Shown here piece by piece: positions 1 through 64,000 of a stretch of DNA of 64,000 bases; the first letter of the stretch is position 1, and every line of letters starts with the position of its first letter. The notes beneath the pieces are model-generated. The model saw only the letters and a list, made by a program, of their open reading frames with translations, was not told where the DNA came from and did no database searches. Origin of the DNA: Centroscyllium fabricii. Its lineage: Eukaryota. Location of the stretch: the NCBI GenBank assembly GCA_051313645.2, contig JBNRSN020000017.1, positions 80,476,001-80,540,000 of the forward strand, read 5' to 3'. Both the position numbers and the translations under genes were made by a program.

Positions 1-533
1 GAGCATAAAAAGTCCGATGTTGGTGGGCTTCCCAAGTGCTCCGCATGGTCCTAGTTGCCCTCCAACCGGCAAACCCGAATTTCTGGCCCAATAAATGCAT
101 AAGAACTGACATGAACGGTCTAACTACCAACCATTGGATTCTGTCCTTGTTTTTGCTCTTGCACATCTGGTTAAGCCCAATGTGTTAGAACAATATTTTT
201 AGTCCAACAGTACCAATATTTCTATATGCTTTACAATTGTAATGCCCTGCACTAGCCATCTGCTCGGGTACACCATTACTGCTCACTTTATAAGCGAAGC
301 GCTCCTCTAAAATATGGAGATTACTTCTACTGTCCAATATCTAGTTAACCCATTGATAGGAACAATAGACCCCTCATTGTGTACTGGATGCTATGATATT
401 GCAATTGCTGCCACATGCCTGTGTTTTTCGACGGAGTGCTCAAACACACTGGTGAGATGAGACTGGTAAAAATGGGTTTATTTTGCATGAAATATATGAA
501 TGAACAGGACAGTTTTATGGTGAGATAGCCCCC

Positions 534-536
<3 letters not shown>

Positions 537-588
<52 letters not shown>
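537..588. repeat. (TC)n microsatellite
   Basis: About 26 uninterrupted TC units; source of the ERERER run in ORF 345..812. Confidence 0.97.
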
Positions 589-592
<4 letters not shown>

Positions 593-760
593 TGTCTCTC
601 TCTGAAGCAAACTTCACAGCAGTTTTGTAAGAGCATAAATTGAAACAAATTCTCCCTTCCAGGTTAAAGTCCCAGAATTTTTTTTGTGCCAATGAATATA
701 GCTTTGTATTGGTCAACTTCAGTGGAACAAGATAGACTAATGTAGGATACTGCATAGGTC

Positions 761-1457
761 CAGGGCCGGCCTTAGGCCAATTGAACCTATTTGACCCAAT
801 GGGGCCCCGCACCCATTACTTGAAAGCCCATACTCAAAAACCCTAACACCTTCAAACCAAACCTGTCTTATTCTTTTGGGCTACAAAAAGGCCCCAATCA
901 ATAATTAGTCTAGGGCTAGAAATGCAGGCATAGAGCAGTCATGCACAACATGACTAATTATAGTAACTTTGAAGGAGATCTGGATCACTTTACTTTCACA
1001 TTGATGCGAAGGTATCATACTGGGCACTGACTTGAGTTTAGCCAGCCCTGTGTGATGTGTAATATCATATTGCTGAGGTTCCACTCTGCTCGCAGCACTT
1101 CGCTTCTTGGTAGATTACAAACTTACGATGCGCACGTGTTCCGACCTCGGAACCCTTCTGTCAGGGGATCGGAAGTGCCGGTTTCGCGCGCATGCACAAA
1201 ACCGGCACTTTGGATGGGCCTACGCGTGAGTACTCGCGCTCACAGCCGAATTTCTGCGCCAAAATGATTTTTGTTTAGTTATTTTTTTAAATTATTTTTC
1301 AGGCTTCATTAAAATGATTAAACCAAAGCGAGCTCGAGACGCTGTTAGGAAATACCTGAGTGGAAATATAAAAAGAAAAATAAGCAAAGCAAAAAAGGCT
1401 GCCGAAGAAAAGCAAAAATGTCCAAATTGGGCCCCGCAATTGCTAATGCCGGCCCTG
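761..1457 (+). mobile_element. Non-autonomous, internally deleted hAT DNA transposon (Tip100-like ends)
   Basis: TIRs CAGGGCCGGC...GCCGGCCCTG; perfect 8-bp TSD CATAGGTC at 753-760 and 1458-1465; short ORF from ATG 1314 (MIKPKRARDAVRKYLSGNIKRKISKAKK...) resembling a basic hAT transposase N-terminus. Confidence 0.85.
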
Positions 1458-1654
1458 CATAGGTCCTAGTATAAGCTATTTTAAAGTGAACTTGAATGCA
1501 AACTGGAATGATGAAGCATGCATTGATGTAATAGTGATTGGGTTACATTGCTGTTGGGTGGGTGTGTTGTGTGCATTGAGGACATTGGGCAGGCTCTAAT
1601 ACCTAAACCTGATCGATTTCTCTCTTCCTCCCATATGTGCGTTCTTTAAGTCAG

Positions 1655-1787
1655 CCTCTCTTTCACCTGATGAAGGGGCAGAAGCTCTGAAAACTTGTGA
1701 TTTAAAATAAAACTGTTGGACTATAGCCTGGTGTTGTGTGACTTCTTGCATTTGTCCACCCCAGTCCAACACCGGCACCTCCACATC
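1655..1787 (+). mobile_element. Penelope-like retroelement terminal fragment with minimal hammerhead ribozyme motif (1663-1700)
   Basis: TCAC-CTGATGA-A-GGGGC AGAA GCTCT-GAAA-AC-TT-GTGA, followed by AATAAA; the same family occurs at 17508-17700. Confidence 0.7.
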
Positions 1788-2020
1788 ATGGATTTTTTGT
1801 GCAATGACTGGTTTATTTTAACTAAAACTACATTAAAAAAATACTAATCAACAGTTACCAATTCTGCATGGTATTTGCTTCCTTGTAAAACACTGACAAC
1901 ACCTTGATCTAACTAGATCTGCTTCCAAACTCTTGTTCCTCTTATATGTGGTATTTAAGAGAAATGATATGGGCTTGTATTTATATTTGCTATCTTGTCA
2001 GGAAACTACTTCAGATTCTC

Positions 2021-2446
2021 GGACTGGATGGTGATGATATAGATTAGACATTGATCTTTGGAACCTGGGTTGGAATCCAGTCCTGGTGATATTCGAGCCT
2101 CCTCTGATGCTAGGCTATAAGGGTCCTGTGAAGTGAGTTTGCAAGGTCTGTCAAGTTCCTTGCGCATTTAGTGTCCCAATTCAGTACCAATTAGCATTAA
2201 AATCTCCAGTCACTCCAGAGTAATGATCAATAAAGCAAACGCCCTCACCAACATCTGTCTTGTCAAATTGGCTGTGTCATTTAAAGGCCCCAGAATGGGT
2301 GGTGTGGGAAACAGAAAATTGTTGGATTGTTTTAAATGGGGATGCTGTTCCTTATTGGAACACATTGTTAATAAAGACTAAACAAAGTTTTACTCTGCAT
2401 TTAACAATGCTGTACCTGACCGGGGGGTTCCTGCTGATGGCAAGTA
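2021..2446 (+). mobile_element. Old, degraded LF-SINE-like element, interrupted at its 3' end by a MITE
   Basis: Collinear blocks resembling the LF-SINE consensus as I recall it: GGACTGGATGG, GGTTGGAATCCAGTCCTGGT (B-box-like), CCTGTGAAGTGAGTT, AATTCAGTACCAATTAGCA, GTGTGGGAAAC, ATGCTGTACCTG. Confidence 0.5.
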
Positions 2447-2979
2447 CAGGTTGAGCACTGGTAATCCGGCACCCGATGGTCTGGCACCTTCAATGGTTCG
2501 GCACGAATCGAAACCGGCTGTCTTCAGTTTGCGGATCAGTCGCTCAGTGGCGCCACCATTTCCCGCGAAAGGTGGGCGAGCGCCGACTGCGTCGGGCGCT
2601 TGGGTTTCTGCTTTTCAGTGTTCTATCCCCGGGCTCCCTCCCAGGGAGTGTTCTACCCATGCGCTCCGGGCCCCGCGAAGTGTTCTACCCATGTGCTGCG
2701 GGCCCTGGGGAGTGTTCTACCCATGTGCTGCGGGCCCTGGGGAGTGTTCTACCCGCGCGCTCCAGGCTCCGGGGAGTGTTCTACCCCCGAACCTTCAGTG
2801 GTTCAGAATTTTCAATGGTCCGGCACCAGCCTGGTCCCGAGGGTGCCGGATTCATAGAATCATAGAATCCCTACAGTGCAGATAGAGGCCATTTCGGCCC
2901 ATCGAGCTTGCACCGACACATATCCCACCCTATCCCCGCAACCCCACATATTTAGAATCATAACCCCGTGCTCAACCTG
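2447..2979. mobile_element. Tc1/mariner (pogo/Tigger-like) MITE, family A, with internal ~32-bp minisatellite and nested SINE tail (~2853-2960)
   Basis: TA|CAGGTTGAGCAC...GTGCTCAACCTG|TA; six AGTGTTCTA(C/T)CC cores; homologous to 11247-11594 in reverse orientation. Confidence 0.9.
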
Positions 2980-3044
2980 TATCTGAAATGAGAAATGTTT
3001 GGTTCCCTAAGTAGCGCAAAATTCAGAAAAAGAAAAGTAATATA

Positions 3045-3550
3045 TTGACTATTAAAACGCTCTCCTGGCTGGCTTCCCATCTTCCACCCTCCAGAAACTT
3101 CAGCCCATCCAAAGCTCTGCTGCTGGTATCCTAACACTCACCAAGTCCCGTTCACCCATCACCCCTGTGCTCGCTACATTGGCTCCCGGACAACCAATGC
3201 CTCAATTTAAAAATTCTCCTCCTAGTATTCCGATCCCTCCATGGCCTTGCCCTCCCTATCTCTGCAATCTCCTCTAGCCCTACAACTCTCTGAAAACTCT
3301 AGGTTCCTCCAATTCTGGCCTCTTGTGCATCCCCCACTTCCTGCACCCCACCATTGGGGAAGTGCCTTCAACCGTCTAGGCCCTAAGTTCTGTAATTCAC
3401 CCCAAAACTCATTGCCTCTCCTCCTTTAAGACACTGCTTAAAACCTACCTCTCTCTTTGACCAAGCATTTGGTCACCCGTCCTAATGCTTCCTCATTTGG
3501 CTATGTGGAAAATAATTGTCTTAAAGACACTATATAATTGCAAGTTGTTA
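3045..3550 (+). mobile_element. L2-clade LINE 3' fragment
   Basis: Degenerate L2 ORF2 C-terminal region (CCCATCACCCCTGTGCTC...CATTGGCTCCC), AAAACCTACCTCT and a CTATATAATTGCAAGTTGTT tail; same family at 35660-36297 and 30441-30720. Confidence 0.8.
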
Positions 3551-3627
3551 CCACTTTAGATTTACTTTCTAATACAGTTCTTTACAGGATAGGTTAGAGC
3601 CAGGATCACTGGTTCAGAAATTAAATA

Positions 3628-4065
3628 CAGGTTGAGCACCGTTATACCGGCACGGGTGGGACCAGGCCCACGCCGGTAGAGCGAAAAAACCGGTAGAACG
3701 AAGCCGGCCATTGCGCGCACCATTCAAAATGGCTGCGCGCATGCGCACAACATTGGAAATGGCCGCCGAACGTCCTTGCTGAGTCTCAGCTGCGGTTTGT
3801 GCCTCCTGATGGCGGCCTGCAGGCTGCTCCGGGGAACTGCGCGCTTCACCATGGCGGGCGCTCGGGACTCGCACATTCAAAAGGTGGCGCGAACCGCCGC
3901 GCCCTGATGTCACGGAAGGCCCGGCTTGTCTGGTGGCCATTTTGAATTACCTACGCATGCGCAGATCATTCGGCGAAGCATCGATCGCAGAGCAGTCGGG
4001 GCGATTTATACCGGACCACTGAAGTTGCCGGCGTTTCGGGTAACGGATTAACGGTGCTCAACCTG
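3628..4065. mobile_element. Tigger-like MITE, family B, CpG-rich cargo
   Basis: TA|CAGGTTGAGCACCGTTA...TAACGGTGCTCAACCTG|TA; inverted close relative at 55847-56568. Confidence 0.9.
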
Positions 4066-5132
4066 TACATTGTTTTTATTATCTGGAGTTGCCCAGCAAA
4101 CAGGAGAATTTCACACAGGATGGATTAGATTTGAATGCAGGTCCCAGAGGTGAAAGGTCAGCTTCCAACCTACTGTCCGAATGAGTCCTTCAATTTTGTA
4201 TTTCTCAACTGCTGTTAGTAACAAATCTTGAATCCAAATCCTGGAACTCTTCACTTTACCTCGTTAATACTGTGAATAATTTTAATAAAAGCATGGGGGT
4301 GCTTAGAGCATAATAATGACATGAGGTTGATGGTTGGTTCAGTCACCCTGCCATTTTCCATGTGTTTTGTGTCTCCAAGTAATGAATTTATGATGTCATG
4401 TGTAATGCATTGTTTAAAAAATAAAAGTACAAGTATTTGAGCATTTTGTGGAGTCAGAAAGGAATCATGCCTGTATGTACTTAAAATGATTTGCTCCTGC
4501 TGTTAATTTTTATTGAGAAATGATGGAATGCATACGTTACCATGACTGAAGAAGACCACCTAACAACTCGTGTGCCAAAAGGAATTTGGATTGTGCAAAG
4601 CAGGTCTTATTCATGACTTGATCTAGATATTTGTGAAATTTTCTATTCTTTGTAAGATTTTTTTTTAATGTTTTATATAAATATATTTCTAAATACAAAT
4701 AAAAATGCAATAAAAGTTTTTTAATGTGAAGAATATGTACTTAAGACCTGTCATTATGTATTGCATTATCACTGATCCTAGTAATATACCTACAGTACTT
4801 TTGCAGTAGTTAGTATTGCCCAGTTCTTTCTATAAGGTAATAACTGGACAGAAATATGTTAATGACTGGACAGAAATGTAACATTCAAGAATAAGATAAT
4901 TGATGAATGGAAATAACTTGCTGTAAATTGGAGACACTCTTATCCTCACCCCTTCCCAAATAATGCAGCTCAACTTTAGCAAGCAAAGAAGCCAGCATTA
5001 GTTTTTTTTGTAGAATGTCCAACAGTGTTTGGCAAGAAGCCTACTGATCCGACATTAACAGGTACAGTGGTAGCTGTGGAAATTTGCTGTGTTGCAATTA
5101 TTTCTAAAAGGTTTTTGTTTTCTCTGCTTTAG

Positions 5133-5165
5133 GGGTTCAGCTAAGCGTCTGTGGAAAAGAGCAAA
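5133..5165 (+). CDS. MAP2K4: MAP2K4 alternative 33-nt cassette microexon, (G)VQLSVCGKEQ(I)
   Basis: tctctgctttAG|GG GTT CAG CTA AGC GTC TGT GGA AAA GAG CAA A|GTAAGC; 33 nt, phase 1-1, which fits exon 2; peptide aligns to the mammalian MAP2K4 isoform insert (G)FQINFCEKAQ(S) as recalled. Confidence 0.85.
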
Positions 5166-6020
5166 GTAAGCTCCTATTTCATGGTACTGTATTCTGAAAC
5201 TTGCTTCTGACTCTGATAACTGGGTAGTGGGAACCTGTCTGCTGCCATTCCAACTAACAGTCTGTGGAACTTTGGTCTAGCAAATACCATTTCTTTTCTG
5301 TGACGCAAATACTCTAGCCCTCTTCTACACTGTGCCGACATACATAGAGATTGGCAGAATTTCAGTGCAAAGTGCAAGTTCAGTCAGTATTTTCCTGACA
5401 TTGGCTTTATGTGAAATTGTGTACCAGTAACCATTGGAACTTTGTCCTTTTGTTGGATTTCTTGGCAGATGGAGATTATTAGCATTTACTTATTTAATTC
5501 TGAAATGTGTAATTTTCAGTGTTTCAGGGCTGAAACAAAGAAACATTAGTTTTGTAACAGTAGAACCATGGAATTATTCCACACAAGGTCTGTTGTTACA
5601 AGAGTTCTGTGTTTTTCAAAAGCATTAAAGGCCTGATCAGCCAACAATGGAATTACCAATGTCCCAGGGTAATTAGTTTGTTTCGCTTTGGAATGCCCAC
5701 AAATAACTGCTTGATCTGTGTGCAATGTACAAGACAATTCAACTCCAGCAAGTGTTTACAACATCTGAGTTTTGTTCAGATGAAATTCAACCTGAAACCC
5801 CCAGTTAATTTTTCACACCAGTGATCAGACTGCAATATAAATAAGGTGGTTCTGCCACCACCATCTCCTCAAGATGGTGTTTGGCTACTGCTGCTGAGAT
5901 GGCAACAGATGCAAACAACTGAGGTACAGCTACTTCTCTTAATGAAGCTGTGGGCTAGTCTGAGCACTCCGACCAGTAGTGGAATATTTGCAGCAGCCAA
6001 TGGGGAAAGCTGAAATGAAT

Positions 6021-6342
6021 CATAGAATAGAATCATAGAATCTCTACAGTGCAGATAGAGGCCATTTCGGCCCATCGAGCCTGCACCGACACATATCCCA
6101 CCCTATCCCCGTAACCCCACATATTTAATCCCCCTAACACTAAGGGTCAATTTATCCTTGCCAATCAACCTAACCCGCACATCTTTGGACTGTGGGCGGA
6201 AACCGGAGCACCCGGAGGAAACCCACGCAGACACGGGGAGAATGCGCAAACTCCACACAGATAGTCACCCGAGGCCGGATTTGAACCTGGGTCTCTAGCG
6301 CTGTGAGGCAACAGTGCTAACCACTATGCCACCGTGCCACCC
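6021..6342 (-). mobile_element. V-domain tRNA-derived SINE (HE1-like), type 1 head, short tail A, full length
   Basis: A/B boxes, V-domain GTGGAGTTTGC..TTCTCCCCGTGTCTGCGTGGGTTTCCTCCGGGTGCTCCGGTTTCC, (ATTCTATG)n tail; TSD AATGAAT at 6014-6020 and 6343-6349. Confidence 0.9.
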
Positions 6343-6631
6343 AATGAATGCTGTGATACAACTTTAAACATATTAAACAAATTAACAACTAGAGACACGT
6401 AACCTGGGCACAAACCAATTACGTGGCTTTAAAATTCGTGAAATTTAGGGCGTTCGTTAGTTAATGCGCAAAACTACAATACACCCAAGTCGCCTCGATC
6501 TTCTACATCCGACTATCAAACCCTTCATCCGAACGAATCTCCACCCACAAAACTGGCCATGTCCCCAACTCTCAAATGCAAGTATCCCCCATGCTGTTTT
6601 TTCAGGGGGGTGGGGTTGTGGGCGAGGTCTA

Positions 6632-7908
6632 CATAAGAACATAAGAAATAGGAGCAGGAGTAGGCCAATCAGCCCTTCAAGCCCGCTCTGCCATTCAACA
6701 AGATCATATCTGATCCTAACCTCAAATCTACTTTCACTCTCCATCCTGCCCGAACCCATGTGATCTCCCGGGAGAAGCGAAAAACCAGATAAAAATCCCA
6801 GTGGCCACTTTGGGAGAAAAAATCTGGGAAATTCCTCTCCGACCCATCTCGGCGATTGAAACTTTTCCAGGAGATCACATGGCCAATCTAAACCTAGCCT
6901 TACGTCCACTTACCTGCCCGCTCACCGTAACCCCTAATTCCCTTTACTTCTAGGAAACTGTCTATCTCTGTTTTAAATTTATTCAATGTAGTAGCTTCCA
7001 CAGCTCTCTGGGACAGCAAATTTCACAGACCCACCACCCTCTGAGTGAAGAAGTTTCTCCTCATCTCAGTTTTGGAATGGCAGCCCCTTATTTTAAGATT
7101 ATACCCCCTAGTTCTGGTTTCACCCACCATTGGGAACATCCTCACCGCATCCACCCGATCAAGCCCCTTCACAATCTTATATGTTTCAATAAGACCGCCT
7201 CTCACTCTTCTGAACTCCAATGAGTAGAGGCCCAATCTACTCAACCTCTCGTCATATGTCAGCCCCCTCATCCCTGGCATTAACCGAATGAACCACCTTT
7301 GTACGGCCTTGAGAGCAAGTATGTCTTTTCTTAAATATGGACACCAGAACTGCACGCAGTATTCCAGGTGTGGTCTCACCAACACCCTGTACAACTGCAG
7401 CAAGACCTCCCTGCTTTTATACTCCATCCCCTTAGCAATAAAAGCCACCATTCTGTTGGCCTTCCTAACCACCTGCTGCACCTGCATACTAACTTTTTGT
7501 GTTTCCTGCACCATGACCCCCAGATCCCTTTGCACTGAAGTACTTTCCAGTTTCTTTCCATTTTAGATAACAACTCGCTCTATTATTTTTCCTGCCAAAG
7601 TACATAACTTCACACTTTCCAGTATTATATTCCATCTGCCAAATCTATGTCCTTTTGCAGGTTTTTAATGTCCTCCTCACTCATCACACTCCCTCTCATC
7701 TTTGTATCGTCGGCAAACTTTGATATGTTGCACTTGGTCCCTTCAAATCATTAATATAGATTGTAAAGAGTTGGGGTCCCAGCACCGACCCTTGCGGAAC
7801 ACCACTAGTCACTGATTGCCAGTCTGAGAATTAACCATTTATCCCAACTCTCTGCTTTCTGTTAGAAAGCCAATCCTCCACCCGTGCCAGAATATTACCC
7901 CCAATCCC
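6632..7908 (-). mobile_element. 5'-truncated CR1 LINE (RT C-terminus plus 3' UTR with structured insert)
   Basis: ORF 7023..7535 (RDLGV...LVRPHLEYCVQFW...ERLSRLGLYSLE) is typical CR1 ORF2; 8-nt terminal repeat (TTCTTATG)n. Confidence 0.92.
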
Positions 7909-8117
7909 GTGATTTTTTTTTTGTCTCTTAACATTGCAACTGGATTTTTTGTGTTTTTTAAACTGTCCTCCTCGGCACCTGCCCTGCATTCTCTGTTTCT
8001 TCCAGTAGATTTTTATTGTACAGGGTATGTGGATAAGTCACATCACAAATTGAAAAGCTTCCCCGATTGCAGATTCCTAAACATGCTGAGCCTGATGTGC
8101 AACAATGATGGTTAAAT

Positions 8118-8592
8118 GGGGAGGTGGTGGCATAGTGGTTATGTCACTGGACTAGTAAGCCAGAGGCTCAGTCAAATGCTCTGAGGATATGGGTTCAAAT
8201 CCCACCACGGCAGCTGGTGGAATTTAAATTCAATTCAATTTAATTCTGGAATTAAATGTTAGTCTTAGTAATGGCGACCATGATACCATTGTCGATTGTT
8301 GCAAAAACCCATCTGGTTCACTGATGTCCTTTTAGGGAAGGAAATTTGCCGTCCTTACCTGGTCTGGCCTACATGTGACCCCAGACCCACAGCAATGTGG
8401 TTGACTCTTAATGCCCTCTGAAATGGCCTAGCAAGCCACTCAGTTGTAAACAACCGCTACAAAAAGCAATAAGACTGCAGCAGTTCAAGAAGGCTGCTCA
8501 CCACCATCTTCTCGAGGGCAATTAGGGATGGGCACTAAATGCAGGCCTAGCCAGCCAGCGATGCCCACATCCCATCAATGAATAAAAAAAAA
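8118..8592 (+). mobile_element. Full-length tRNA-headed SINE sharing head and tail with the LINE at 37797-40850
   Basis: A box TGGCATAGTGG, B box GGTTCAAATCC (8192-8202), body AAAAACCCATCTGGTTCACT...CAGACCCACAGC, tail GACTGCAGCAGTTCAAGAAGG...GCCCACATCCCA plus poly(A). Confidence 0.88.
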
Positions 8593-10097
8593 TGTTTTTT
8601 TAAATGAGCTGGAACTTAAATTTTCATACTTAAAGAATAAATTTATGGTGTGGATTTGGTGCTTTGTTGACTTCCGATTGTTTGCTCTGATTTACGCCCA
8701 TTTTATGTTCAAGCGTATTCTAATGAGATTGGGAGGATAATTGAGCCTAACGTGACCTCGCCAAATTGGGTGCATTTTTGGGTCTGATGTCTTAGGAGGA
8801 AACTCCAGGCCGTAGGTTTTGTTGATTACAACCTTACCGCCCTACCACCCCCACACACATCACTCTTCACTTCTGTCCTGATGATTAAAATTGCACAATG
8901 TTTCTAATGTTAGAGTAGTTGTCACATTATACCCTAGAGGCTTTGCAGCTATTGGTGTAATTGTGATGAAAGTACTGTATAGTTAAATGCAAAATAATTT
9001 CTCAAATCATGCCAGTTTACAGGTATTCTGATCTGCAGCCAGAAAACCATTTTATGTGGTTGTAAATGCAAATCTTATGCACGTTTTATCGCAGAATAAA
9101 TATATGAAAATATATAGGGCTAGCTCTTACTGAACCCTCCGGCAGGGTGTAAAACGTGTGGCTTGGTCCCATCATTTTTTGCCAGATGGATTAGGTGACA
9201 ATTATCCTATTGATGCTCATTTCACTAGTCTATGTTGTAAACCGCATATTACTGTTGGGCGGTTTCCTGTTCTCTCTCTCTTTATTTTTATATATATAAT
9301 ATTTTACATTGACTTCAACATTATGTTCATGGAGAAAGTTGAAATTTGAAGCATACCATCGAAGCTTGATTTTAGAAATGTAATCTGGTCTGGTCCTAGT
9401 GAGCTATTACATGGAGACTTCTAACATCATTTATGCACATATCTAATTCATCTTTGCAATAAAATGGTAATGGCTGGTGACGGGTTTCTGTTTCTTGCTC
9501 TGTTTTGTCTTCTGTTTTTCTCTCCTTCCCCAAGTAAGACTGGGTTTGAAAGGTTGTGCTCTGGTGATGGAGGTGATTGATGACTTCAGGCTTGTGCATA
9601 ATGCTGGCTACTGTACTACCTAAACTTCAGGCAGCAGTTCTTGGTGAATCACTGCTAAATGGGTGAGAGAGGTACATCTATGCAGGATACTGATTGGTGG
9701 CTTGCAATCAACAGTTTATTTTTCTAAATGTATTCTTTTAACTGCATTAAATTTGCCGCATGCTGATTTTTGCCATTTAGGTCAACTTGTCTGCACAATG
9801 TGTTGTAACTTTTAAAATGGCAGTTGCATCAGAGAAAATACTTAACCTGTAGCAACTTCTCCAGAGATGATTAACGAAACCTTGGTTTGAGCTGAATTTT
9901 ATGCCCTGCTAAAGCAACAGTTCACAGGAAACGATTGGTTAAAAGATTCAGACCCCTGATTAAAATTTTACTTTCAAAGAAGATTAGTATGGCTAAAAAT
10001 GTATTGACGCCAAGGTGGTTCACACTAACAAGTTAGGCAAGAACTGAAATGATTTTTTTTTCATAAATTTAGTTACTAGTTTTCTCCACTCTGGATA

Positions 10098-10630
10098 TTA
10101 TAAGAACATAAGAAGTAGGAGCAGGAGTCGGCCATACGGCCCCTCGGGCCTGCTCCGCCATTCATAGAATCCCTACAGTGCAGATAGAGGCCATTTCGGC
10201 CCATCGAGTCTGCACCGACACACATCCCACCCTATCCCCATAACCCCACATATTCAATCGCCCTAACACTAAGGGTCAATTTATCCTGGCCAATCAACCT
10301 AACCCGCACATCTTTGGACTGTTGGAGGAAACCGGAGCACCCAGAGGAAACCCACGCAGACACGGGGAGAATGTGCAAACTCCACACAGATAGTACCCGA
10401 GGCTGGATTTGAACCCGGGCTCCGAGCGCTGTGAGGCAACAGTGCGAACCACTATGCCACCGTGCCGCCCTATAGGATCATGGCTGATCTGAACTTAGAC
10501 TCAAGTCCACTTCCCTGCCCGTAACCCCTTATTCCCTTATCAGCTAGGAAGCTGTCACTTTCCAATTTAAATTTATTTAATGTCCCACCTTCTCACCGCC
10601 CTCTGAAGAAATTCCTCCTCATCTCAGTTT
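10098..10630 (-). mobile_element. CR1 3' end with nested full-length V-SINE (~10163-10470)
   Basis: CR1 tail (ATAAGAAC)n...CCGCCATTCA is split by a V-SINE and resumes at TAGGATCATGGCTGATC. Confidence 0.85.
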
Positions 10631-11246
10631 TGATGCAGTGGACAGCTCAGTGCAATTCCTGCCTCTTTCAGTAAGGTCTGTGTTTCCGCCCCCTCTTCCC
10701 GCAACCCCCCCCCCCCCAAATTTGTGGTGCAAAATTAGATGGATTAGCCCATTGTGAGCTGTAAGTGACTGTCGGTGGTTGGAATTTATGTAAACCGACC
10801 TTGTGACAATTGTCTGCATTTACAGTCTTTGTACACAGTTTATCTAAAGCCAAAACAAAAAAAATTGTCTGCAATGTTCTAAACTTCTTGAAATTGAATA
10901 TAAACATTTCTAATGTAACCAATGCTTGGTGAATTGTTTATGTATTAATTTATTTTGGCTGGTTTATGTTTTGATTACAGATAGGCAGATGGCTGTCTAA
11001 TGACGATTAACTGATTTCTTTCACACCTTACTAAAAGAGGAATTTCACCACTGAATAATGCGGAGTAAAATTGGGGTTTGAATCATTGTGCTGAAAATAA
11101 GTCCGCTGACTTTGCAAATGTTTTGTGCTAACTTGGGTCTGTATTTTGAGGGTTGAATCTGCCATTTCCACAGGTTAATGGCCACAGGACAGTCCAAAAG
11201 CAGTATATTTGTGTCCCCTCAAACCTAGTTTATGCTTACAATACTA

Positions 11247-11594
11247 CAGGTTGAGCACCGTTAATCCGGCACCCTCGGGACTAGGCCAGTGCTGGACTAC
11301 TGAAAATTCCAAACCATTGAAGGTTCGGGGGGAGCGCGTGGGTAGAACACTCCCCGGGGCCCGGAGCGCGCGGGGTAGAACACTCACCGGGAGGGAGCCC
11401 GGGGATAGAACACTTACAAAACCTAAAAACCAGAAACCCAAACGCCCGATGCCTTGGGCGCTCGCTCACCCTTCGCGGGAAACGGTGGTGCCGCCAAGCG
11501 GCTGCTCCGCAAAATGAAGAGCGCCGGTTTCCAATCGTGCCGGACCACTGAAGCTCCTGGACCATCAGGTGCCGGATTACCAGTGCTCAACCTG
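11247..11594. mobile_element. Tigger-like MITE, family A
   Basis: TA|CAGGTTGAGCACCG...GTGCTCAACCTG|TA; three GG(G/A)TAGAACACT cores. Confidence 0.9.
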
Positions 11595-13018
11595 TATTAT
11601 GGTTATACTGAGTTGAAAGAATACTCCAGGGAAAGATCTCAAAATCATGTTAGTGAGCCCACCTTCAGAACGTTTCAAGGTCAGTGCCATCCATTTGAGC
11701 CCAAGTAACATTTATCAGTACACCTGAGTATTAGCACAGGTTTGTGCTATTTTTCTTGGTACACCAAGGTAGCAGTAGCTGGTAAAGGCTGATAACATAA
11801 TCGTTACGCTATTCCAGTGCATTCTGATGCTGGCGAGTCTGGAGTTAATCATGTTCCTTCATCGGTACAGTGGCAACTAATACAAGTACACCTGGGTTCT
11901 CTGGATCTGATTCTGCAGTGGGGTACCAATACACCTGGTCCGAAGATGACATTCCTTGTGACGGTTGTTCTTTCTATTCAGGAGATTAATTGTTTTGTAA
12001 CTGAAGTGCATAGATTGAATTGGCAAGTTGAAGTGGAGACTGTCATTAACCATTAATTATGTTCATATTTGTTTTGGTGGTGTTGTGCAGGAATCCATGA
12101 CCCGGTCCTTAATGTAATTCGTTTGGCACAGTGTAAATTATCCTTAGTTACAGACTTGTTGCTACGCATCAGGGAGGCCATGTTCTGGATTAGTTACCTT
12201 AAATAGGTACAATTCTTTGTTTATGTTGTTTTCAATCCCAAAGTCAGGTTTGACTGAGATGTGTCTCGCGTTCTGCACCGGATAATGTCGAGTTTCCACT
12301 GCAAGATGTCAGAAATGCATTGGGATTGAACTTTGTAGGGTGTTGTGTGGCTCTTGAATTGTCCTACATAAACAGGCTCATGTAACATTAAGTGTTTATG
12401 GCTGCCAGCAAAAGCATAATTTTTTTTAAATGTCGCCACTATTTAACTTTTAGCTCAACAGGATAAAAGAATGTACTGCTCACCGCATTCATTGATTCTC
12501 CCTAGGCAAGGATAATGTGATTGTCATAACAGTCACACCTACAATGCTAAACATCTGGGCATTAGTGGAGTTCAACTTAATATGATGTAATTCAGTTTCA
12601 GAATTCTTGTACAGTCTTAACTACTCACTCAAGCATTTAGTTTAAGGTAGCATAACTCAGTTCAGCATTGTCTCTACAGCTTTCAGTATAGTCCCTGCAG
12701 CTTTCAGTTAGTCATTTTCAATTTAGGGAATGATCAATATGCATTAGTCATATGCTTCCTGTTTCAATCTATTGGGTAACATTATAAAGACATATGACCA
12801 CAATATGGCTATATCATAACAGTTTAGAGTTCCTTTGTAAGGTTCTAGTTTTATCTTTATGGCATATCTTTGAAGAACCTTTACTATGGAGTTACTGTTG
12901 GATCACTGATCCTAGCATTTGATCTAAGCATTTTTTATTTATCTAGCTCTGCTTCCAACAATTATTTTGTCAAACATTCTCTTTTTAAATCTCATTTTGA
13001 CTCTTACTCAAATTATCC

Positions 13019-14575
13019 AATCGTAGAATGGTTACAGTACAGAATGAGGCCATTTGGCCCATCAAGCCTGTGCCAGCTCTCTGCAAGAGCACTTCGGCTA
13101 GTTCTACACTCCCGCCCGCTTTTCCCGTAGCCCTGCAAGTTTTGTTTCCTTCAGGTACTTATCCAATTCCCTGTTAAAAGCCACGATTGAGTCTACCTCC
13201 ACCACCCTTTCAGGCCGTGCATTCCAGATACTAACCACTCGCTGCGTAAAAAAAGGTTTTCCCCTCATGTCGTCTTTGAATCTTTTGCCAATCACCTTAA
13301 ATCTGTGTCCTCTGGTTCTCGACCCTTCTGCCAATGGGAACAGTTTCTCTCTGTCTAGACCCCTCATGATTTTGAACACCTCCATCAAATTTCCTCTCAA
13401 CCTTCTCTGCTCCAAGGAGAACAACCCCAGCTTCTCCAGTCTACCCATGTAACTGAAGTCCCTCATCCCTGGAACCATTCTCGTAAATCTTTTCTGCACC
13501 CTCTCTAAGGCCTTCAGATCCTTCCTAAAGTGCATTACCCAGAATTGAACACACTACTCCAGTTGAGGCCGAACCAGTGTTTTATTAAGGTTCATCAAAA
13601 CTTCCTTGCTTTTGTACTCTCTGTCTCTGTTTATGAAGCCCAGGATCCCGTATGCTTTAACTGCTTTCTCAACCTGGCAAGCCTATTATGTGGCACTTTA
13701 TCAGATGCCTTTTGGAAGTCCATGTACACCACGTCAACTGCATTGCCCTCATCAACCCTCTCTGTTACTTTATCAAAAAACTCGATCAAGTTAGTTAAAC
13801 AAGATTTGCCTTTAACAAATCTGTGCTGGCTTTCCTTAATTAATCCACACTTGTCCAAGTGACTTAATTTTGTCCTGGATTATCATTTCTAAAAGCTTCC
13901 CCACTACGGAGGTTGAACTGCCTATAGTTGCTCGGTTTATCCTTACACCCTTGTTTAAAAGGTTTAACATTTGCAATTCTCCAGTCCTCTGGCACCACTC
14001 CTATATCTAAGGAGGATTGGAAGATTGTGGCCGGTACCTCCATGATTTCTACCTTAACTTCCCTCCGCATCCTAGGAGGCATTCCAACCGGTCCTGGTGA
14101 CTTATCAACTTTAAGTACAGCCATTCTTTTCTAAAACCTCCCCTATTAATTTTTATCCCTTCCAGTATCTCCACTACCTCCTTTTTCACTGACTTTGGCA
14201 ACATCATCTTCATTGAGGAAGACAGATACAAGTGCTCATTTAGTATCTCGGCCATGCCCTCTACCTCCATGCGTAGGTTTCCTTTTTGGTCCCTAATAGG
14301 CCCCACCCCTCCTCTTACTGCCTGTTTACTATTTATATGTCTATAGAAGACTTTTGAATTCCCTTTTATGTCAGCTGCCAATCTATTCTCATATTCTCTC
14401 TGCCCCGCTTACATTCTTTTTCACTTCCCCTTCTGAACTCTCTATATTCAGCCTGATTCTCATTTGTATTCTCAACCTGACATCGGTCATACGTGCTCTT
14501 TTTCTGCTTCATCTTACTCGCTATTTCTTTCGTCATCCAGGGAATCTCTGAATTTGGCCGTCCTGCCTTTTCTCA
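13019..14575 (-). mobile_element. Degenerate, internally deleted CR1 LINE
   Basis: Fragmented ORFs carrying KSPGP, QHRFVKGKSCLTNLIEFF, VYMDFQKA and LEKLGLFSLEQRRLRG motifs. Confidence 0.9.
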
Positions 14576-15893
14576 ATGACCTGGACAAAAGCTTTAATTC
14601 AGCCAAGAGAGAGTATTTATCAGGCAATCTTTATTAAGTCACTTTTTTTGTCCCAAGGACTCGAGTCTTGTTTGCTCCTCAGTGAGAGTAGTAATAGAAG
14701 ATTCTTTTGAGGAAACCTTCATTTGGCACAATCGCTCAAGATCAACAAGTAAATTAAATTGTAAGGTTCCAGTTAAAAGTTTTGACTAATTTATTTCTGT
14801 AGGTCTTTCATGTGCAGTTGAAATTAACCAGGTGTAATGCCTATGTGTAATTGTTGATTGACTTATCCTGATTCCCATTATTGCTGGTTGAGTGGAGAGG
14901 AAAGTCCTTTTTGTTTTTGTCTTGATTTACACTACTTCATTCGGGGTTCAAACACCAGCATGTCTTTTTTGTGAGGAAGTTAACCCTATAGTATCTGAAT
15001 TTCCACAGTTTCTCCTACAAAAAATGAGTGAGATAACAAGAGAACTTGCCTCCCTTGATCTTCGGAGTTTGTTGCTTCAGGCATTTTAAGCCTTCTAATT
15101 TCTAAAATCTTTACTTCTGTTGTTTTTGTGTGTATCTTTTAATCAGTGAACTGGAATTTGAATGGGAGAAACCATATTTGAGCAGTAACGAGTAGTTTTG
15201 CTGCATTTTATGCAAATTGTCACATTAAGTTTTAACAGACTTTCTGCTTGCATTAGAAGAAACCGTTTGCTTAGGTTTAGACACTTGTGAATTCTCAGGA
15301 CTGCATATGAGGTGATGTCTATAGAGACTGCCAAAATAGGGAATGCGAAAGGCAATTTACATGATTGCAGAAGGATGTACACTGTTGAAAGAACTCTCTC
15401 CTCAGTGGAGTTTGATGATTTGAGCGATACCCTAGGATGACGCATACTTTTTAAAATTGACTTTGAAAGTGGAGCTTTTTAAAAATACAAAGTGCCATCT
15501 CTCTGTGTGCAGTGTTAGTTTAAACTGGCTTCTGTTACTTGGCTTGAGTTTGAAAAGAAAATTACACAAATCTAATTTTTTGCATTAAGTTGTTTTGATT
15601 GCATATTTGGTGAAAATTGGATCATAATTTTTCCTCAAATCTTTGGTACTGTTAGCTACATTTTTGTAGTCCTCTTGGAAGGGTTTTGAAAGCAATTTGA
15701 ATAAAGTATGCAATGTTGTGTATTAACTGAGAACATTTAATACTGTAACTGGACTAATGCATTGTCAAAGATTGTTAAACTACAAGCTTTATTCCAGCAA
15801 ATCTGAACACTGTCTTGGGCATACCAAGCAGATATAAGATGCTTCCCCTCAGAGCAGGTAAATGACTGGTAGAGTACAGCTGTTGTACTGATA

Positions 15894-17048
15894 CAGGTTG
15901 AGCACCGTTTATCCGATAACCGATGAACGCACCCCCCCCCGAAGCCCAGGTTCCGAGAGGGTTCAGGGGGAGCGCGAGAAGCAGGTCACAGGCCTCCAGG
16001 CGCTTCGGAGCTCGGCGTATTCGGAAGGAGCCGGCATGCCGGACCAAGGGGCAGGCCCAGGGCCTTCGATTGCTGCACCCGGAGCCCAGGTCTATCGAGC
16101 GGATGCAGGGGAGTGAGTGAAAGAACAGAAGAAGGTCGGCGAGTGAAACCGCAGAAAGGACTTTAAGAACTTTGCATGCAGGAGAGGTCGGAGTGGTGCG
16201 AGAACGGGACTTGTGATTGATGGCGCTGGTGAGGTGGCTGCCGTCTCACGGGCTCCGGGCGTGACGGGCAGCTTAGTGTTCTTTGTTGCGCGGTGCGTTC
16301 GAACCGTGAAAAAAGCATTTCACTGTCTAGATTACACTTGTATTGAGTACATGTGACAAATAAAATTGAATTGAAAAGCCGGCAACTTCAGTCGTCCGGC
16401 ATAAATCGCTCCGACTGCCCTGCGCATGTGCAAAATGGCCGCCGCGACCGAGGCTTCGCCGACTGATCTGCGCATGCGCTCGCCATTCGGTGGTGCATGC
16501 GCAGATCATTCGCTGAAGCTTCGATCGCGGCGGCCATTTTGCGCATGCGCAGGGCAGTCGGGACGAGCAGACAGACAGGAGAGGACAGGCGAGAGAGCAG
16601 CAGCAGAGCCCACTCCAGCCTTTGATCAGCCAGCAGGCCTGGCACATTCTCACTCACCGTCCCGATGGCTTCATGAGATGCCGACCCCATGGAAGGCAGC
16701 AGTGGCTTCAGCAGCGACTCGGAGCCGGGAGCTCCGGCATCTCGGAGTCGCTGGGAGACGAGGAGGAGAAGGAAGAGGCCTTCTCCAACCTGTCGGATGA
16801 GGAGCAGATGCCCGACATCGGGGGCCCAACTTCGCGGCGGCCATTTCGCATGATCTGCGCATGCGCTCTCCATTCGGTGCATGCGCAGATCACTCAAAAC
16901 ATCGGCGGCCATTGCCAATGTTATGCGCATGCGTGCGGCCATTTTGAATGGTGTGTGCATGCGCACTGGCAGCATCACACTTCCGGTTTTTTCGCTATAC
17001 CGGCCCGGGCCTCGTCCCGCCCGTGTCGGTATAACGGTGCTCAACCTG
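15894..17048. mobile_element. Tigger-like MITE, family B variant, with ~150-bp palindrome, acidic coding-like cargo and nested retroposon
   Basis: TA|CAGGTTGAGCACCG...CGGTGCTCAACCTG|TA; subterminal sequences match 3628-4065 but the centre differs. Confidence 0.88.
15928..16375 (+). mobile_element. GC-rich non-autonomous retroposon nested in the MITE
   Basis: Interrupts the MITE subterminal sequence; ends TTTCACTGT...GTACATGTGACAAATAAA(ATTGA)n; flanked by TGAA on both sides. Confidence 0.6.
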
Positions 17049-17507
17049 TAGTATGTACCTTTTTATATAGAGCACAGAAGTGAATTGATCCATGCCTCAG
17101 TTATATTTACCAAAATACGACTTGAAATCTCAATTACTAAGCCTTACCATTCAGTATTTGTGGTATAACAGTAACAGATTAATTAACTACTATTGCATAT
17201 ATTTTTTTTGCCTTTCCAGCTGAATTAAAATGCTCCCCAGTGCAGGGAAACTTTGATTTTAAATATTGATGTGCTCCTGGGCCCTTGTAAATTCAGCAGT
17301 ATTGTACCCATGATGATAAAGCTTCATAATGCCAATAATGAAGATACCAAACAAACAATATTTCTATTTATGGATCTCGAGGTTAAATACTGATTTTTTT
17401 TAATAGACTTTTTTAATGCATCTCACCAAAGTCTATGCTCTGAAATTTAAGGCACTGGTTTGTGTCTTAACCGGGATCACAAAAGGAGGGTGTTACTTTG
17501 CATTTCA

Positions 17508-17700
17508 GGATGTGGAGATGCCGGCGTTGGACTGGGGTGGACAAATGTAAGAAGTCACACAACACCGGGTTATAGTCCAACAGCTTTATTAGAAATCACA
17601 AGCTTTCGGAGAGCGGCTCCTTGGTCACCTGACGAAGGAGCTTGTGATTTCTCATAAAGCTGTTGGACTATAACCCGGTGTTGTAACTTCTTACACTTGT
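17508..17700. mobile_element. Penelope-like inverted (fold-back) terminal repeat with two partial hammerhead motifs
   Basis: The arm ACAACACCGGGTTATAGTCCAACAGCTTTAT..GAAATCACAAGCT and its reverse complement flank TCACCTGACGAAGGAGC; homologous to 1655-1787. Confidence 0.75.
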
Positions 17701-18364
17701 TCAATAACTGTTCCCTGAGCCTGAGCCATGGAACTATGACATGTTCAGGGCAACAGCGTACCTGAACTGTCGCGAGTCTTTTAAACCCTCCTGAAAATGC
17801 ACTGTCAACTCATTGTGCATCACTCTATTCGAACAGATTCCTCGGAGTATTGCCGTGCCTTCCACACTGTTGCATTAGGGAATGTTTCCTCTTTTTAGAT
17901 GAGGAAAATGTATTCACCAAAATTTGGCTTTCTTAAAAAGAGAAGCGCAGATTTCCTCGGGTACCAGGAGGAACACAAATTCAGGCCTCATTCCCTGCTG
18001 TGCTGTTCCATGACATCATCTACGAGAGGCAGGATCTTTGGTGTCTCATAGCTGCAGCAGAAACGTGGAGCTGGCTGGCTGGAGAATTGCTCTGCAGCCA
18101 TTGCATTCCAGGAAACTGCTACTGGCTGAGATGTAGAGGATCCAACCAGTGGTGGCATTTCCTGACTTACTCAGGTTCTGGGATGGCTCTTGGGCTTGTC
18201 TGAAGTTGTAGCCCCCACTTCACAATTGCGCTGTTTCAGGTGACACCCCCATCTGTGACGTCATGACCTAACCTAGCAGGGAGGGAGGCTCTGCCTTGGT
18301 TAGTTCCCAGCAACTGAGAATTGGCATTGTTTTTCTAATAATGTTAAATGGAATTGTGGCGAGT

Positions 18365-20928
18365 ACGTTTTATTCTGGACCAATATGTCAAGGAACTAAC
18401 TAGAGATCAGGCCATCTTAGACTGGGTATTATGTAATGAGAAAGGATTAATTAGCAATCTTGTTGTGAGAGGCCCCTTGGATCGGAGCGATCATAATATG
18501 ATAGAATTCTTTATTAAGATGGAGAGTGAAGTAGTCGACTCAGACTAGGGTCCTGAATAAAGGAAACTACGATGGTATGAGGCGCGAGTTCGCTAGGATG
18601 GATTGGGGAACGTTACTTAGGTTTGACTGGATAGGCAATGGCAAACATTTAAAGGTCACATGGATGAACTACAGAATTTGTTCATCCCTGTTTGGCATAA
18701 AAATAAAACAGAAAAGGTGGCGCAACTGTGGCTAACCAGGGAAAATAAGGATAGCATAAGATCCAAGGAGAGGACATAAAATTGGCCATAAAAACCAGCA
18801 AACCTGAGGATTGGGAGCAGTTTAGGATTCAGCAAAGGAGGACAAAAGGATTAATTAAGAGGGGGAAAATAGAGTATGATAGTAAGCTTGCAGGGAGCGT
18901 AAAAACTGACTGTAAAAGCTTCTATAGATTGGTGAAGAGAAAAAGATTGGTGAAGTCAAGCATAGGTCCCTTGCAGTCAGAATTATGCAGGTTAGGTTAA
19001 TTGGAGATACTAAAAATTGCCCATGAGTATGTGTGTGAGATATAGTTCTTAGAGTTGGGGGTTATGGGGAGAGGGTAGGAAGGGGGTGCTGGGTTTGGAT
19101 GATCAGCCATGATCTCATCGAAAATGGCAGAGCAGGCTCGAAGCGCCGAATGGCCTACTCCTGCTCCTGTGTTTCTGTGTTATAATGGGGAACAAAGAAA
19201 TGGATGACCAATTAAATACATATTTTGGTTATGTCTTCACAAAGGAGGACACAAATAACCTCCCAGAGATGTTGAGGAACATAGGGTCTAATGAGAGGAA
19301 GGAATTGAATGAAATCAGTATTTGTAGGGAAATGGTGTTGGGGAAATTGATGGGATTGAAGGCCGATAAATCCCCAGGGCCTGATGATCTACGTCCTAGG
19401 ATACTCAAGGAAGTGGCCCGAGAAATAGTAGATGCATTGCTGGTCATCTTCCAAAATTCAATAGACTCTGGCACAGTTCCCATGGATTGGAGGGTAGCTA
19501 ATGTTACCCCACCATTTTAAAAACGTGGTAGAGAGAAAACGGGGAATTATAGACTGGTAAGCCTGACATCTAGTGGGGAAAATGCTAGAGTCCATTATAA
19601 AAGATGTACTAGCAGAGCACTTGGAAAACCGTGACGGGATAGGTCAAAGTCAACATGGATTTGCAAAAGGTAAATCATGCTTGACTAATCTACTGGAATT
19701 TTTTGAGAATGTAACTGGTAGAACAGATAAGGGAGAACCAGTGGATGTGGTGTATTTGGACATTCAGAAGGCTTTCAATAAGGTCCCGCATAAGAGATTA
19801 GCGTGCAAAGTTAAAGCACATGGGATCGGGGGGTAAGGTACTGACTGGGATAGAGAACTGGTTGGCAGACAGGAAGCAAAGAGTTGGAATAAACGGGTCT
19901 TTGAGTGGCAGGCAGTGACTAGTGGGGTACAGCAAAGATCGGTGCTAGGACTCCAGCTATTCACAATATATATTAATGATCTAGACGAGGGAACTAGATG
20001 TAATAGCTCCAGGTTTGCAGACGACACGAAGATGGGTGGGCGTGTGCGCTGTGAGGAGGATGCAGAGAAACTCCAGTATGATTTGGACAGGTTGGGTGAT
20101 TGGGCAGATGCAGTATAATGTGGATAAATGCGAGGTTATCCACTTTGGTGGCAAAAACAGGAGGGCAGATTATTATCTGAATGGCAATAGATTGGGAGAA
20201 GGGGAAGTGCAATGAGACCTGGGTGTCCTTGTGCACCAGTCGCTGAAGGTAAGCATGCAGGTGCAGCAGGCGGTTAAGAAGGCAAATGGTATGTTGGCCT
20301 TCATAGCGAGAGAGTTTGAGTACACGAACAAGGATGTCTTGCTGCAGTTGTACAGGGCCTTGGTGAGACCACACCTTGAGTATTGTGTGCAGTTTTGGTC
20401 GCCTTATCTGAGGAAGGATGTTCTTGCCATGGAAGGAGTGCAGCAAAGATTCACCAGACTGATACCTGGGATGGCAGAAATGACGTACAAGGAGAGATTG
20501 GGTCGATTGGGCTTATACTCGCTGGAGTTCAGAAGAATGAGAGGGGATCTCATTGAAACTTATAAAATTCTAACAGGACTAGACAGACTAGATGCAGGAA
20601 GGATGTTCCCGATGGCCGGGGAGTCCAGAACCAGGTGTCACAATCTAAGGGTAAGCCATTTAGGACAGAGATGAGGAGGAATTTCTTCACCGAGAGTGGT
20701 GAACCTGTGGAATTCTCTATCGCAGAACGCAGTTGAGGCCAATTCATTAAATATATTCAAGAAGGAGTTGGATATATTTCTTAAGGCTAAAAGGATTGAG
20801 GGATATGGGGAGAAAGCAGGGACAGGGTACTGAATTTGGATGGTCAGCCATGATCTCATTGAATGGCAGAGCAGGCGCGAGGGGCTGAATGGCCTACTCC
20901 TGCTCCTATCATCTTTGTTTCTAGGTTT
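18365..20928 (+). mobile_element. CR1 LINE, degenerate ORF2 (endonuclease C-terminus to RT) and 3' UTR; nested V-SINE type 2 fragment ~18986-19180
   Basis: Motifs LDWVLCN, SDHNMI, KSPGPD, QHGFAKGKSCLTNLLEFF, GVQQRSVLG, FADDTK, LVRPHLEYCVQFW; multiple frameshifts. Confidence 0.93.
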
Positions 20929-21376
20929 CTCCCATTAAAAAGGACAGTAGGGAAGCAGAGTCTCTTAAATGAAATGTACAGTTCCTAGATTTGTCTTTTC
21001 CTTTAATAATGAAATGGCATACTAAATAGATCCAAATTGCTTGGAATGTGATAGTGTAATTCATGTTTACAAAAAATAGATTTCATTGGACTGAAGAAAT
21101 GCATAGCTGTGAAGTAATTTCATCGAAACCTGGTATTTTCCATGTTATCTGGCAGCATCCGCTTTTGTTTGCAGTAAGCATTCCGATATTGCCAGCTTGG
21201 CATTTTGCAGTTTTCAGTTTAGTGTAGCCACAGACAAGTTAAAACACTGGGTGTTTAGTTTCAGCTCAGCATTCCGACGTTGAAGGTAAAAATACTGGTA
21301 CAGTCATTAATAGATGCCTGTAGTAAACTGGGTGTCTAGCCCCATATGGCAGTGATTATATCCAGTTTTGTTAGTA

Positions 21377-22122
21377 CAGGTACACTATCGTTTATCCGAA
21401 AACCTCGGGACCGGACGGTTCTCGGATTTCGCATAATTTCGGTTTTCGGAATGGGAGCAATTAACTTACGTTTTTCTGCAGCGAATCTTGTAAATACAGG
21501 TTGAAATGGCCGCCGGGTTTGATGCTTGGTGGAGCTTGCCTGTCTTAAGATCAGGTGGTGTGTGAGCTGGGCTGTGATTGGTGGAGCTTGACTGTCTCGG
21601 ATGAGGTTGTGTGTGAGCTGGGCTGTGATTGGTGGAGCTTGCCTGTCTCTGATGAGGTGGTGTGTGAGCTGGGCTATGATTGGTGGAGCTTGCCTGTCTA
21701 GGGCCAAGTGGTGTGTGAGCTGGGCTGTGATTGGTGGAGCTTTCCTGTCTAGGGTCAGGTGGTGTGAGCTGGGCTGTGATTGGTGGAGCTTGCCTTTCTA
21801 GGATCAGGTGGTGAGAGCTGGGCTGTGATTGGTGGAGCTTGCCTATCTAAGGTCAGGTGGTGTGAGAGCCCGGGGGCTGTGATTGGCTGCAGCCGCTGAG
21901 TTTAAACTTCCGGTGGCCATTTTGAATAATCAGTCGTCATTCACAAAATGCGATAAAGAATGACTATAAGCAGTTTATAAATGCTCTAATGAAGTTTATT
22001 TGTATGGGAAACATTCAATAAAGTACGCCGTGTCCTTTTTCGCGCACAACTCGGGTCATTTGAAATTTCGGTTTTCAGAGCTTTTTGATTTTTGGATGTG
22101 CGGATAAGGGATTGTGTACCTG
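21377..22122. mobile_element. Tigger-like MITE (CAGGTACAC ends) containing a ~52-bp minisatellite
   Basis: TA|CAGGTACACTATCGTTTATCCG...CGGATAAGGGATTGTGTACCTG|TA. Confidence 0.85.
21527..21888. repeat. Minisatellite, ~52-bp unit, about 7 copies
   Basis: Unit GGTGGAGCTTGCCTGTCT...AGGTGGTGTGTGAGCTGGGCTGTGATT. Confidence 0.92.
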
Positions 22123-23546
22123 TACACTGTCACAAATATTTGCTATTTGGTGCTGTGCTGCTAGTTCAGTGACAAACCCAGTATCTCTTGTTTGATAGAT
22201 TTGAAATGGTGAAATAAAATGTCAGTGTAATGCATGGCTTGTTTTTCAAATGGCAAAATAAACATGTTCCTTAAAGTGGGAACGGCCATCTGTCTGTTTT
22301 CTTTTCTGTGTGATTTTGTGGATATGTATAAACGTGTAGTGAAAATGTAACTCCTCTCTGCATCTTGTGGTGGTGGAAAGTCTTCATATCAATTCATTTG
22401 AAACCAGCCTCATTTCCCCAGACCAAATAAAATCTTGCCGTGGGCCACATTGTCCTTGGCAACTAACAGCCATGGTTTTTTGCTCCAAGGAACTGAGCCA
22501 CATACAATATCAAAGGTCCAGATTCATTTCCTAATCTCTGCATAGTTAACTAAGCTCAGCTGGGGTAGTGGAATTAATGCTGCAATCAGCCTGAGTGCCC
22601 CTTGGCCAGGGAGGAGAACATTCAGCTGGAGTTCCCATCCCTGATCGTTATCTGGTGAACTGTATGGGGTGGGAGGTTTGGTGTTGGATGACAAAAGAAT
22701 TGTGCTTAGCTACTTCCCAGCTCTTATCTGCTCTGGAAAAACTGTTTGCTAAATTATAATTGATAATTGTCTTACTGTGCAATGTACAGGATTATATTGT
22801 TGTGCAATCCCAGAACCTTGCACAGAATGTGTAATGAGACATTTGTTGCTGAAGTCTCACAGAAAAGGCAGCAAAAGAGTGAAGCTGTATGTCCCCAAAA
22901 ATTAAAACAAACTGACAAGATTTAAGAGGCAGTCCTCACTTTCTTCCGATTGAGAGATGTACAACGTCACAAAGTCTAAAGAAAAATACTTGAATTCATT
23001 ACAGAATTGTAGATATGTTTGGTTTTCCTTCCTATAAAGCCATGTGCCTTCATCGCAAGCAATCCTTCATTGAATTATGTAACTAATGGAAATTTGAGTC
23101 TGATGTAAACTGGGGGTGGTGGGTATTGGAGGTTAGATCTTTTGATTGCCTTGCATCCCTTTGCTAACTTGAAATATTTGTGCTTTGTGGAAAAAGCTGT
23201 CACAGGCTGACAATATTCTGTAAGTAAAAGACCATATAGCCTTGTTAAAATGGAACTTAAAAGTGGTTGGATTTGCCTAGTTACAGTATGAATGTATTTC
23301 ATTTATTCACTTTCTGCTTGCGACTGTTAGTTTTCCTTACAGGTTTAAAAACCTGTAAATGGACTTTTAAATATTCTGGCTTTTCAAGATGTGGGGGATA
23401 AGTTTGAGGTCTCCACATGTTTGAGTGCTCTACTTATTATTAATTACCCAAGTTGTTCAGCAAAAACACAGCATCTAGGACCTAGTGGATGGTATGATTT
23501 AACGTATTATCTTTCCATTCCCTTATTTCTCACTTTTTTTGAACAG

Positions 23547-23649
23547 TTAAACGCAAAGCATTGAAGTTGAATTTTGCCAACCCAGCCTTCAAGACAACAG
23601 CACGGCTTACATTAAATCCAACGGGAGTTCACTTTCAGAACCCACACAT
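23547..23649 (+). CDS. MAP2K4: MAP2K4 coding exon (human exon 2 equivalent; MAPK docking D-domain)
   Basis: ttttgaacAG|TT AAA CGC...CAC AT|GTAAGT; 103 nt; KRKALKLNFANPAFKTTARLTLNPTGVHFQNPH. Confidence 0.97.
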
Positions 23650-25261
23650 GTAAGTGGAGTTTTCTAGTTTAACAATTTTTTTTTTTTGTTAAGATTGGTA
23701 ATGTATGTACTCCAACAAATCCTGGAGCACCGATTGCAACACCCTTTTTTTGAAACCAGCAGAGAAGATGGGTCTGTTAATGGTCATCTTCAGTGTTTCT
23801 CTGATCAGTCAGTAGGAGTTAATCGTAGTGCAGCCTGAGAATCCTTGCTTCTATCGGGGAGGTACCTTGCCTTTCACTCCGTGCTGTGCTTGATGACTAG
23901 ATGCAGATCAGCAATTTGTACTGTGGGAATGTCATGACTGAGATTTGAGTGCTTTAGATTACTTTGTATTTGCCAAAGCAGGACTAAATAATATTTTGTA
24001 GCAGTAAATGTGTGAGCTAGTTGTGAATATAATTGAAATTTAAAAACATGTTTGTAACTGGCTATCATTTATAAGTTTGCATTCTCTGTAAAATATGAAT
24101 GAATGTTTTCAATTTCCTGTTTCATTGCATAGATATTGTATGGCCTAAGCTGATTGTTGCAAATTTCCATTTGCATGTATTGTCATTCTGTTTTGTAACT
24201 TACAGTAAATACTTGGATGAAAAATGCTTTTAAAAAGCATCAACATTTGTCTATTGTAATATGGATGGACAACTGGAGACATTGAGTCCATTAGTGAGGG
24301 ACAAACTCACTTTTATAACGATACGTTTCAGATTCTACTAAAACTAGATCATGCCATCTATATGCCCAATAATAAATGCCCTTGAATCCATGAAAATTAT
24401 TGGTTACTTTATTATTTGCCAGGTAATCTGTTGTTTATGTGCCCATTTTCAAAGAGTTCAACAAAATTTCCACTAAAACAATAGCAGTTTTTAGCTGAAA
24501 TGATTAAGTCCAGCCATAAGGTCAGAATTGAAACTCCGGCTAGTTGCCATCAATTCACTGGACTTTCCGCGTGGTGGTGAGGCTTACGTTCTGAGGGGAC
24601 AGGCAGTCCATGCTAACTGAAGTACATTCCCTCTCCGCTACTTCATAAAGTCACATTGAGAGTAGATGCAGGCAGCCATGGACCCTTAAACTCTTGAGCT
24701 GGTGAAGGGTCGTGGCTGGCCGTTCATTAAAAAAATATATTAATTTGAGGGGGAAGAAATGAAATTGGTGTAAAGTATGTATTTGCATGTGTGTTATTTG
24801 CGAAGCTACTGCACTTGATCATTGTAAAAAAATGTTCCAACAGAAGTGTATTCTGAATCTGGCATTATTAGAGAAGTGACTACTCACTTAATAATTGCAT
24901 GTCTGTTCTGAACCTTTATTATATGCATACCTTAAATAACGGCAAACATTCCTTTGTAAAACTAGCTTTTCAATGCATTCGTTTTTGCAGTCATAATTGA
25001 CATGCTAGTATAGTTAATCTGTTGTAAAATTAGTTTATTTTACAGAACTTGTAACTGTTGCAGAATTAGGTTTTGTGGTCTGTGGAGATGTGCAAATCTT
25101 TGCATGAAAACTGGGTATGGTGAAGTAAAATTATTCCAGGATTGAGCTGGAGAAGTTGCAGGGCAGATGGTCAGTTTAATGCATTGACATACCAATTTTT
25201 ATAAAATACATCTATCTTCAAACATTTTCTGAGGCCCTTGAGAAAAGTCTAGTTATATATT

Positions 25262-26578
25262 AAAAAAAATAGACCTGGGCGTGGGTATGTAGGGCATCAT
25301 TTCAAAGTTTGCAGATGACCCACAACTCTGAAAAGTAGTGAACAGTGAGGAATATAGTAGCAAACTTCAGGAGGGCATAGACAGACTGGTGAAATGGGCA
25401 GACACATGGCAGATGAAATTTAACGCAGTGCAGTGTGAAGTGATCCACAGAAACACAGAAGATAGGAGCAGGAGTCGGCCATTCGGCCCTTCAAGCCTGC
25501 TCCGCCATTTTGATGAGATCATGGCTGATCATCCAAACCCAGCACCCCCCTCCTACCCTCTCCCCATATCCCCCGACACCCCTAACTCTAAGAACTATAT
25601 CTCACACACATGCTCATGGGCAATTTTTAGTATCTCCAATTCACCTAACCTGCATGTCTTTGGGTGGTGGGAGGAAACCGGAGTACCCGGAGGAAACCCA
25701 CACGAACACGGGGAGAACATGCAAACTCCACGCAAACTCCACGCAGAGAGGTCCCGGGCTAAGCAGGATTCGAACCCAGGAGCTCCTTATTGCGAGGCAG
25801 CACTGCGCCACCGTGTCGTCCCTCCCCACCGTGATGCATTTGGGGAGGAAGAAAGAGACAATATAAACTAAATGGTGTAGTTTTAAAGGGGGAACAGGAA
25901 CTGAGACCAGGGATGTATGTGCACAAATCTTTGAAGGTAACAGGACAAGTTGAGAAGGCTGTTAAAGGCATCTGGGATCCATGACTTTATAAATAGAGAC
26001 AGAGAATACAAAAGCAAGGAACTAAACCATCACAAAACACTGGTTATGTCTCCGCTGGAGTGTTGTGTCCAATTCTGGGCACCACACTTTAGAAAGGATT
26101 TCAAGGTCTTGGAGAGAGTCCAGAGGTAATTTACGAGAATGGTACAAGGGATGAGGGTCTTCAATTACATGGAGAGACTGGAGAAGCTGGGGTTGTTCTT
26201 CTTAGAGGAGAGATGGTTAAGGAAGATTTAATAGAGGTGTTCAAAATCATGAAAGGTTTTGATAAAGTAAATTAGGAGAAACTGTTTCCAGTGGCAGAAG
26301 GGTCGGTAACCAGATACAGATTTAAGATAATTAGCAAAAGAGCCAGAAGTGAGAAGAGAATTGTTTTACGCAGCGAGCTGTTACGATCTGAAGTGTACCG
26401 TCTAAATGGGTCGTGGAAGCAGATTCAGTAGCAACTTTCAAAAGCGAATGAATGGGAGAAATTTGCAGGGTTCTGGGCAAAGAGCGGGGGAGTGGGACTC
26501 TCTGGATCGCTCCTTCAAAGAGCCGGCACCGGCACGATGGGCCGAATGGCCACCACCTGTGCTGTAAGATTCTATGAT
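25262..26578 (+). mobile_element. CR1 LINE 3' fragment with nested antisense V-SINE type 2 (~25447-25822)
   Basis: FADD-region and WQMKFN motifs, CR1 3' UTR ending ATTCTATGATT; the SINE is flanked by GTGAT(C/G)CA. Confidence 0.88.
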
Positions 26579-27210
26579 TAAAAGTATCTGCACATGTAAA
26601 ATTTGATGGTTTTTGTTCCCATTAAGTTTCGGCAGGTTCATTTTAGCAGATTTGTTACACATTTTGTGAAGAATATTTAATTAGATATTGGTGACTTTCT
26701 GCACACCACAGCTGAAACTCCTCCATTTGTCTTGGAAATCGAGAAATGTCGCTGTCCTGCTTATGATTTCTGTCCTGGGAGCTGGTGCATGTATTTGTCA
26801 CATGATTTTTTGTCTTATAACACTCTTGTGAAGCACATTGGGACGATTTACCATGTTAAAGGCGCTATATACATACAAGTTGGTATAGCAAATTATATTT
26901 TGCATCAATGGATTGATTAAAACAACTAGCTAGGGCAATATCCTGTGGTAAAGTCAATGTTCATAAAATGCAGGAAGAGCAAGGCAGTGCTATGCAGTTT
27001 TATGTGCCTTTTTGCTGTTAACATGCTTTTTTTAAGTATAGCCAGTCTGCATTACAGGATAGTTGTAATGTGCAATTATTAAATTCTGAGCTGAGCTACA
27101 TTATTAATAGCACTACCTTGTGCTTAATCAGCACTTTGTCCCATTTCTGTATTAAAAACAAGTCACTGTTCACTTGATTTAGTGGGTAAAAGCACCTGCT
27201 ACTTTTGAAC

Positions 27211-27473
27211 CACATAGAAGATAGGAGCAGGAGTAGGCCATTCGGCCCTTCGAGCCTGCTCCGCCATTCAATGAGATCATGGCTGATCATCCAAACCCAG
27301 TACCCTGCCCCTGCCCTCCCCCCATATCCCTATCGAGCCTGCACCGACACATATCCCACCCTATCCCCGTAACCCCACATATTCAATCCCCCTAACACTA
27401 AGGGTCAATTTATCCTGGCCAATCAACCTAACTCGCACATCTTTGGACTGTGGGAGGAAACCGGAGCACCCGG
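27211..27473 (-). mobile_element. 5'-truncated V-SINE type 1, tail B
   Basis: Matches the 3' two-thirds of 52660-53052. Confidence 0.85.
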
Positions 27474-27698
27474 GTTTAACTTCTGGTCTGTTATTAGCCG
27501 ATTTCAGCCAGGGTAGCAGATGGGATGTTGCAATTGGCCTCTGCACTCGAGTTAGGGAGAGAGGGCAGGAGAATCAATGAGTTTCCTGGTGCTGATCAGT
27601 GGCTGCTGCTACACTGTCTGCAGGGGGAGCAGGGGAAGGTGATGGGAGCAGGCTTGGGTGTGATGCCCTCGGCATTTAAATAGCTTGCTAACACTCTG

Positions 27699-28266
27699 GC
27701 CCCGATTTTAACACTCCTCGCCTGGTAGAAGATGGGTGGGGGGCAGTTAAAATAAGGGCAGCCACTAACCCCATGTGATCCCCCTGCCTTCTTGCCGATT
27801 CCCAATATTAACCTCTTTTCAGCAAGCAGGACACTGCAGGAAGGTGGCGGGGTCCTGCTTTAACTATGCAGATTGGGACCCGGTCAGGCCAAAGCTGCCA
27901 GGAGCTGGATGGTGGGCCAGCAGAGGCTCCGCTCGGCAGGTAAATGTTTAGGTATCCTCGTGGGCCAGGAAGAGCAGGAGTGCTCCTTTTGGGCCCCACA
28001 AGACAACTTTGGGCCTCCCTTGCTCCGAGCTTGCTTTGATCGACTCCTCCCTGCCACTCAGCTGACTGTTGACCGTCCTGCTGCTTCCGAATTCCCAGTG
28101 TTTGAATTCTTGATCCCGCACACTGGCCATGTACGGGCGGGCGACCGACCATTTATGGAAGTGGGGCCTGGCTGTTAAGGTTGGCCAGGCCTTTGTCTCT
28201 GTTTCCAGGTATGTTGCCCGCTTTGGAGCTAACGCGCACCATTCCTGCCTCCGTTAAAATCGGAGC
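27699..28266. mobile_element. GC-rich MITE, superfamily uncertain (possibly PIF/Harbinger)
   Basis: TIRs GCCCCGATTTTAAC...GTTAAAATCGGAGC (13/14 match). Confidence 0.6.
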
Positions 28267-29929
28267 ATCTATATCTGGCCTCTTTCATGAATCTGCATAT
28301 TCACTGTTGAGGCTGCCTGTGTGGATAGGTGTTGGGGAAGCAAAGTGGCGAGTGGAGGTTATTTGATTGCTGTGAAGAGTGGGAAGAAGGGGATCCAGTA
28401 GAATATGCCTTTGATGGTAATAAAGAGTTGCATATTACATGTAAGAATTCTGAAAATAACCAGTATATTTGAAGATTTAAACGCACATCTGAGTACTTAA
28501 TAGTTTTAACACCCCCCCCCCCCCCCATTTTAAAGGAACCATTCGTAGTACGATATGGATTTTTAGTGATTGTTTCAAATCTAGTAAGAATTTTTCTAAA
28601 CTCGAAAGAAATTAATTCTTAGCTCATCAGACCAAATATCACTGCATTTGTCCTCTGATATGGAGACCCTTTGGGCTGAACATTTTATTTTTGCCTGATT
28701 GTGCAAACAGTTGGTTGGCTTGTTGAGCACAAGCTGTTTTCTAACCAGCTTGCATCTTTTGAAATTGAAAAATGTAGATAACAGATGTTTTATATTTACA
28801 AAATACTTCAGATAATTGGCTCTTTTAAAGCTGTGTTGCCACACAAACTTTTTTTAAATTTTCATTCACCCTTTAATGTCACATCAGTGCTACTGACACA
28901 AGCCTAGAAGCAGGACATCTGACTGCCCCTCATTTTGGAATGGCCTTCTCCTGAACGGAATCGTTTCTGACCCCCCTCCCTTGGCCACCTTCGCCACAAT
29001 CGCTGATGCGGCCAGGCTCTTGTCACTTGATGAGAGGACTGGCTGGAGATCTAAGCTAATGTGCCACTGCCCACTAGGAGGCACCCGAGAAAAGCTCGGT
29101 GTGCCTGTCTACAATTATTGTATTTGTTGGTGAGAAGCATCTGGCTTCCATTATTGCCACCCTAGATTGGCATAGAAAGAAATCAATAACTTGTTTGACA
29201 GAGATTGATGCCAGTCCACACCATGTTGCTCTGCACTTTGAAGCTCGAATGTGTGGTGCATTGGTTTCTCTTCTGTGCAGTATAATGACATGATTGACAG
29301 GCTGAAGTTTGCACAGAATATAAATATAGAAATAACTGCAATTGAACAAACTATCCTTTGAGCTCATAACAAAATAGGACGTAATGACTGTGGGTAATGA
29401 TTTTTGAAGGAGAAACTTCAGTACTAAAGCCACTTTTTCTTTAATTTGCATTTATTTCTTTCAGAATATTTTTATTTATTTAATATTTCAGCCTTTTACT
29501 TATGTCACCAGCCTAAATTTTTTTTTTTGGTCTCCAGCACTTTTTAAAAAGTCTGAATAAAAGCAACTTCCTGGTTCACGTGTCTGAGAATTCTGTATTG
29601 TGATTGGCTGCATTGCCACCGCACCCACACGCCGCCACCGCACCCATTAAAGCTCAAACATGGTGTAAAATGCATGAAGCAATAGGGCCATAGAATGTTT
29701 GCACACTGCAGTAATAATAAAGCAGATCATATCACCATATACTCCACTTAAATGAAACATATTTGCAAGGGGCCTTTGGAGGGGGTGTCCCATATTTGTT
29801 GGGGCACCTGGGCATAGGTCCCCTTAGGCTTTGTAAAGAAGCAAATTACAGGAAACATTTTTTATTCGGGACCGGCGTGATGCCGATTTTATCAAAGTCC
29901 TGATTAGCGAGGTATAGTAAAAGGTATGA

Positions 29930-30070
29930 GAGCCCCGTACATGGCCACAGATCCAGGCGTCTCTGTTGCATAGCAACAGGTGCAGGAACCCCAGCCACAG
30001 ATCTAGGCATCCCTGTTGCATAGCAATAGGTGCAGGAACCCCGGTTACATGGCCACAGATCCAGGAACGG
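29930..30070. repeat. Short tandem repeat, ~50-60-bp unit, 2-3 copies
   Basis: Repeated GCCACAGATC(C/T)AGGC...CTGTTGCATAGCAA(C/T)AGGTGCAGGAACCCC. Confidence 0.85.
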
Positions 30071-30440
30071 CCACTAATATGAAAGTAAAACTTACCTGAA
30101 CCTACTCCTGAATTTTGCCTGTTAAGAGATTTCTGGTTATTTAGGTGCCGGTAAATTGAGAGTTTCCTGTTGGTACATATAATTGTGTCTGGCAGCTTAG
30201 CATGGGTGAATAACTGAATAGATGAAGAACATGATTTCTGTATTTCTTTCATCATATCACTACCTTAATGCCCAGAATCCATATGCTTATGAAATAGTTT
30301 TTGCTGGATTTCTATGAAGCAACATTAGTAGTTACAAAGAAGATGAAAGCATTTTGTAACAGGCAGGCCACGCAGTGCTATCTCATACAAGCTTGTCTTG
30401 GTGTAAACTTCTATCTACAATAAGCTTGATTGCTGGTCCA

Positions 30441-30720
30441 CAACACCTTGCATTTAGATAGCACCGTTAACATGGTAAAACGTCCCTAAGCACTTCACAG
30501 GAGCGTAATCAGACAAAATTTGACACTGAGCCTCATGAGATATTAGAACAGGCTTGGTCACGGAGGTAGGTTTTAAGGAGCATCTTAAGTGAGGGCGGAG
30601 AGGTTTAGGGAGGAATTTCCAGAGCTTCGGGGCTAGACTGCTGAGGGCAAGGTCCCCAATCGAGGGGCGAAGGAAATCTGGGATGCACAAGAGGCCAGAA
30701 TTGGGGGAATGCAGAGTTCT
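30441..30720 (-). mobile_element. L2 LINE 3' fragment
   Basis: Reverse complement matches the 3' part of 3045-3550. Confidence 0.78.
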
Positions 30721-31263
30721 CTGGTTCTGAACTGGTATTAGAAGCAGAAACATTTTAATCTGGAAATTTTATTCAGTTGAAAGCTCAGCCAGCAGTTTTG
30801 TAGAAATTTGTTTGTGTTGGTGTATAATTTTATTAAGTTTCAACTTCTGAGTTTTCCATTAGTGTCTCCAGGGCACATTTAACCTACACAAGATTAGGCT
30901 TAATGGCTATCTGAAGTCTGGTACGTGCACCTAAATTTGCTGAAGGGGCATTAGGTGTTGCTTTTGTCTTTAAGAAATAATGTACGGTTTACAGGATTGA
31001 GTTGTTATAAATGTAAACGAGAATTAGCTATTTTGAAATTTAAAAGTTGGGAAACATGCTTGTGTGGTTGTACTGGTCCAGTATCAATACATTGCGAATC
31101 CCAAAGCAAAATTTGTGTATCTGTTCAGTATTCTGATACTACAAGCTGTAAGTCAGCTATTTGACAATAGTTTCCATTAGCTTCAAAACTAAATGTTGCA
31201 ACGCTAACATTTACCACTGTTTTTCCATTAGTCTGTTAGATTTTACACTGATATTTTCTGCAG

Positions 31264-31362
31264 GTCCAGGCCCACCCAAAAACAGGGCCCAGACCTTGGA
31301 TCTTTGGAACTTTCAGCTCCCGTGGATAAAGACTTCATATCATTGGAAATGAAGCGAACAAG
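31264..31362 (+). CDS. Candidate in-frame 99-nt cassette exon of MAP2K4 (unverified)
   Basis: gatattttctgcAG|G TCC AGG...ACA AG|GTTTGT; 99 nt, open in phase 2-2 as this intron requires; encodes (M)SRPTQKQGPDLGSLELSAPVDKDFISLEMKRT(R). Confidence 0.45.
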
Positions 31363-32084
31363 GTTTGTTTGGATTTGCATAATATGTAACACAGAAACTG
31401 TGACATTCTGGAACCAGTTCTGAGACTTCTGATAATTCATTTGAATTACATTTGTATTTGCATCCTGGACAACTTCAGACTTGTTGGGGGAGAGCAAGAG
31501 AGACGTAACACTTGGGTTTGTCTCGCACCGACCGGTATGGTAGAAGAGGAATATATGCAGTTACCAATGTTTTGCTACTAGATATCAATAGTGCACTTCA
31601 GTTACAGAATACATATTAAATGTTAAGGGGTGATAAAAGGGTATTGTGGTCATCTATTTACTCTGACTAAAGCAAATTAATATATCTGCTTACCTGTAAT
31701 TGATTAGCAATTGATTAATTGGTTCTGTGGGTTCATATTTTGTAACGCAGCTCTTTTGTACATTTGTCAATACTATGCAGCCTATTTCATACATAACTTC
31801 TGCATATGTTTTATCATAATAGACACATTAGAATTGTCAAACTTGGTTGCAATTTCTGTTGGGTGTTTTGTTCCAATTTCCTGACTTAAATGTTACTCCT
31901 GTACATTCAGCTATCAAAAACTCCATGTGTAAATAAGATTTGCTGTCATGCATGGGGGGTGGGGGTTGAAATGAGGCAAGTGAGGACATTTCCTTGTGAA
32001 ACTAGCCACTTACGCTACAAATGAAACTGAGTTTCACTCGGCTCATGAACTTGATTCCACCACCTTTTTTCTTTTAGTATCATT

Positions 32085-32870
32085 GAATGTTACAGCGCAG
32101 CAGGAGGCCATTCAGCCCATTGCGCTTGTGCTGACTTTTCAAGGAGCAGTCCACTTACACCCCATACTCTTTACATTTTTTTTCAATGTTTATTCACTTG
32201 TCTTTTTAAAAACTATTGTGGATTATGCTTTCACCACTGTTTCTGCTATGACATTCCATATCCTAACAGCCTCTGTGTATAAAATATCTCTCCATTCTTT
32301 TGGAACTGATCTTGAGTTTATGGTCTCTTGTTAACAATTTACCAGCGGAAATAATTTTTTTCCCAATTTGTCGCCTCCATCCCTCATAAATTTCAAGACT
32401 TGTCAGATCCCCTCTTAATGTTTTTTTGCTCTAATGAAAGGAACTCCCATTCTCTTGTGTCCTCATAACAAACACTCTCATCCCTGGAGTTATCTTGGTG
32501 AATCTCCTGCACACTCCATGGTCTTGACATCTTTGCTAAAGTGCAGTGCCCAGGACTGGACGCCATGTTCTAACTGCAGCCAAACCAGGGATTTGTATAG
32601 GTTTAGCGTTACCTCTGTCTTTGTACTTTATGCCTTTTGTATACAAAGTTTTGGATCCCTTTTTTTTACAGCATTATCAATGTGTCTTGCCACTTTAAAG
32701 ATTTGTGTACTTAAACTCCTGAATCTCTTGGTCCTTCTACTTTTAAACTTTCACCCTTTACTGTATACATCCTCTCCCTATTCATCCTTTCAAAATGCAT
32801 TACCTCGCATTTCTTTACCTGCTATCTCTTTGACCAATCTACTAACCTGTATGTCCTCCTGAAATTGCTT
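32085..32870 (-). mobile_element. Old degenerate CR1 3' fragment
   Basis: CAGGAGGCCATTCAGCCCAT tail hairpin region and GTGCAGTGCCCAGGACTGGAC (QFW-region antisense). Confidence 0.7.
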
Positions 32871-33849
32871 CTCAAGTTAACAACACTTTCTTAAACAGTG
32901 ATATTACTCTGATGTGTTGATATTACTTCAGGTTCTCACAAGAGCATTTACCAAACCCATTTTCGGCCCATCACTAAACAGGTTGGTGAATTTGATAGTG
33001 GAATTAATCTGCAAGTATTACTCTTTGGCAGGACAGGGGTCCTCCTACTCCTGCTGTTGGCACTTCGGCCAACATTTAGAGTCACACTCATTGGCATCCA
33101 TATGCAGCTATGTGGTCAATCTTGCTTTCACCAAGTTTTATTTGAGTGATTACCCTGCAATTATACAAGCTAACTTGAACACTTTTATACCTTGGTTTCC
33201 CCTGTCCATATCTGTATTAACTTGATATCTTCATTGAGTGAAGAATGAAGAATAATCTTGCATTACTTATGGTCTTTCTGTTTGACAAAAGTGTAGCCTC
33301 CTTTAACAAAGTTCTACCCCTTAATTCTCTCTCTAACCTGCTACGTAAGCTGTTGACTTTACTTTTTACTGCTATGTTCAGGTTTACTGAAAATTTCTGT
33401 CAAGGACCTATGGGTGCAAATAGTGTAAGGGCTTGTCATTAATTTCAGTCATTAAACCAGTTTTGGTATAGTTAGTATAAAATTAGGCTTTGTCCACCAT
33501 TCTTTGCATGAATAGACTATTTAAATGTAGTAATTCATAATCTAGATTAGTTTTATACATCTGCAAATTCTCTCAAATCTTTGAATGACTAAAGACTTAA
33601 AATATTATTGCCAAGTTTGTTATTTATAGCGGTACAAATTTTCTGAAGAGCAGTCATTTTTACAATGTTGATTACATTTAATTCTAAAGACTATAACTTA
33701 ATTTAACAGTGAAATTGGTAACTATTTGAAATTAAGATTATAAAAGGATTTGGGAAAGGTCAGCGAGATTTAATTAGAGTTAAAAGTTCCATTTTAAGAA
33801 CTAGTATAGGCACAGGTGAGGTAGGCCAAGTTTCAGTGGTCAAACCATT

Positions 33850-34400
33850 CTTGCTGGGTGACTATAGGATAAAACTGGTAGAATAATATTGTACGGCAAT
33901 GCTGTATGAACAGTATGATTATTTATTAGGCCAAATGAGCAATGCAGATATAACCCGCACGAGTTATGAACCACACAGCAGCACCATGGTGAATGAAAAA
34001 GGAGCCTCTGCTATTTCTATTCGTACAAGGCAGTGAAGAATCACGCATTACAGTATTGCTGGCAGAAGGTATACTACCTGGTTGTAATGCTAAAAGATAT
34101 AAAATGGTACACAAGGATGAAGTTTCACCTGGCATGCAATTATGGTCCCAAGAGAAGGGGCTTGGAGACCGAGGATTTAATGTTGCCAAAATTGCTTCCC
34201 GTGGTCATTAAATATTTAGTGGTTTGTTTATCAAAATAGCACTGATTTGAACATAATGCCACGAGGGATGACGAACCAAACATGGATGTAATCATAAAAC
34301 AATGATGCTTTGCAACGCGAGTACCACAACTCATCTTTACAAGTGCACTCATAAACTGACACCAGTAAAAACCTGGATTGTTTCAGTGTATTCCGAATGT
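33850..34400 (+). pseudogene. Degenerate pogo-family (POGK/Passer-like) DDD transposase relic
   Basis: Frameshifted translation YDYLLGQMSNADIT...MVNEKGASAISIRT / GSEESRITVLLA / PGMQLWSQEKG / TEDLM / TDLNIMPRGMTNQ / HKLTP is collinear with POGK-type motifs (QMGNADETP, WMTEDLM, IIPGGLTSQLQ). Confidence 0.75.
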
Positions 34401-34459
34401 AGGGCAGAAGATCATCTTCAAATATAGTATTTTTAACTAACTTCACCTGAATAGCAAGA

Positions 34460-35000
34460 TGGTCTTTGATTTAGCACCTCATCTGAAATGTCAGCCTAGA
34501 TTATGTCCCCAAATGCTGGAGTGGGATTTGAACCCACAAACTACCATCTAATTGAGTGTTAACAACTGAGCAAAGCTGGATCGGTGCTGATATTTCTCCA
34601 TTACCAAAGTACTTTAAAAAATGCTGTGCCTTCAACAACATGAATAAAAGTGTCTGCAACCACTGTGGTGTTAGAACTGTATTGTTTACCTTGTTTTATA
34701 GTAAGAAAATAGTGACTGCATGGACAGTGGACAACTAATGCTGAGACCCACTTTTTTTTAGTTACCACAGTAAGTCTGGATACAAGTTCCGTTTCTTAAA
34801 CTCTTGAGCTATCATGGAGTTGCGAGCTATCATGGAGTCCGTTTGGCTCTGTTGATATATTCTTGCCTCTTGAATCAGGAGGTTGTGGGCTCAAATTTCA
34901 CCTCTGGACCAGAAGGCATATTGTAAGTTGACCTGTGACTGCACTGAGGGAATGCTTTATTATTGGGGGTGCTATCTCTTCAGATAACGATGCTAAAGCG
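34460..35000. mobile_element. Two degenerate Deu-SINE head fragments (- at ~34460-34590, + at ~34830-35000)
   Basis: Similar to the head of 58171-58860 (GGTTGTGGG.TCAA.T, GCACTGAGGGA.TGCT). Confidence 0.55.
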
Positions 35001-35021
35001 AAGAAGCACAAATATTATAAT

Positions 35022-35650
35022 GACCCAGAAATTGCAGTGGAGCCTTCGTGTGGGTGCAGTACCTGCTTAACGACTTGAACTGCCCATATTCAGGTTTGCT
35101 TTTTTGCACTCAGAAATTGCAGTTAGCCCAGCCTGTCAGAGCTCTGTGCGAGCTTCATGGGCATCTGAAGGGCGTAATTAGTGCGAGATGGCTTTTGAGA
35201 CCACCTGATTGGCAGGGAGCCAATCAGTGGAACCAATTCTCCATTCAAAACTTCCACAGAGAAATCTGTGCGAGTTTTGAAAGGAGAGATTGCCCAAAAG
35301 ACATCTAAACACAAAAATAAAATTTTACAAACACCACATTTTTTTAACATTACCCCAACTAACACAAATAACCTATTTTAAAGAAAAAATAAAAATTTAC
35401 AGAAAAATGTTTCAACTTCCAACAGGTCTAAAAAAATACTTACCTGTCTTTAAAGTTATCAACAATTCAAAACCTGAAAAAACAACAATTAAAATCAATA
35501 AAATACACACTTACCGGATAAAAATGGCTACTTACGACTGCTTTTTCCCAGCGTAGAAAATCCTGGTCTTGGTCCGTAGAAAAACGTTAAAAAAATATCG
35601 GAATGACTGGACGCTCCCGTAGTTCGATGCTTCCTGCGTGGTCATTAATC
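35022..35650 (+). mobile_element. Probable DNA-transposon fragment (CCCAGAAATT terminus) with internal hairpin and A-rich tract
   Basis: Layout parallels 43616-44040; a matching terminus GAATTTCTGGCCC is at 77-89. Confidence 0.5.
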
Positions 35651-35659
35651 TCAGTGCTG

Positions 35660-36297
35660 GTTGACTGCGAGCTGAGCTTCCGACCCCAGATCTTCTCCAT
35701 CACAAAGACCGCCTACCTCCACTGCTGTAACATCGCCTGTCTCTACCCCACTCCAGTTCATCTGCTGAAACCCTAATCCATACTTTTGTTATCTCCAGAC
35801 TCGCCTATTCCAATACCATCGCATCATCCGTCTTCCATAAAATTGAGCTCATCCTTAATTCTGCTGCCCGTATCATAACATAAGAAATAGGAGTAGGCCA
35901 ATCGGCCCCTCGCGCCTGCTCCACCATTCAATAAGATCATGGCTGATCTGATCCTAACCTCAAATCTGGTATCCTAAGCTGCACCAAGTTCCGCTTACCC
36001 GTCACCCCTGTGCTCACTGACCTACATTGGCTCCTGGGTCACCAATGCCTCAATTTTAACATTTTCATCCTCGTCTTCAAATGCCTCCTTGGTCTCGCCC
36101 TTCCCTATGTCTGTAACCTCCTCCAGCCCTGCAACTTTCCAAAAACTCTGTTTCCCTCCTTCCTCTTTGCACAAGATTTTAGTTATTTGTCGTAATGCCG
36201 CCTCCTTTGCCTCTTACCAATTTTTGCCTGATTACGCTCCTGTAAAGTGCCTTTGGAAGTTTTCCTTTTAAAGGTGCTATATAAATGCAAGTTGTTT
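35660..36297 (+). mobile_element. L2 LINE 3' fragment with nested CR1 3' tip (~35876-35966)
   Basis: GCTGAAACCCTAATCCATACTTTTGTT..TCCAGACTCG and LTDLHWL motifs; GCTATATAAATGCAAGTTGTT tail. Confidence 0.82.
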
Positions 36298-36670
36298 ATG
36301 GAACATTTCTGTGGGCAAAGTGGCTGCTATGTTTGTCAACATAACAATAGTGACTGCACTAAAACAACGTCATACGGGAAGTGCTTTGGGACACCGTTAG
36401 GGACGTGTTGAGACACTAACTTTCTTTCCTTCATAAATTTCTTGACTAGTTTTAGGCATCACATACAATTTTTTGAAAATATCTGTGTTCCACGTTTGAT
36501 CTCTTGGATCCTTCCTAACACTGGTCATATAACCATATTTTTCACATCCATGGGTAATTCATTGACTTGTAACATATATGCGATGTATATTAATTTCTCG
36601 ATACATTTCCCCCAGATATTTTGAGTGATGGATCAGTTCAAGGCACCTTTTCTGTATAAATAAGTAACTA

Positions 36671-37058
36671 TGAAGAATGAGGGGGGATCTCATAGAAACG
36701 TTTAAAATACTGACGGGTTTAGACAGGTTAGATGTGGGCAGAATGTTCCCATTGTTGGGGAAGTCCAGAACCAGGGGGCACAGACTAAGGATTTAGGACT
36801 GAGATGAGGAGAAACTTCTTCACCCAGAGAGTGGTGAACCTGTGGAATTCTCTACCACAGAAAGTTGTTGAGGCCAGTTCACTAAATATATTCAAAAGGG
36901 AGTTTGATGTAATACTTACAACTAGGGGGATCAAGGGATATGGCGAGAAAGCAGGAACGGGGTACTGATGTAGCATGTTCAGCCATGAGCGTGTTGAATG
37001 GCAGTGCAGGCTCGAAGGGCCGAATGGTCTACTCCTGCACCTATTTTCTATGTATCTA
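36671..37058 (+). mobile_element. CR1 3' fragment
   Basis: RMRGDLIE / RNFFTQRVVNLWN region plus tail hairpin. Confidence 0.88.
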
Positions 37059-37937
37059 TAACTATAGTTTGTGTTCTTGGGTTATTGAAAAGGTCATGGA
37101 ACTTTTTTCTGAGCTCACTGAATTGGTTTATATTTAGGTCAGGCACTGCAGTGAATTACAGTAGTATTTTCACTTTAAACTTCAGAAATAACAACAGTAA
37201 TAATCCCAAACTAAAACACTTGTATAAAAATAAATGATTGCTCTGGTCTCTGTTTTGCTTCTGTTGTCTTCCCTCTTTTTATCTTCACTTGTAATTTTGC
37301 CAATTTCTACTGTTGATTCTTCCCCCTGCCCCCCCCCCCCCCCACTTTAAAATCTGATGCTAGCTTGTTTATTTCAGTCCTCCCAACCACACCCATGTTT
37401 TTGGAAGTGGGCGCAGTGTTACAAATATGACTTAGTTGAAAACTGCCTCACAACAGCAGTTTTTCAGCCAAAGAAGCAAAGCTGAAGACTACCCAGGTCA
37501 AATTCTAGATGCAATGTTTTCAATTTGTTTTTTAGTGTTAAAACCAGGGGAAGGACTATCACCGCCCCAGTCAGACAAGTAAGCCTGCTCTCGCCACTCA
37601 GTTGAAACAATCCGTAAAACCTAAATTGCCATTCATCCAGCTTTCAGCTTGCTAAATTTTTTGTGTTGCAATCAGGATTTAGTTAAAACATACTGAGAGA
37701 GGCAGCTGACCACACTAAAGGAGCCGCCATTGAAATCGAATCAAGAGAATCTCAAATTTTTAAAATAGCAGTTTGAGCCAAAGCGAAACCTCATAACAGT
37801 AGCATAGTGGTTATGTTGCTTGACTAGTAATCCAGAGGCCTGGACTATTGATCCAGAGACGTGATTTCAAATCCCACCACGGCAGCTGGAGACTTTAAAT
37901 CTAGTTCATTAAATAAATCTGGAATAAAAAGCTAGTA

Positions 37938-38211
37938 CAGGTTGTGCACCGTTAATCTGGCACCCAATGGTCCGGCACCTTCAGTGGTCCGGCACGAATC
38001 CATCTGGCCGGCCCACGTGATCCCAGGGATGCTCGCGATGCATGGGCCTCTCCCCAACTAGTCTGCGCATGAGCAGTGGCCATTTTGAATGGTCGGCGCA
38101 TGTGTGGCGGCTATTTTGGATGGTCTGCACATGCGCTCCCCGAACCTTCAGTAGTTCGGATTTTTCAGTGGGCCTGGTCCCGAGGGTGCCGGGTTAACGG
38201 TGCACAACCTG
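37938..38211. mobile_element. Tigger-like MITE with family A ends and a different internal sequence
   Basis: TA|CAGGTTGTGCACCGTTAA...TTAACGGTGCACAACCTG|TA; the same A>T change is present in both TIRs. Confidence 0.9.
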
Positions 38212-38562
38212 TATCAGTAATGGTAACCATGAAACTACTGGATTGTCACAAAAACCCATCTGGCTCACTGTCATTCAGGGAAGGAAATCCGCCATCCTTA
38301 CCTGGCCTGGCCTATATGTAACACCAGACCCACAGCCAAAATTGGGAGAGCTGTCCCACAGACTAGTCGAGCAACAGCCTGACAAAGTCATACTCACAGA
38401 ATCATACCTTTTAGCCAATGTCCCAAACTCCTCCATCACCATCCCTGGCTATGTCCTGTCCCACAGTCATTGTTGAAACAAAGTCCCAGCTTCACACTAA
38501 GGACACCCTCCATCGTATTGTATGGCACTACTACCGTGCTAAATGGGATAGATTCAGAACAG

Positions 38563-38788
38563 TGGACGACACGGTGGCGCAGTGGTTAGCACTGCTGCCT
38601 CGCAATAAGGAGCTTCTGGGTTCGAATCCTGCTTGGCCCGGGACACCTCTGCGTGGAGTTTGCATGTTCTCCCTGTGTTCGTGTGGGTTTCCTCCGGGTA
38701 CTCCGGTTTACTCCCACCACCCAAAGACATGCAGGTTAGGTGAATTGGAGATACCCTGTACTAAAAATTGCCCGTAAGTATGTGTGTG
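38563..38788 (+). mobile_element. V-SINE type 2, 3'-truncated (tailless)
   Basis: Intact head and V-domain; flanked by AGAACAG at 38556-38562 and 38789-38795. Confidence 0.85.
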
Positions 38789-41109
38789 AGAACAGATCTA
38801 GCAGCTCAAAACTGGGGATCCATGAGGTGCTGTGGGCCATCAGCAGCAGCAGAATTGTATTCCACCCCAATCTGTAACCTCATGGCCTGGCATATCCCTC
38901 ACTCTACCAGGGGACCAATCCTGGTTCAATAAGAAGTGTAGACGAGCATGCCAGGAGCAGCACCAGGCGTACCTAAAAATGAGATGCCAACCTGGGGAAG
39001 CTGCAACACAGGATTAGATGCATGCTAAAAAGCAGAAGCAGCATGCGAAAGACGGGGCTAAGCGGTCCCACAGTCAACAGAGCAGCTCAAAGTTCTGCAA
39101 TCCTGCCACATCCAGTCATGAATAGTGGTGGACCATTAAGCAACTAACGGGAGGAGGAGGCTCCATGAATAACCCCATTCTCATTGATGGTGGAGCCCAG
39201 CACGTGAGTGCAGAAGACGAGGCTGAAGCGTTTGCAACCATCCTCAGCCAGAAGTGCAGAGTGGATGATCCATATTGGCCTTCTCCTGAGGTCCCCACCA
39301 TCACAGAAGCCAGTCTTTAGCCAATTCGATTCACTCCACGTGATCTCAAGAGATAGCTCGGCGCACTGGAAACAGCAAAGGCAATGGACCCTGACAACAT
39401 TCCGGCTGTTATGCTGAAGACTTATGGTCTAGGACTAGCCGCGCCTCTAGCCAAGCTGTTCCAGTACAGCTACAACACTGGCATCTATCTGACAATGTGG
39501 AACACTGCCCAGCAGGATAAATCCAATCCAGCCAGTTACCCCTACCCTCAGTCTACTCTCAATCATCAGCAAAGTGATGGAATATGTCATTGACAGTGCT
39601 ATCAAGCGACACATACTCACCAATAACATGCTCACTGATGCCCAGTTTGGGTTCTGTCAGGACCACTCGGCTCCAGAACTCATTACAGCCTTGGTCCAAA
39701 CATGGACAAAGGAGCTGAATTCCAGAGGTGAGGTGAGAGTGACTGCTCTTGACATCAAGGCAGCATTTGACCGAGTGTGGAGTCGAGGAGCCCTGGTAAA
39801 ACTGAAGTCCGTGGGAAAGCTCTCCCATGGCTGAAGTCATACCTAGCACAAAGGAAGATGTTTGTGGTGGGTGGAGGTCAATCATTGCTGCAGGAGTTCC
39901 TCAGGGCAGTGTCCTAGGCCCAACCATCTTCAGCTGCTTCATCAATAACCTTATCACCAACATAAGGTCACAAATGGGGACATTCGCTGATGACTGCACA
40001 GTGTTCAGTGCCATTTGCAACTCCTCAGATAATGAAGCAGTCCATGCCCGCTTGCAACAAGACCTGGACGACATTTAGGCTTGGGCTGATAAGTGGCAGT
40101 TAACATTCGTGCCACACAAATGCCAGGCAATGACCATCTCCAACAAGCAAGAGTCAAACCACCGCCCCTTGACATTCAGTGGCATTACCATCACCAAATC
40201 CCCCACCATCAACATCCTGGGGGCTACCGTTGACCAGAAACTTAACTGGACCAGCCATAAATAGTGGCCACAAGTTCAGAGGCTGGGGATTTCTGACTCC
40301 CCAAAGCCTATCCACCATCTACAAGGCACAAGTAAGGAGTGTGATGAAATACTCTCCACTTGCCTGGATGAGTGCAGCGCCAACAACACTCGAAGCTCGA
40401 TACCATCCAGGACAAAGCAGCCACTTGATTGGCACCCCATCCACCATCTCAAACATTCACTCCCTCCACAACAGGTGTACCGTGGCTTCAGTGTGTACCA
40501 TCTACAAGATGCACTGCAGCAACTTGCCAAAGCATCTTCGGCAGCACCTCCCAAACCCGTGACCTGTACCACCTCGAAGTACAAGAGCAGCAGGCGCATG
40601 GGAACAACACCACCTCCAAGTTACCCTTCAAGTCACACCGTCCTGACTTGGAAATATATTGGCCGCTCCTTCATCGTCGCTGGGTCAAATTCCTGAAACT
40701 CCCTAACAGTACTGCGGAAGTACCTTCACCACAAGGACTGCAGCAGTTCAAGAAGGCAGCTTACCACCATCTTCTCGAGGGCAATTAGGAATGGGCAATA
40801 AATGTTGGCCTTGCCAGTGACGCCCACATCCCAGGAACAAATTTTTAAAAAGTTATCTTTAGCAACAGCAAAGAAACACAATGATTTCCAGGGAAGATAA
40901 GCTGACTTTTTTGGGAGGATGGTTTGAATATTTTATCTTAAAATGAGGTGGTCTGAATTAGCAAGGTACTCCCCCACCCCTAGCTCAGATATTAATTGTG
41001 GCTCATTACTGAACAATAAATCAAAGATATCCTGTCTGCTGCTCCTTCTCACATGTTGAATTTAGAAGAAATCCATGATTGCATCAATAAATGCTTCTGG
41101 GGTTTCACA

Positions 41110-41480
41110 TCTCTGATGCCTATCCTGTTTTCCCAAGTGGATCATTGAAAGCTCTCATCTTCACTACCTTCCCTTCATTGACAATCTTCATGATTAGATT
41201 GCATAGCTGCAGGCCCCTCTCTTGGTTTGGGTGTCTGTAACACAAATCAAAGTACTCGGGTATTTCTGATAGTTCCACTTGAAGCCAGGGTGATTCGCCA
41301 CTTGCAATATTACCTTGCTCCACTGCTTCTGTTCTGTTTCTAACAATGATGGACACCCCACCCACACTATCCTTCCGAAACTGTGTTTAGATATATGAAA
41401 ATCAGACCTTTTCTCAAAATCCTGCCAAAGTTCTGTAAGGGCTATCTGCTCGCTTGTCGATGTCAGTGCTGCGGAGTTCG
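41110..41480 (-). mobile_element. Very old LINE endonuclease fragment (CR1-like)
   Basis: ORF 41120..41365 has GGVSIIVR, CYRHPNQ and a GDFN-like RAFND motif. Confidence 0.55.
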
Positions 41481-42302
41481 CTACTTTTGTTATGCAATGT
41501 TAATTTCGAGTAATGTGTCCTGTGCAGTGCACTAGTGAAATTCTCTCAACTGTGCCGTAATGCGCCATAAACCTAACGGAGAAGGACAGCATTATGTGAG
41601 CTTCAGGTTCCTGCCCAAACCATCTTTGTGCACTCTTGGAGATGGCAAATTAAGGATATATTTATGCTTTAGAATTATCTGTTTATATTTGGATTGAGGA
41701 AATAGGACTCTTTCAGCAAAATGAGATGATTTTCCTTCCATCAGTGTGAGTTAGATTTGAACCCAGGTCTCTAAAGTTAAAGGCCTTGTTCTAACACAAG
41801 TTCCCCAAAAGGTAGATTTACTTGGGTTTGTAAAGCTTTCTTCCCTATTATCTCATTTTTGAGATTTTAATCCATGATCACGCCGCTTTCCACCGAAACA
41901 AGCAGTGTCACCTGAGTTCAGTAACAGGAAGAGGCTATTTGACCCACTGAGCCTCCATCTCTGACCCACCAACACCCCTGGAGCGAAAAGTAGTTCCAAC
42001 AGTTAAATTTTAGACTGATGTTTGGATTTCAATTTGTTCCAATTTAATTTCAAATGGTGGAGCTTGGCAGAACTAACCTGACACAATATTGCATCAAAGA
42101 AAGTTCCTGTGAAGACGTTTGTTTAGCTTCCCTAACCTCCCAACTGACATGCTGATGGGAGGTTAGCAGTGGAGAGTTAAAGGGGGGGGAAATGTAGTAA
42201 CCTTAATGGAAAAAGTGACGAGGAACAATTGGGGGGGAAACATAGGGGGGGAATTTCATGTCCCCGTGAGGGGGGGGTTTCGGCAGCCAGTAAAATAGCG
42301 GA

Positions 42303-42583
42303 NNNNNNNNNNNNNNNNNNNNNNNNNNNNNNNNNNNNNNNNNNNNNNNNNNNNNNNNNNNNNNNNNNNNNNNNNNNNNNNNNNNNNNNNNNNNNNNNNN
42401 NNNNNNNNNNNNNNNNNNNNNNNNNNNNNNNNNNNNNNNNNNNNNNNNNNNNNNNNNNNNNNNNNNNNNNNNNNNNNNNNNNNNNNNNNNNNNNNNNNNN
42501 NNNNNNNNNNNNNNNNNNNNNNNNNNNNNNNNNNNNNNNNNNNNNNNNNNNNNNNNNNNNNNNNNNNNNNNNNNNNNNNNNNN
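42303..42583. other. Assembly gap (281 N)
   Basis: Run of N; flanked by GC-rich MITE-like sequence (~42245-43230). Confidence 0.99.
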
Positions 42584-43615
42584 CCGCCCAGGTTCCCTGC
42601 CGCGAAACGTTCCCAGTTGTTGCCTCGTTAAGGGCCCTTAATTGGCATGTTTAATACCATTTTAAGGGCCCTCAGCCATTTTGACCTGTTTCCTGCCCTA
42701 ACCCCGTCACCTTAAACCCCGCTGGGTGAAACCCAGCGGGAGCACAGCGCTGGTTATCACTTTCTCCTTCAAGGTGTGAAGGATGTGCTGCCAAATGCTT
42801 GGCATGCCTCCAGCACCTTAGAGGAGTAAGTTACTCTGTTCTGTCTGCACCAGCTGTGAGCAAAAGCTGAAAAATCTCAGCTCTGCACATTTGCTCACAG
42901 CCGGTGCGAGCTGTCAAGTATTCTGAGCCCGCCTGCCCACCTGTCAGTCTCCAGCACTTGACCTTTCCCATTGGTTCCACTCGACTGATGTCACAGTGGA
43001 GTGTTTCCATGGGAACTGTCAACAACCAGTGCTGGAACTGCCAATCAAACTGCTCGCAGCCCCACTGGAGCCCGACTCGATTGACTTAATTGCCACCTGC
43101 TGCCGCCGGCGTGGATTTAACAACCCAATTAAATTAAAATTGCGTGGCCTTCCCAGCTGTTTGGGTGGGCGGGAAAGGAAGCCGCCCAGACCAATCTCCG
43201 CCAAGTTCCCGCCCTTCTGGCAAAGTCCCCCCCATATACAAATAGGGTCGGATAATAGGTTTTGGTCGCTTAGGGCGCCAAAGATGGCCTGTATGTTAAC
43301 AAATGGTTTGCGGGGAGCTGAAACGTATTCTAGTCCAAAGATTACCTATTCTCTAAACATGCAGGTAACCAAAAAATTCTACAGTATCTGAAGTTTGTTT
43401 GCCTTTACTGTACTAAGCTTTGTAAAATGAAATGTCCTTATTTTGTTTCTTTATACCTGTGGAATGCAATGCTGATTATCTTAGGCACATGATGTTAAAT
43501 GAGTGGACTTAAAGGAAGTAGCAGTGTGAGGGGTAATGGGACACCAAAGTTAGTCAGACCTTTTGTAAATTTGAAGTTCAATGATGCCTTAATAGAAAAA
43601 TAAATGATGCACATT

Positions 43616-44040
43616 AGCCCAGAAATTCGGCTTGGAGGCTTCCTGCGAGTGCAAACCTCCAACCCACACTTACGGACCGCGCCGGCCATTGAGCATTGCA
43701 CCCGCATGAAACCCGATGTTGGGTTCTCCTGAACTGCCAGCGCGCTGTGCTCCTGGATTTGAACGGCGGAGTTAGTGCAAGATATCGCGTGGGATCACGT
43801 AGGCCGCGGAGAGCCAATTGGAGCACAGGATGCTCCATTCATAAGTTTGACAGGAAGACCTGTCAAACTTATGAATACTACAACACCAAAACCACAGTAA
43901 ATCTTAAAATATATTTTTTTTAAAACATGACATTTTTAAAATAACTATCAATTACACAAATTAGCTATTTTAAACAAAAATTAAAAATTTTGAAAAAATA
44001 ATTAAATTATTTAACGGGGCTAAAAATCAACTTCAGATCT
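43616..44040 (+). mobile_element. Probable DNA-transposon fragment with perfect 18-bp hairpin (43837-43876)
   Basis: GCCCAGAAATTC terminus; ATTCATAAGTTTGACAGG-AAGA-CCTGTCAAACTTATGAAT; related to 35022-35650. Confidence 0.55.
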
Positions 44041-44933
44041 GCATTAGCACGGTTGTACATTGGTGCAGTGAGCAATGTGAAATTTTTGTCCGCATTACAA
44101 ATTGGGAGCTCATTTCAAACCTGACCAATAGCTTTGTGTAAAAAGTGTTTGTAAATTGGTGCAGCTTCCCTTCCTCAACCTATGCTCGAGCCATCACCCT
44201 TTGAGGCACACAGTGTATGCCCTTGTGTAGATTTTCTTTCTGGCCTACATGAATAGGTTTACAGACGTTACGCTCTGATGCAACGAACAGTAGCAACATT
44301 TGAAAGTCCACAGCAGGGGAAGTCAATAATACTAGAGCTGTAGTTATTTTGGGAGGTGTGAAAGATCTGCTCTATGTTTAAGTTTTGACAGCTGCATGAA
44401 AATCTTTCTAATGCATGAGGTTTCAGCAGCATTGACTAATGCCTGGGGTCTTGATCGTGTCACAGCATATATAGTCTAACGGTCTGTAGTTGCAGAAAGC
44501 AAAAGTTTTTCTTCAGTTCCTGAAGAGAGATTTATTTAGCTGTTACACCTGTTAGCTATTGATGCATATTATCTTTTTTTAAATCTGAAATACTGCATTT
44601 AGTTTCAAGTCTTGATGTAACAGCATGCTTTTCAACATCATTACATGGGGAAAAGATCTGTTAACCCCAATTGTAGCTGGATGTCGATAGGAATTTTCCC
44701 CAATAAAAAATCTAATTACTGAGCTTGCCAGTCCTAGTTTACATTATTATTTGGGGGAAACTGGGTCAGAGGGAATGTAGCATTTTAGGTTAAAAAAAAT
44801 TAAAATGTAATTTTATAAATGGCTTTGAACGGTTGAAAATACCTGTAGTAATTTTATGAATACAAGCTTAGGATGGGACATGGATTCTATTTGCTGCTGT
44901 CATTGCATTTACTTAAAACCGCTAATACTGATT

Positions 44934-45289
44934 AGAATCATAGAAAGATAGGAGTAGGCCGTTCGGCCCCTCGAGCCTGCTCAATGAGATCATGGCTGAT
45001 TATCCAAACTCAGTACCCTGTCCCTGCCTTCTCCCCATATATCTCGATCCCTTTAGCCTCTAAATATATCTAACTCCTTATTGAATATATTTAATGAATT
45101 GGCCTCTGCTGCCTTCTGTGGTAGACAATTCCACAGGTTCACCACTCTCTGGGTGAAGAAATTCCTCCTCACCTCTGTCCTAAATGACTTACCCCTTATC
45201 CTTAGACTGTGACCCCTGGTTCTGGACTCCCTGGCCATCGGGAACATCCTTCCTGCATCTAGCCTGTCTAGTCCTGTTAGAATTTTATA
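44934..45289 (-). mobile_element. CR1 3' fragment
   Basis: YKILTGLDRLDAGRMFP...RNFFTQRVVNLWN; same subfamily as 18365-20928. Confidence 0.9.
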
Positions 45290-45703
45290 ATCCTGAGTAA
45301 TTCTGTGCACAGTATGCCTTTAATGTTCTTTATAATTGAATTTTATTCTAGTTTTAGAGTTCGGGTAGTGGATGTGTTCATGGCTGCCATTTACAAAGCA
45401 GTGAGCAGCCTTTTGCAATCATTTTGAAACTTTGCAATTGTTTAAGTGGCACTGAAACCCTTTCAGTATTGAGAAAATATTACATTCTGTAAATTCCTGT
45501 GAGGCATTGCATTTAATTAGTGGTTACAGAAAATTGTGTTGCGAAAGTAGAAACTAAGCAATTAAAGTAGAAACTAAGCAATTCTGTTGTGTTTCTGGGG
45601 GTGTGCACCATTCAGCATTAATTAATTTTCATTATTATGATTCATCCTTCATTGAAATTATTTTTTCTTCTGTATAACATACAGGATATTAACAAAGATG
45701 ATA

Positions 45704-46015
45704 CAGGTATACAACCTCTTATCCGAAACCCTTGGGGCCAATGTGTTTCGGAATTCGGAATTTTTTAGATTTTTGATATTCACGAAATTAAACTCAAAAT
45801 CACAAAAAATATCAGAGCAGCAGAAGCACCTGTGACTGGTAGCAGCGCTGAGACACAAATGACGCCTCACACCTGCGTGGGTCAAGCGTCGGCTGCGTCG
45901 GGTCATGTTTGGTGCAACTCAGGTCATGTCGTGCACACGAGTGATGCTCCACGAAAACACTTTCGTTTCTCAGAGCTTTGATTTTCAGAATTGCGGATAA
46001 GGGGTTGTATACCTG
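45704..46015. mobile_element. Tigger-like MITE (CAGGTATAC ends)
   Basis: TA|CAGGTATACAACCTCTTATCCG...CGGATAAGGGGTTGTATACCTG|TA; ends related to 21377-22122. Confidence 0.88.
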
Positions 46016-46806
46016 TACTGGTATTCTGTACTATATTGTTTGAAAGGGATGTCATTTCCAAAATTCTAACCATTTGATACACTTACCTTTATGAACTTTG
46101 CTGAAACACTAAATGTTCACTTGTTTTTTCCATTATCTGAATACATATGCGCTCACGAACACACGCAACACACGCATGCAGATTAATTATCCCAATGCAC
46201 TCCCATCTGAATGAGTGCATTTTTATAGTTTCCGCAACATAATATGTACATGATTCCCTAGGTTTTCCAACACTACATGAGATTTGTTACTGAGGGGGAA
46301 AATACCTATGTGTTATATTTAAATCTGTGTGATCGTGATCAGTTTATTTCAGCCTGCAATGTAGCAAAAACTGTTTTAGGTGTGATTTTGTGATGGCTGT
46401 TAGCAGATTGTAAACAGTGTCAAAATTCACCTGCTAATTGTCATAGTTAGTTTGTGTTGAGTAGACATCATTTGACTACTTGCTAATTCTACCTACTTTC
46501 ACTATGCATTTTGAGATGGCCTGCTGCCTGACTCGGCATCAATGCTATGGCAACTCTTATCTTCTGAAACTGTCGGCACCATTCTATTCCAAAAATAGAG
46601 AACATTGTGATCCATGCCTCTGAAGAGTATTCATAATAAAAATGCTCTCAAGCAGCTTCCCTGATAGTTTAATGGGTAAATATTAACCGGTGTGGTACCA
46701 AGCAAGGCAGAACCTCAAAGTCCCTGGTTTTAACCCTTCAATCATCTCACCTCAGCCAAGATAGCAGTCTGCCATCACATCACTAGATCAGAGGATGCAT
46801 AATGAT

Positions 46807-47044
46807 TAGGAGCAAGAGTAGGCTATACGGCCCTTCGAACCTGCTGCGCCATTCAATAAGATCATGGCTGATCTTCGACCTCCACTCCACTTTCCTGCCT
46901 GTTCCCATGTCCCTTGATTCCCCTAGTGTCCCAAAACCTATCTATCTTGGCCTTGAATATACTCAACGACTCAGCATCCTCAGCCCTTTGGGGTGGAGCA
47001 TTCCAAAGATTCACAACCCTCTGAGTGAAGAAATTCCTCCTCCT
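46807..47044 (-). mobile_element. CR1 3' tip
   Basis: RRNFFTQRVVNLWN...IFKAKIDRF plus 3' UTR. Confidence 0.85.
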
Positions 47045-47449
47045 CCTCTTCATGCAGAGTTCCTGCTCTTGAGCACCATCCTTCTGAGAAGGGCATCAGT
47101 GTTGACATCAGATGACAATACCTGTTTAAAGAAAATAGCCTATTTGTTGTTGAGGTGCCACTAGGGTGAGGTATCTGCTGTCCATGAAGCCAAAGACTAA
47201 ATGAACTAATATCTTCAGGAGAAGAGAGAGAAGGGGAAAAAGTGTCGTCACTTTTGTAGTACCTGTACATGGTTTTCTATCTGCTATCCTGGCTCAGTTT
47301 TGCAGGTTAATCGGGAAGCATAATGAACTAAGCAATACCTAAATAACAGCCACAATAGAGGAAGTGTATCAAACCAGCAATTGGGATTGTAAATGATTAT
47401 GAATAACATTTCTCCAGTTCTGATGGTTATTCTTGAAATCCTGTTGCAG

Positions 47450-47624
47450 AGAAAGGCTGCGGACTCATAGCATTGAATCTTCAGGGAAATTGAAGATCTC
47501 GCCAGAACAGTTGTATGATTTCACTGCAGATGATCTAAAGGACCTTGGGGAAATAGGACGTGGAGCCTACGGTTCTGTGAACAAAATGATCCACAACCCG
47601 AGCGAGGTGGTTATGGCTGTGAAA
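47450..47624 (+). CDS. MAP2K4: MAP2K4 coding exon (exon 3 equivalent; Gly-rich loop and catalytic Lys)
   Basis: gttgcAG|A GAA AGG...GTG AAA|GTAAGC; 175 nt; ERLRTHSIESSGKLKISPEQLYDFTADDLKDLGEIGRGAYGSVNKMIHNPSEVVMAVK. Confidence 0.98.
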
Positions 47625-48604
47625 GTAAGCAGTTACATCAGCGACTTGACGTGCGTCTTAAGGATCAACAGGATCTCGGATATTTATTGTACTGAGTTTG
47701 GCAAACTTATTTGGAGCACAAAGCTATTGAATGTTTATTTCTGAATTATTTTTTTAAACATTATGTCCAAATTTTTTGCACTGAAGATTAAGGATACCAG
47801 TTTTGGGCTGTCAGCATGAACTGCTTCCAGTTCATGTGTAGTACAGTCAGTTGCTAAGTGACGCGCTTCCACTTTGTCCCAATTAACACTCAATTTCAGA
47901 AGAGCACCCTTATTCCATTTCCCACAGTAATCACCTTTGTAGCCTCTCTAAGTAAGTTTGACAATCTATGCCAGTTTGTGGGTGGCGTCTTGCTTTAGAT
48001 CTTCCTCCACAAGAACTGGGTTGAAACTGTCCAAGCTCTTGGCCATTAAAGCCAGCAGGATGAGCACACGTTCCTCCCACTGGCGTGGGCTGGATTTGAC
48101 CCTGTGGTAGTGGAGTGTAAAAGACATCTAAACTGCTGCACAATCCAATCGTAAAATTATAATTTGAGAGTTCTTAATTGATTTTTACACTTTTGAGTTT
48201 AGTTATAACAAAAGAAACCGTTTCTGCTTTGAGTCTTCAGTAACTTTTGTATGTTCTTAAGCAGATGAATGCTGCATTAGCAAGAACTTGGTACCTTTTT
48301 AGCAAGCAACAGATCACCTCTGATTAGAGCATACTTTTATTACGAGCTTTACTCCCTCTGGTTCTACCCTGATGATTCACTGCAGTGAAAACTAGACTGC
48401 TAATACACATGAATTAACATTTAATGGTCTGATGTGCGTGCCGTGTTCCAATACGGTTTTGAAACCAAACTCAAATGGTGACCATGAAATTGAATGTCAC
48501 ACTGGAAGCCTTGTGTTTTTCTTGGAAGAATCACCTTTTGTAATTCAAACATTGTCTTTTTATTAAAAACAATGACTCATTGTACAGTAAACTTAATAGA
48601 TGCT

Positions 48605-49170
48605 CTGAAATAACAACAGAAAATGCTGGAAATACTCAGGCCAGGCCGCATCCGTGGAGAGAGAAACACAGAAACACAGAAGATAGGAGCAGGAGTAGAC
48701 CATTCGGCCCTTCGAGCCTGCTCCGCCATTTTGATGAGATCATGACTGATCATCCAAACCCAGCACCCCCCTCCTACCCTCTCCCCATAACCCCCGACAC
48801 CCCCAACTCTAAGAACTATATCTCACACACATACTCATGGGCAATTTTTTTTTAGTATCTCCAATTCACCTGACCTGCATGCCTTTGGGTGGTGGGAGGA
48901 AACCGGAGTACCCGGAGGAAACCCACATGAACACGGGGAGAACATGCAAACTCTACGCAGCGAGGACCCGGGCCAAGCAGGATTCGAACCCAGGAGCTCC
49001 TTATTGCGAGGCAGCAGTGCTAACCACTGCGCCACCGTGTTGTTCGGGTTCTGGACCCTTCAACGTTAACTCAGTTTCTCTCTCCACGGATGCGGCCTGG
49101 CCTGAGTATTTCCAGCATTTTCTGTTATTTCAGATTTCCAGCATCCGCGGTATTTTGCTATTAATAGATG
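48605..49170. mobile_element. Penelope-derived inverted-repeat element with nested antisense V-SINE type 2 (~48667-49045)
   Basis: AACAGAAAATGCTGGAAATACTCAGGCCAGGCCGCATCCGTGGAGAGAGAAAC and its exact reverse complement at ~49075-49127. Confidence 0.75.
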
Positions 49171-49469
49171 CTCTGTCTTGCATCACATACTGTGATGCAC
49201 CTTTTTGCCAGTTTGCATCACCAATTTCCTTCCTTTTACATTGTTCAAAACCTGCACCAGGGCCACCAGATGTTGCAGCCCACTGCAGGCTGAATGTGAA
49301 ACTGCCAGGACTTGTTAAAACCAGTTGCCAGGAAGATGCACTTTACATAGAATTACTGTATATAAAAGTTACAGTGCAAGGAGCATGACATTCGGCCCAA
49401 CTGACTCTGCCAGTGTTAATGCTCCACACAAGCCTCCTCCCACCCTACTTCATCTAACCTATCTCCATT

Positions 49470-49590
49470 TCACTCTCCCTGTCTTCTCTCCCAGTTCTGT
49501 TGAAGGGTTTCGACCCGAAACGTTAACTCTGTTTCTCTCTCCACCGATGTTGCCTGGCTTGCTGAGCTTTTCCAGCCTTTTCTGTTGTTA
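49470..49590 (+). mobile_element. Penelope-like fragment with degenerate hammerhead (49493-49528), nested in an old CR1 3' end (~49380-49730, -)
   Basis: AGTT-CTGTTGA-A-GGGT TTCG ACCC-GAAA-CG-TT-AACT. Confidence 0.65.
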
Positions 49591-50938
49591 GCCCACATCT
49601 CTCTTTTCTCCCTCATGGCCTTATCTAGCTTCCCCTTAAAGACATCTATGCTATTCACATCAACTACTCCTTGTGATAGAGTTCCACATTCTATCCACTC
49701 GGTGGGTAAAGAGCTTTCTCCCAAATTCTTTATTGAATTTATGAGTGACAGTCATAATTATGGTTTTTAGCAGATCCCCAAGCAGTGCTTTTAGCGGGCT
49801 CTAGATGGTTCAGATTTGATTTTCAGCTAGCTGCCTGAAACTCTCCCTTCGGGATCTAGTGGCACTAGTGTGCGTCTTCCACAGTGGAAAAGCGACGATT
49901 GCCCGCTGCGGCCTGGTTGCACAGCTGCTGGTCGTTTTCTGTCACATTGACTTAGTCACCACGTGCCTGCGATTAATTTTAATGCCCCCGCCACTACCCT
50001 GACTTGAGCTGCTTTTTATATTGGTCAAAGACTCTGCTGGCAGCACAGGTTGTCCCGCTGCTCCAACTTAAAACTAAACTTGCTGTGACTCGTTGACAGT
50101 GGCAGCTGGGAAGGCAAGTTGTTGCTGTGCAAGACCCGGCATTGTCAGTTGACGCCGCTATCACAGATATACGTCCGGTCACAAAAGTAGCAGCAGATCA
50201 GCTAACTCTGCAAACACTAGTGATTGAACCTGGAACCTAACCAGCATGTATGACTCAATTGTTCATTGAATAAACTCACTTAGCCATTAAAGGAGTTCTC
50301 CATGATGTTTAATGGCATCAGCAGGCAGGACAGATCAGATTGTGTGAACTTGTTCATTATGTGCAAGTTTACAGACTTTCTCTCAATGTTTAGAAGATAT
50401 CAGCCATGAAATGTCATTTGAGTACATGAAATTATAAATGCTGCTTATCTGTTTGGTTCAAATTCACCTTTCAGCGTTTGCCTTTGGTACAGCAGTAAAG
50501 AGCAGGCTACTTAAATGGATGTTTAAACAAGCACATTTTGTCAATTGGAAAATTATAAACGACTATGTTGCATAAGCACAAGATGCGCATTACTTTGAAA
50601 TAACTCAGTCGGTGAAGTGTAAATATTAACACACTTATTTATAGTTTACCACTTCCCTTTACTAGACTTCCGATTGGATGATGATAAAGGACTGAATATG
50701 GCTGAAAGTTTTAAACTTTCAGTACAAATTGACAGCAACGCAGACACACGTACTAAAAATAGAAGCTTTTTTTCACTGAACTTAAAATTCTAGCCAGAGC
50801 AATGTGATTTTTAAACTGCAGAAGCTACAGTTCATAACATCATTTTTAGTTTGAGCAAAGTTAGAGCATCTGGGAACAGTATAAAAATAGATTACTGTTA
50901 ACAAAACTCTTCTAATGTATAATGTTGCCATCTTTCAG

Positions 50939-51058
50939 CGAATTCGATCAACAGTGGATGAGAAGGAACAGAAACAGCTTTTGATGGATCTAGATGTTGT
51001 AATGAGGAGTAGTGACTGTCCATATATTGTTCAGTTTTATGGAGCGCTCTTCAGAGAG
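50939..51058 (+). CDS. MAP2K4: MAP2K4 coding exon (exon 4 equivalent)
   Basis: tctttcAG|CGA ATT...AGA GAG|GTGAGA; 120 nt; RIRSTVDEKEQKQLLMDLDVVMRSSDCPYIVQFYGALFRE. Confidence 0.98.
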
Positions 51059-51930
51059 GTGAGAGAAATTAAAAAGTTACTTGACCTATTTGAAGCTTCA
51101 AAGTGCAGTTTCTGTTGGGGGCTAACCATCAATTTTCAGGTACATGTGGCCCGGACGAACTGATGATGAAGCAGATGAGCTGTGTGCAGTGACTGAAAAA
51201 CTTGTACAGTTAATATATAGTTAAATATAAGCCTGGGTTTTGAGTCAAGACTCTGATTGTAGTAAAAAAAATAGAAAAGTCAGTGATTGTAGCTTGCTTT
51301 CTTGCATTATACCTCTAATATTAGCCAACAACTACAGAACATGTTGGAAATCTACAGTAGGTCAGTCAGCATCTGTAAAAAGAAAAGACAGGATAATGTT
51401 TCAGATCTGTAAAATAAGCAAGCATTGTTGTAGATTTAGAAAAAAGAGGGAGGCAGGAGACTGTTGACTGGGATAAAATAAAATTTCAGTGAGGCAATGG
51501 AAGGACATCACACTAACAAAAGCCATGTGCAAGTAACGAAGATGGTGAGAGGCCCACATAGGTAAAGGTGAGTAAAATGGAGGAGACTGGCGGGAGAGGA
51601 GAAAGAAAGCTTGTAGGTGCAGTTGGGCTGAATTGAGAATGTTGGCATCACAGTAGATACATCAGGCCCCAAACATCAGGATGACACCAAGGGCACAGAT
51701 CCATCCTCCACCCTTCTGCTACCACCCTCTAGAATAATGTTCTGACAAAGGGTCTATACTCAAGTCATTCTGCCTCTTTCCCCCGCACCCCCCCCCCCCC
51801 CTTCTAGACATCACCACACATCAACAGCAGCCGTTGCTGTAAAATAAAATGGTGATATAGCTAAGTTCCGAAGTCCCTAACGTCGGTGTTCAGACAAGGG
51901 GGTTGCAAATGCCCAGAAGAAAAATGAAAT

Positions 51931-52455
51931 AATAAGAACATAAGAAATAGGAGCAGGAATCGGCCATTCGGCCCCTCGCGCCTGCTCCGCCATTCAGTAA
52001 GATCATGGCTGATCTAGCTCATCTCCACTTTCCTGCACTATCCCCATATCCCTTGATTCCCTTAATATTCAAATATCTATCGATCTCTGTCTTGAATGTA
52101 TTAAATGGCGAGCCTCCACAGCCCTCTGGGGTAGAGAATTCCAAAGATTCACAACCCTCCGAGTGAAGACATTTCTCCTCATCTCCATCCTAAATGGCCG
52201 ACCCCTTTATTCTGAGACTGTGACCCCTGGTTTGAGACCCCCAGCCAGGGGAAACATCCTCACTGCATCTACCCTGTCAAGCCATGTAAGAATTTTGTAC
52301 GTTTCAATGAGATCACCTCTCGTTCTTAAAATCCAAAGAATATAGGCCTAGTCTACTCAATCTCTCCTCATAGGACAATCCCACCTCATCCCAGGAACCA
52401 GTCTGGTAAACCTTTGTTGCACTCCCTCTATGTCAAGTATATCCTTCCCTAGGCA
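51931..52455 (-). mobile_element. CR1 3' fragment
   Basis: (ATAAGAAC)n tail and antisense RT C-terminal sequence. Confidence 0.88.
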
Positions 52456-52659
52456 ATAGTATTAGATCAAATTAGAGTGAAAATGGGAGGCTAAGTTCAA
52501 GTAACGAGCCATGGGGAGCCGGGGCTCACGCTTGCAGACAGAATGGAGAGGCTTGGGAAAAATGTTCACCAAATCTGTCTTTTAGTCCCCCAATAATATT
52601 CCGATGTATTGCAGTTCAGTCTAGACATATATCTTGTCTAATCATGTAACCAGCTCAGA

Positions 52660-53052
52660 GGGCGGCACGGTGGCATAGTGGTTAGCACTGTTGCCTTACA
52701 GCACCAGAGACCCAGGTTCAAATCCAGCCTCGGGTACTATCTGTGTGGAGTTTGCACATTCTCCCCGTGTCTGCGTGGGTTTCCTCCGGGTGCTCCGGTT
52801 TCCTCCCACAGTCCAAAGATGTGCGGGTTAGGTTGATTGGCCATGATAAATTGACCCTTAGTGTTAGGGGGATTGAATATGTGGGGTTGCGGGGATAGGG
52901 TGGGATATGTGTCGGTGCAGGCTCGATAGGGATGTGGGGACAAGGCAGGGACGGGGTGCTGGGTTTGGATGATCAGCCATGATCTCATTGAATGGCGGAG
53001 CAGGCTCGAAGGGCCGAATGGCCTACTCCTGCTCCTATCTTCTATGTTTCTA
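52660..53052 (+). mobile_element. Full-length V-SINE type 1, tail B
   Basis: GGCGGCACGGTGGCATAGTGGTTAGCAC head, V-domain, CR1-derived tail. Confidence 0.92.
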
Positions 53053-53950
53053 GAATAGATATAGTTATCATATCAATAACTTTTTTTGGGGATCAGAATA
53101 TGCATAATAGATACAGCATCAGCTTTGCAGTGACATGGTAACTGAATGCTAACCACTGGAGGATTTGTCTACAAATGTGAGCCTGCATCCAGTCAGTAGT
53201 CTTGCATTTTGTCGTCACGTTGACTGTTTTGCAATTGAAACTGGTGTCAAAGCAACTTGCTTTAAAATTCAAAGGTTTTACATTCCCTATATTTTTCATG
53301 TCTGTGAAGAACCATGGCGGGCAGGTCACTGTTCACCAGCATTTGGCTGTGAACTGGCATTTAAGCATTGATGAACAGTGCTCTGCTTTTTTCCAATTTG
53401 AGAGCAGTGTGAAATATGCAGCGAGCAATGGCATGCACTGCTCCAAAAACAGGAACCAATTAAACAATGACTCCCGTAGAACTGCAACAAGACTAGTCTT
53501 CCAGTGACAATTATGATTGCCGTAGTTTATTGTTTAGATACACTAGCCAGATTTCTTTCTAATAATTAGAACCATCAACACTAAACTTAAATGTTTATTA
53601 TTGGATCTTTCTGGTTACATTGCTTCCAACATTTGCTGATCCTTGTAATTAAGCCTAGTTCTGTGAGCTAGTGAGAGATTGTTACTGAGGTTGGTAGGTG
53701 AAGTAGGTGGCCCAGACAGATATTGCAACTTCTGATTTCTTCCATAAGAGGCTGCTACAGTATTTTCACTGTTCAGCAGCATCTGTTTGGAGAGATTAAT
53801 ATAATGCAGTTCTGCAGTAATAGCCTGACTTGTTTGTCTCTGAACAGGAATATTTGCCTCAGTCAGCTCCTGAATCAAAAAGCTAATTTCCTGTGTTCAA
53901 AACAAAGAATTAACTGCCTGAAAAGTGACTGTTGATTCTGTTTTTATTAG

Positions 53951-54070
53951 GGCGATTGTTGGATATGCATGGAGCTCATGTCTACCTCATTTGACAAATT
54001 CTACAAATATGTATATGGTGCATTAGATGATGTTATCCCAGAGGAGATCTTAGGCAAAATCACATTAGCT
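53951..54070 (+). CDS. MAP2K4: MAP2K4 coding exon (exon 5 equivalent)
   Basis: tttttattAG|GGC GAT...TTA GCT|GTAAGT; 120 nt; GDCWICMELMSTSFDKFYKYVYGALDDVIPEEILGKITLA. Confidence 0.98.
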
Positions 54071-55417
54071 GTAAGTAACTTAATGCATTTTTTAATTAAA
54101 GTTACCTGTGGAGCAATTTGGTCTCCGCAGTTAATGTTTCATAATGAAATATAACATAACTGCAACAATTTATATGTTTTATTGCTTATTGAATGATTGC
54201 CTAAACTTTGGTTTGCTGGAAATGGTTTGTCTCCCTATAAGTTTTAGTGATGTAAAGCTTACTGAAATGTCCATAATATCTTTAACTGTAATAGTAAGCT
54301 AAACAAAAATACATGCACAACAGTATTTCAATTGGCTTATAGTTAAAAATAGATTTGTACTTCATTTTCGTTCAACCCCCTTTTACACCACCCAAAAGCT
54401 AGAACAGCATTTGCTATTGCACTAATGGTGTGACATGGTCAAAATGTTTGTCTTATCAAAATAGAAGATGCTGGCAAAGATGAGTAAATGTGTCGGTGGT
54501 ATCCTAGAATGGTTAATTCCTAGTGTTGAAGCAGTGGCTTCTTGCTAATACCTCTCTACCATGATCAAATATTGGCTGAATCTTGGAAAGCTCCGATTAG
54601 GCACGGCACTCCAACTGGCTCGCTCTAACTAGTGAAATTACTGTGCAAATTATATCCAGCTTGCATATGAAGGTGTGCTTTGTGTAGCCTCCTATAGCTA
54701 AAGTCTTCGAAATAAAACAAATTTGAGACTTGTATTATCTTAATTTAATAGGACATTTAACTGATTAAAGTTTGAGCGCCCAGTTGATAATCGATCCTTT
54801 TGAGTTTTAATATTCAGATTTGGGTGGTTCAAAAGGTAATGAAATGTGATAAACATGAGAAATAGGAGTATAATAGTATTACTCTGTTGATTCTCCATAT
54901 TGCTTTGATGTTGGCATTTCATATTCATGGTTAAATACAAAAACCTTTACTACAAACTTATTGTATAGTTTTGTTTTGTTGGTTAGTTTAATTCCTAACT
55001 TTAGTTTACCATATAGAACTTGCTACCCCACTTTTTTTGTGGTGCTTTAAACTGTCACATCCTCCTTAATGTGATTAGAGTGCGTTCGAATGTAGGTATG
55101 AGGTGAACATTTTTTGATAAAACTGTTTTTCCATGTTTTAATTATTTTCTTCCTCTAGTTTACCAATAATGCAGCTTATGGGTAAACTCTGCACTACAAG
55201 CATCATATCTATCATCGTTAGGATGACCTAGAATGTTTCAAGCTATTTTGAAGCATGGTTGCAACAAATACATAATTTAGCAGAAACAATTGATTTCCCT
55301 CTGAGGAGGAAGGGCGATATTGTGACGTTCAAGTCAAGTATTAATATTCCAATGGTTGTATTGACGTGGATAATTTAGACAATTCTTGATTCGTTTTTCC
55401 AGCTAGGATGGATATTT

Positions 55418-55812
55418 CACAGAAACACAGAAGATAGGAGCAGGAGTAGGCCATTCGGCCCTTCGAGCCTGCTCCGCCATTCAATGAGATCATGGCTGAT
55501 CATCCAAACCCAGTACCCCGTCCCTGCCTTGTCCCCATATCCCTCAATCCCTATCGAACCTGCACTGACACACATCCCACCCTATCCCCGTAACCCCACA
55601 TATTTAATCCCCCTAAAACTAAGGGTCAATTTATCATGGCCAATCAACCTAACCCGCACATCTTTGGACTGTGGGAGGAAACCGGAGCACCCGGAGGAAA
55701 CCCACGCAGACACGGGGAGAATGTGCAAACTCCACACAGATAGTACCCGAGGCTGGATTTGAACCCGGGTCTCTAGTGCTGTAAGGCAACAGTGCTAACC
55801 ACCGTGCCGCCC
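55418..55812 (-). mobile_element. Full-length V-SINE type 1, tail B
   Basis: Closely matches the reverse complement of 52660-53052. Confidence 0.92.
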
Positions 55813-55846
55813 TAGATCTTTTCGAGAAAGGTAATGTTTCTTTATA

Positions 55847-56568
55847 CAGGTTGAGCACCGGTAATCTGTTACCCGAAACGCCGGCAACTTCAGCGGTCCG
55901 GTATAAATCGCCCCGCCTGCCCTGCGCATGCGCAAAATGGCAGCCGCGATCAAGGCTTCGGCGAATGATCTGCGCATGCGCTGCCAAACGGCGAGCGCAT
56001 GCACAGCTCATTCAAAACGGCCGCCGGACGAGCCGGGCCTTCCGTGGCGTCGGGGTGGCTTGCGCCGCGTTTTGAATGCGAGAGTCCCGAGCGCCCGCCA
56101 GGGTGAAGCGCGCGGTTCAAAGATGTGCGGGTTAGGTTGATTGGCCAGGATAAATTGACCCTAAGTGTTGGGGGGATTAAATATGTGGGATTACGGGGAT
56201 AGCGTGGGATATGTGTCAGTGCAGCCTCGATAGGGATCGAGGGATATGGGGACAAGGCAGGGAGGGGGTACTGGGTTTGGATGATCAGCCATGATCTCAT
56301 TGAATGGCGGAGCAGGCTCGAAGGGCCGAATGTCCTGCTCCTATCTTCTATGTTTCCCCGGAGCAGCCTGCAGGCCGTCATCAGGAGGCACAAACCGCAG
56401 CTGAAACTCAGCAAGGACGTTCGGCGGCCATTTCCAATATTGTGCGCAAGCACGCGGCCATTTTGAATGGTGCGCGCATGCGCACTGACCGACTTCATTC
56501 TACCGTTTTTTTCACTTTCCCGGCACGGGCCTGGTCCCGCCCGTGCCGGATTACCGATGCTCAACCTG
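55847..56568. mobile_element. Tigger-like MITE family B with nested 5'-truncated V-SINE (~56119-56356)
   Basis: TA|CAGGTTGAGCACCG...ATGCTCAACCTG|TA; inverted homologue of 3628-4065. Confidence 0.9.
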
Positions 56569-56796
56569 TATTAAAAAAAAATCCTGGAAAAATATAAATT
56601 GCTTATTTTGCTAAGAGTGGCTTTGTTGTGAAATGTAGTTGAAAATTAGATTCTAGTCCCTCTATCTTTTAATTCTATTTATTTTCTGTTGCACCAAGGA
56701 ATATTATTGTTTGACAATTGGGATTATTTTCAGCATAAATGTACTGTATTTTATAACCAGTCTGTCTAAAGCTAACCTGCATCTGTTCTCTTCCAG

Positions 56797-56848
56797 ACTG
56801 TGAAAGCACTTAACTACCTAAAAGAAAACTTGAAAATAATTCACCGAG
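56797..56848 (+). CDS. MAP2K4: MAP2K4 coding exon (exon 6 equivalent; start of the HRD motif)
   Basis: ctcttccAG|ACT GTG...CAC CGA G|GTAAGA; 52 nt; TVKALNYLKENLKIIHR(D). Not in the ORF track. Confidence 0.97.
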
Positions 56849-57947
56849 GTAAGAGTCCAGGCTGTACCCGTAGCAGAAAGATGGGTGTTTCCCTCTTGAA
56901 ATTTAATTCTGTCAGCAACTATCGAAAGATGCAGTCTCAGGACATTACTTAATGAAACAATTAAAAAGAATTCCCCTTAATTTCAATACTTTTGCCATTT
57001 TTCAATTTGTAGTTTAATTTCAATGTTTTGCTTTAGATGGTAAATACTGGAAACGCTGAGTAAATGAGTTACTGTACTGGAAGGAAATTTAATTGGTGTG
57101 TTTGGCAGAATTATTAAAATTGGGGTTTGTTCCCAGCAATTAACCGAGTAAAATAGAAAGCATTTTTTAAAGTTGATTTCTAGCTCAGTAGGACGCATGT
57201 TACTGGACCAAATCTGCCATTTTCACTGTGGGTGGACCGAGTCGACACTGCAGCTGTGCATTCCGGCCCGCATGCTGATTGTGGAGCAGTGACCAGCATG
57301 TGAGACTCCCTATTACATCTGTCATTCCAATCACCCAAGGGGAAGTTGGAACAGTCGAGTTAAAGATGCTTCAACAGCTCCAACAAAAATAGTTTTTTTT
57401 TAAATGTGCTTCTCAAAGGATGAGTACACTTAAGAGTTTGGAAATGTTAAGGATGTTGTGCTAATATTTATGAATAGTACAACTCATCTGCCTTGTTGGC
57501 CCAGTGGTCCCTGCAAGCTAGTTCCCTGATGTGCCAGCATTCATGATTTAAACCAGAATATTCACCAGGTCAACAGAAAGCGAACAAAACTGAACATGTT
57601 AATGCATTATATCCTGGCTGAGATCAGATACTCCGCACAGTCCATTGATTGAAAATGACCAATTTTTATGACTCTACCACATCAGGATATAAATTTACCC
57701 ACTGAGCCTTTGGAGAAGCTCAGATTTGATGCCTTCACTTAGTAATTGGCTCTGCATTGCTGTCAGCAGTTTTTATAGTATTTACTGCACTCATCCACTA
57801 GCTATTGGAATAATTGTAATGTTTGTCCTGTGTGTGGAGAAGAATTTTAATCCCTACCTTTTTTCCAGAAAGTCTCATGTTCTTTGATGTAAAAAACAGC
57901 GATTTTGTTGCATTATGCGGACGATGTTTGTTTTGGTTTTGTTGCAG

Positions 57948-58075
57948 ATATCAAGCCTTCCAATATTCTTATGGACAGGAATGGCAATATTAAACTCTGC
58001 GATTTTGGTATTAGTGGACAACTGGTAGACTCGATTGCCAAAACAAGGGATGCAGGATGTCGACCATACATGGCG
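57948..58075 (+). CDS. MAP2K4: MAP2K4 coding exon (exon 7 equivalent; DFG and SIAKT activation loop)
   Basis: gttgcAG|AT ATC AAG...ATG GCG|GTAAGG; 128 nt; (D)[42 protein letters not shown]. Confidence 0.98.
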
Positions 58076-58170
58076 GTAAGGCAAAATAGTATTTGTTGTT
58101 CAGTTATGTTAACCCCCCCATCAGTCTGCTGACCCTTTTAATTGAAAGTTTGAGACGTGCATAGTGTTTA

Positions 58171-58860
58171 GTGTCAGCTGTGGCTCAGTTGGTAGCACTC
58201 TCGCCTCCAAGTCAGAAGGTTGTGGGTTCAAGTCCCACTCCAGAGACTTGAGCAAAGAAATCTAGGCTGACACTCCAGTGCAGGGCTGAGGGAGTGCTAC
58301 ATTGGCGAGGTGCTGTCTTTCGGTTGAGATGTTAAACAGATGTGCGGGTTAGGTTGATTGGCCATGATAAATTGACCCTTAGTGTGATGGGGATTGAATA
58401 TGTGGGGTTACGGGGCTAGGGTGGGAATATGTGTCGGTGCAGGCTCGATAGGGATCGAGGGATATAGGGAGAGGGCAGGGGCGGGGTACTGGGTTTGGAT
58501 GATCAGCCATGATCTCATTGAATGGCGGAGCAGGCTTGAAGGGCTGAATGGCCTACTTCTGCTCCTAGTTTCTATGTTAAATGTCTGCCCCTTGGATGTA
58601 AAAGATCCCATGGCACTATTTTGAAGAAGAGCAGGCGTGTTCCCCCCAGTGTCTTGGCCAATATTTATCCCTCAATCAACATCACCAAAGAACAGATGAT
58701 CTGATCATTATCTCATTGCTGTTTGTGGGAGCTTGCTGTGTGTAAATTAGCTGCCACTTTTCCTACATTGCAACAGTGACTACACTTCAAAAGTACGTCA
58801 TTGGCTGGAAAGTGCTTTGGAAAGTCCTGAGGTTATGAATGGCGCTATATAAATGCAAGT
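58171..58860 (+). mobile_element. Deu-domain SINE (SacSINE1/AmnSINE1-like) with nested V-SINE fragment (58338-58573)
   Basis: tRNA-like head TGGCTCAGTTGGTAGCAC...GGTTCAAGTCC, body AAAGATCCCATGGCACTATTT...GGCCAATATTTATCCCTC, L2-type tail GCGCTATATAAATGCAAG; the insert has TSD ATGTTAAA. Confidence 0.8.
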
Positions 58861-59769
58861 TTTTTCAAATATTTATATATATTTTGTTTTTGGGAACATG
58901 CAGTCTGTATCCCAGAAACAAATCCTTGTAATTAAGGAATGTTGGAATTCATCTTTAAAAAGACACACCAGGTAATATCTGTAAAATTTCAAAACTTTTA
59001 AAACTTACCTCAATGTTTGAGTGAATTTGTAATTGTAGACTGTATTGTATATTAACAATTATATAGAAAATGTGCTGTTACCTTTCACTTCAAAATAAGG
59101 ATTTAATCATCAATACAGATGATTTACATGAACGTGTATTTGTTTGTGGAGGGTTTGTTGAACATGTACATTAGCTGTTAACTAAGAACTGTGCTTTTGT
59201 GGCTTGAAAATAAGCATGATACAGACTTGTTCTAGCAAAACGAGTCATTGCATGGCTTGGACTAAGCTGCTACTGGGAAAACAAATGCTCTCGTCAGCAA
59301 GTTTCACTGCACTACCCTTTGCCTGGATGCAGTTGAATTGTTACCTGTAGATTTTGATAGTGAATTGACACTTAATAATTGAAATAATTTAATTTATTGA
59401 GATTGTCAAATAGTTGTCATTATGCATAGAAGTTCGTTCAAAAAAAAATTATCTGCCATATTAAGTCTTGTCTATGTACTCAAATTATGCAACTGTCATT
59501 TCCTCACAATGTCACATTTATTGTGTCATACCAGAGCTTTCATGTACATTTTGCTTACCTTTGCTTGACAGCTTCAGCTTCTGTGTCCCACGTTAGGTGC
59601 CATTGTATACAAGTTCTCCAAACTCGAAGTTTTGAAAGTTGGTGGTGTGCTAACTGTGTGTCCCTCTGTACCCTCAAAAGCCAGATTCCTGCTGTGACTG
59701 GGTACCAGCATTGGGTTTCTTGCGTACTCTTGAAAATGTTAAAAGCTATTAATGTTTTTAAAAGCGCTT

Positions 59770-60240
59770 AATAAACTTAAAATAAGGACAGAAAATGCTG
59801 GCAATACTTAACCAGTCAGACAGCATCTGTGGAGAGAGAAACAGAGTTAACATTTCAGGTTGATGACCTTTCATCAAAACTGGAAAAAATTAGAAGTAAC
59901 AGTTTAAGAAAGTGGGGGAGGAGGAGAGGAGGAAAGATCAAAAGGGAAGGTTTGTAATAGGTTGGAAGACAGGAGCAATTAAATGACAAACGGGATGATG
60001 ATGCAAGGCAAAAGAGGGTGGTAATGGGACAAGTAAAGAAAACAAGATGGGTATAAAGGAGCTGTAAATGGCAACAGCAGAATCATTGCCAGCTCCTGCT
60101 GTCTGAAATAATGGGAGCGGTGGTTATGATCTGGAGTTACTGAGAGTCGGAGATGGACCATGTGAGGGTGAGCGAGGGGTGGGAATGCAGGAAGGCCCAA
60201 ATAGGCAGATGGATTTGGGAAGGAGGTTGACGGACAGGAA
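59770..60240 (-). mobile_element. Penelope-like fragment with degenerate hammerhead
   Basis: Minus strand reads AGTT-TTGATGA-A-AGGT CATCA ACCT-GAAA-TG-TT-AACT; terminal block similar to 48605-48666. Confidence 0.6.
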
Positions 60241-60419
60241 AATAGTGGACGTAGGCTGATGACCTGAAAGGGGCTGTTTTGAACCCCATTTTTAGTGGTC
60301 CCAGCTCCTGAAATTCCACCAGTGCTGATAAGTCAGTGGTTCTGATAACCAGTGACATGACCAGAGCAAAGTCAGTTAAAGCAAACCAAATAGAATTGAA
60401 CAGCGTTAAGTTAACAAAG

Positions 60420-62530
60420 AAATCATTTGAATTTAATCGTGCTTTTCTTGACCTCAAGAAGTCCCACAGCACTTCACAGCCAGTGAAGTAGTCACTGTCG
60501 TAATATAGGCAAACCTGGCCGCCAATTTGGGCACACCAAGTTTCCACAAACATCAATAAGAACATAAGAAATAGGAGCAGGAGTAGGCCAATCGGCCCCT
60601 CGAGCCTGCTCCGCCATTCAACAAGATCATGGCTGATCTGATCCTACCCTCAATTTTATTTTTACTCTCCACCCCGCCCAGACCCATGTGATCACCTGGG
60701 AGAGGCGAAAAGCCAGATTAAAAACCCAGTAGCCAATTTGGGAGAAAAAATCAGGAAAATTCCTCTCCGACCCATCTAGGCGATCGAAAACTGGTCCAGG
60801 AGATCACATGGCCGATCTGAACCTAGCCTCACGTCCACTTACCTGCCCGCTCACCATAACCCCTAATTCTCTTTAATTCCAGGAAACTGTCTATCTCAGT
60901 TTTAAATTTATTCAACGTAGTAGCTTCCACAGCTCTGGGGCAGCAAATTCCACAGCCCCACCACCCTCTGAGTGAAGAAGTTTCTCCTCATCTCAGTTTT
61001 GAAATGGCAGCCCCTTATTTTAAGATTATGCCCCCTAGTCCTAGTTTCACCCACCATTGGGAACATCCTCACCGCATCCACCCGATCAAGCCCTCTCACA
61101 ATCTTATATGTTTCAATAAGATCGCCTCTCATTCTTCTGAACTCCAATGAGTAGAGGCCCAATCTACTCAGCCTCTCGTCATATGTTAGCCCCCTCATCC
61201 CCGGAATTAACCTAGTGAACCTTCTCTGCACTGCCTCGAGAGCAAGTATGTCCTTTCTTAAATAGGGATACCAGAACTGCATGCAGTATTCCAGGTGTGG
61301 TCTCACCAATACCCTGTACAACTGCAGCAAGACCTCCCTGCTTTTATACTCAATCCCCTTAGCAATAAAAGCCAACATTCCGTTGGCCTTCCTTACCACC
61401 TGCTGCACCTGCATATTAACTTTCTGTGTCCCCTGCACCAGGACCCCCAGATCCCTTTGCACTGAAGTACTTTCCAGTTCCTTTCCATTTAGATAATAAC
61501 TCGCGCTCTTATTTTTCCTGCCAAAGTGCATAACTTCACATTTTCCAGTATTATACTCCATCTGCCAAATCTCTGCCCACTCACTTAGCCTATCTATGTC
61601 CTTTTGCAGGTTTTTAATGTCCTCCTCATTCATCACCCTCCCTCCCATCTTTGTGTCATCCGCAAACTTTACCCCGATATAGCTAAATATCACGCTATTT
61701 AAGAGCACTTACCACCTATGAGGTATAAAGAGTAAAAGGGAAGCAAGAGTACTTACCAACCAGCTGATTACCAACCTTCTTCGGATTGCCCCGCCGCTCC
61801 TCTTCTGCGGCGCCAGCCAAACCTAAGAGTTGGGACAGAAGCAAAGACAGAGAAGCACCCCCCTCACCTCCCACTTGCCCGAACTCTCCCTCTAACCAAA
61901 CTCTCGTTAGCACTCTATGCCTTCCGCACTCTGTGCCCGCCGCACTAAGCCCCGCCCCTTTTTAAATCATGATTTAACTTCCTGTTTTTCCTCTAAGTTT
62001 AAATGAATAAATTTAATTTCTTTTTAACTTACACTCTCAAATAAATAAATTAAATTAAATATACTTTTGTAAGCGTTTTAACAACTCACCACTTTCAATT
62101 CTGCTCAAAGCTCAAAGCACTTTTCAAATAGGCCCGCCCATTTTAAAATCGTGATTTAACTTCCTGTTTTTCCTCACTAAGTTTAAATGAATAAATTTAA
62201 TTTCTTTTTAACTTACACTCTCAAATAAATCAATGAAGTAGATGCCCCGATAATCTGTTGGTGATGTTGCGAGAGAATTTTTGGCCAGGGCACCAGGAGA
62301 AGTCCCATGTTTCTTTTTGAATAATGCCATGGGATCTTTGACCCTTACACAAGAGAGCAGACAGGATCTCAGTTTAACGTCTCATCCGATAAACTGCACC
62401 TCTGATAGTGAAGCACTCCCTCACTGAGGCATCAATCGAGATTATTTGCTCAAGTCCTGGAACGGGGTTTGAACCCAAGGCCCGTTGACTCTGAGGCGAG
62501 AGTGCCACCACTGAAGCAAGACTGACACCC
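60420..62530 (-). mobile_element. Deu-SINE split into tail (60420-60557) and head/body (62229-62530) by a 1.67-kb insertion
   Basis: Both halves match the reverse complement of 58171-58860 and are collinear across the insertion. Confidence 0.72.
60558..62228 (-). mobile_element. Bipartite CR1-derived element: ~560-bp leader with duplicated monomer joined to RT C-terminus and 3' UTR
   Basis: ORF 60908..61708 (KFADDTK...RNFFTQRVVGLWN); junction at 61670/61671; ~100-bp direct repeats at 61949-62046 and 62131-62230; ATCAAT on both flanks. Confidence 0.8.
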
Positions 62531-62593
62531 AAGCTAGGTGTAAATATAGCAGTTTTGAATACTGATTCTTCCAATTGGGATGATTTACACTTA

Positions 62594-62998
62594 ACATAGA
62601 AACATAGAAGATAGGAGCAGGAGTAGGCCATTCGGCCCTTCGAGGCTGCTCCGCCATTCAATGAGATCATGGCTGATCATCCAAACCCAGTACCCTGTCC
62701 CTGCCTTGTCCCCATATCCCTCGATCCCTATCGAGCCTGCACTGACACATAGCCCACCCTATCCCCGTAACCCCACATATTCAATCCCCCAAACACTAAG
62801 GGTCAATTTATCCTGGCCAATCAACCTAACCCGCACATCTTTGGACTGTGGGAGGAAACCGGAGCACCCGGAGGAAACCCACGCAGACACGGGGAGAATG
62901 TGCAAACTCCACACAGATAGTGCCCGATGCTGGATTTGAACCCGGGTCTCCAGAGCTGTGAAGCAACAGTGCTAACCACTATGCCACCATGCAGCCCC
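62594..62998 (-). mobile_element. Full-length V-SINE type 1, tail B
   Basis: Matches 55418-55812. Confidence 0.92.
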
Positions 62999-64000
62999 TA
63001 AACTTGTTACCTCCTGCACTCTGCTTTCTTAAACATCCTTAAAATATGTTTCTTTCTCCAAGAGTTCCCAGTTTTGCAATGTCGCCAACTTAATTGATCT
63101 GTCAGTCAGTCAAAAACTCAGGTTCTCATCTGCAACCTGACCTCGAAGTAAACCCACCATTAATTTCAAGAATACAAAGCCTTTACACCTTCCAGCCTTA
63201 AAGGCACATTTCTGCATTCTGTTTCACATGATAGACTATAATTCCTAATAAAGTTGGATATCACAAACCATATGAATTGTCATTGTTCAGAATATTACAA
63301 CATTTTGTGGGAACTTGAAGATTTATTTTTCTAGTCATTTTATATTCATCGGCAACAGTGGCGAATACTGCTGTTAGGAAGGCATCTGGGAATTGATTGG
63401 GTCCAACCTTCTTAAAATAGCAAATACATAGTTAAAATTACAAATGTTTTTGACGACAACATTGTGTGTTGTATGAATAGCACAGCAATGTTCACTCTTT
63501 AGGCTTGCACATGGCAGCTGGCTCCTTGGCTAGGATATCAGAGGGCACACAACCCCCTTGGAACTGTACTCCAGCAGGGGGGCCGTTCCTAAAGACAAGA
63601 AGGGGAGGGAAGTGAAAATATTCACATTCCTGCCAGTTCAGAAGGAATGTGCTCTTTGCAATCAACAATGCTGAACTGACTTTGCCAAGCTGAGAGTGCA
63701 ATTATAAACACAAAATTAATAGTTAGAATTTCATCAGGCTGGATGTTAAAGGTAGAAGATTGACATTGGAAGCATATTAATAGGGTTGTGAATCGTAGAC
63801 TTTTTCAGTACAGAAAAGGCTATTGTAAGGCATTGCCTGCAATAATGTAATTTCTATGTAATTCAATATATGCTAACTCCTGATTCTGAGAGGGTGGGGA
63901 GGAAAGTGGAACAAAACAATTAAATGGTGGCAGACTTCAGGCAAAACTCTGAAATCACGACGTAAGACAATTGAGCAATCTCTAGGAAAAGTTTGGTACT

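Follow-up and report, generated by a model that had tools for sequence, protein, structure and literature searches.

An analysed window of 64,000 nt from the shark Centroscyllium fabricii (contig JBNRSN020000017.1, positions 80,476,001 to 80,540,000, forward strand) carries a 33-nt, frame-preserving cassette exon of MAP2K4 that is probably common to cartilaginous and bony vertebrates. The cassette probably gains inclusion as neurons mature, and its control is likely of the NOVA type that has been called for the mouse exon. The 11 residues which the cassette adds directly before the docking motif would be expected to tune docking on JNK and p38. We assign a probability of about 0.62 to this reading as a whole, that is, an ancestral cassette, likely neuronal, likely NOVA-type, and likely tuning docking. 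Against it count the lack of a YCAY cluster in this species, the modest peptide identity between the lineages (2–5/10), the presence of MKK4delta in most mammalian tissues, and the predicted nature of the database models. The exon is a known one and its novelty is low: the mammalian exon has been published and the shark exon is annotated; the finding is real and largely ordinary. The modest added value lies in linking the exons of shark, teleosts, frog, and amniotes into what would be one ancestral switch, which adjoins the only docking motif serving both JNK and p38, and in redirecting the question of the regulator from SRRM4 to NOVA. The point of value is whether the regulator or the cis code changed between the lineages while the exon stayed.

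Exon structure and gene context

The first-pass annotation had described an exon of 33 nt between AG and GTAAGC, in phase 1-1 and encoding VQLSVCGKEQ, with a TCTC-TGC motif just ahead of its acceptor (TGC at 5125–5127) and exon 2 about 18 kb downstream. All of this was confirmed in the window: the exon is framed by TAG and GTAAGC on the plus strand, the peptide corresponds to its ten whole codons (5135–5164), and exon 2 begins 18.4 kb downstream. The acceptor sequence reads ...TTTTCTCTGCTTTAG, with its last base at 5132. The following features were assigned, the regions around the cassette being given before the remaining exons of the gene:

5104–5108 (+), candidate branch point CTAAA with the A at 5107 (position −26), proposed from the branch-point consensus
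5110–5132 (+), polypyrimidine tract and TAG acceptor, with pyrimidines at 16/20 positions from −23 to −4
5121–5127 (+), TCTC-TGC element with UGC at −8 to −6, of SRRM3/4-like shape and chance-level frequency
5133–5165 (+), MAP2K4 cassette exon, 33 nt, phase 1-1 (sequence, shark and ray models, decoy rank)
5166–5171 (+), donor GTAAGC of the 33-nt exon
5197–5471 (+), downstream intron, more conserved than the distal flanks by comparison with a related species, with dispersed YCAY at 5245, 5287, and 5431 and ACTAAC at 5253
23547–23649 (+), MAP2K4 exon 2, 103 nt, beginning with the JNK/p38 docking motif KRKALKLNF
31264–31362 (+), 99-nt in-frame exon, phase 2-2, between exons 2 and 3 (cartilaginous-fish models)
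47450–47624 (+), MAP2K4 exon 3, 175 nt, start of the kinase domain
50939–51058 (+), MAP2K4 exon 4
53951–54070 (+), MAP2K4 exon 5
56797–56848 (+), MAP2K4 exon 6
57948–58075 (+), MAP2K4 exon 7

Exons 2 to 7 of MAP2K4 are therefore contained in the window on the plus strand, and exon 3 shares 97% identity with its nearest database relatives, which are cartilaginous-fish proteins. Exon 1 is located ~53.5 kb upstream of the window and ends with ...CAG G/GTAAGC in phase 1, so that intron 1 spans ~77 kb. The cassette is located in this intron, directly ahead of the docking-motif exon, and its inclusion converts ...MQ-V-KRK to ...MQ-GVQLSVCGKEQ-I-KRK. Exons 8–10 were found beyond the window end, near window offsets 99445, 99726, and 103300; the acceptor of exon 8 is AAG instead of CAG or TAG (contig positions 80575442–80575444).

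Homology, age, and annotation of the cassette

The shark exon is supported as the likely counterpart of the mammalian 11-residue MAP2K4 insert, with which it agrees in position, length, and phase. Scored with a bony-vertebrate profile, it ranked 1st among 157 stop-free AG/33 nt/GT candidates of intron 1 (score 16.0, next 8.1, z ~5.0), and when splice sites were ignored its peptide ranked 3rd among the 46,842 stop-free 10-mers of this intron under the same profile. The profile was built from eight distinct bony-vertebrate peptides, none of them from cartilaginous fish; these were picked with a pattern written after both groups were known, so the decoy figures are somewhat favourable. Identity to the shark peptide was 4/10 for the amniote peptide, where the Q, C, K, and Q matches noted earlier hold, 5/10 for duck, and 2–3/10 for teleosts and frog. 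The mouse cassette (exon ID 15532-15565) likewise measures 33 nt, and the two exons after it measure 103 and 175 nt (PMC5989265), a layout that matches the shark gene.

Junction residues provide an independent check on homology, since in both lineages they agree with a phase 1-1 exon ending in A. In bony models, S follows the exon in 35/35 cases and the skip junction of exon 1 and exon 2 encodes G in 29/29; in cartilaginous models, the residue after the exon is I (17/17) and the skip junction encodes V (13/13), matching the prediction from the window bases. Ray variants carrying one extra residue were left out of these counts. Database models of mammals, birds, lizards, a snake, turtles, a crocodile, a frog, and teleosts contain counterparts at the same site. 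As the exon is common to holocephalans, sharks, rays, and bony vertebrates, the switch would date to the jawed-vertebrate ancestor or earlier, an origin that is well supported and that the first-pass annotation had also suggested. No jawless fish was among the ten proteins matched by the shark insert in a region search; this search requires exact shared words and thus cannot date the exon. Compared to human MAP2K4 isoform 2 and rodent Map2k4delta, 6/10 core residues differ in the shark exon, the junction residues are V/I versus G/S, and the shark gene has extra exons of 129 nt and 99 nt.

An independent origin of the shark and bony exons at one site, in an intron that gains phase-1 cassettes readily, is very improbable. 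Several lineage-restricted inserts do occur within intron 1, the recurrent birth of neural exons was reported to be common (10.64898/2026.09.05.749416), and the identity is just 2–5/10. However, both exons have 33 nt with like first and last bases according to the junction residues, their order relative to the neighbouring cassettes is the same, and the distance from the decoys is z ~5. The Callorhinchus peptide, which has N in common with bony fish and C, G, K, and Q with duck, likewise argues for one ancestral exon.

The suggestion that the exon may be missed by annotation turned out to be wrong, because NCBI/UniRef models of cartilaginous fish, among them Heptranchias, Narcine, Hypanus/Hemitrygon, Mobula, and Callorhinchus, already include it. 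The models surveyed comprised the best 120 of 278 matches, the members of 10 clusters, and one later match, and all are predicted. Among the 43 cartilaginous-fish proteins obtained in this way, 8 are without the docking exon; of the other 35, which are usable, the cassette is present in 19 and skipped in 16. Short neural exons have been reported, as a class, to be deeply conserved from shark to mammal (10.64898/2026.09.05.749416; 10.1101/2024.09.17.613571), and MAP2K4 is not named in the main text of either report. A literature search found no paper on deep conservation of the MAP2K4 exon; subscription papers, VastDB, and bioRxiv supplements were beyond its reach and may hold it.

Regulation of the exon in mouse and shark

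We take MKK4delta, as reportedly described in Haeusgen 2014, to be exactly this cassette exon. According to a review, MKK4delta is present in most mammalian tissues at a level below that of the main form and promotes proliferation (PMC8699841), so the exon is not brain-only. In mouse, it is a core member of module M2+ of early-switch exons with rising inclusion (PMC5989265, Weyn-Vanhentenryck 2018). The regulator calls given there are 1 for Nova and 0 for Rbfox, Ptbp, and Mbnl, while SRRM4 was outside the modelled regulators. PSI values in mouse cortex were 0.11, 0.25, 0.51, 0.41, 0.55, 0.46, 0.50, 0.48, and 0.49 (PMC5989265), with the stage order from E14.5 to 21 months taken from the Methods of that paper; inclusion rises from ~11% to ~50% around birth in the developing cortex and then reaches a plateau. 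Furthermore, the primer list of that paper gives five AS-PCR pairs, Map2k4 among them, after those for cloning Nova1, and its text describes five exon targets as lower in Nova2 knockout cortex and as activated upon Nova1 expression in rat DRG neurons (PMC5989265). From the primer listing, the exon would be one of these five targets, reduced in the Nova2 knockout and raised by Nova1. The neural enrichment proposed in the first-pass annotation therefore stands for the mouse exon, in the form of a developmental rise in cortex (PMC5989265); for this fish, it is moderately probable by analogy.

In the window, no cluster of at least three close YCAY motifs was found near the exon or the downstream acceptor. 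YCAY was counted in 45-nt windows up to 400 nt from the exon in both directions and ahead of exon 2; none contained more than two copies, and the flank density equals the intron background of 16 per kb. A YCAY cluster has been defined as three close YCAY, and its absence in lower vertebrates went along with lost alternative splicing (Jelen 2007, PMC2014790). The shark exon resembles the NOVA-regulated M2+ early-switch exons in that its mouse ortholog belongs to the core of this module and has a Nova call (PMC5989265), but differs from them in that its flanks are without a YCAY cluster. Also, no GCATG as expected for RBFOX was present within 500 nt of the exon, and folding of RNA from 5060–5340 was no better than that of shuffled sequences (z −0.52).

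The repeat-poor flank of ~1.5 kb described earlier was confirmed and extends from 4200 to ~5980, with high-copy coverage from near 6027. The downstream flank is under constraint: in comparison to one related organism, 4/265 positions differed in 5207–5471 versus 65/1156 in the distal flanks, and this proximal conservation was obtained with Fisher p values of 0.004 and 0.02 in two runs of one study. Within the conserved flank, 88 nt downstream of the exon, ACTAAC occurs as a single copy (5253–5258), with ACTAAY at a rate of 0.38 per kb in the intron. By its consensus, this is presumably a QKI- or SF1-type site. Another motif, CTGTGGAA, was found at 5074, 5149, and 5262, with one copy ahead of the exon, one in it, and one beyond it over a span of 190 nt; the whole 77-kb intron contains six. 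Such triples occurred in 65 of 2308 control windows, mostly in tandem repeats, and the observation was made post hoc. Positions 5248–5269 are a 17/22 copy of the exon start and its best match in the intron; this partial copy and the motif triple, likewise considered post hoc, might reflect an unknown element or an old local duplication.

Thirteen sequencing runs were matched, none of which is on record as RNA. Four runs guessed to be RNA, from two related organisms, gave intronic contigs only over 4200–6150 and are uninformative on expression. The contigs shown for this stretch, which does not extend to exon 2, had no joint or loose end at the exon. One contig ending exactly at 5132 had a depth of 3 and was not counted as splice evidence.

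The first-pass annotation had interpreted the acceptor as carrying an SRRM3/4-type UGC signature, and this interpretation was not supported. UGC is located between the branch point and the AG with UCUC upstream (5121–5127), an arrangement of chance-level frequency: TGC was present at −20 to −4 in 26/99 pyrimidine-rich YAG decoys and at 589/2354 YAG sites of intron 1, and was equally near at 2 of the 8 constitutive MAP2K4 acceptors (exons 4 and 6). With 33 nt, the exon exceeds the range of 3–27 nt by which microexons are defined in SRRM4 work (PMC7935315). In 12 of the 19 supplement files of Head 2021 (PMC7935315), MAP2K4 is absent; these include the HEK293 SRRM4 list of 314 exons raised at a dPSI of at least 25, and the list for six other cell lines is not among them. 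As weaker negatives, Map2k4 is not in five of the six small supplement files of PMC4387716, in 18 supplement files of PMC9303857, whose listed sheets are mostly retina-specific, or in the single supplement file of PMC8797185; in PMC4930328, MAP2K4 appears at gene level only, in a GO table. Eight mammalian models (bat, buffalo, manatee) have an 11-residue 5′ extension directly before the exon, which ends with ...FTL-G; at the corresponding place, the shark intron has ...SAL-G. None of the codon combinations that could encode this extension contains TGC, so that, if it is contiguous with the exon, the mammalian acceptor is without UGC in its last 33 nt. UGC thus apparently would be absent from the mammalian acceptor. 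SRRM4 control of the exon is unsupported.

Conservation from sharks to mammals of a neural microexon activated by SRRM3/4 through UCUC-UGC at −8 is consequently unlikely. The exon is similar to SRRM3/4 (nSR100) microexons in being short and frame-preserving, with conserved flanks, a strong donor, and UCUC-UGC before the acceptor; this layout fits the bipartite UCU_CUC..UGC enhancer described for them together with a strong donor, and orthologous SRRM4 responses are conserved between shark and mammal as a class (10.1101/2024.09.17.613571). In addition, UGC, which is present in 79% of one SRRM3/4 microexon class and 74% of another, is not strictly required for an SRRM4 response (10.1101/2024.09.17.613571), and M2-module switches are generally impaired when nSR100 is lost (PMC5989265). 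It differs from these microexons by its length above the 27-nt limit, its absence from the SRRM4 target list examined, and the plateau of mouse inclusion near 50%, and the chance-level UGC, the mammalian extension that cannot encode TGC if contiguous, and the Nova call for the mouse exon (PMC5989265) also argue against it. A turnover of the regulator, in which an ancestral exon that is neural in both lineages depends on UGC and SRRM3/4 in cartilaginous fish and on YCAY and NOVA in mammals, has a small chance of being correct. It would account for UGC being present and a YCAY cluster being absent in the shark, and for UGC apparently being absent and a Nova call being present in mammals (PMC5989265), but each motif argument is weak by itself, and the shark position corresponding to the mouse YCAY cluster may lie outside the stretch covered. 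A wider form of this idea, with an equally small chance, joins the swapped master regulator to an N-terminal hotspot of lineage-specific phase-1 cassettes, several with cysteines, which would retune MKK4 docking on JNK versus p38. The shark exon might also be alternative and not neuron-specific, e.g. controlled by QKI via ACUAAC at +88 in muscle, heart, or glia, or broadly included. The missing YCAY cluster, the lone ACTAAY site of the conserved flank (5253; intron rate 0.38 per kb), and the broad tissue expression of MKK4delta (PMC8699841) are in line with this; however, a single motif carries little weight, inclusion in mouse increases as neurons mature (PMC5989265), and conserved short vertebrate cassettes are mostly neural (10.64898/2026.09.05.749416), which makes it quite improbable. 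For the regulator in this fish, our judgement gives NOVA a substantial chance that falls short of even, some other regulator or none about one chance in three, and SRRM3/4 about one in four. The preferred reading remains the ancestral, likely neuronal cassette with likely NOVA-type control.

Docking motif and neighbouring cassettes

The MKK4 docking pair is textbook knowledge. MKK4 is disordered over its N-terminal 86 residues, which contain the docking motif K40–F48; NMR signals of residues 38–50 change on JNK1 binding, and K40–K45 form a helix on JNK1 and are extended on p38alpha (PMC8391806). Inclusion of the cassette adds 11 residues, by which residue 39 is replaced with twelve residues and the docking motif is left intact. 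Since the replaced residue lies inside 38–50, an effect on docking may be expected, and a shift between JNK and p38 docking would be the likeliest one because the motif is intact but its upstream context is changed. From the position of the insert, we consider tuning of JNK/p38 docking slightly better than an even bet. No solved structure covers the insert, coverage by the MKK4 entries starting at query residue 116, and a structure search with exon 2 alone gave no match. A comparable case is the 16-aa N-terminal cassette of MKK7 gamma/beta, which is also optional, located in a disordered N-terminal region, and changes JNK binding (PMC8699841); in MKK7, a docking domain is gained or lost with the exon, whereas the MAP2K4 exon leaves the motif intact and alters the preceding residues.

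Further optional exons were found nearby. A 129-nt phase 1-1 cassette (43 aa) is located in intron 1 at contig positions 80466595–80466723, 9.4 kb upstream of the window; it hardly varies among the shark, ray, and chimaera models and was not found in the bony models examined. It occurs independently of the 33-nt exon (both in 13 models, the 129-nt exon alone in 7, the 33-nt exon alone in 6, and neither in 9). The 99-nt exon at 31264–31362 is present in 26 of the 35 cartilaginous-fish models as counted with the tally pattern. At its junction, frogs, birds, and reptiles have inserts of similar length and unlike sequence, and most mammalian and teleost models have none. Other lineages have in-frame inserts of their own in intron 1: teleosts an exon of 12 aa, lizards and turtles exons of 7 and 11 aa, bats extra pieces, and Narcine a piece of 17 aa. 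Cysteines occur near the basic docking motif in the inserts of teleosts and lizards, and their lipid modification can only be guessed. Stingray and devil-ray models gain one extra residue by using another acceptor, situated 3 nt ahead of exon 2; the window at 23541–23546 is without the upstream AG used by the ray models.

Two kinds of repeats were observed in the surroundings. A tandem array with a unit of ~23 nt extends over ~1.2 kb just downstream of the 129-nt exon (contig ~80467900–80469100), and copies of a very high-copy short interspersed repeat are located at 6027–6150 and 2864–2955, with a depth of tens of thousands.

Follow-up and report, generated by a model that had tools for sequence, protein, structure and literature searches.

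A conserved and likely alternative MAP2K4 exon of cartilaginous fishes that lengthens the docking-to-kinase linker by 33 residues

The window analysed here, a stretch of 64,000 nt from Centroscyllium fabricii, lies in the middle of the MAP2K4 (MKK4) gene, which is on the plus strand. Only one MAP2K4-like locus was found in the 7.2-Gb genome of this species by a strict search, so that this count is a floor. MKK4 is described as the sole MAP2K that activates both JNK and p38, and KRKALKLNF as its MAPK docking motif (PMC8391806). The window harbors the exon encoding this motif, several exons of the kinase domain and, between them, a candidate cassette exon. The features are the following.

5133 to 5165, plus strand: 33-nt exon upstream of the docking-site exon, with AG..GT boundaries and 11/11 identity to ray and shark models
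23547 to 23649, plus strand: docking-site exon (KRKALKLNF), 103 nt, upstream neighbour of the candidate exon
31204 to 31263, plus strand: 3' splice-site region with a pyrimidine-rich CAG acceptor
31264 to 31362, plus strand: candidate cassette exon of MAP2K4, 99 nt, phase 2-2, assigned by signals, frame, spliced contigs and orthologous peptides
31363 to 31372, plus strand: 5' splice site GTTTGT, 7/9 positions of the MAG/GTRAGT consensus, UG-rich
47450 to 47624, plus strand: downstream exon, 175 nt, coding for ERLRTHS (Akt-site motif) and the beginning of the kinase domain
50939 to 51058, plus strand: kinase-domain exon, protein-model match
53951 to 54070, plus strand: kinase-domain exon, protein-model match
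56797 to 56848, plus strand: kinase-domain exon, protein-model match
57948 to 58075, plus strand: kinase-domain exon (activation segment), protein-model match

Other elements were observed around the locus. The 33-nt exon at 5133-5165 sits at what we take to be the position of the mammalian MKK4-delta exon, and suggests that a delta-position exon is as old as the jawed vertebrates. A further cassette-like exon of about 44 codons (G000:C678:80466591-80466728) is located about 9.4 kb upstream of the window, before the docking site. It is better conserved than the 31264-31362 exon (42/43 residues identical between Heptranchias and the chimaera), and a different, Cys-containing piece is found in this region in teleosts and bichirs. 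The docking exon of the window is without one Gly codon, as are two skate models. In the intron before the docking exon there is a CpG-rich stretch (16400-16960) with several TGCGCATGCGCA-like palindromes, which looks like a repeat or a promoter-like element. The downstream intron contains, on the plus strand, a decayed fragment (39200-39620) that we presume to be LINE ORF2-like. Narcine models P0003 and P0021-P0027 have, where the FRE and GDCW exons meet in the kinase domain, a 53-residue insert to which no match was found in the window.

The candidate exon is bounded by the acceptor ...ttttctgCAG at 31263/31264 and the donor AAG/GTTTGT at 31362/31363, which enclose 99 nt. The preceding exon ends in AT (23649) and the following exon begins with A (47450); therefore the intron is in phase 2. 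In the inclusion frame the exon is stop-free, with an AG acceptor, a GT donor and a length that is a multiple of three, and it places 33 further residues between docking site and RLRTHS motif. Boundaries and frame had been given in the original prediction and were confirmed on rechecking, as were its remarks that the segment is GC-richer than its flanks (0.48, against 0.35 in the 200 nt upstream and 0.41 in the 200 nt downstream) and lies in some 1.3 kb without recognised repeats. When 30401-32400 was compared with the window, in-window repeats were found only at about 30441-30720 and at 32097-32146, leaving about 1.4 kb around the exon without an in-window repeat. Branch-point-like pentamers are present at -60 and -16 of the acceptor, as a pattern match only, and an alternative AG 24 nt upstream of the acceptor is unused in the four sequencing runs examined. 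The DNA (331 nt) has a single match in the 7.2-Gb genome, and so has the exon peptide at E up to 10, both counts being lower bounds; no repeat family was recognised. Scanning the flanks for splicing-factor words revealed no RBFOX or ESRP word, only short common words. A crude chance filter was applied, which asked for donor and acceptor of equal or better grade, a length of 30-300 nt, a preserved frame and no stop. Three candidates pass it in the 24-kb interval, namely 31264-31362, its 24-nt longer version, which has the same donor, and one other; the splice signals alone are therefore selective but not proof.

Public sequencing runs were searched with the 99 nt, represented by 5 sampled words. 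This gave 16 runs, drawn from 6 organisms and 7 studies, and 15 of them contain all words. None of the listed runs is on record as RNA, and their tissues are hidden. Four of the 15, one each from four organisms and studies, were compared with 31060-31580. All four (4/4) have one contig of 157-159 nt that covers exactly 31264-31362 with 0 mismatches, an identity that is selected, the runs having been chosen for containing the exon. On one side the contigs extend into the docking-site exon by its last 28-30 nt, and on the other into the 47450 exon by its first 30 nt. These joints were read from the loose ends of the contigs, in a comparison of the exon with short flanks, and not across the introns. 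The adjoining intron has no depth in the four runs, except for a separate contig at 31060-31187 in run X2. This contig, from another organism, differs from the upstream intron of the window by one substitution and a 3-nt insertion, and could be a conserved intronic element or merely reflect close kinship.

All four runs depart from the window sequence within a few letters of entering the docking-exon end, and are therefore relatives and not the haplotype of the window. Thus the junctions 23649 to 31264 and 31362 to 47450, which the original prediction proposed to look for, are present in every run compared, in relatives, and splicing in the species of the window is inferred from them. The contigs yield neither tissue nor inclusion level. 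If the assembly word length is 31, as we assume, a contig of 30+99+30 nt would be expected as one side of an assembly bubble caused by exon skipping. Since exon and intron alike begin with GT and end with AG, a branch lying exactly at the boundary would point to a direct junction, and the 28-nt end in run X8 would fit a branch against unspliced RNA. Long and short forms appear to co-exist within the same samples, and alternative splicing of the exon is very probable, the direct skip junction being seen in protein models and not in reads. That 31264-31362 is a real exon we consider nearly certain, because RNA-type junctions occur in 4/4 runs and the sequence is conserved.

This conservation extends through the cartilaginous fishes. 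With a 41-residue query, three clusters of RefSeq MAP2K4 models were retrieved that match the exon stretch at 97%. Among 43 cartilaginous-fish proteins the insert is carried by 31 (29 whole and 2 starting inside it). Of the others, 8 join the two neighbouring exons directly (skip form), 2 carry a different upstream piece, and in 2 the region is missing. Carriers include Heptranchias, Narcine, Hypanus, Hemitrygon, Mobula, Amblyraja, Leucoraja, Rhinoraja, Callorhinchus and, with a partial copy, Pristis. The exon, which had been called unrecognised, is therefore already present in RefSeq and UniRef models, all automated (e.g. XP_067860416.1, XP_042198282.1 and XP_059804780.1; 22-32/33 identical). 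The insert of the window has 29-32/33 residues identical to those of rays, skates and a shark and 22/33 identical to that of the chimaera, always at equal length, so that the proposed boundaries and peptide agree with spliced contigs as well as with orthologous models from shark, rays, skates and chimaera. Frame and sequence are retained in the orthologous exons. The window and the four runs examined have Lys where 29/29 complete database copies have Glu. Between shark and chimaera, identity is 23/33 in the insert, against 35/35 in the docking exon, 320/326 in the kinase and 42/43 in the further upstream cassette.

In Narcine and in Callorhinchus, database models exist for both the long and the short form. 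Three carpet-shark models listed have the skip form only, which does not show that the exon is absent there, because the listing of the main cluster covers 15 of its 36 members. A published account of the 33-residue exon was not found in a full-text literature search (paper supplements and most subscription journals lie outside it). A phmmer search with a 32-residue peptide against 1.8 billion 50%-identity representatives gave one irrelevant match and no matched stretch, a result that is uninformative, as one protein stands for each cluster; an ESM Atlas feature search with the insert in P0002 gave no usable match. On these data, the exon is conserved from sharks and rays to chimaera, likely alternative, present in automated annotation and, as far as searched, undescribed.

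Several other vertebrate groups have conserved inserts of their own at the same place. The docking-to-kinase region of the chimaera was used as query, and 120 listed of 209 proteins (cluster representatives) were considered together with the members of 20 clusters, at most 15 from each. The 347 proteins sorted comprise 189 short forms, 54 incomplete or irrelevant ones, 33 of amphibian type, 32 of amniote type, 28 of cartilaginous-fish type, 5 of bichir type and 6 with one-off inserts at the 23649/47450 junction (two rat, Apodemus and three teleosts). The amphibian insert, of about 38 residues, is found in caecilians, salamanders and frogs; one of the proteins with it is the curated Xenopus tropicalis NP_001107157.1. 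Of the amphibian-type proteins, 35/38 carry it and 0 have the direct junction, in clusters that were picked through carriers. Lizards, turtles and birds have 32 residues at the junction. Crocodilians have 52-54 residues, with a different front and the sauropsid last 13-14 residues, and the monotremes platypus and echidna have 40, again with a different front and with the last 13-14 residues common to sauropsids. The bichir insert has 58 residues. The proteins with inserts of other lineages at the equivalent of the 23649/47450 junction are P0034-P0047, P0109, P0147-P0178, P0211 and P0217. The placentals, marsupials and teleosts sampled are mostly without insert. Judging from the proteins, the inserts of the non-shark lineages presumably correspond to exons too. 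The original prediction, whose author knew of no mammalian counterpart, holds for the placentals and marsupials sampled and needs qualifying for platypus and echidna, which have a different insert at the same junction; it had missed the inserts of the other lineages as well as the RefSeq presence of the shark exon. No published account of the amphibian, amniote and bichir inserts was found in the full-text literature search, supplements being outside it.

These inserts raise the question of a common origin. The identical protein junction in all lineages and the similar added length in four of five long forms would agree with an exon of the ancestral jawed vertebrate, from which shark, amniote and perhaps amphibian inserts diverged and which was lost in therians and teleosts. 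However, local and profile similarity is absent between the lineages: the shark insert gave local-alignment z values of -1.2 to 0.1 against the inserts of other lineages (200 column shuffles), and a profile probability below 0.2%, while the sauropsid-monotreme pair, a positive control in the same local-alignment test, gave z 12.6. Within lineages the inserts are plainly alignable (shark-chimaera 22-23/33), and, because they stay so, a full loss of signal over a slightly longer span would need a change of rate. In addition, tblastn with the amphibian, amniote, bichir and rat inserts detected no remnant in the two introns of the window (best E 0.41; 281 N excluded in the downstream intron). Another reading frame of the exon has a TSYH in common with the salamander insert; this match was rejected as non-collinear. 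If shark and amniote inserts are compared over their final 13 residues, counted back from the junction, they beat shuffles at p 0.014-0.021, uncorrected, in a test picked after looking, among 28; this is a weak hint at shared shark-amniote ancestry. The bony vertebrates within the 120 listed of 209 representatives, and within the cluster members considered, yielded no peptide similar to that of the shark; the named rows are without coelacanth, lungfish, gar, bowfin and cyclostomes (lamprey). The suggestion of an ancestral isoform in the original prediction is therefore unsupported. A single ancestral exon seems unlikely to us. A gain in the stem of the cartilaginous fishes, independent of the amphibian, amniote and bichir inserts, is quite probable, because inserts are alignable within a lineage over spans near the span between lineages.

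In the protein, the insert lengthens the docking-to-kinase spacing. Between the last residue of the docking motif and the glycine loop there are 57-58 residues in short forms and 91 in sharks (58 to 91 on inclusion), 92 in Xenopus, 89 in the ostrich, 95 in the platypus and 114 in the bichir. The idea of a lineage-restricted isoform with a longer docking linker is thus supported for the cartilaginous fishes. We propose that inclusion lengthens the tether between docking site and kinase and thereby would retune the strength and the ratio of JNK and p38 activation. The first 20 or so added residues would be a disordered tether. The last 13 or so may form a helix that crosses the junction into ERLR and would extend the pre-kinase segment, which in MKK7 and MEK1 holds a regulatory helix. 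Docked phosphorylation would then be altered in efficiency, as by changes of linker length in MKK6, and the JNK-to-p38 ratio possibly too.

The structural predictions are as follows. A first AlphaFold2 run (P0011, 78 close homologues) was discarded, its mean pLDDT being 37. The model of P0196, which consists of insert and kinase, was made with a 64-row alignment and has a mean pLDDT of 77.6. Its residues 1-22 are below pLDDT 50 (disordered), and a helix at 23-38 spans the junction at low confidence (pLDDT about 35-55; 23-29 at 50 or slightly above, 30-43 below 50). The junction-anchored 16-mer (last 13 residues plus ERL) scores as helix-prone in shark, chimaera, amphibian and amniote (0.32-0.40), whereas the short form (0.89), the bichir (0.61) and the rat (0.70) do not, in a test of 10 proteins. 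Residue 40 of the P0196 model aligns with residue 113 of MKK7 in 6YG1 (Z 32.5, rmsd 3.0, 295 aligned); therefore the junction lies near MKK7 108, inside the 76-115 regulatory-helix stretch. No structure among those listed superposes on the predicted helix, the alignments starting at model residue 35 or later, and the solved human MKK4 chains begin at the Akt serine, on the C-terminal side of the junction. The 76-115 stretch of MKK7 contains the regulatory helix, which lies between docking domain and kinase core and is reported to help set the active state (10.1101/2020.06.11.145995). For MKK6, making the linker longer or shorter by 10 residues is reported to halve p38 activation, and swapped linkers gave no rescue (10.1101/2022.07.04.498667). 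The corresponding region of human MKK4 is described as disordered, with chain outside the docking motif contacting JNK1 and p38 (PMC8391806). The mechanism is borrowed by analogy from MKK6 and MKK7, and we see the odds that tether and helix would change docked phosphorylation, and possibly the JNK-to-p38 ratio, as evenly balanced. For the reading as a whole, a conserved, likely alternative MAP2K4 exon that lengthens the linker and likely retunes JNK/p38 activation, we estimate a probability of about 55%.

The exon might act instead through a short motif, either an LC3-interacting-like (E/K)DFISL, a KRTR cluster resembling a nuclear-import signal, or the RxRxxT that inclusion creates at the junction as a second such site, two residues before the Akt serine. 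All three patterns are present in the inserts of sharks, rays and skates. Against chimaera, conservation is best in the DEDFI and EMKRTR blocks, and shuffled sequences match at rates of 0.022 (LIR-like) and 0.049 (basic pattern). Phosphorylation of MKK4 Ser80 by Akt is reported to be inhibitory (PMC10487481), and the Akt motif RLRTHS is intact in the long form. However, 16 patterns were tried, so that a few matches are expected, and the chimaera insert does not match the LIR-like pattern at the corresponding place. The junction Arg is a consequence of the exonic AG that commonly precedes a donor, and it recurs in unrelated inserts. None of the 5 docking patterns tried, and no PxIxIT, matches in the inserts scanned. 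A motif-based action is accordingly improbable in our judgement, about as much so as the ancestral exon.

Inclusion also makes an ATG across the 5' junction, and the exon holds a second in-frame ATG, so its main role could be to supply start codons for a short MKK4 without docking site, like MKK7-alpha. P0196 begins at the junction Met and P0192 and P0197 at the internal Met (Heptranchias, Pristis), and junction-start models are found in bichirs and Xenopus too. These models are automated, though, and 28 models have the exon inside a protein with docking site; an internal start would not require the N-terminal two thirds of the peptide to be conserved. We hold this role to be quite unlikely. 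The automated models without docking site, which start at the junction Met or within the insert, are P0192, P0196, P0197, P0164, P0180 and P0181, from shark, sawfish, Xenopus and bichirs.

A similarly low standing is given to the reading of the long form as a tolerated, nearly neutral variant, in which the exon keeps the frame inside a disordered stretch and would hardly affect signalling. The exon is less conserved than its neighbouring exons, and the one-species inserts of rat, Apodemus and three teleosts indicate that the junction tolerates or attracts noise. Against this, chimaera and elasmobranchs have the exact length and 22-23/33 residues in common, and the window agrees with rays, skates and a shark at 29-32/33. 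Neutral intronic sequence would not preserve frame and identity that long.

Finally, a chance pseudo-exon or transposon fragment, for which the non-optimal donor and the resemblance of a LINE-like fragment (39357-39422) to the peptide at E 0.31 could be cited, is hardly credible, since both ends are spliced in 4/4 runs, the exon is conserved to chimaera and the own-genome match is single at E up to 10 with no repeat family. The spliced contigs refute the pseudo-exon reading, and a LINE origin was rejected as chance (E 0.31, 31/66 bases after choice of the best match); a remote, old transposon origin would be invisible. The original prediction had called the donor weak (it matches 7/9 consensus positions) and had allowed for chance, which junction contigs and conservation speak against.

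The reading of a linker-lengthening exon may be extended to the whole intron. It could be a hotspot in which at least three lineages (cartilaginous fishes, amphibians and amniotes; bichirs with a longer insert) gained exons independently, converging on about 32-38 residues and on a helix that would extend the MAP2K regulatory helix. If true, splicing would switch MKK4 between JNK and p38 output by a means that placentals, marsupials and teleosts do not have. The bichir insert breaks the pattern because it has 58 residues and is not helix-prone (0.61), and we regard this extension as doubtful. MAP2K linker control of pathway choice is, as far as searched, known solely from engineered MKK6 constructs. 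Natural, long-conserved linker variants make this question directly testable, in four sequence flavours. In addition, frog, bird, reptile and shark MKK4 may differ in behaviour from the human textbook protein. The new part is the recurrence of lineage-specific inserts at one junction, of which no account in print was found; the surprise is limited, because the exon is already in automated annotation. The kind of event, alternative N-terminal splicing of a MAP2K, is known, and the exon is a further case.

Several known systems are comparable. The long MAP2K4 isoforms of cartilaginous fishes in RefSeq and UniRef contain the same exon, with Glu in place of the Lys of the window. MKK4-delta (human MAP2K4 isoform 2) likewise results from alternative use of an exon that keeps the frame, in the disordered N-terminal part encoded by this gene. 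It is reported to change cellular outcome, and two reviews give two isoforms only for human MKK4, MKK4-delta being the second (PMC8699841, PMC12942867). The exon at the delta position encodes 11 residues before the docking site and is separately present in the window (5133-5165), whereas the 31264-31362 exon encodes 33 residues after the docking site and is without counterpart in the placental and marsupial models sampled. The alternative N-terminal exons of MKK7 alpha, beta and gamma, a MAP2K of the JNK pathway, are also reported to change activity and partners (PMC8699841). The MKK7 isoforms gain or lose docking or calcineurin sites, while the shark exon is proposed to change the tether instead; it is unlike a motif exon of the MKK7-gamma type, the 5 docking patterns tried and PxIxIT being without match in the inserts scanned. 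At the level of structure, the insert ends at a register equivalent to the MAP2K regulatory helix (MKK7 6YG1, MEK1), and its last residues are predicted, at low confidence, to be helical, a putative likeness. The docking-to-kinase linker of the MKK6-p38alpha structure is the same region (10.1101/2022.07.04.498667). In that case the changes were engineered, in another MAP2K, whereas the shark change is a natural splice difference of 33 residues in a MAP2K that serves both JNK and p38.
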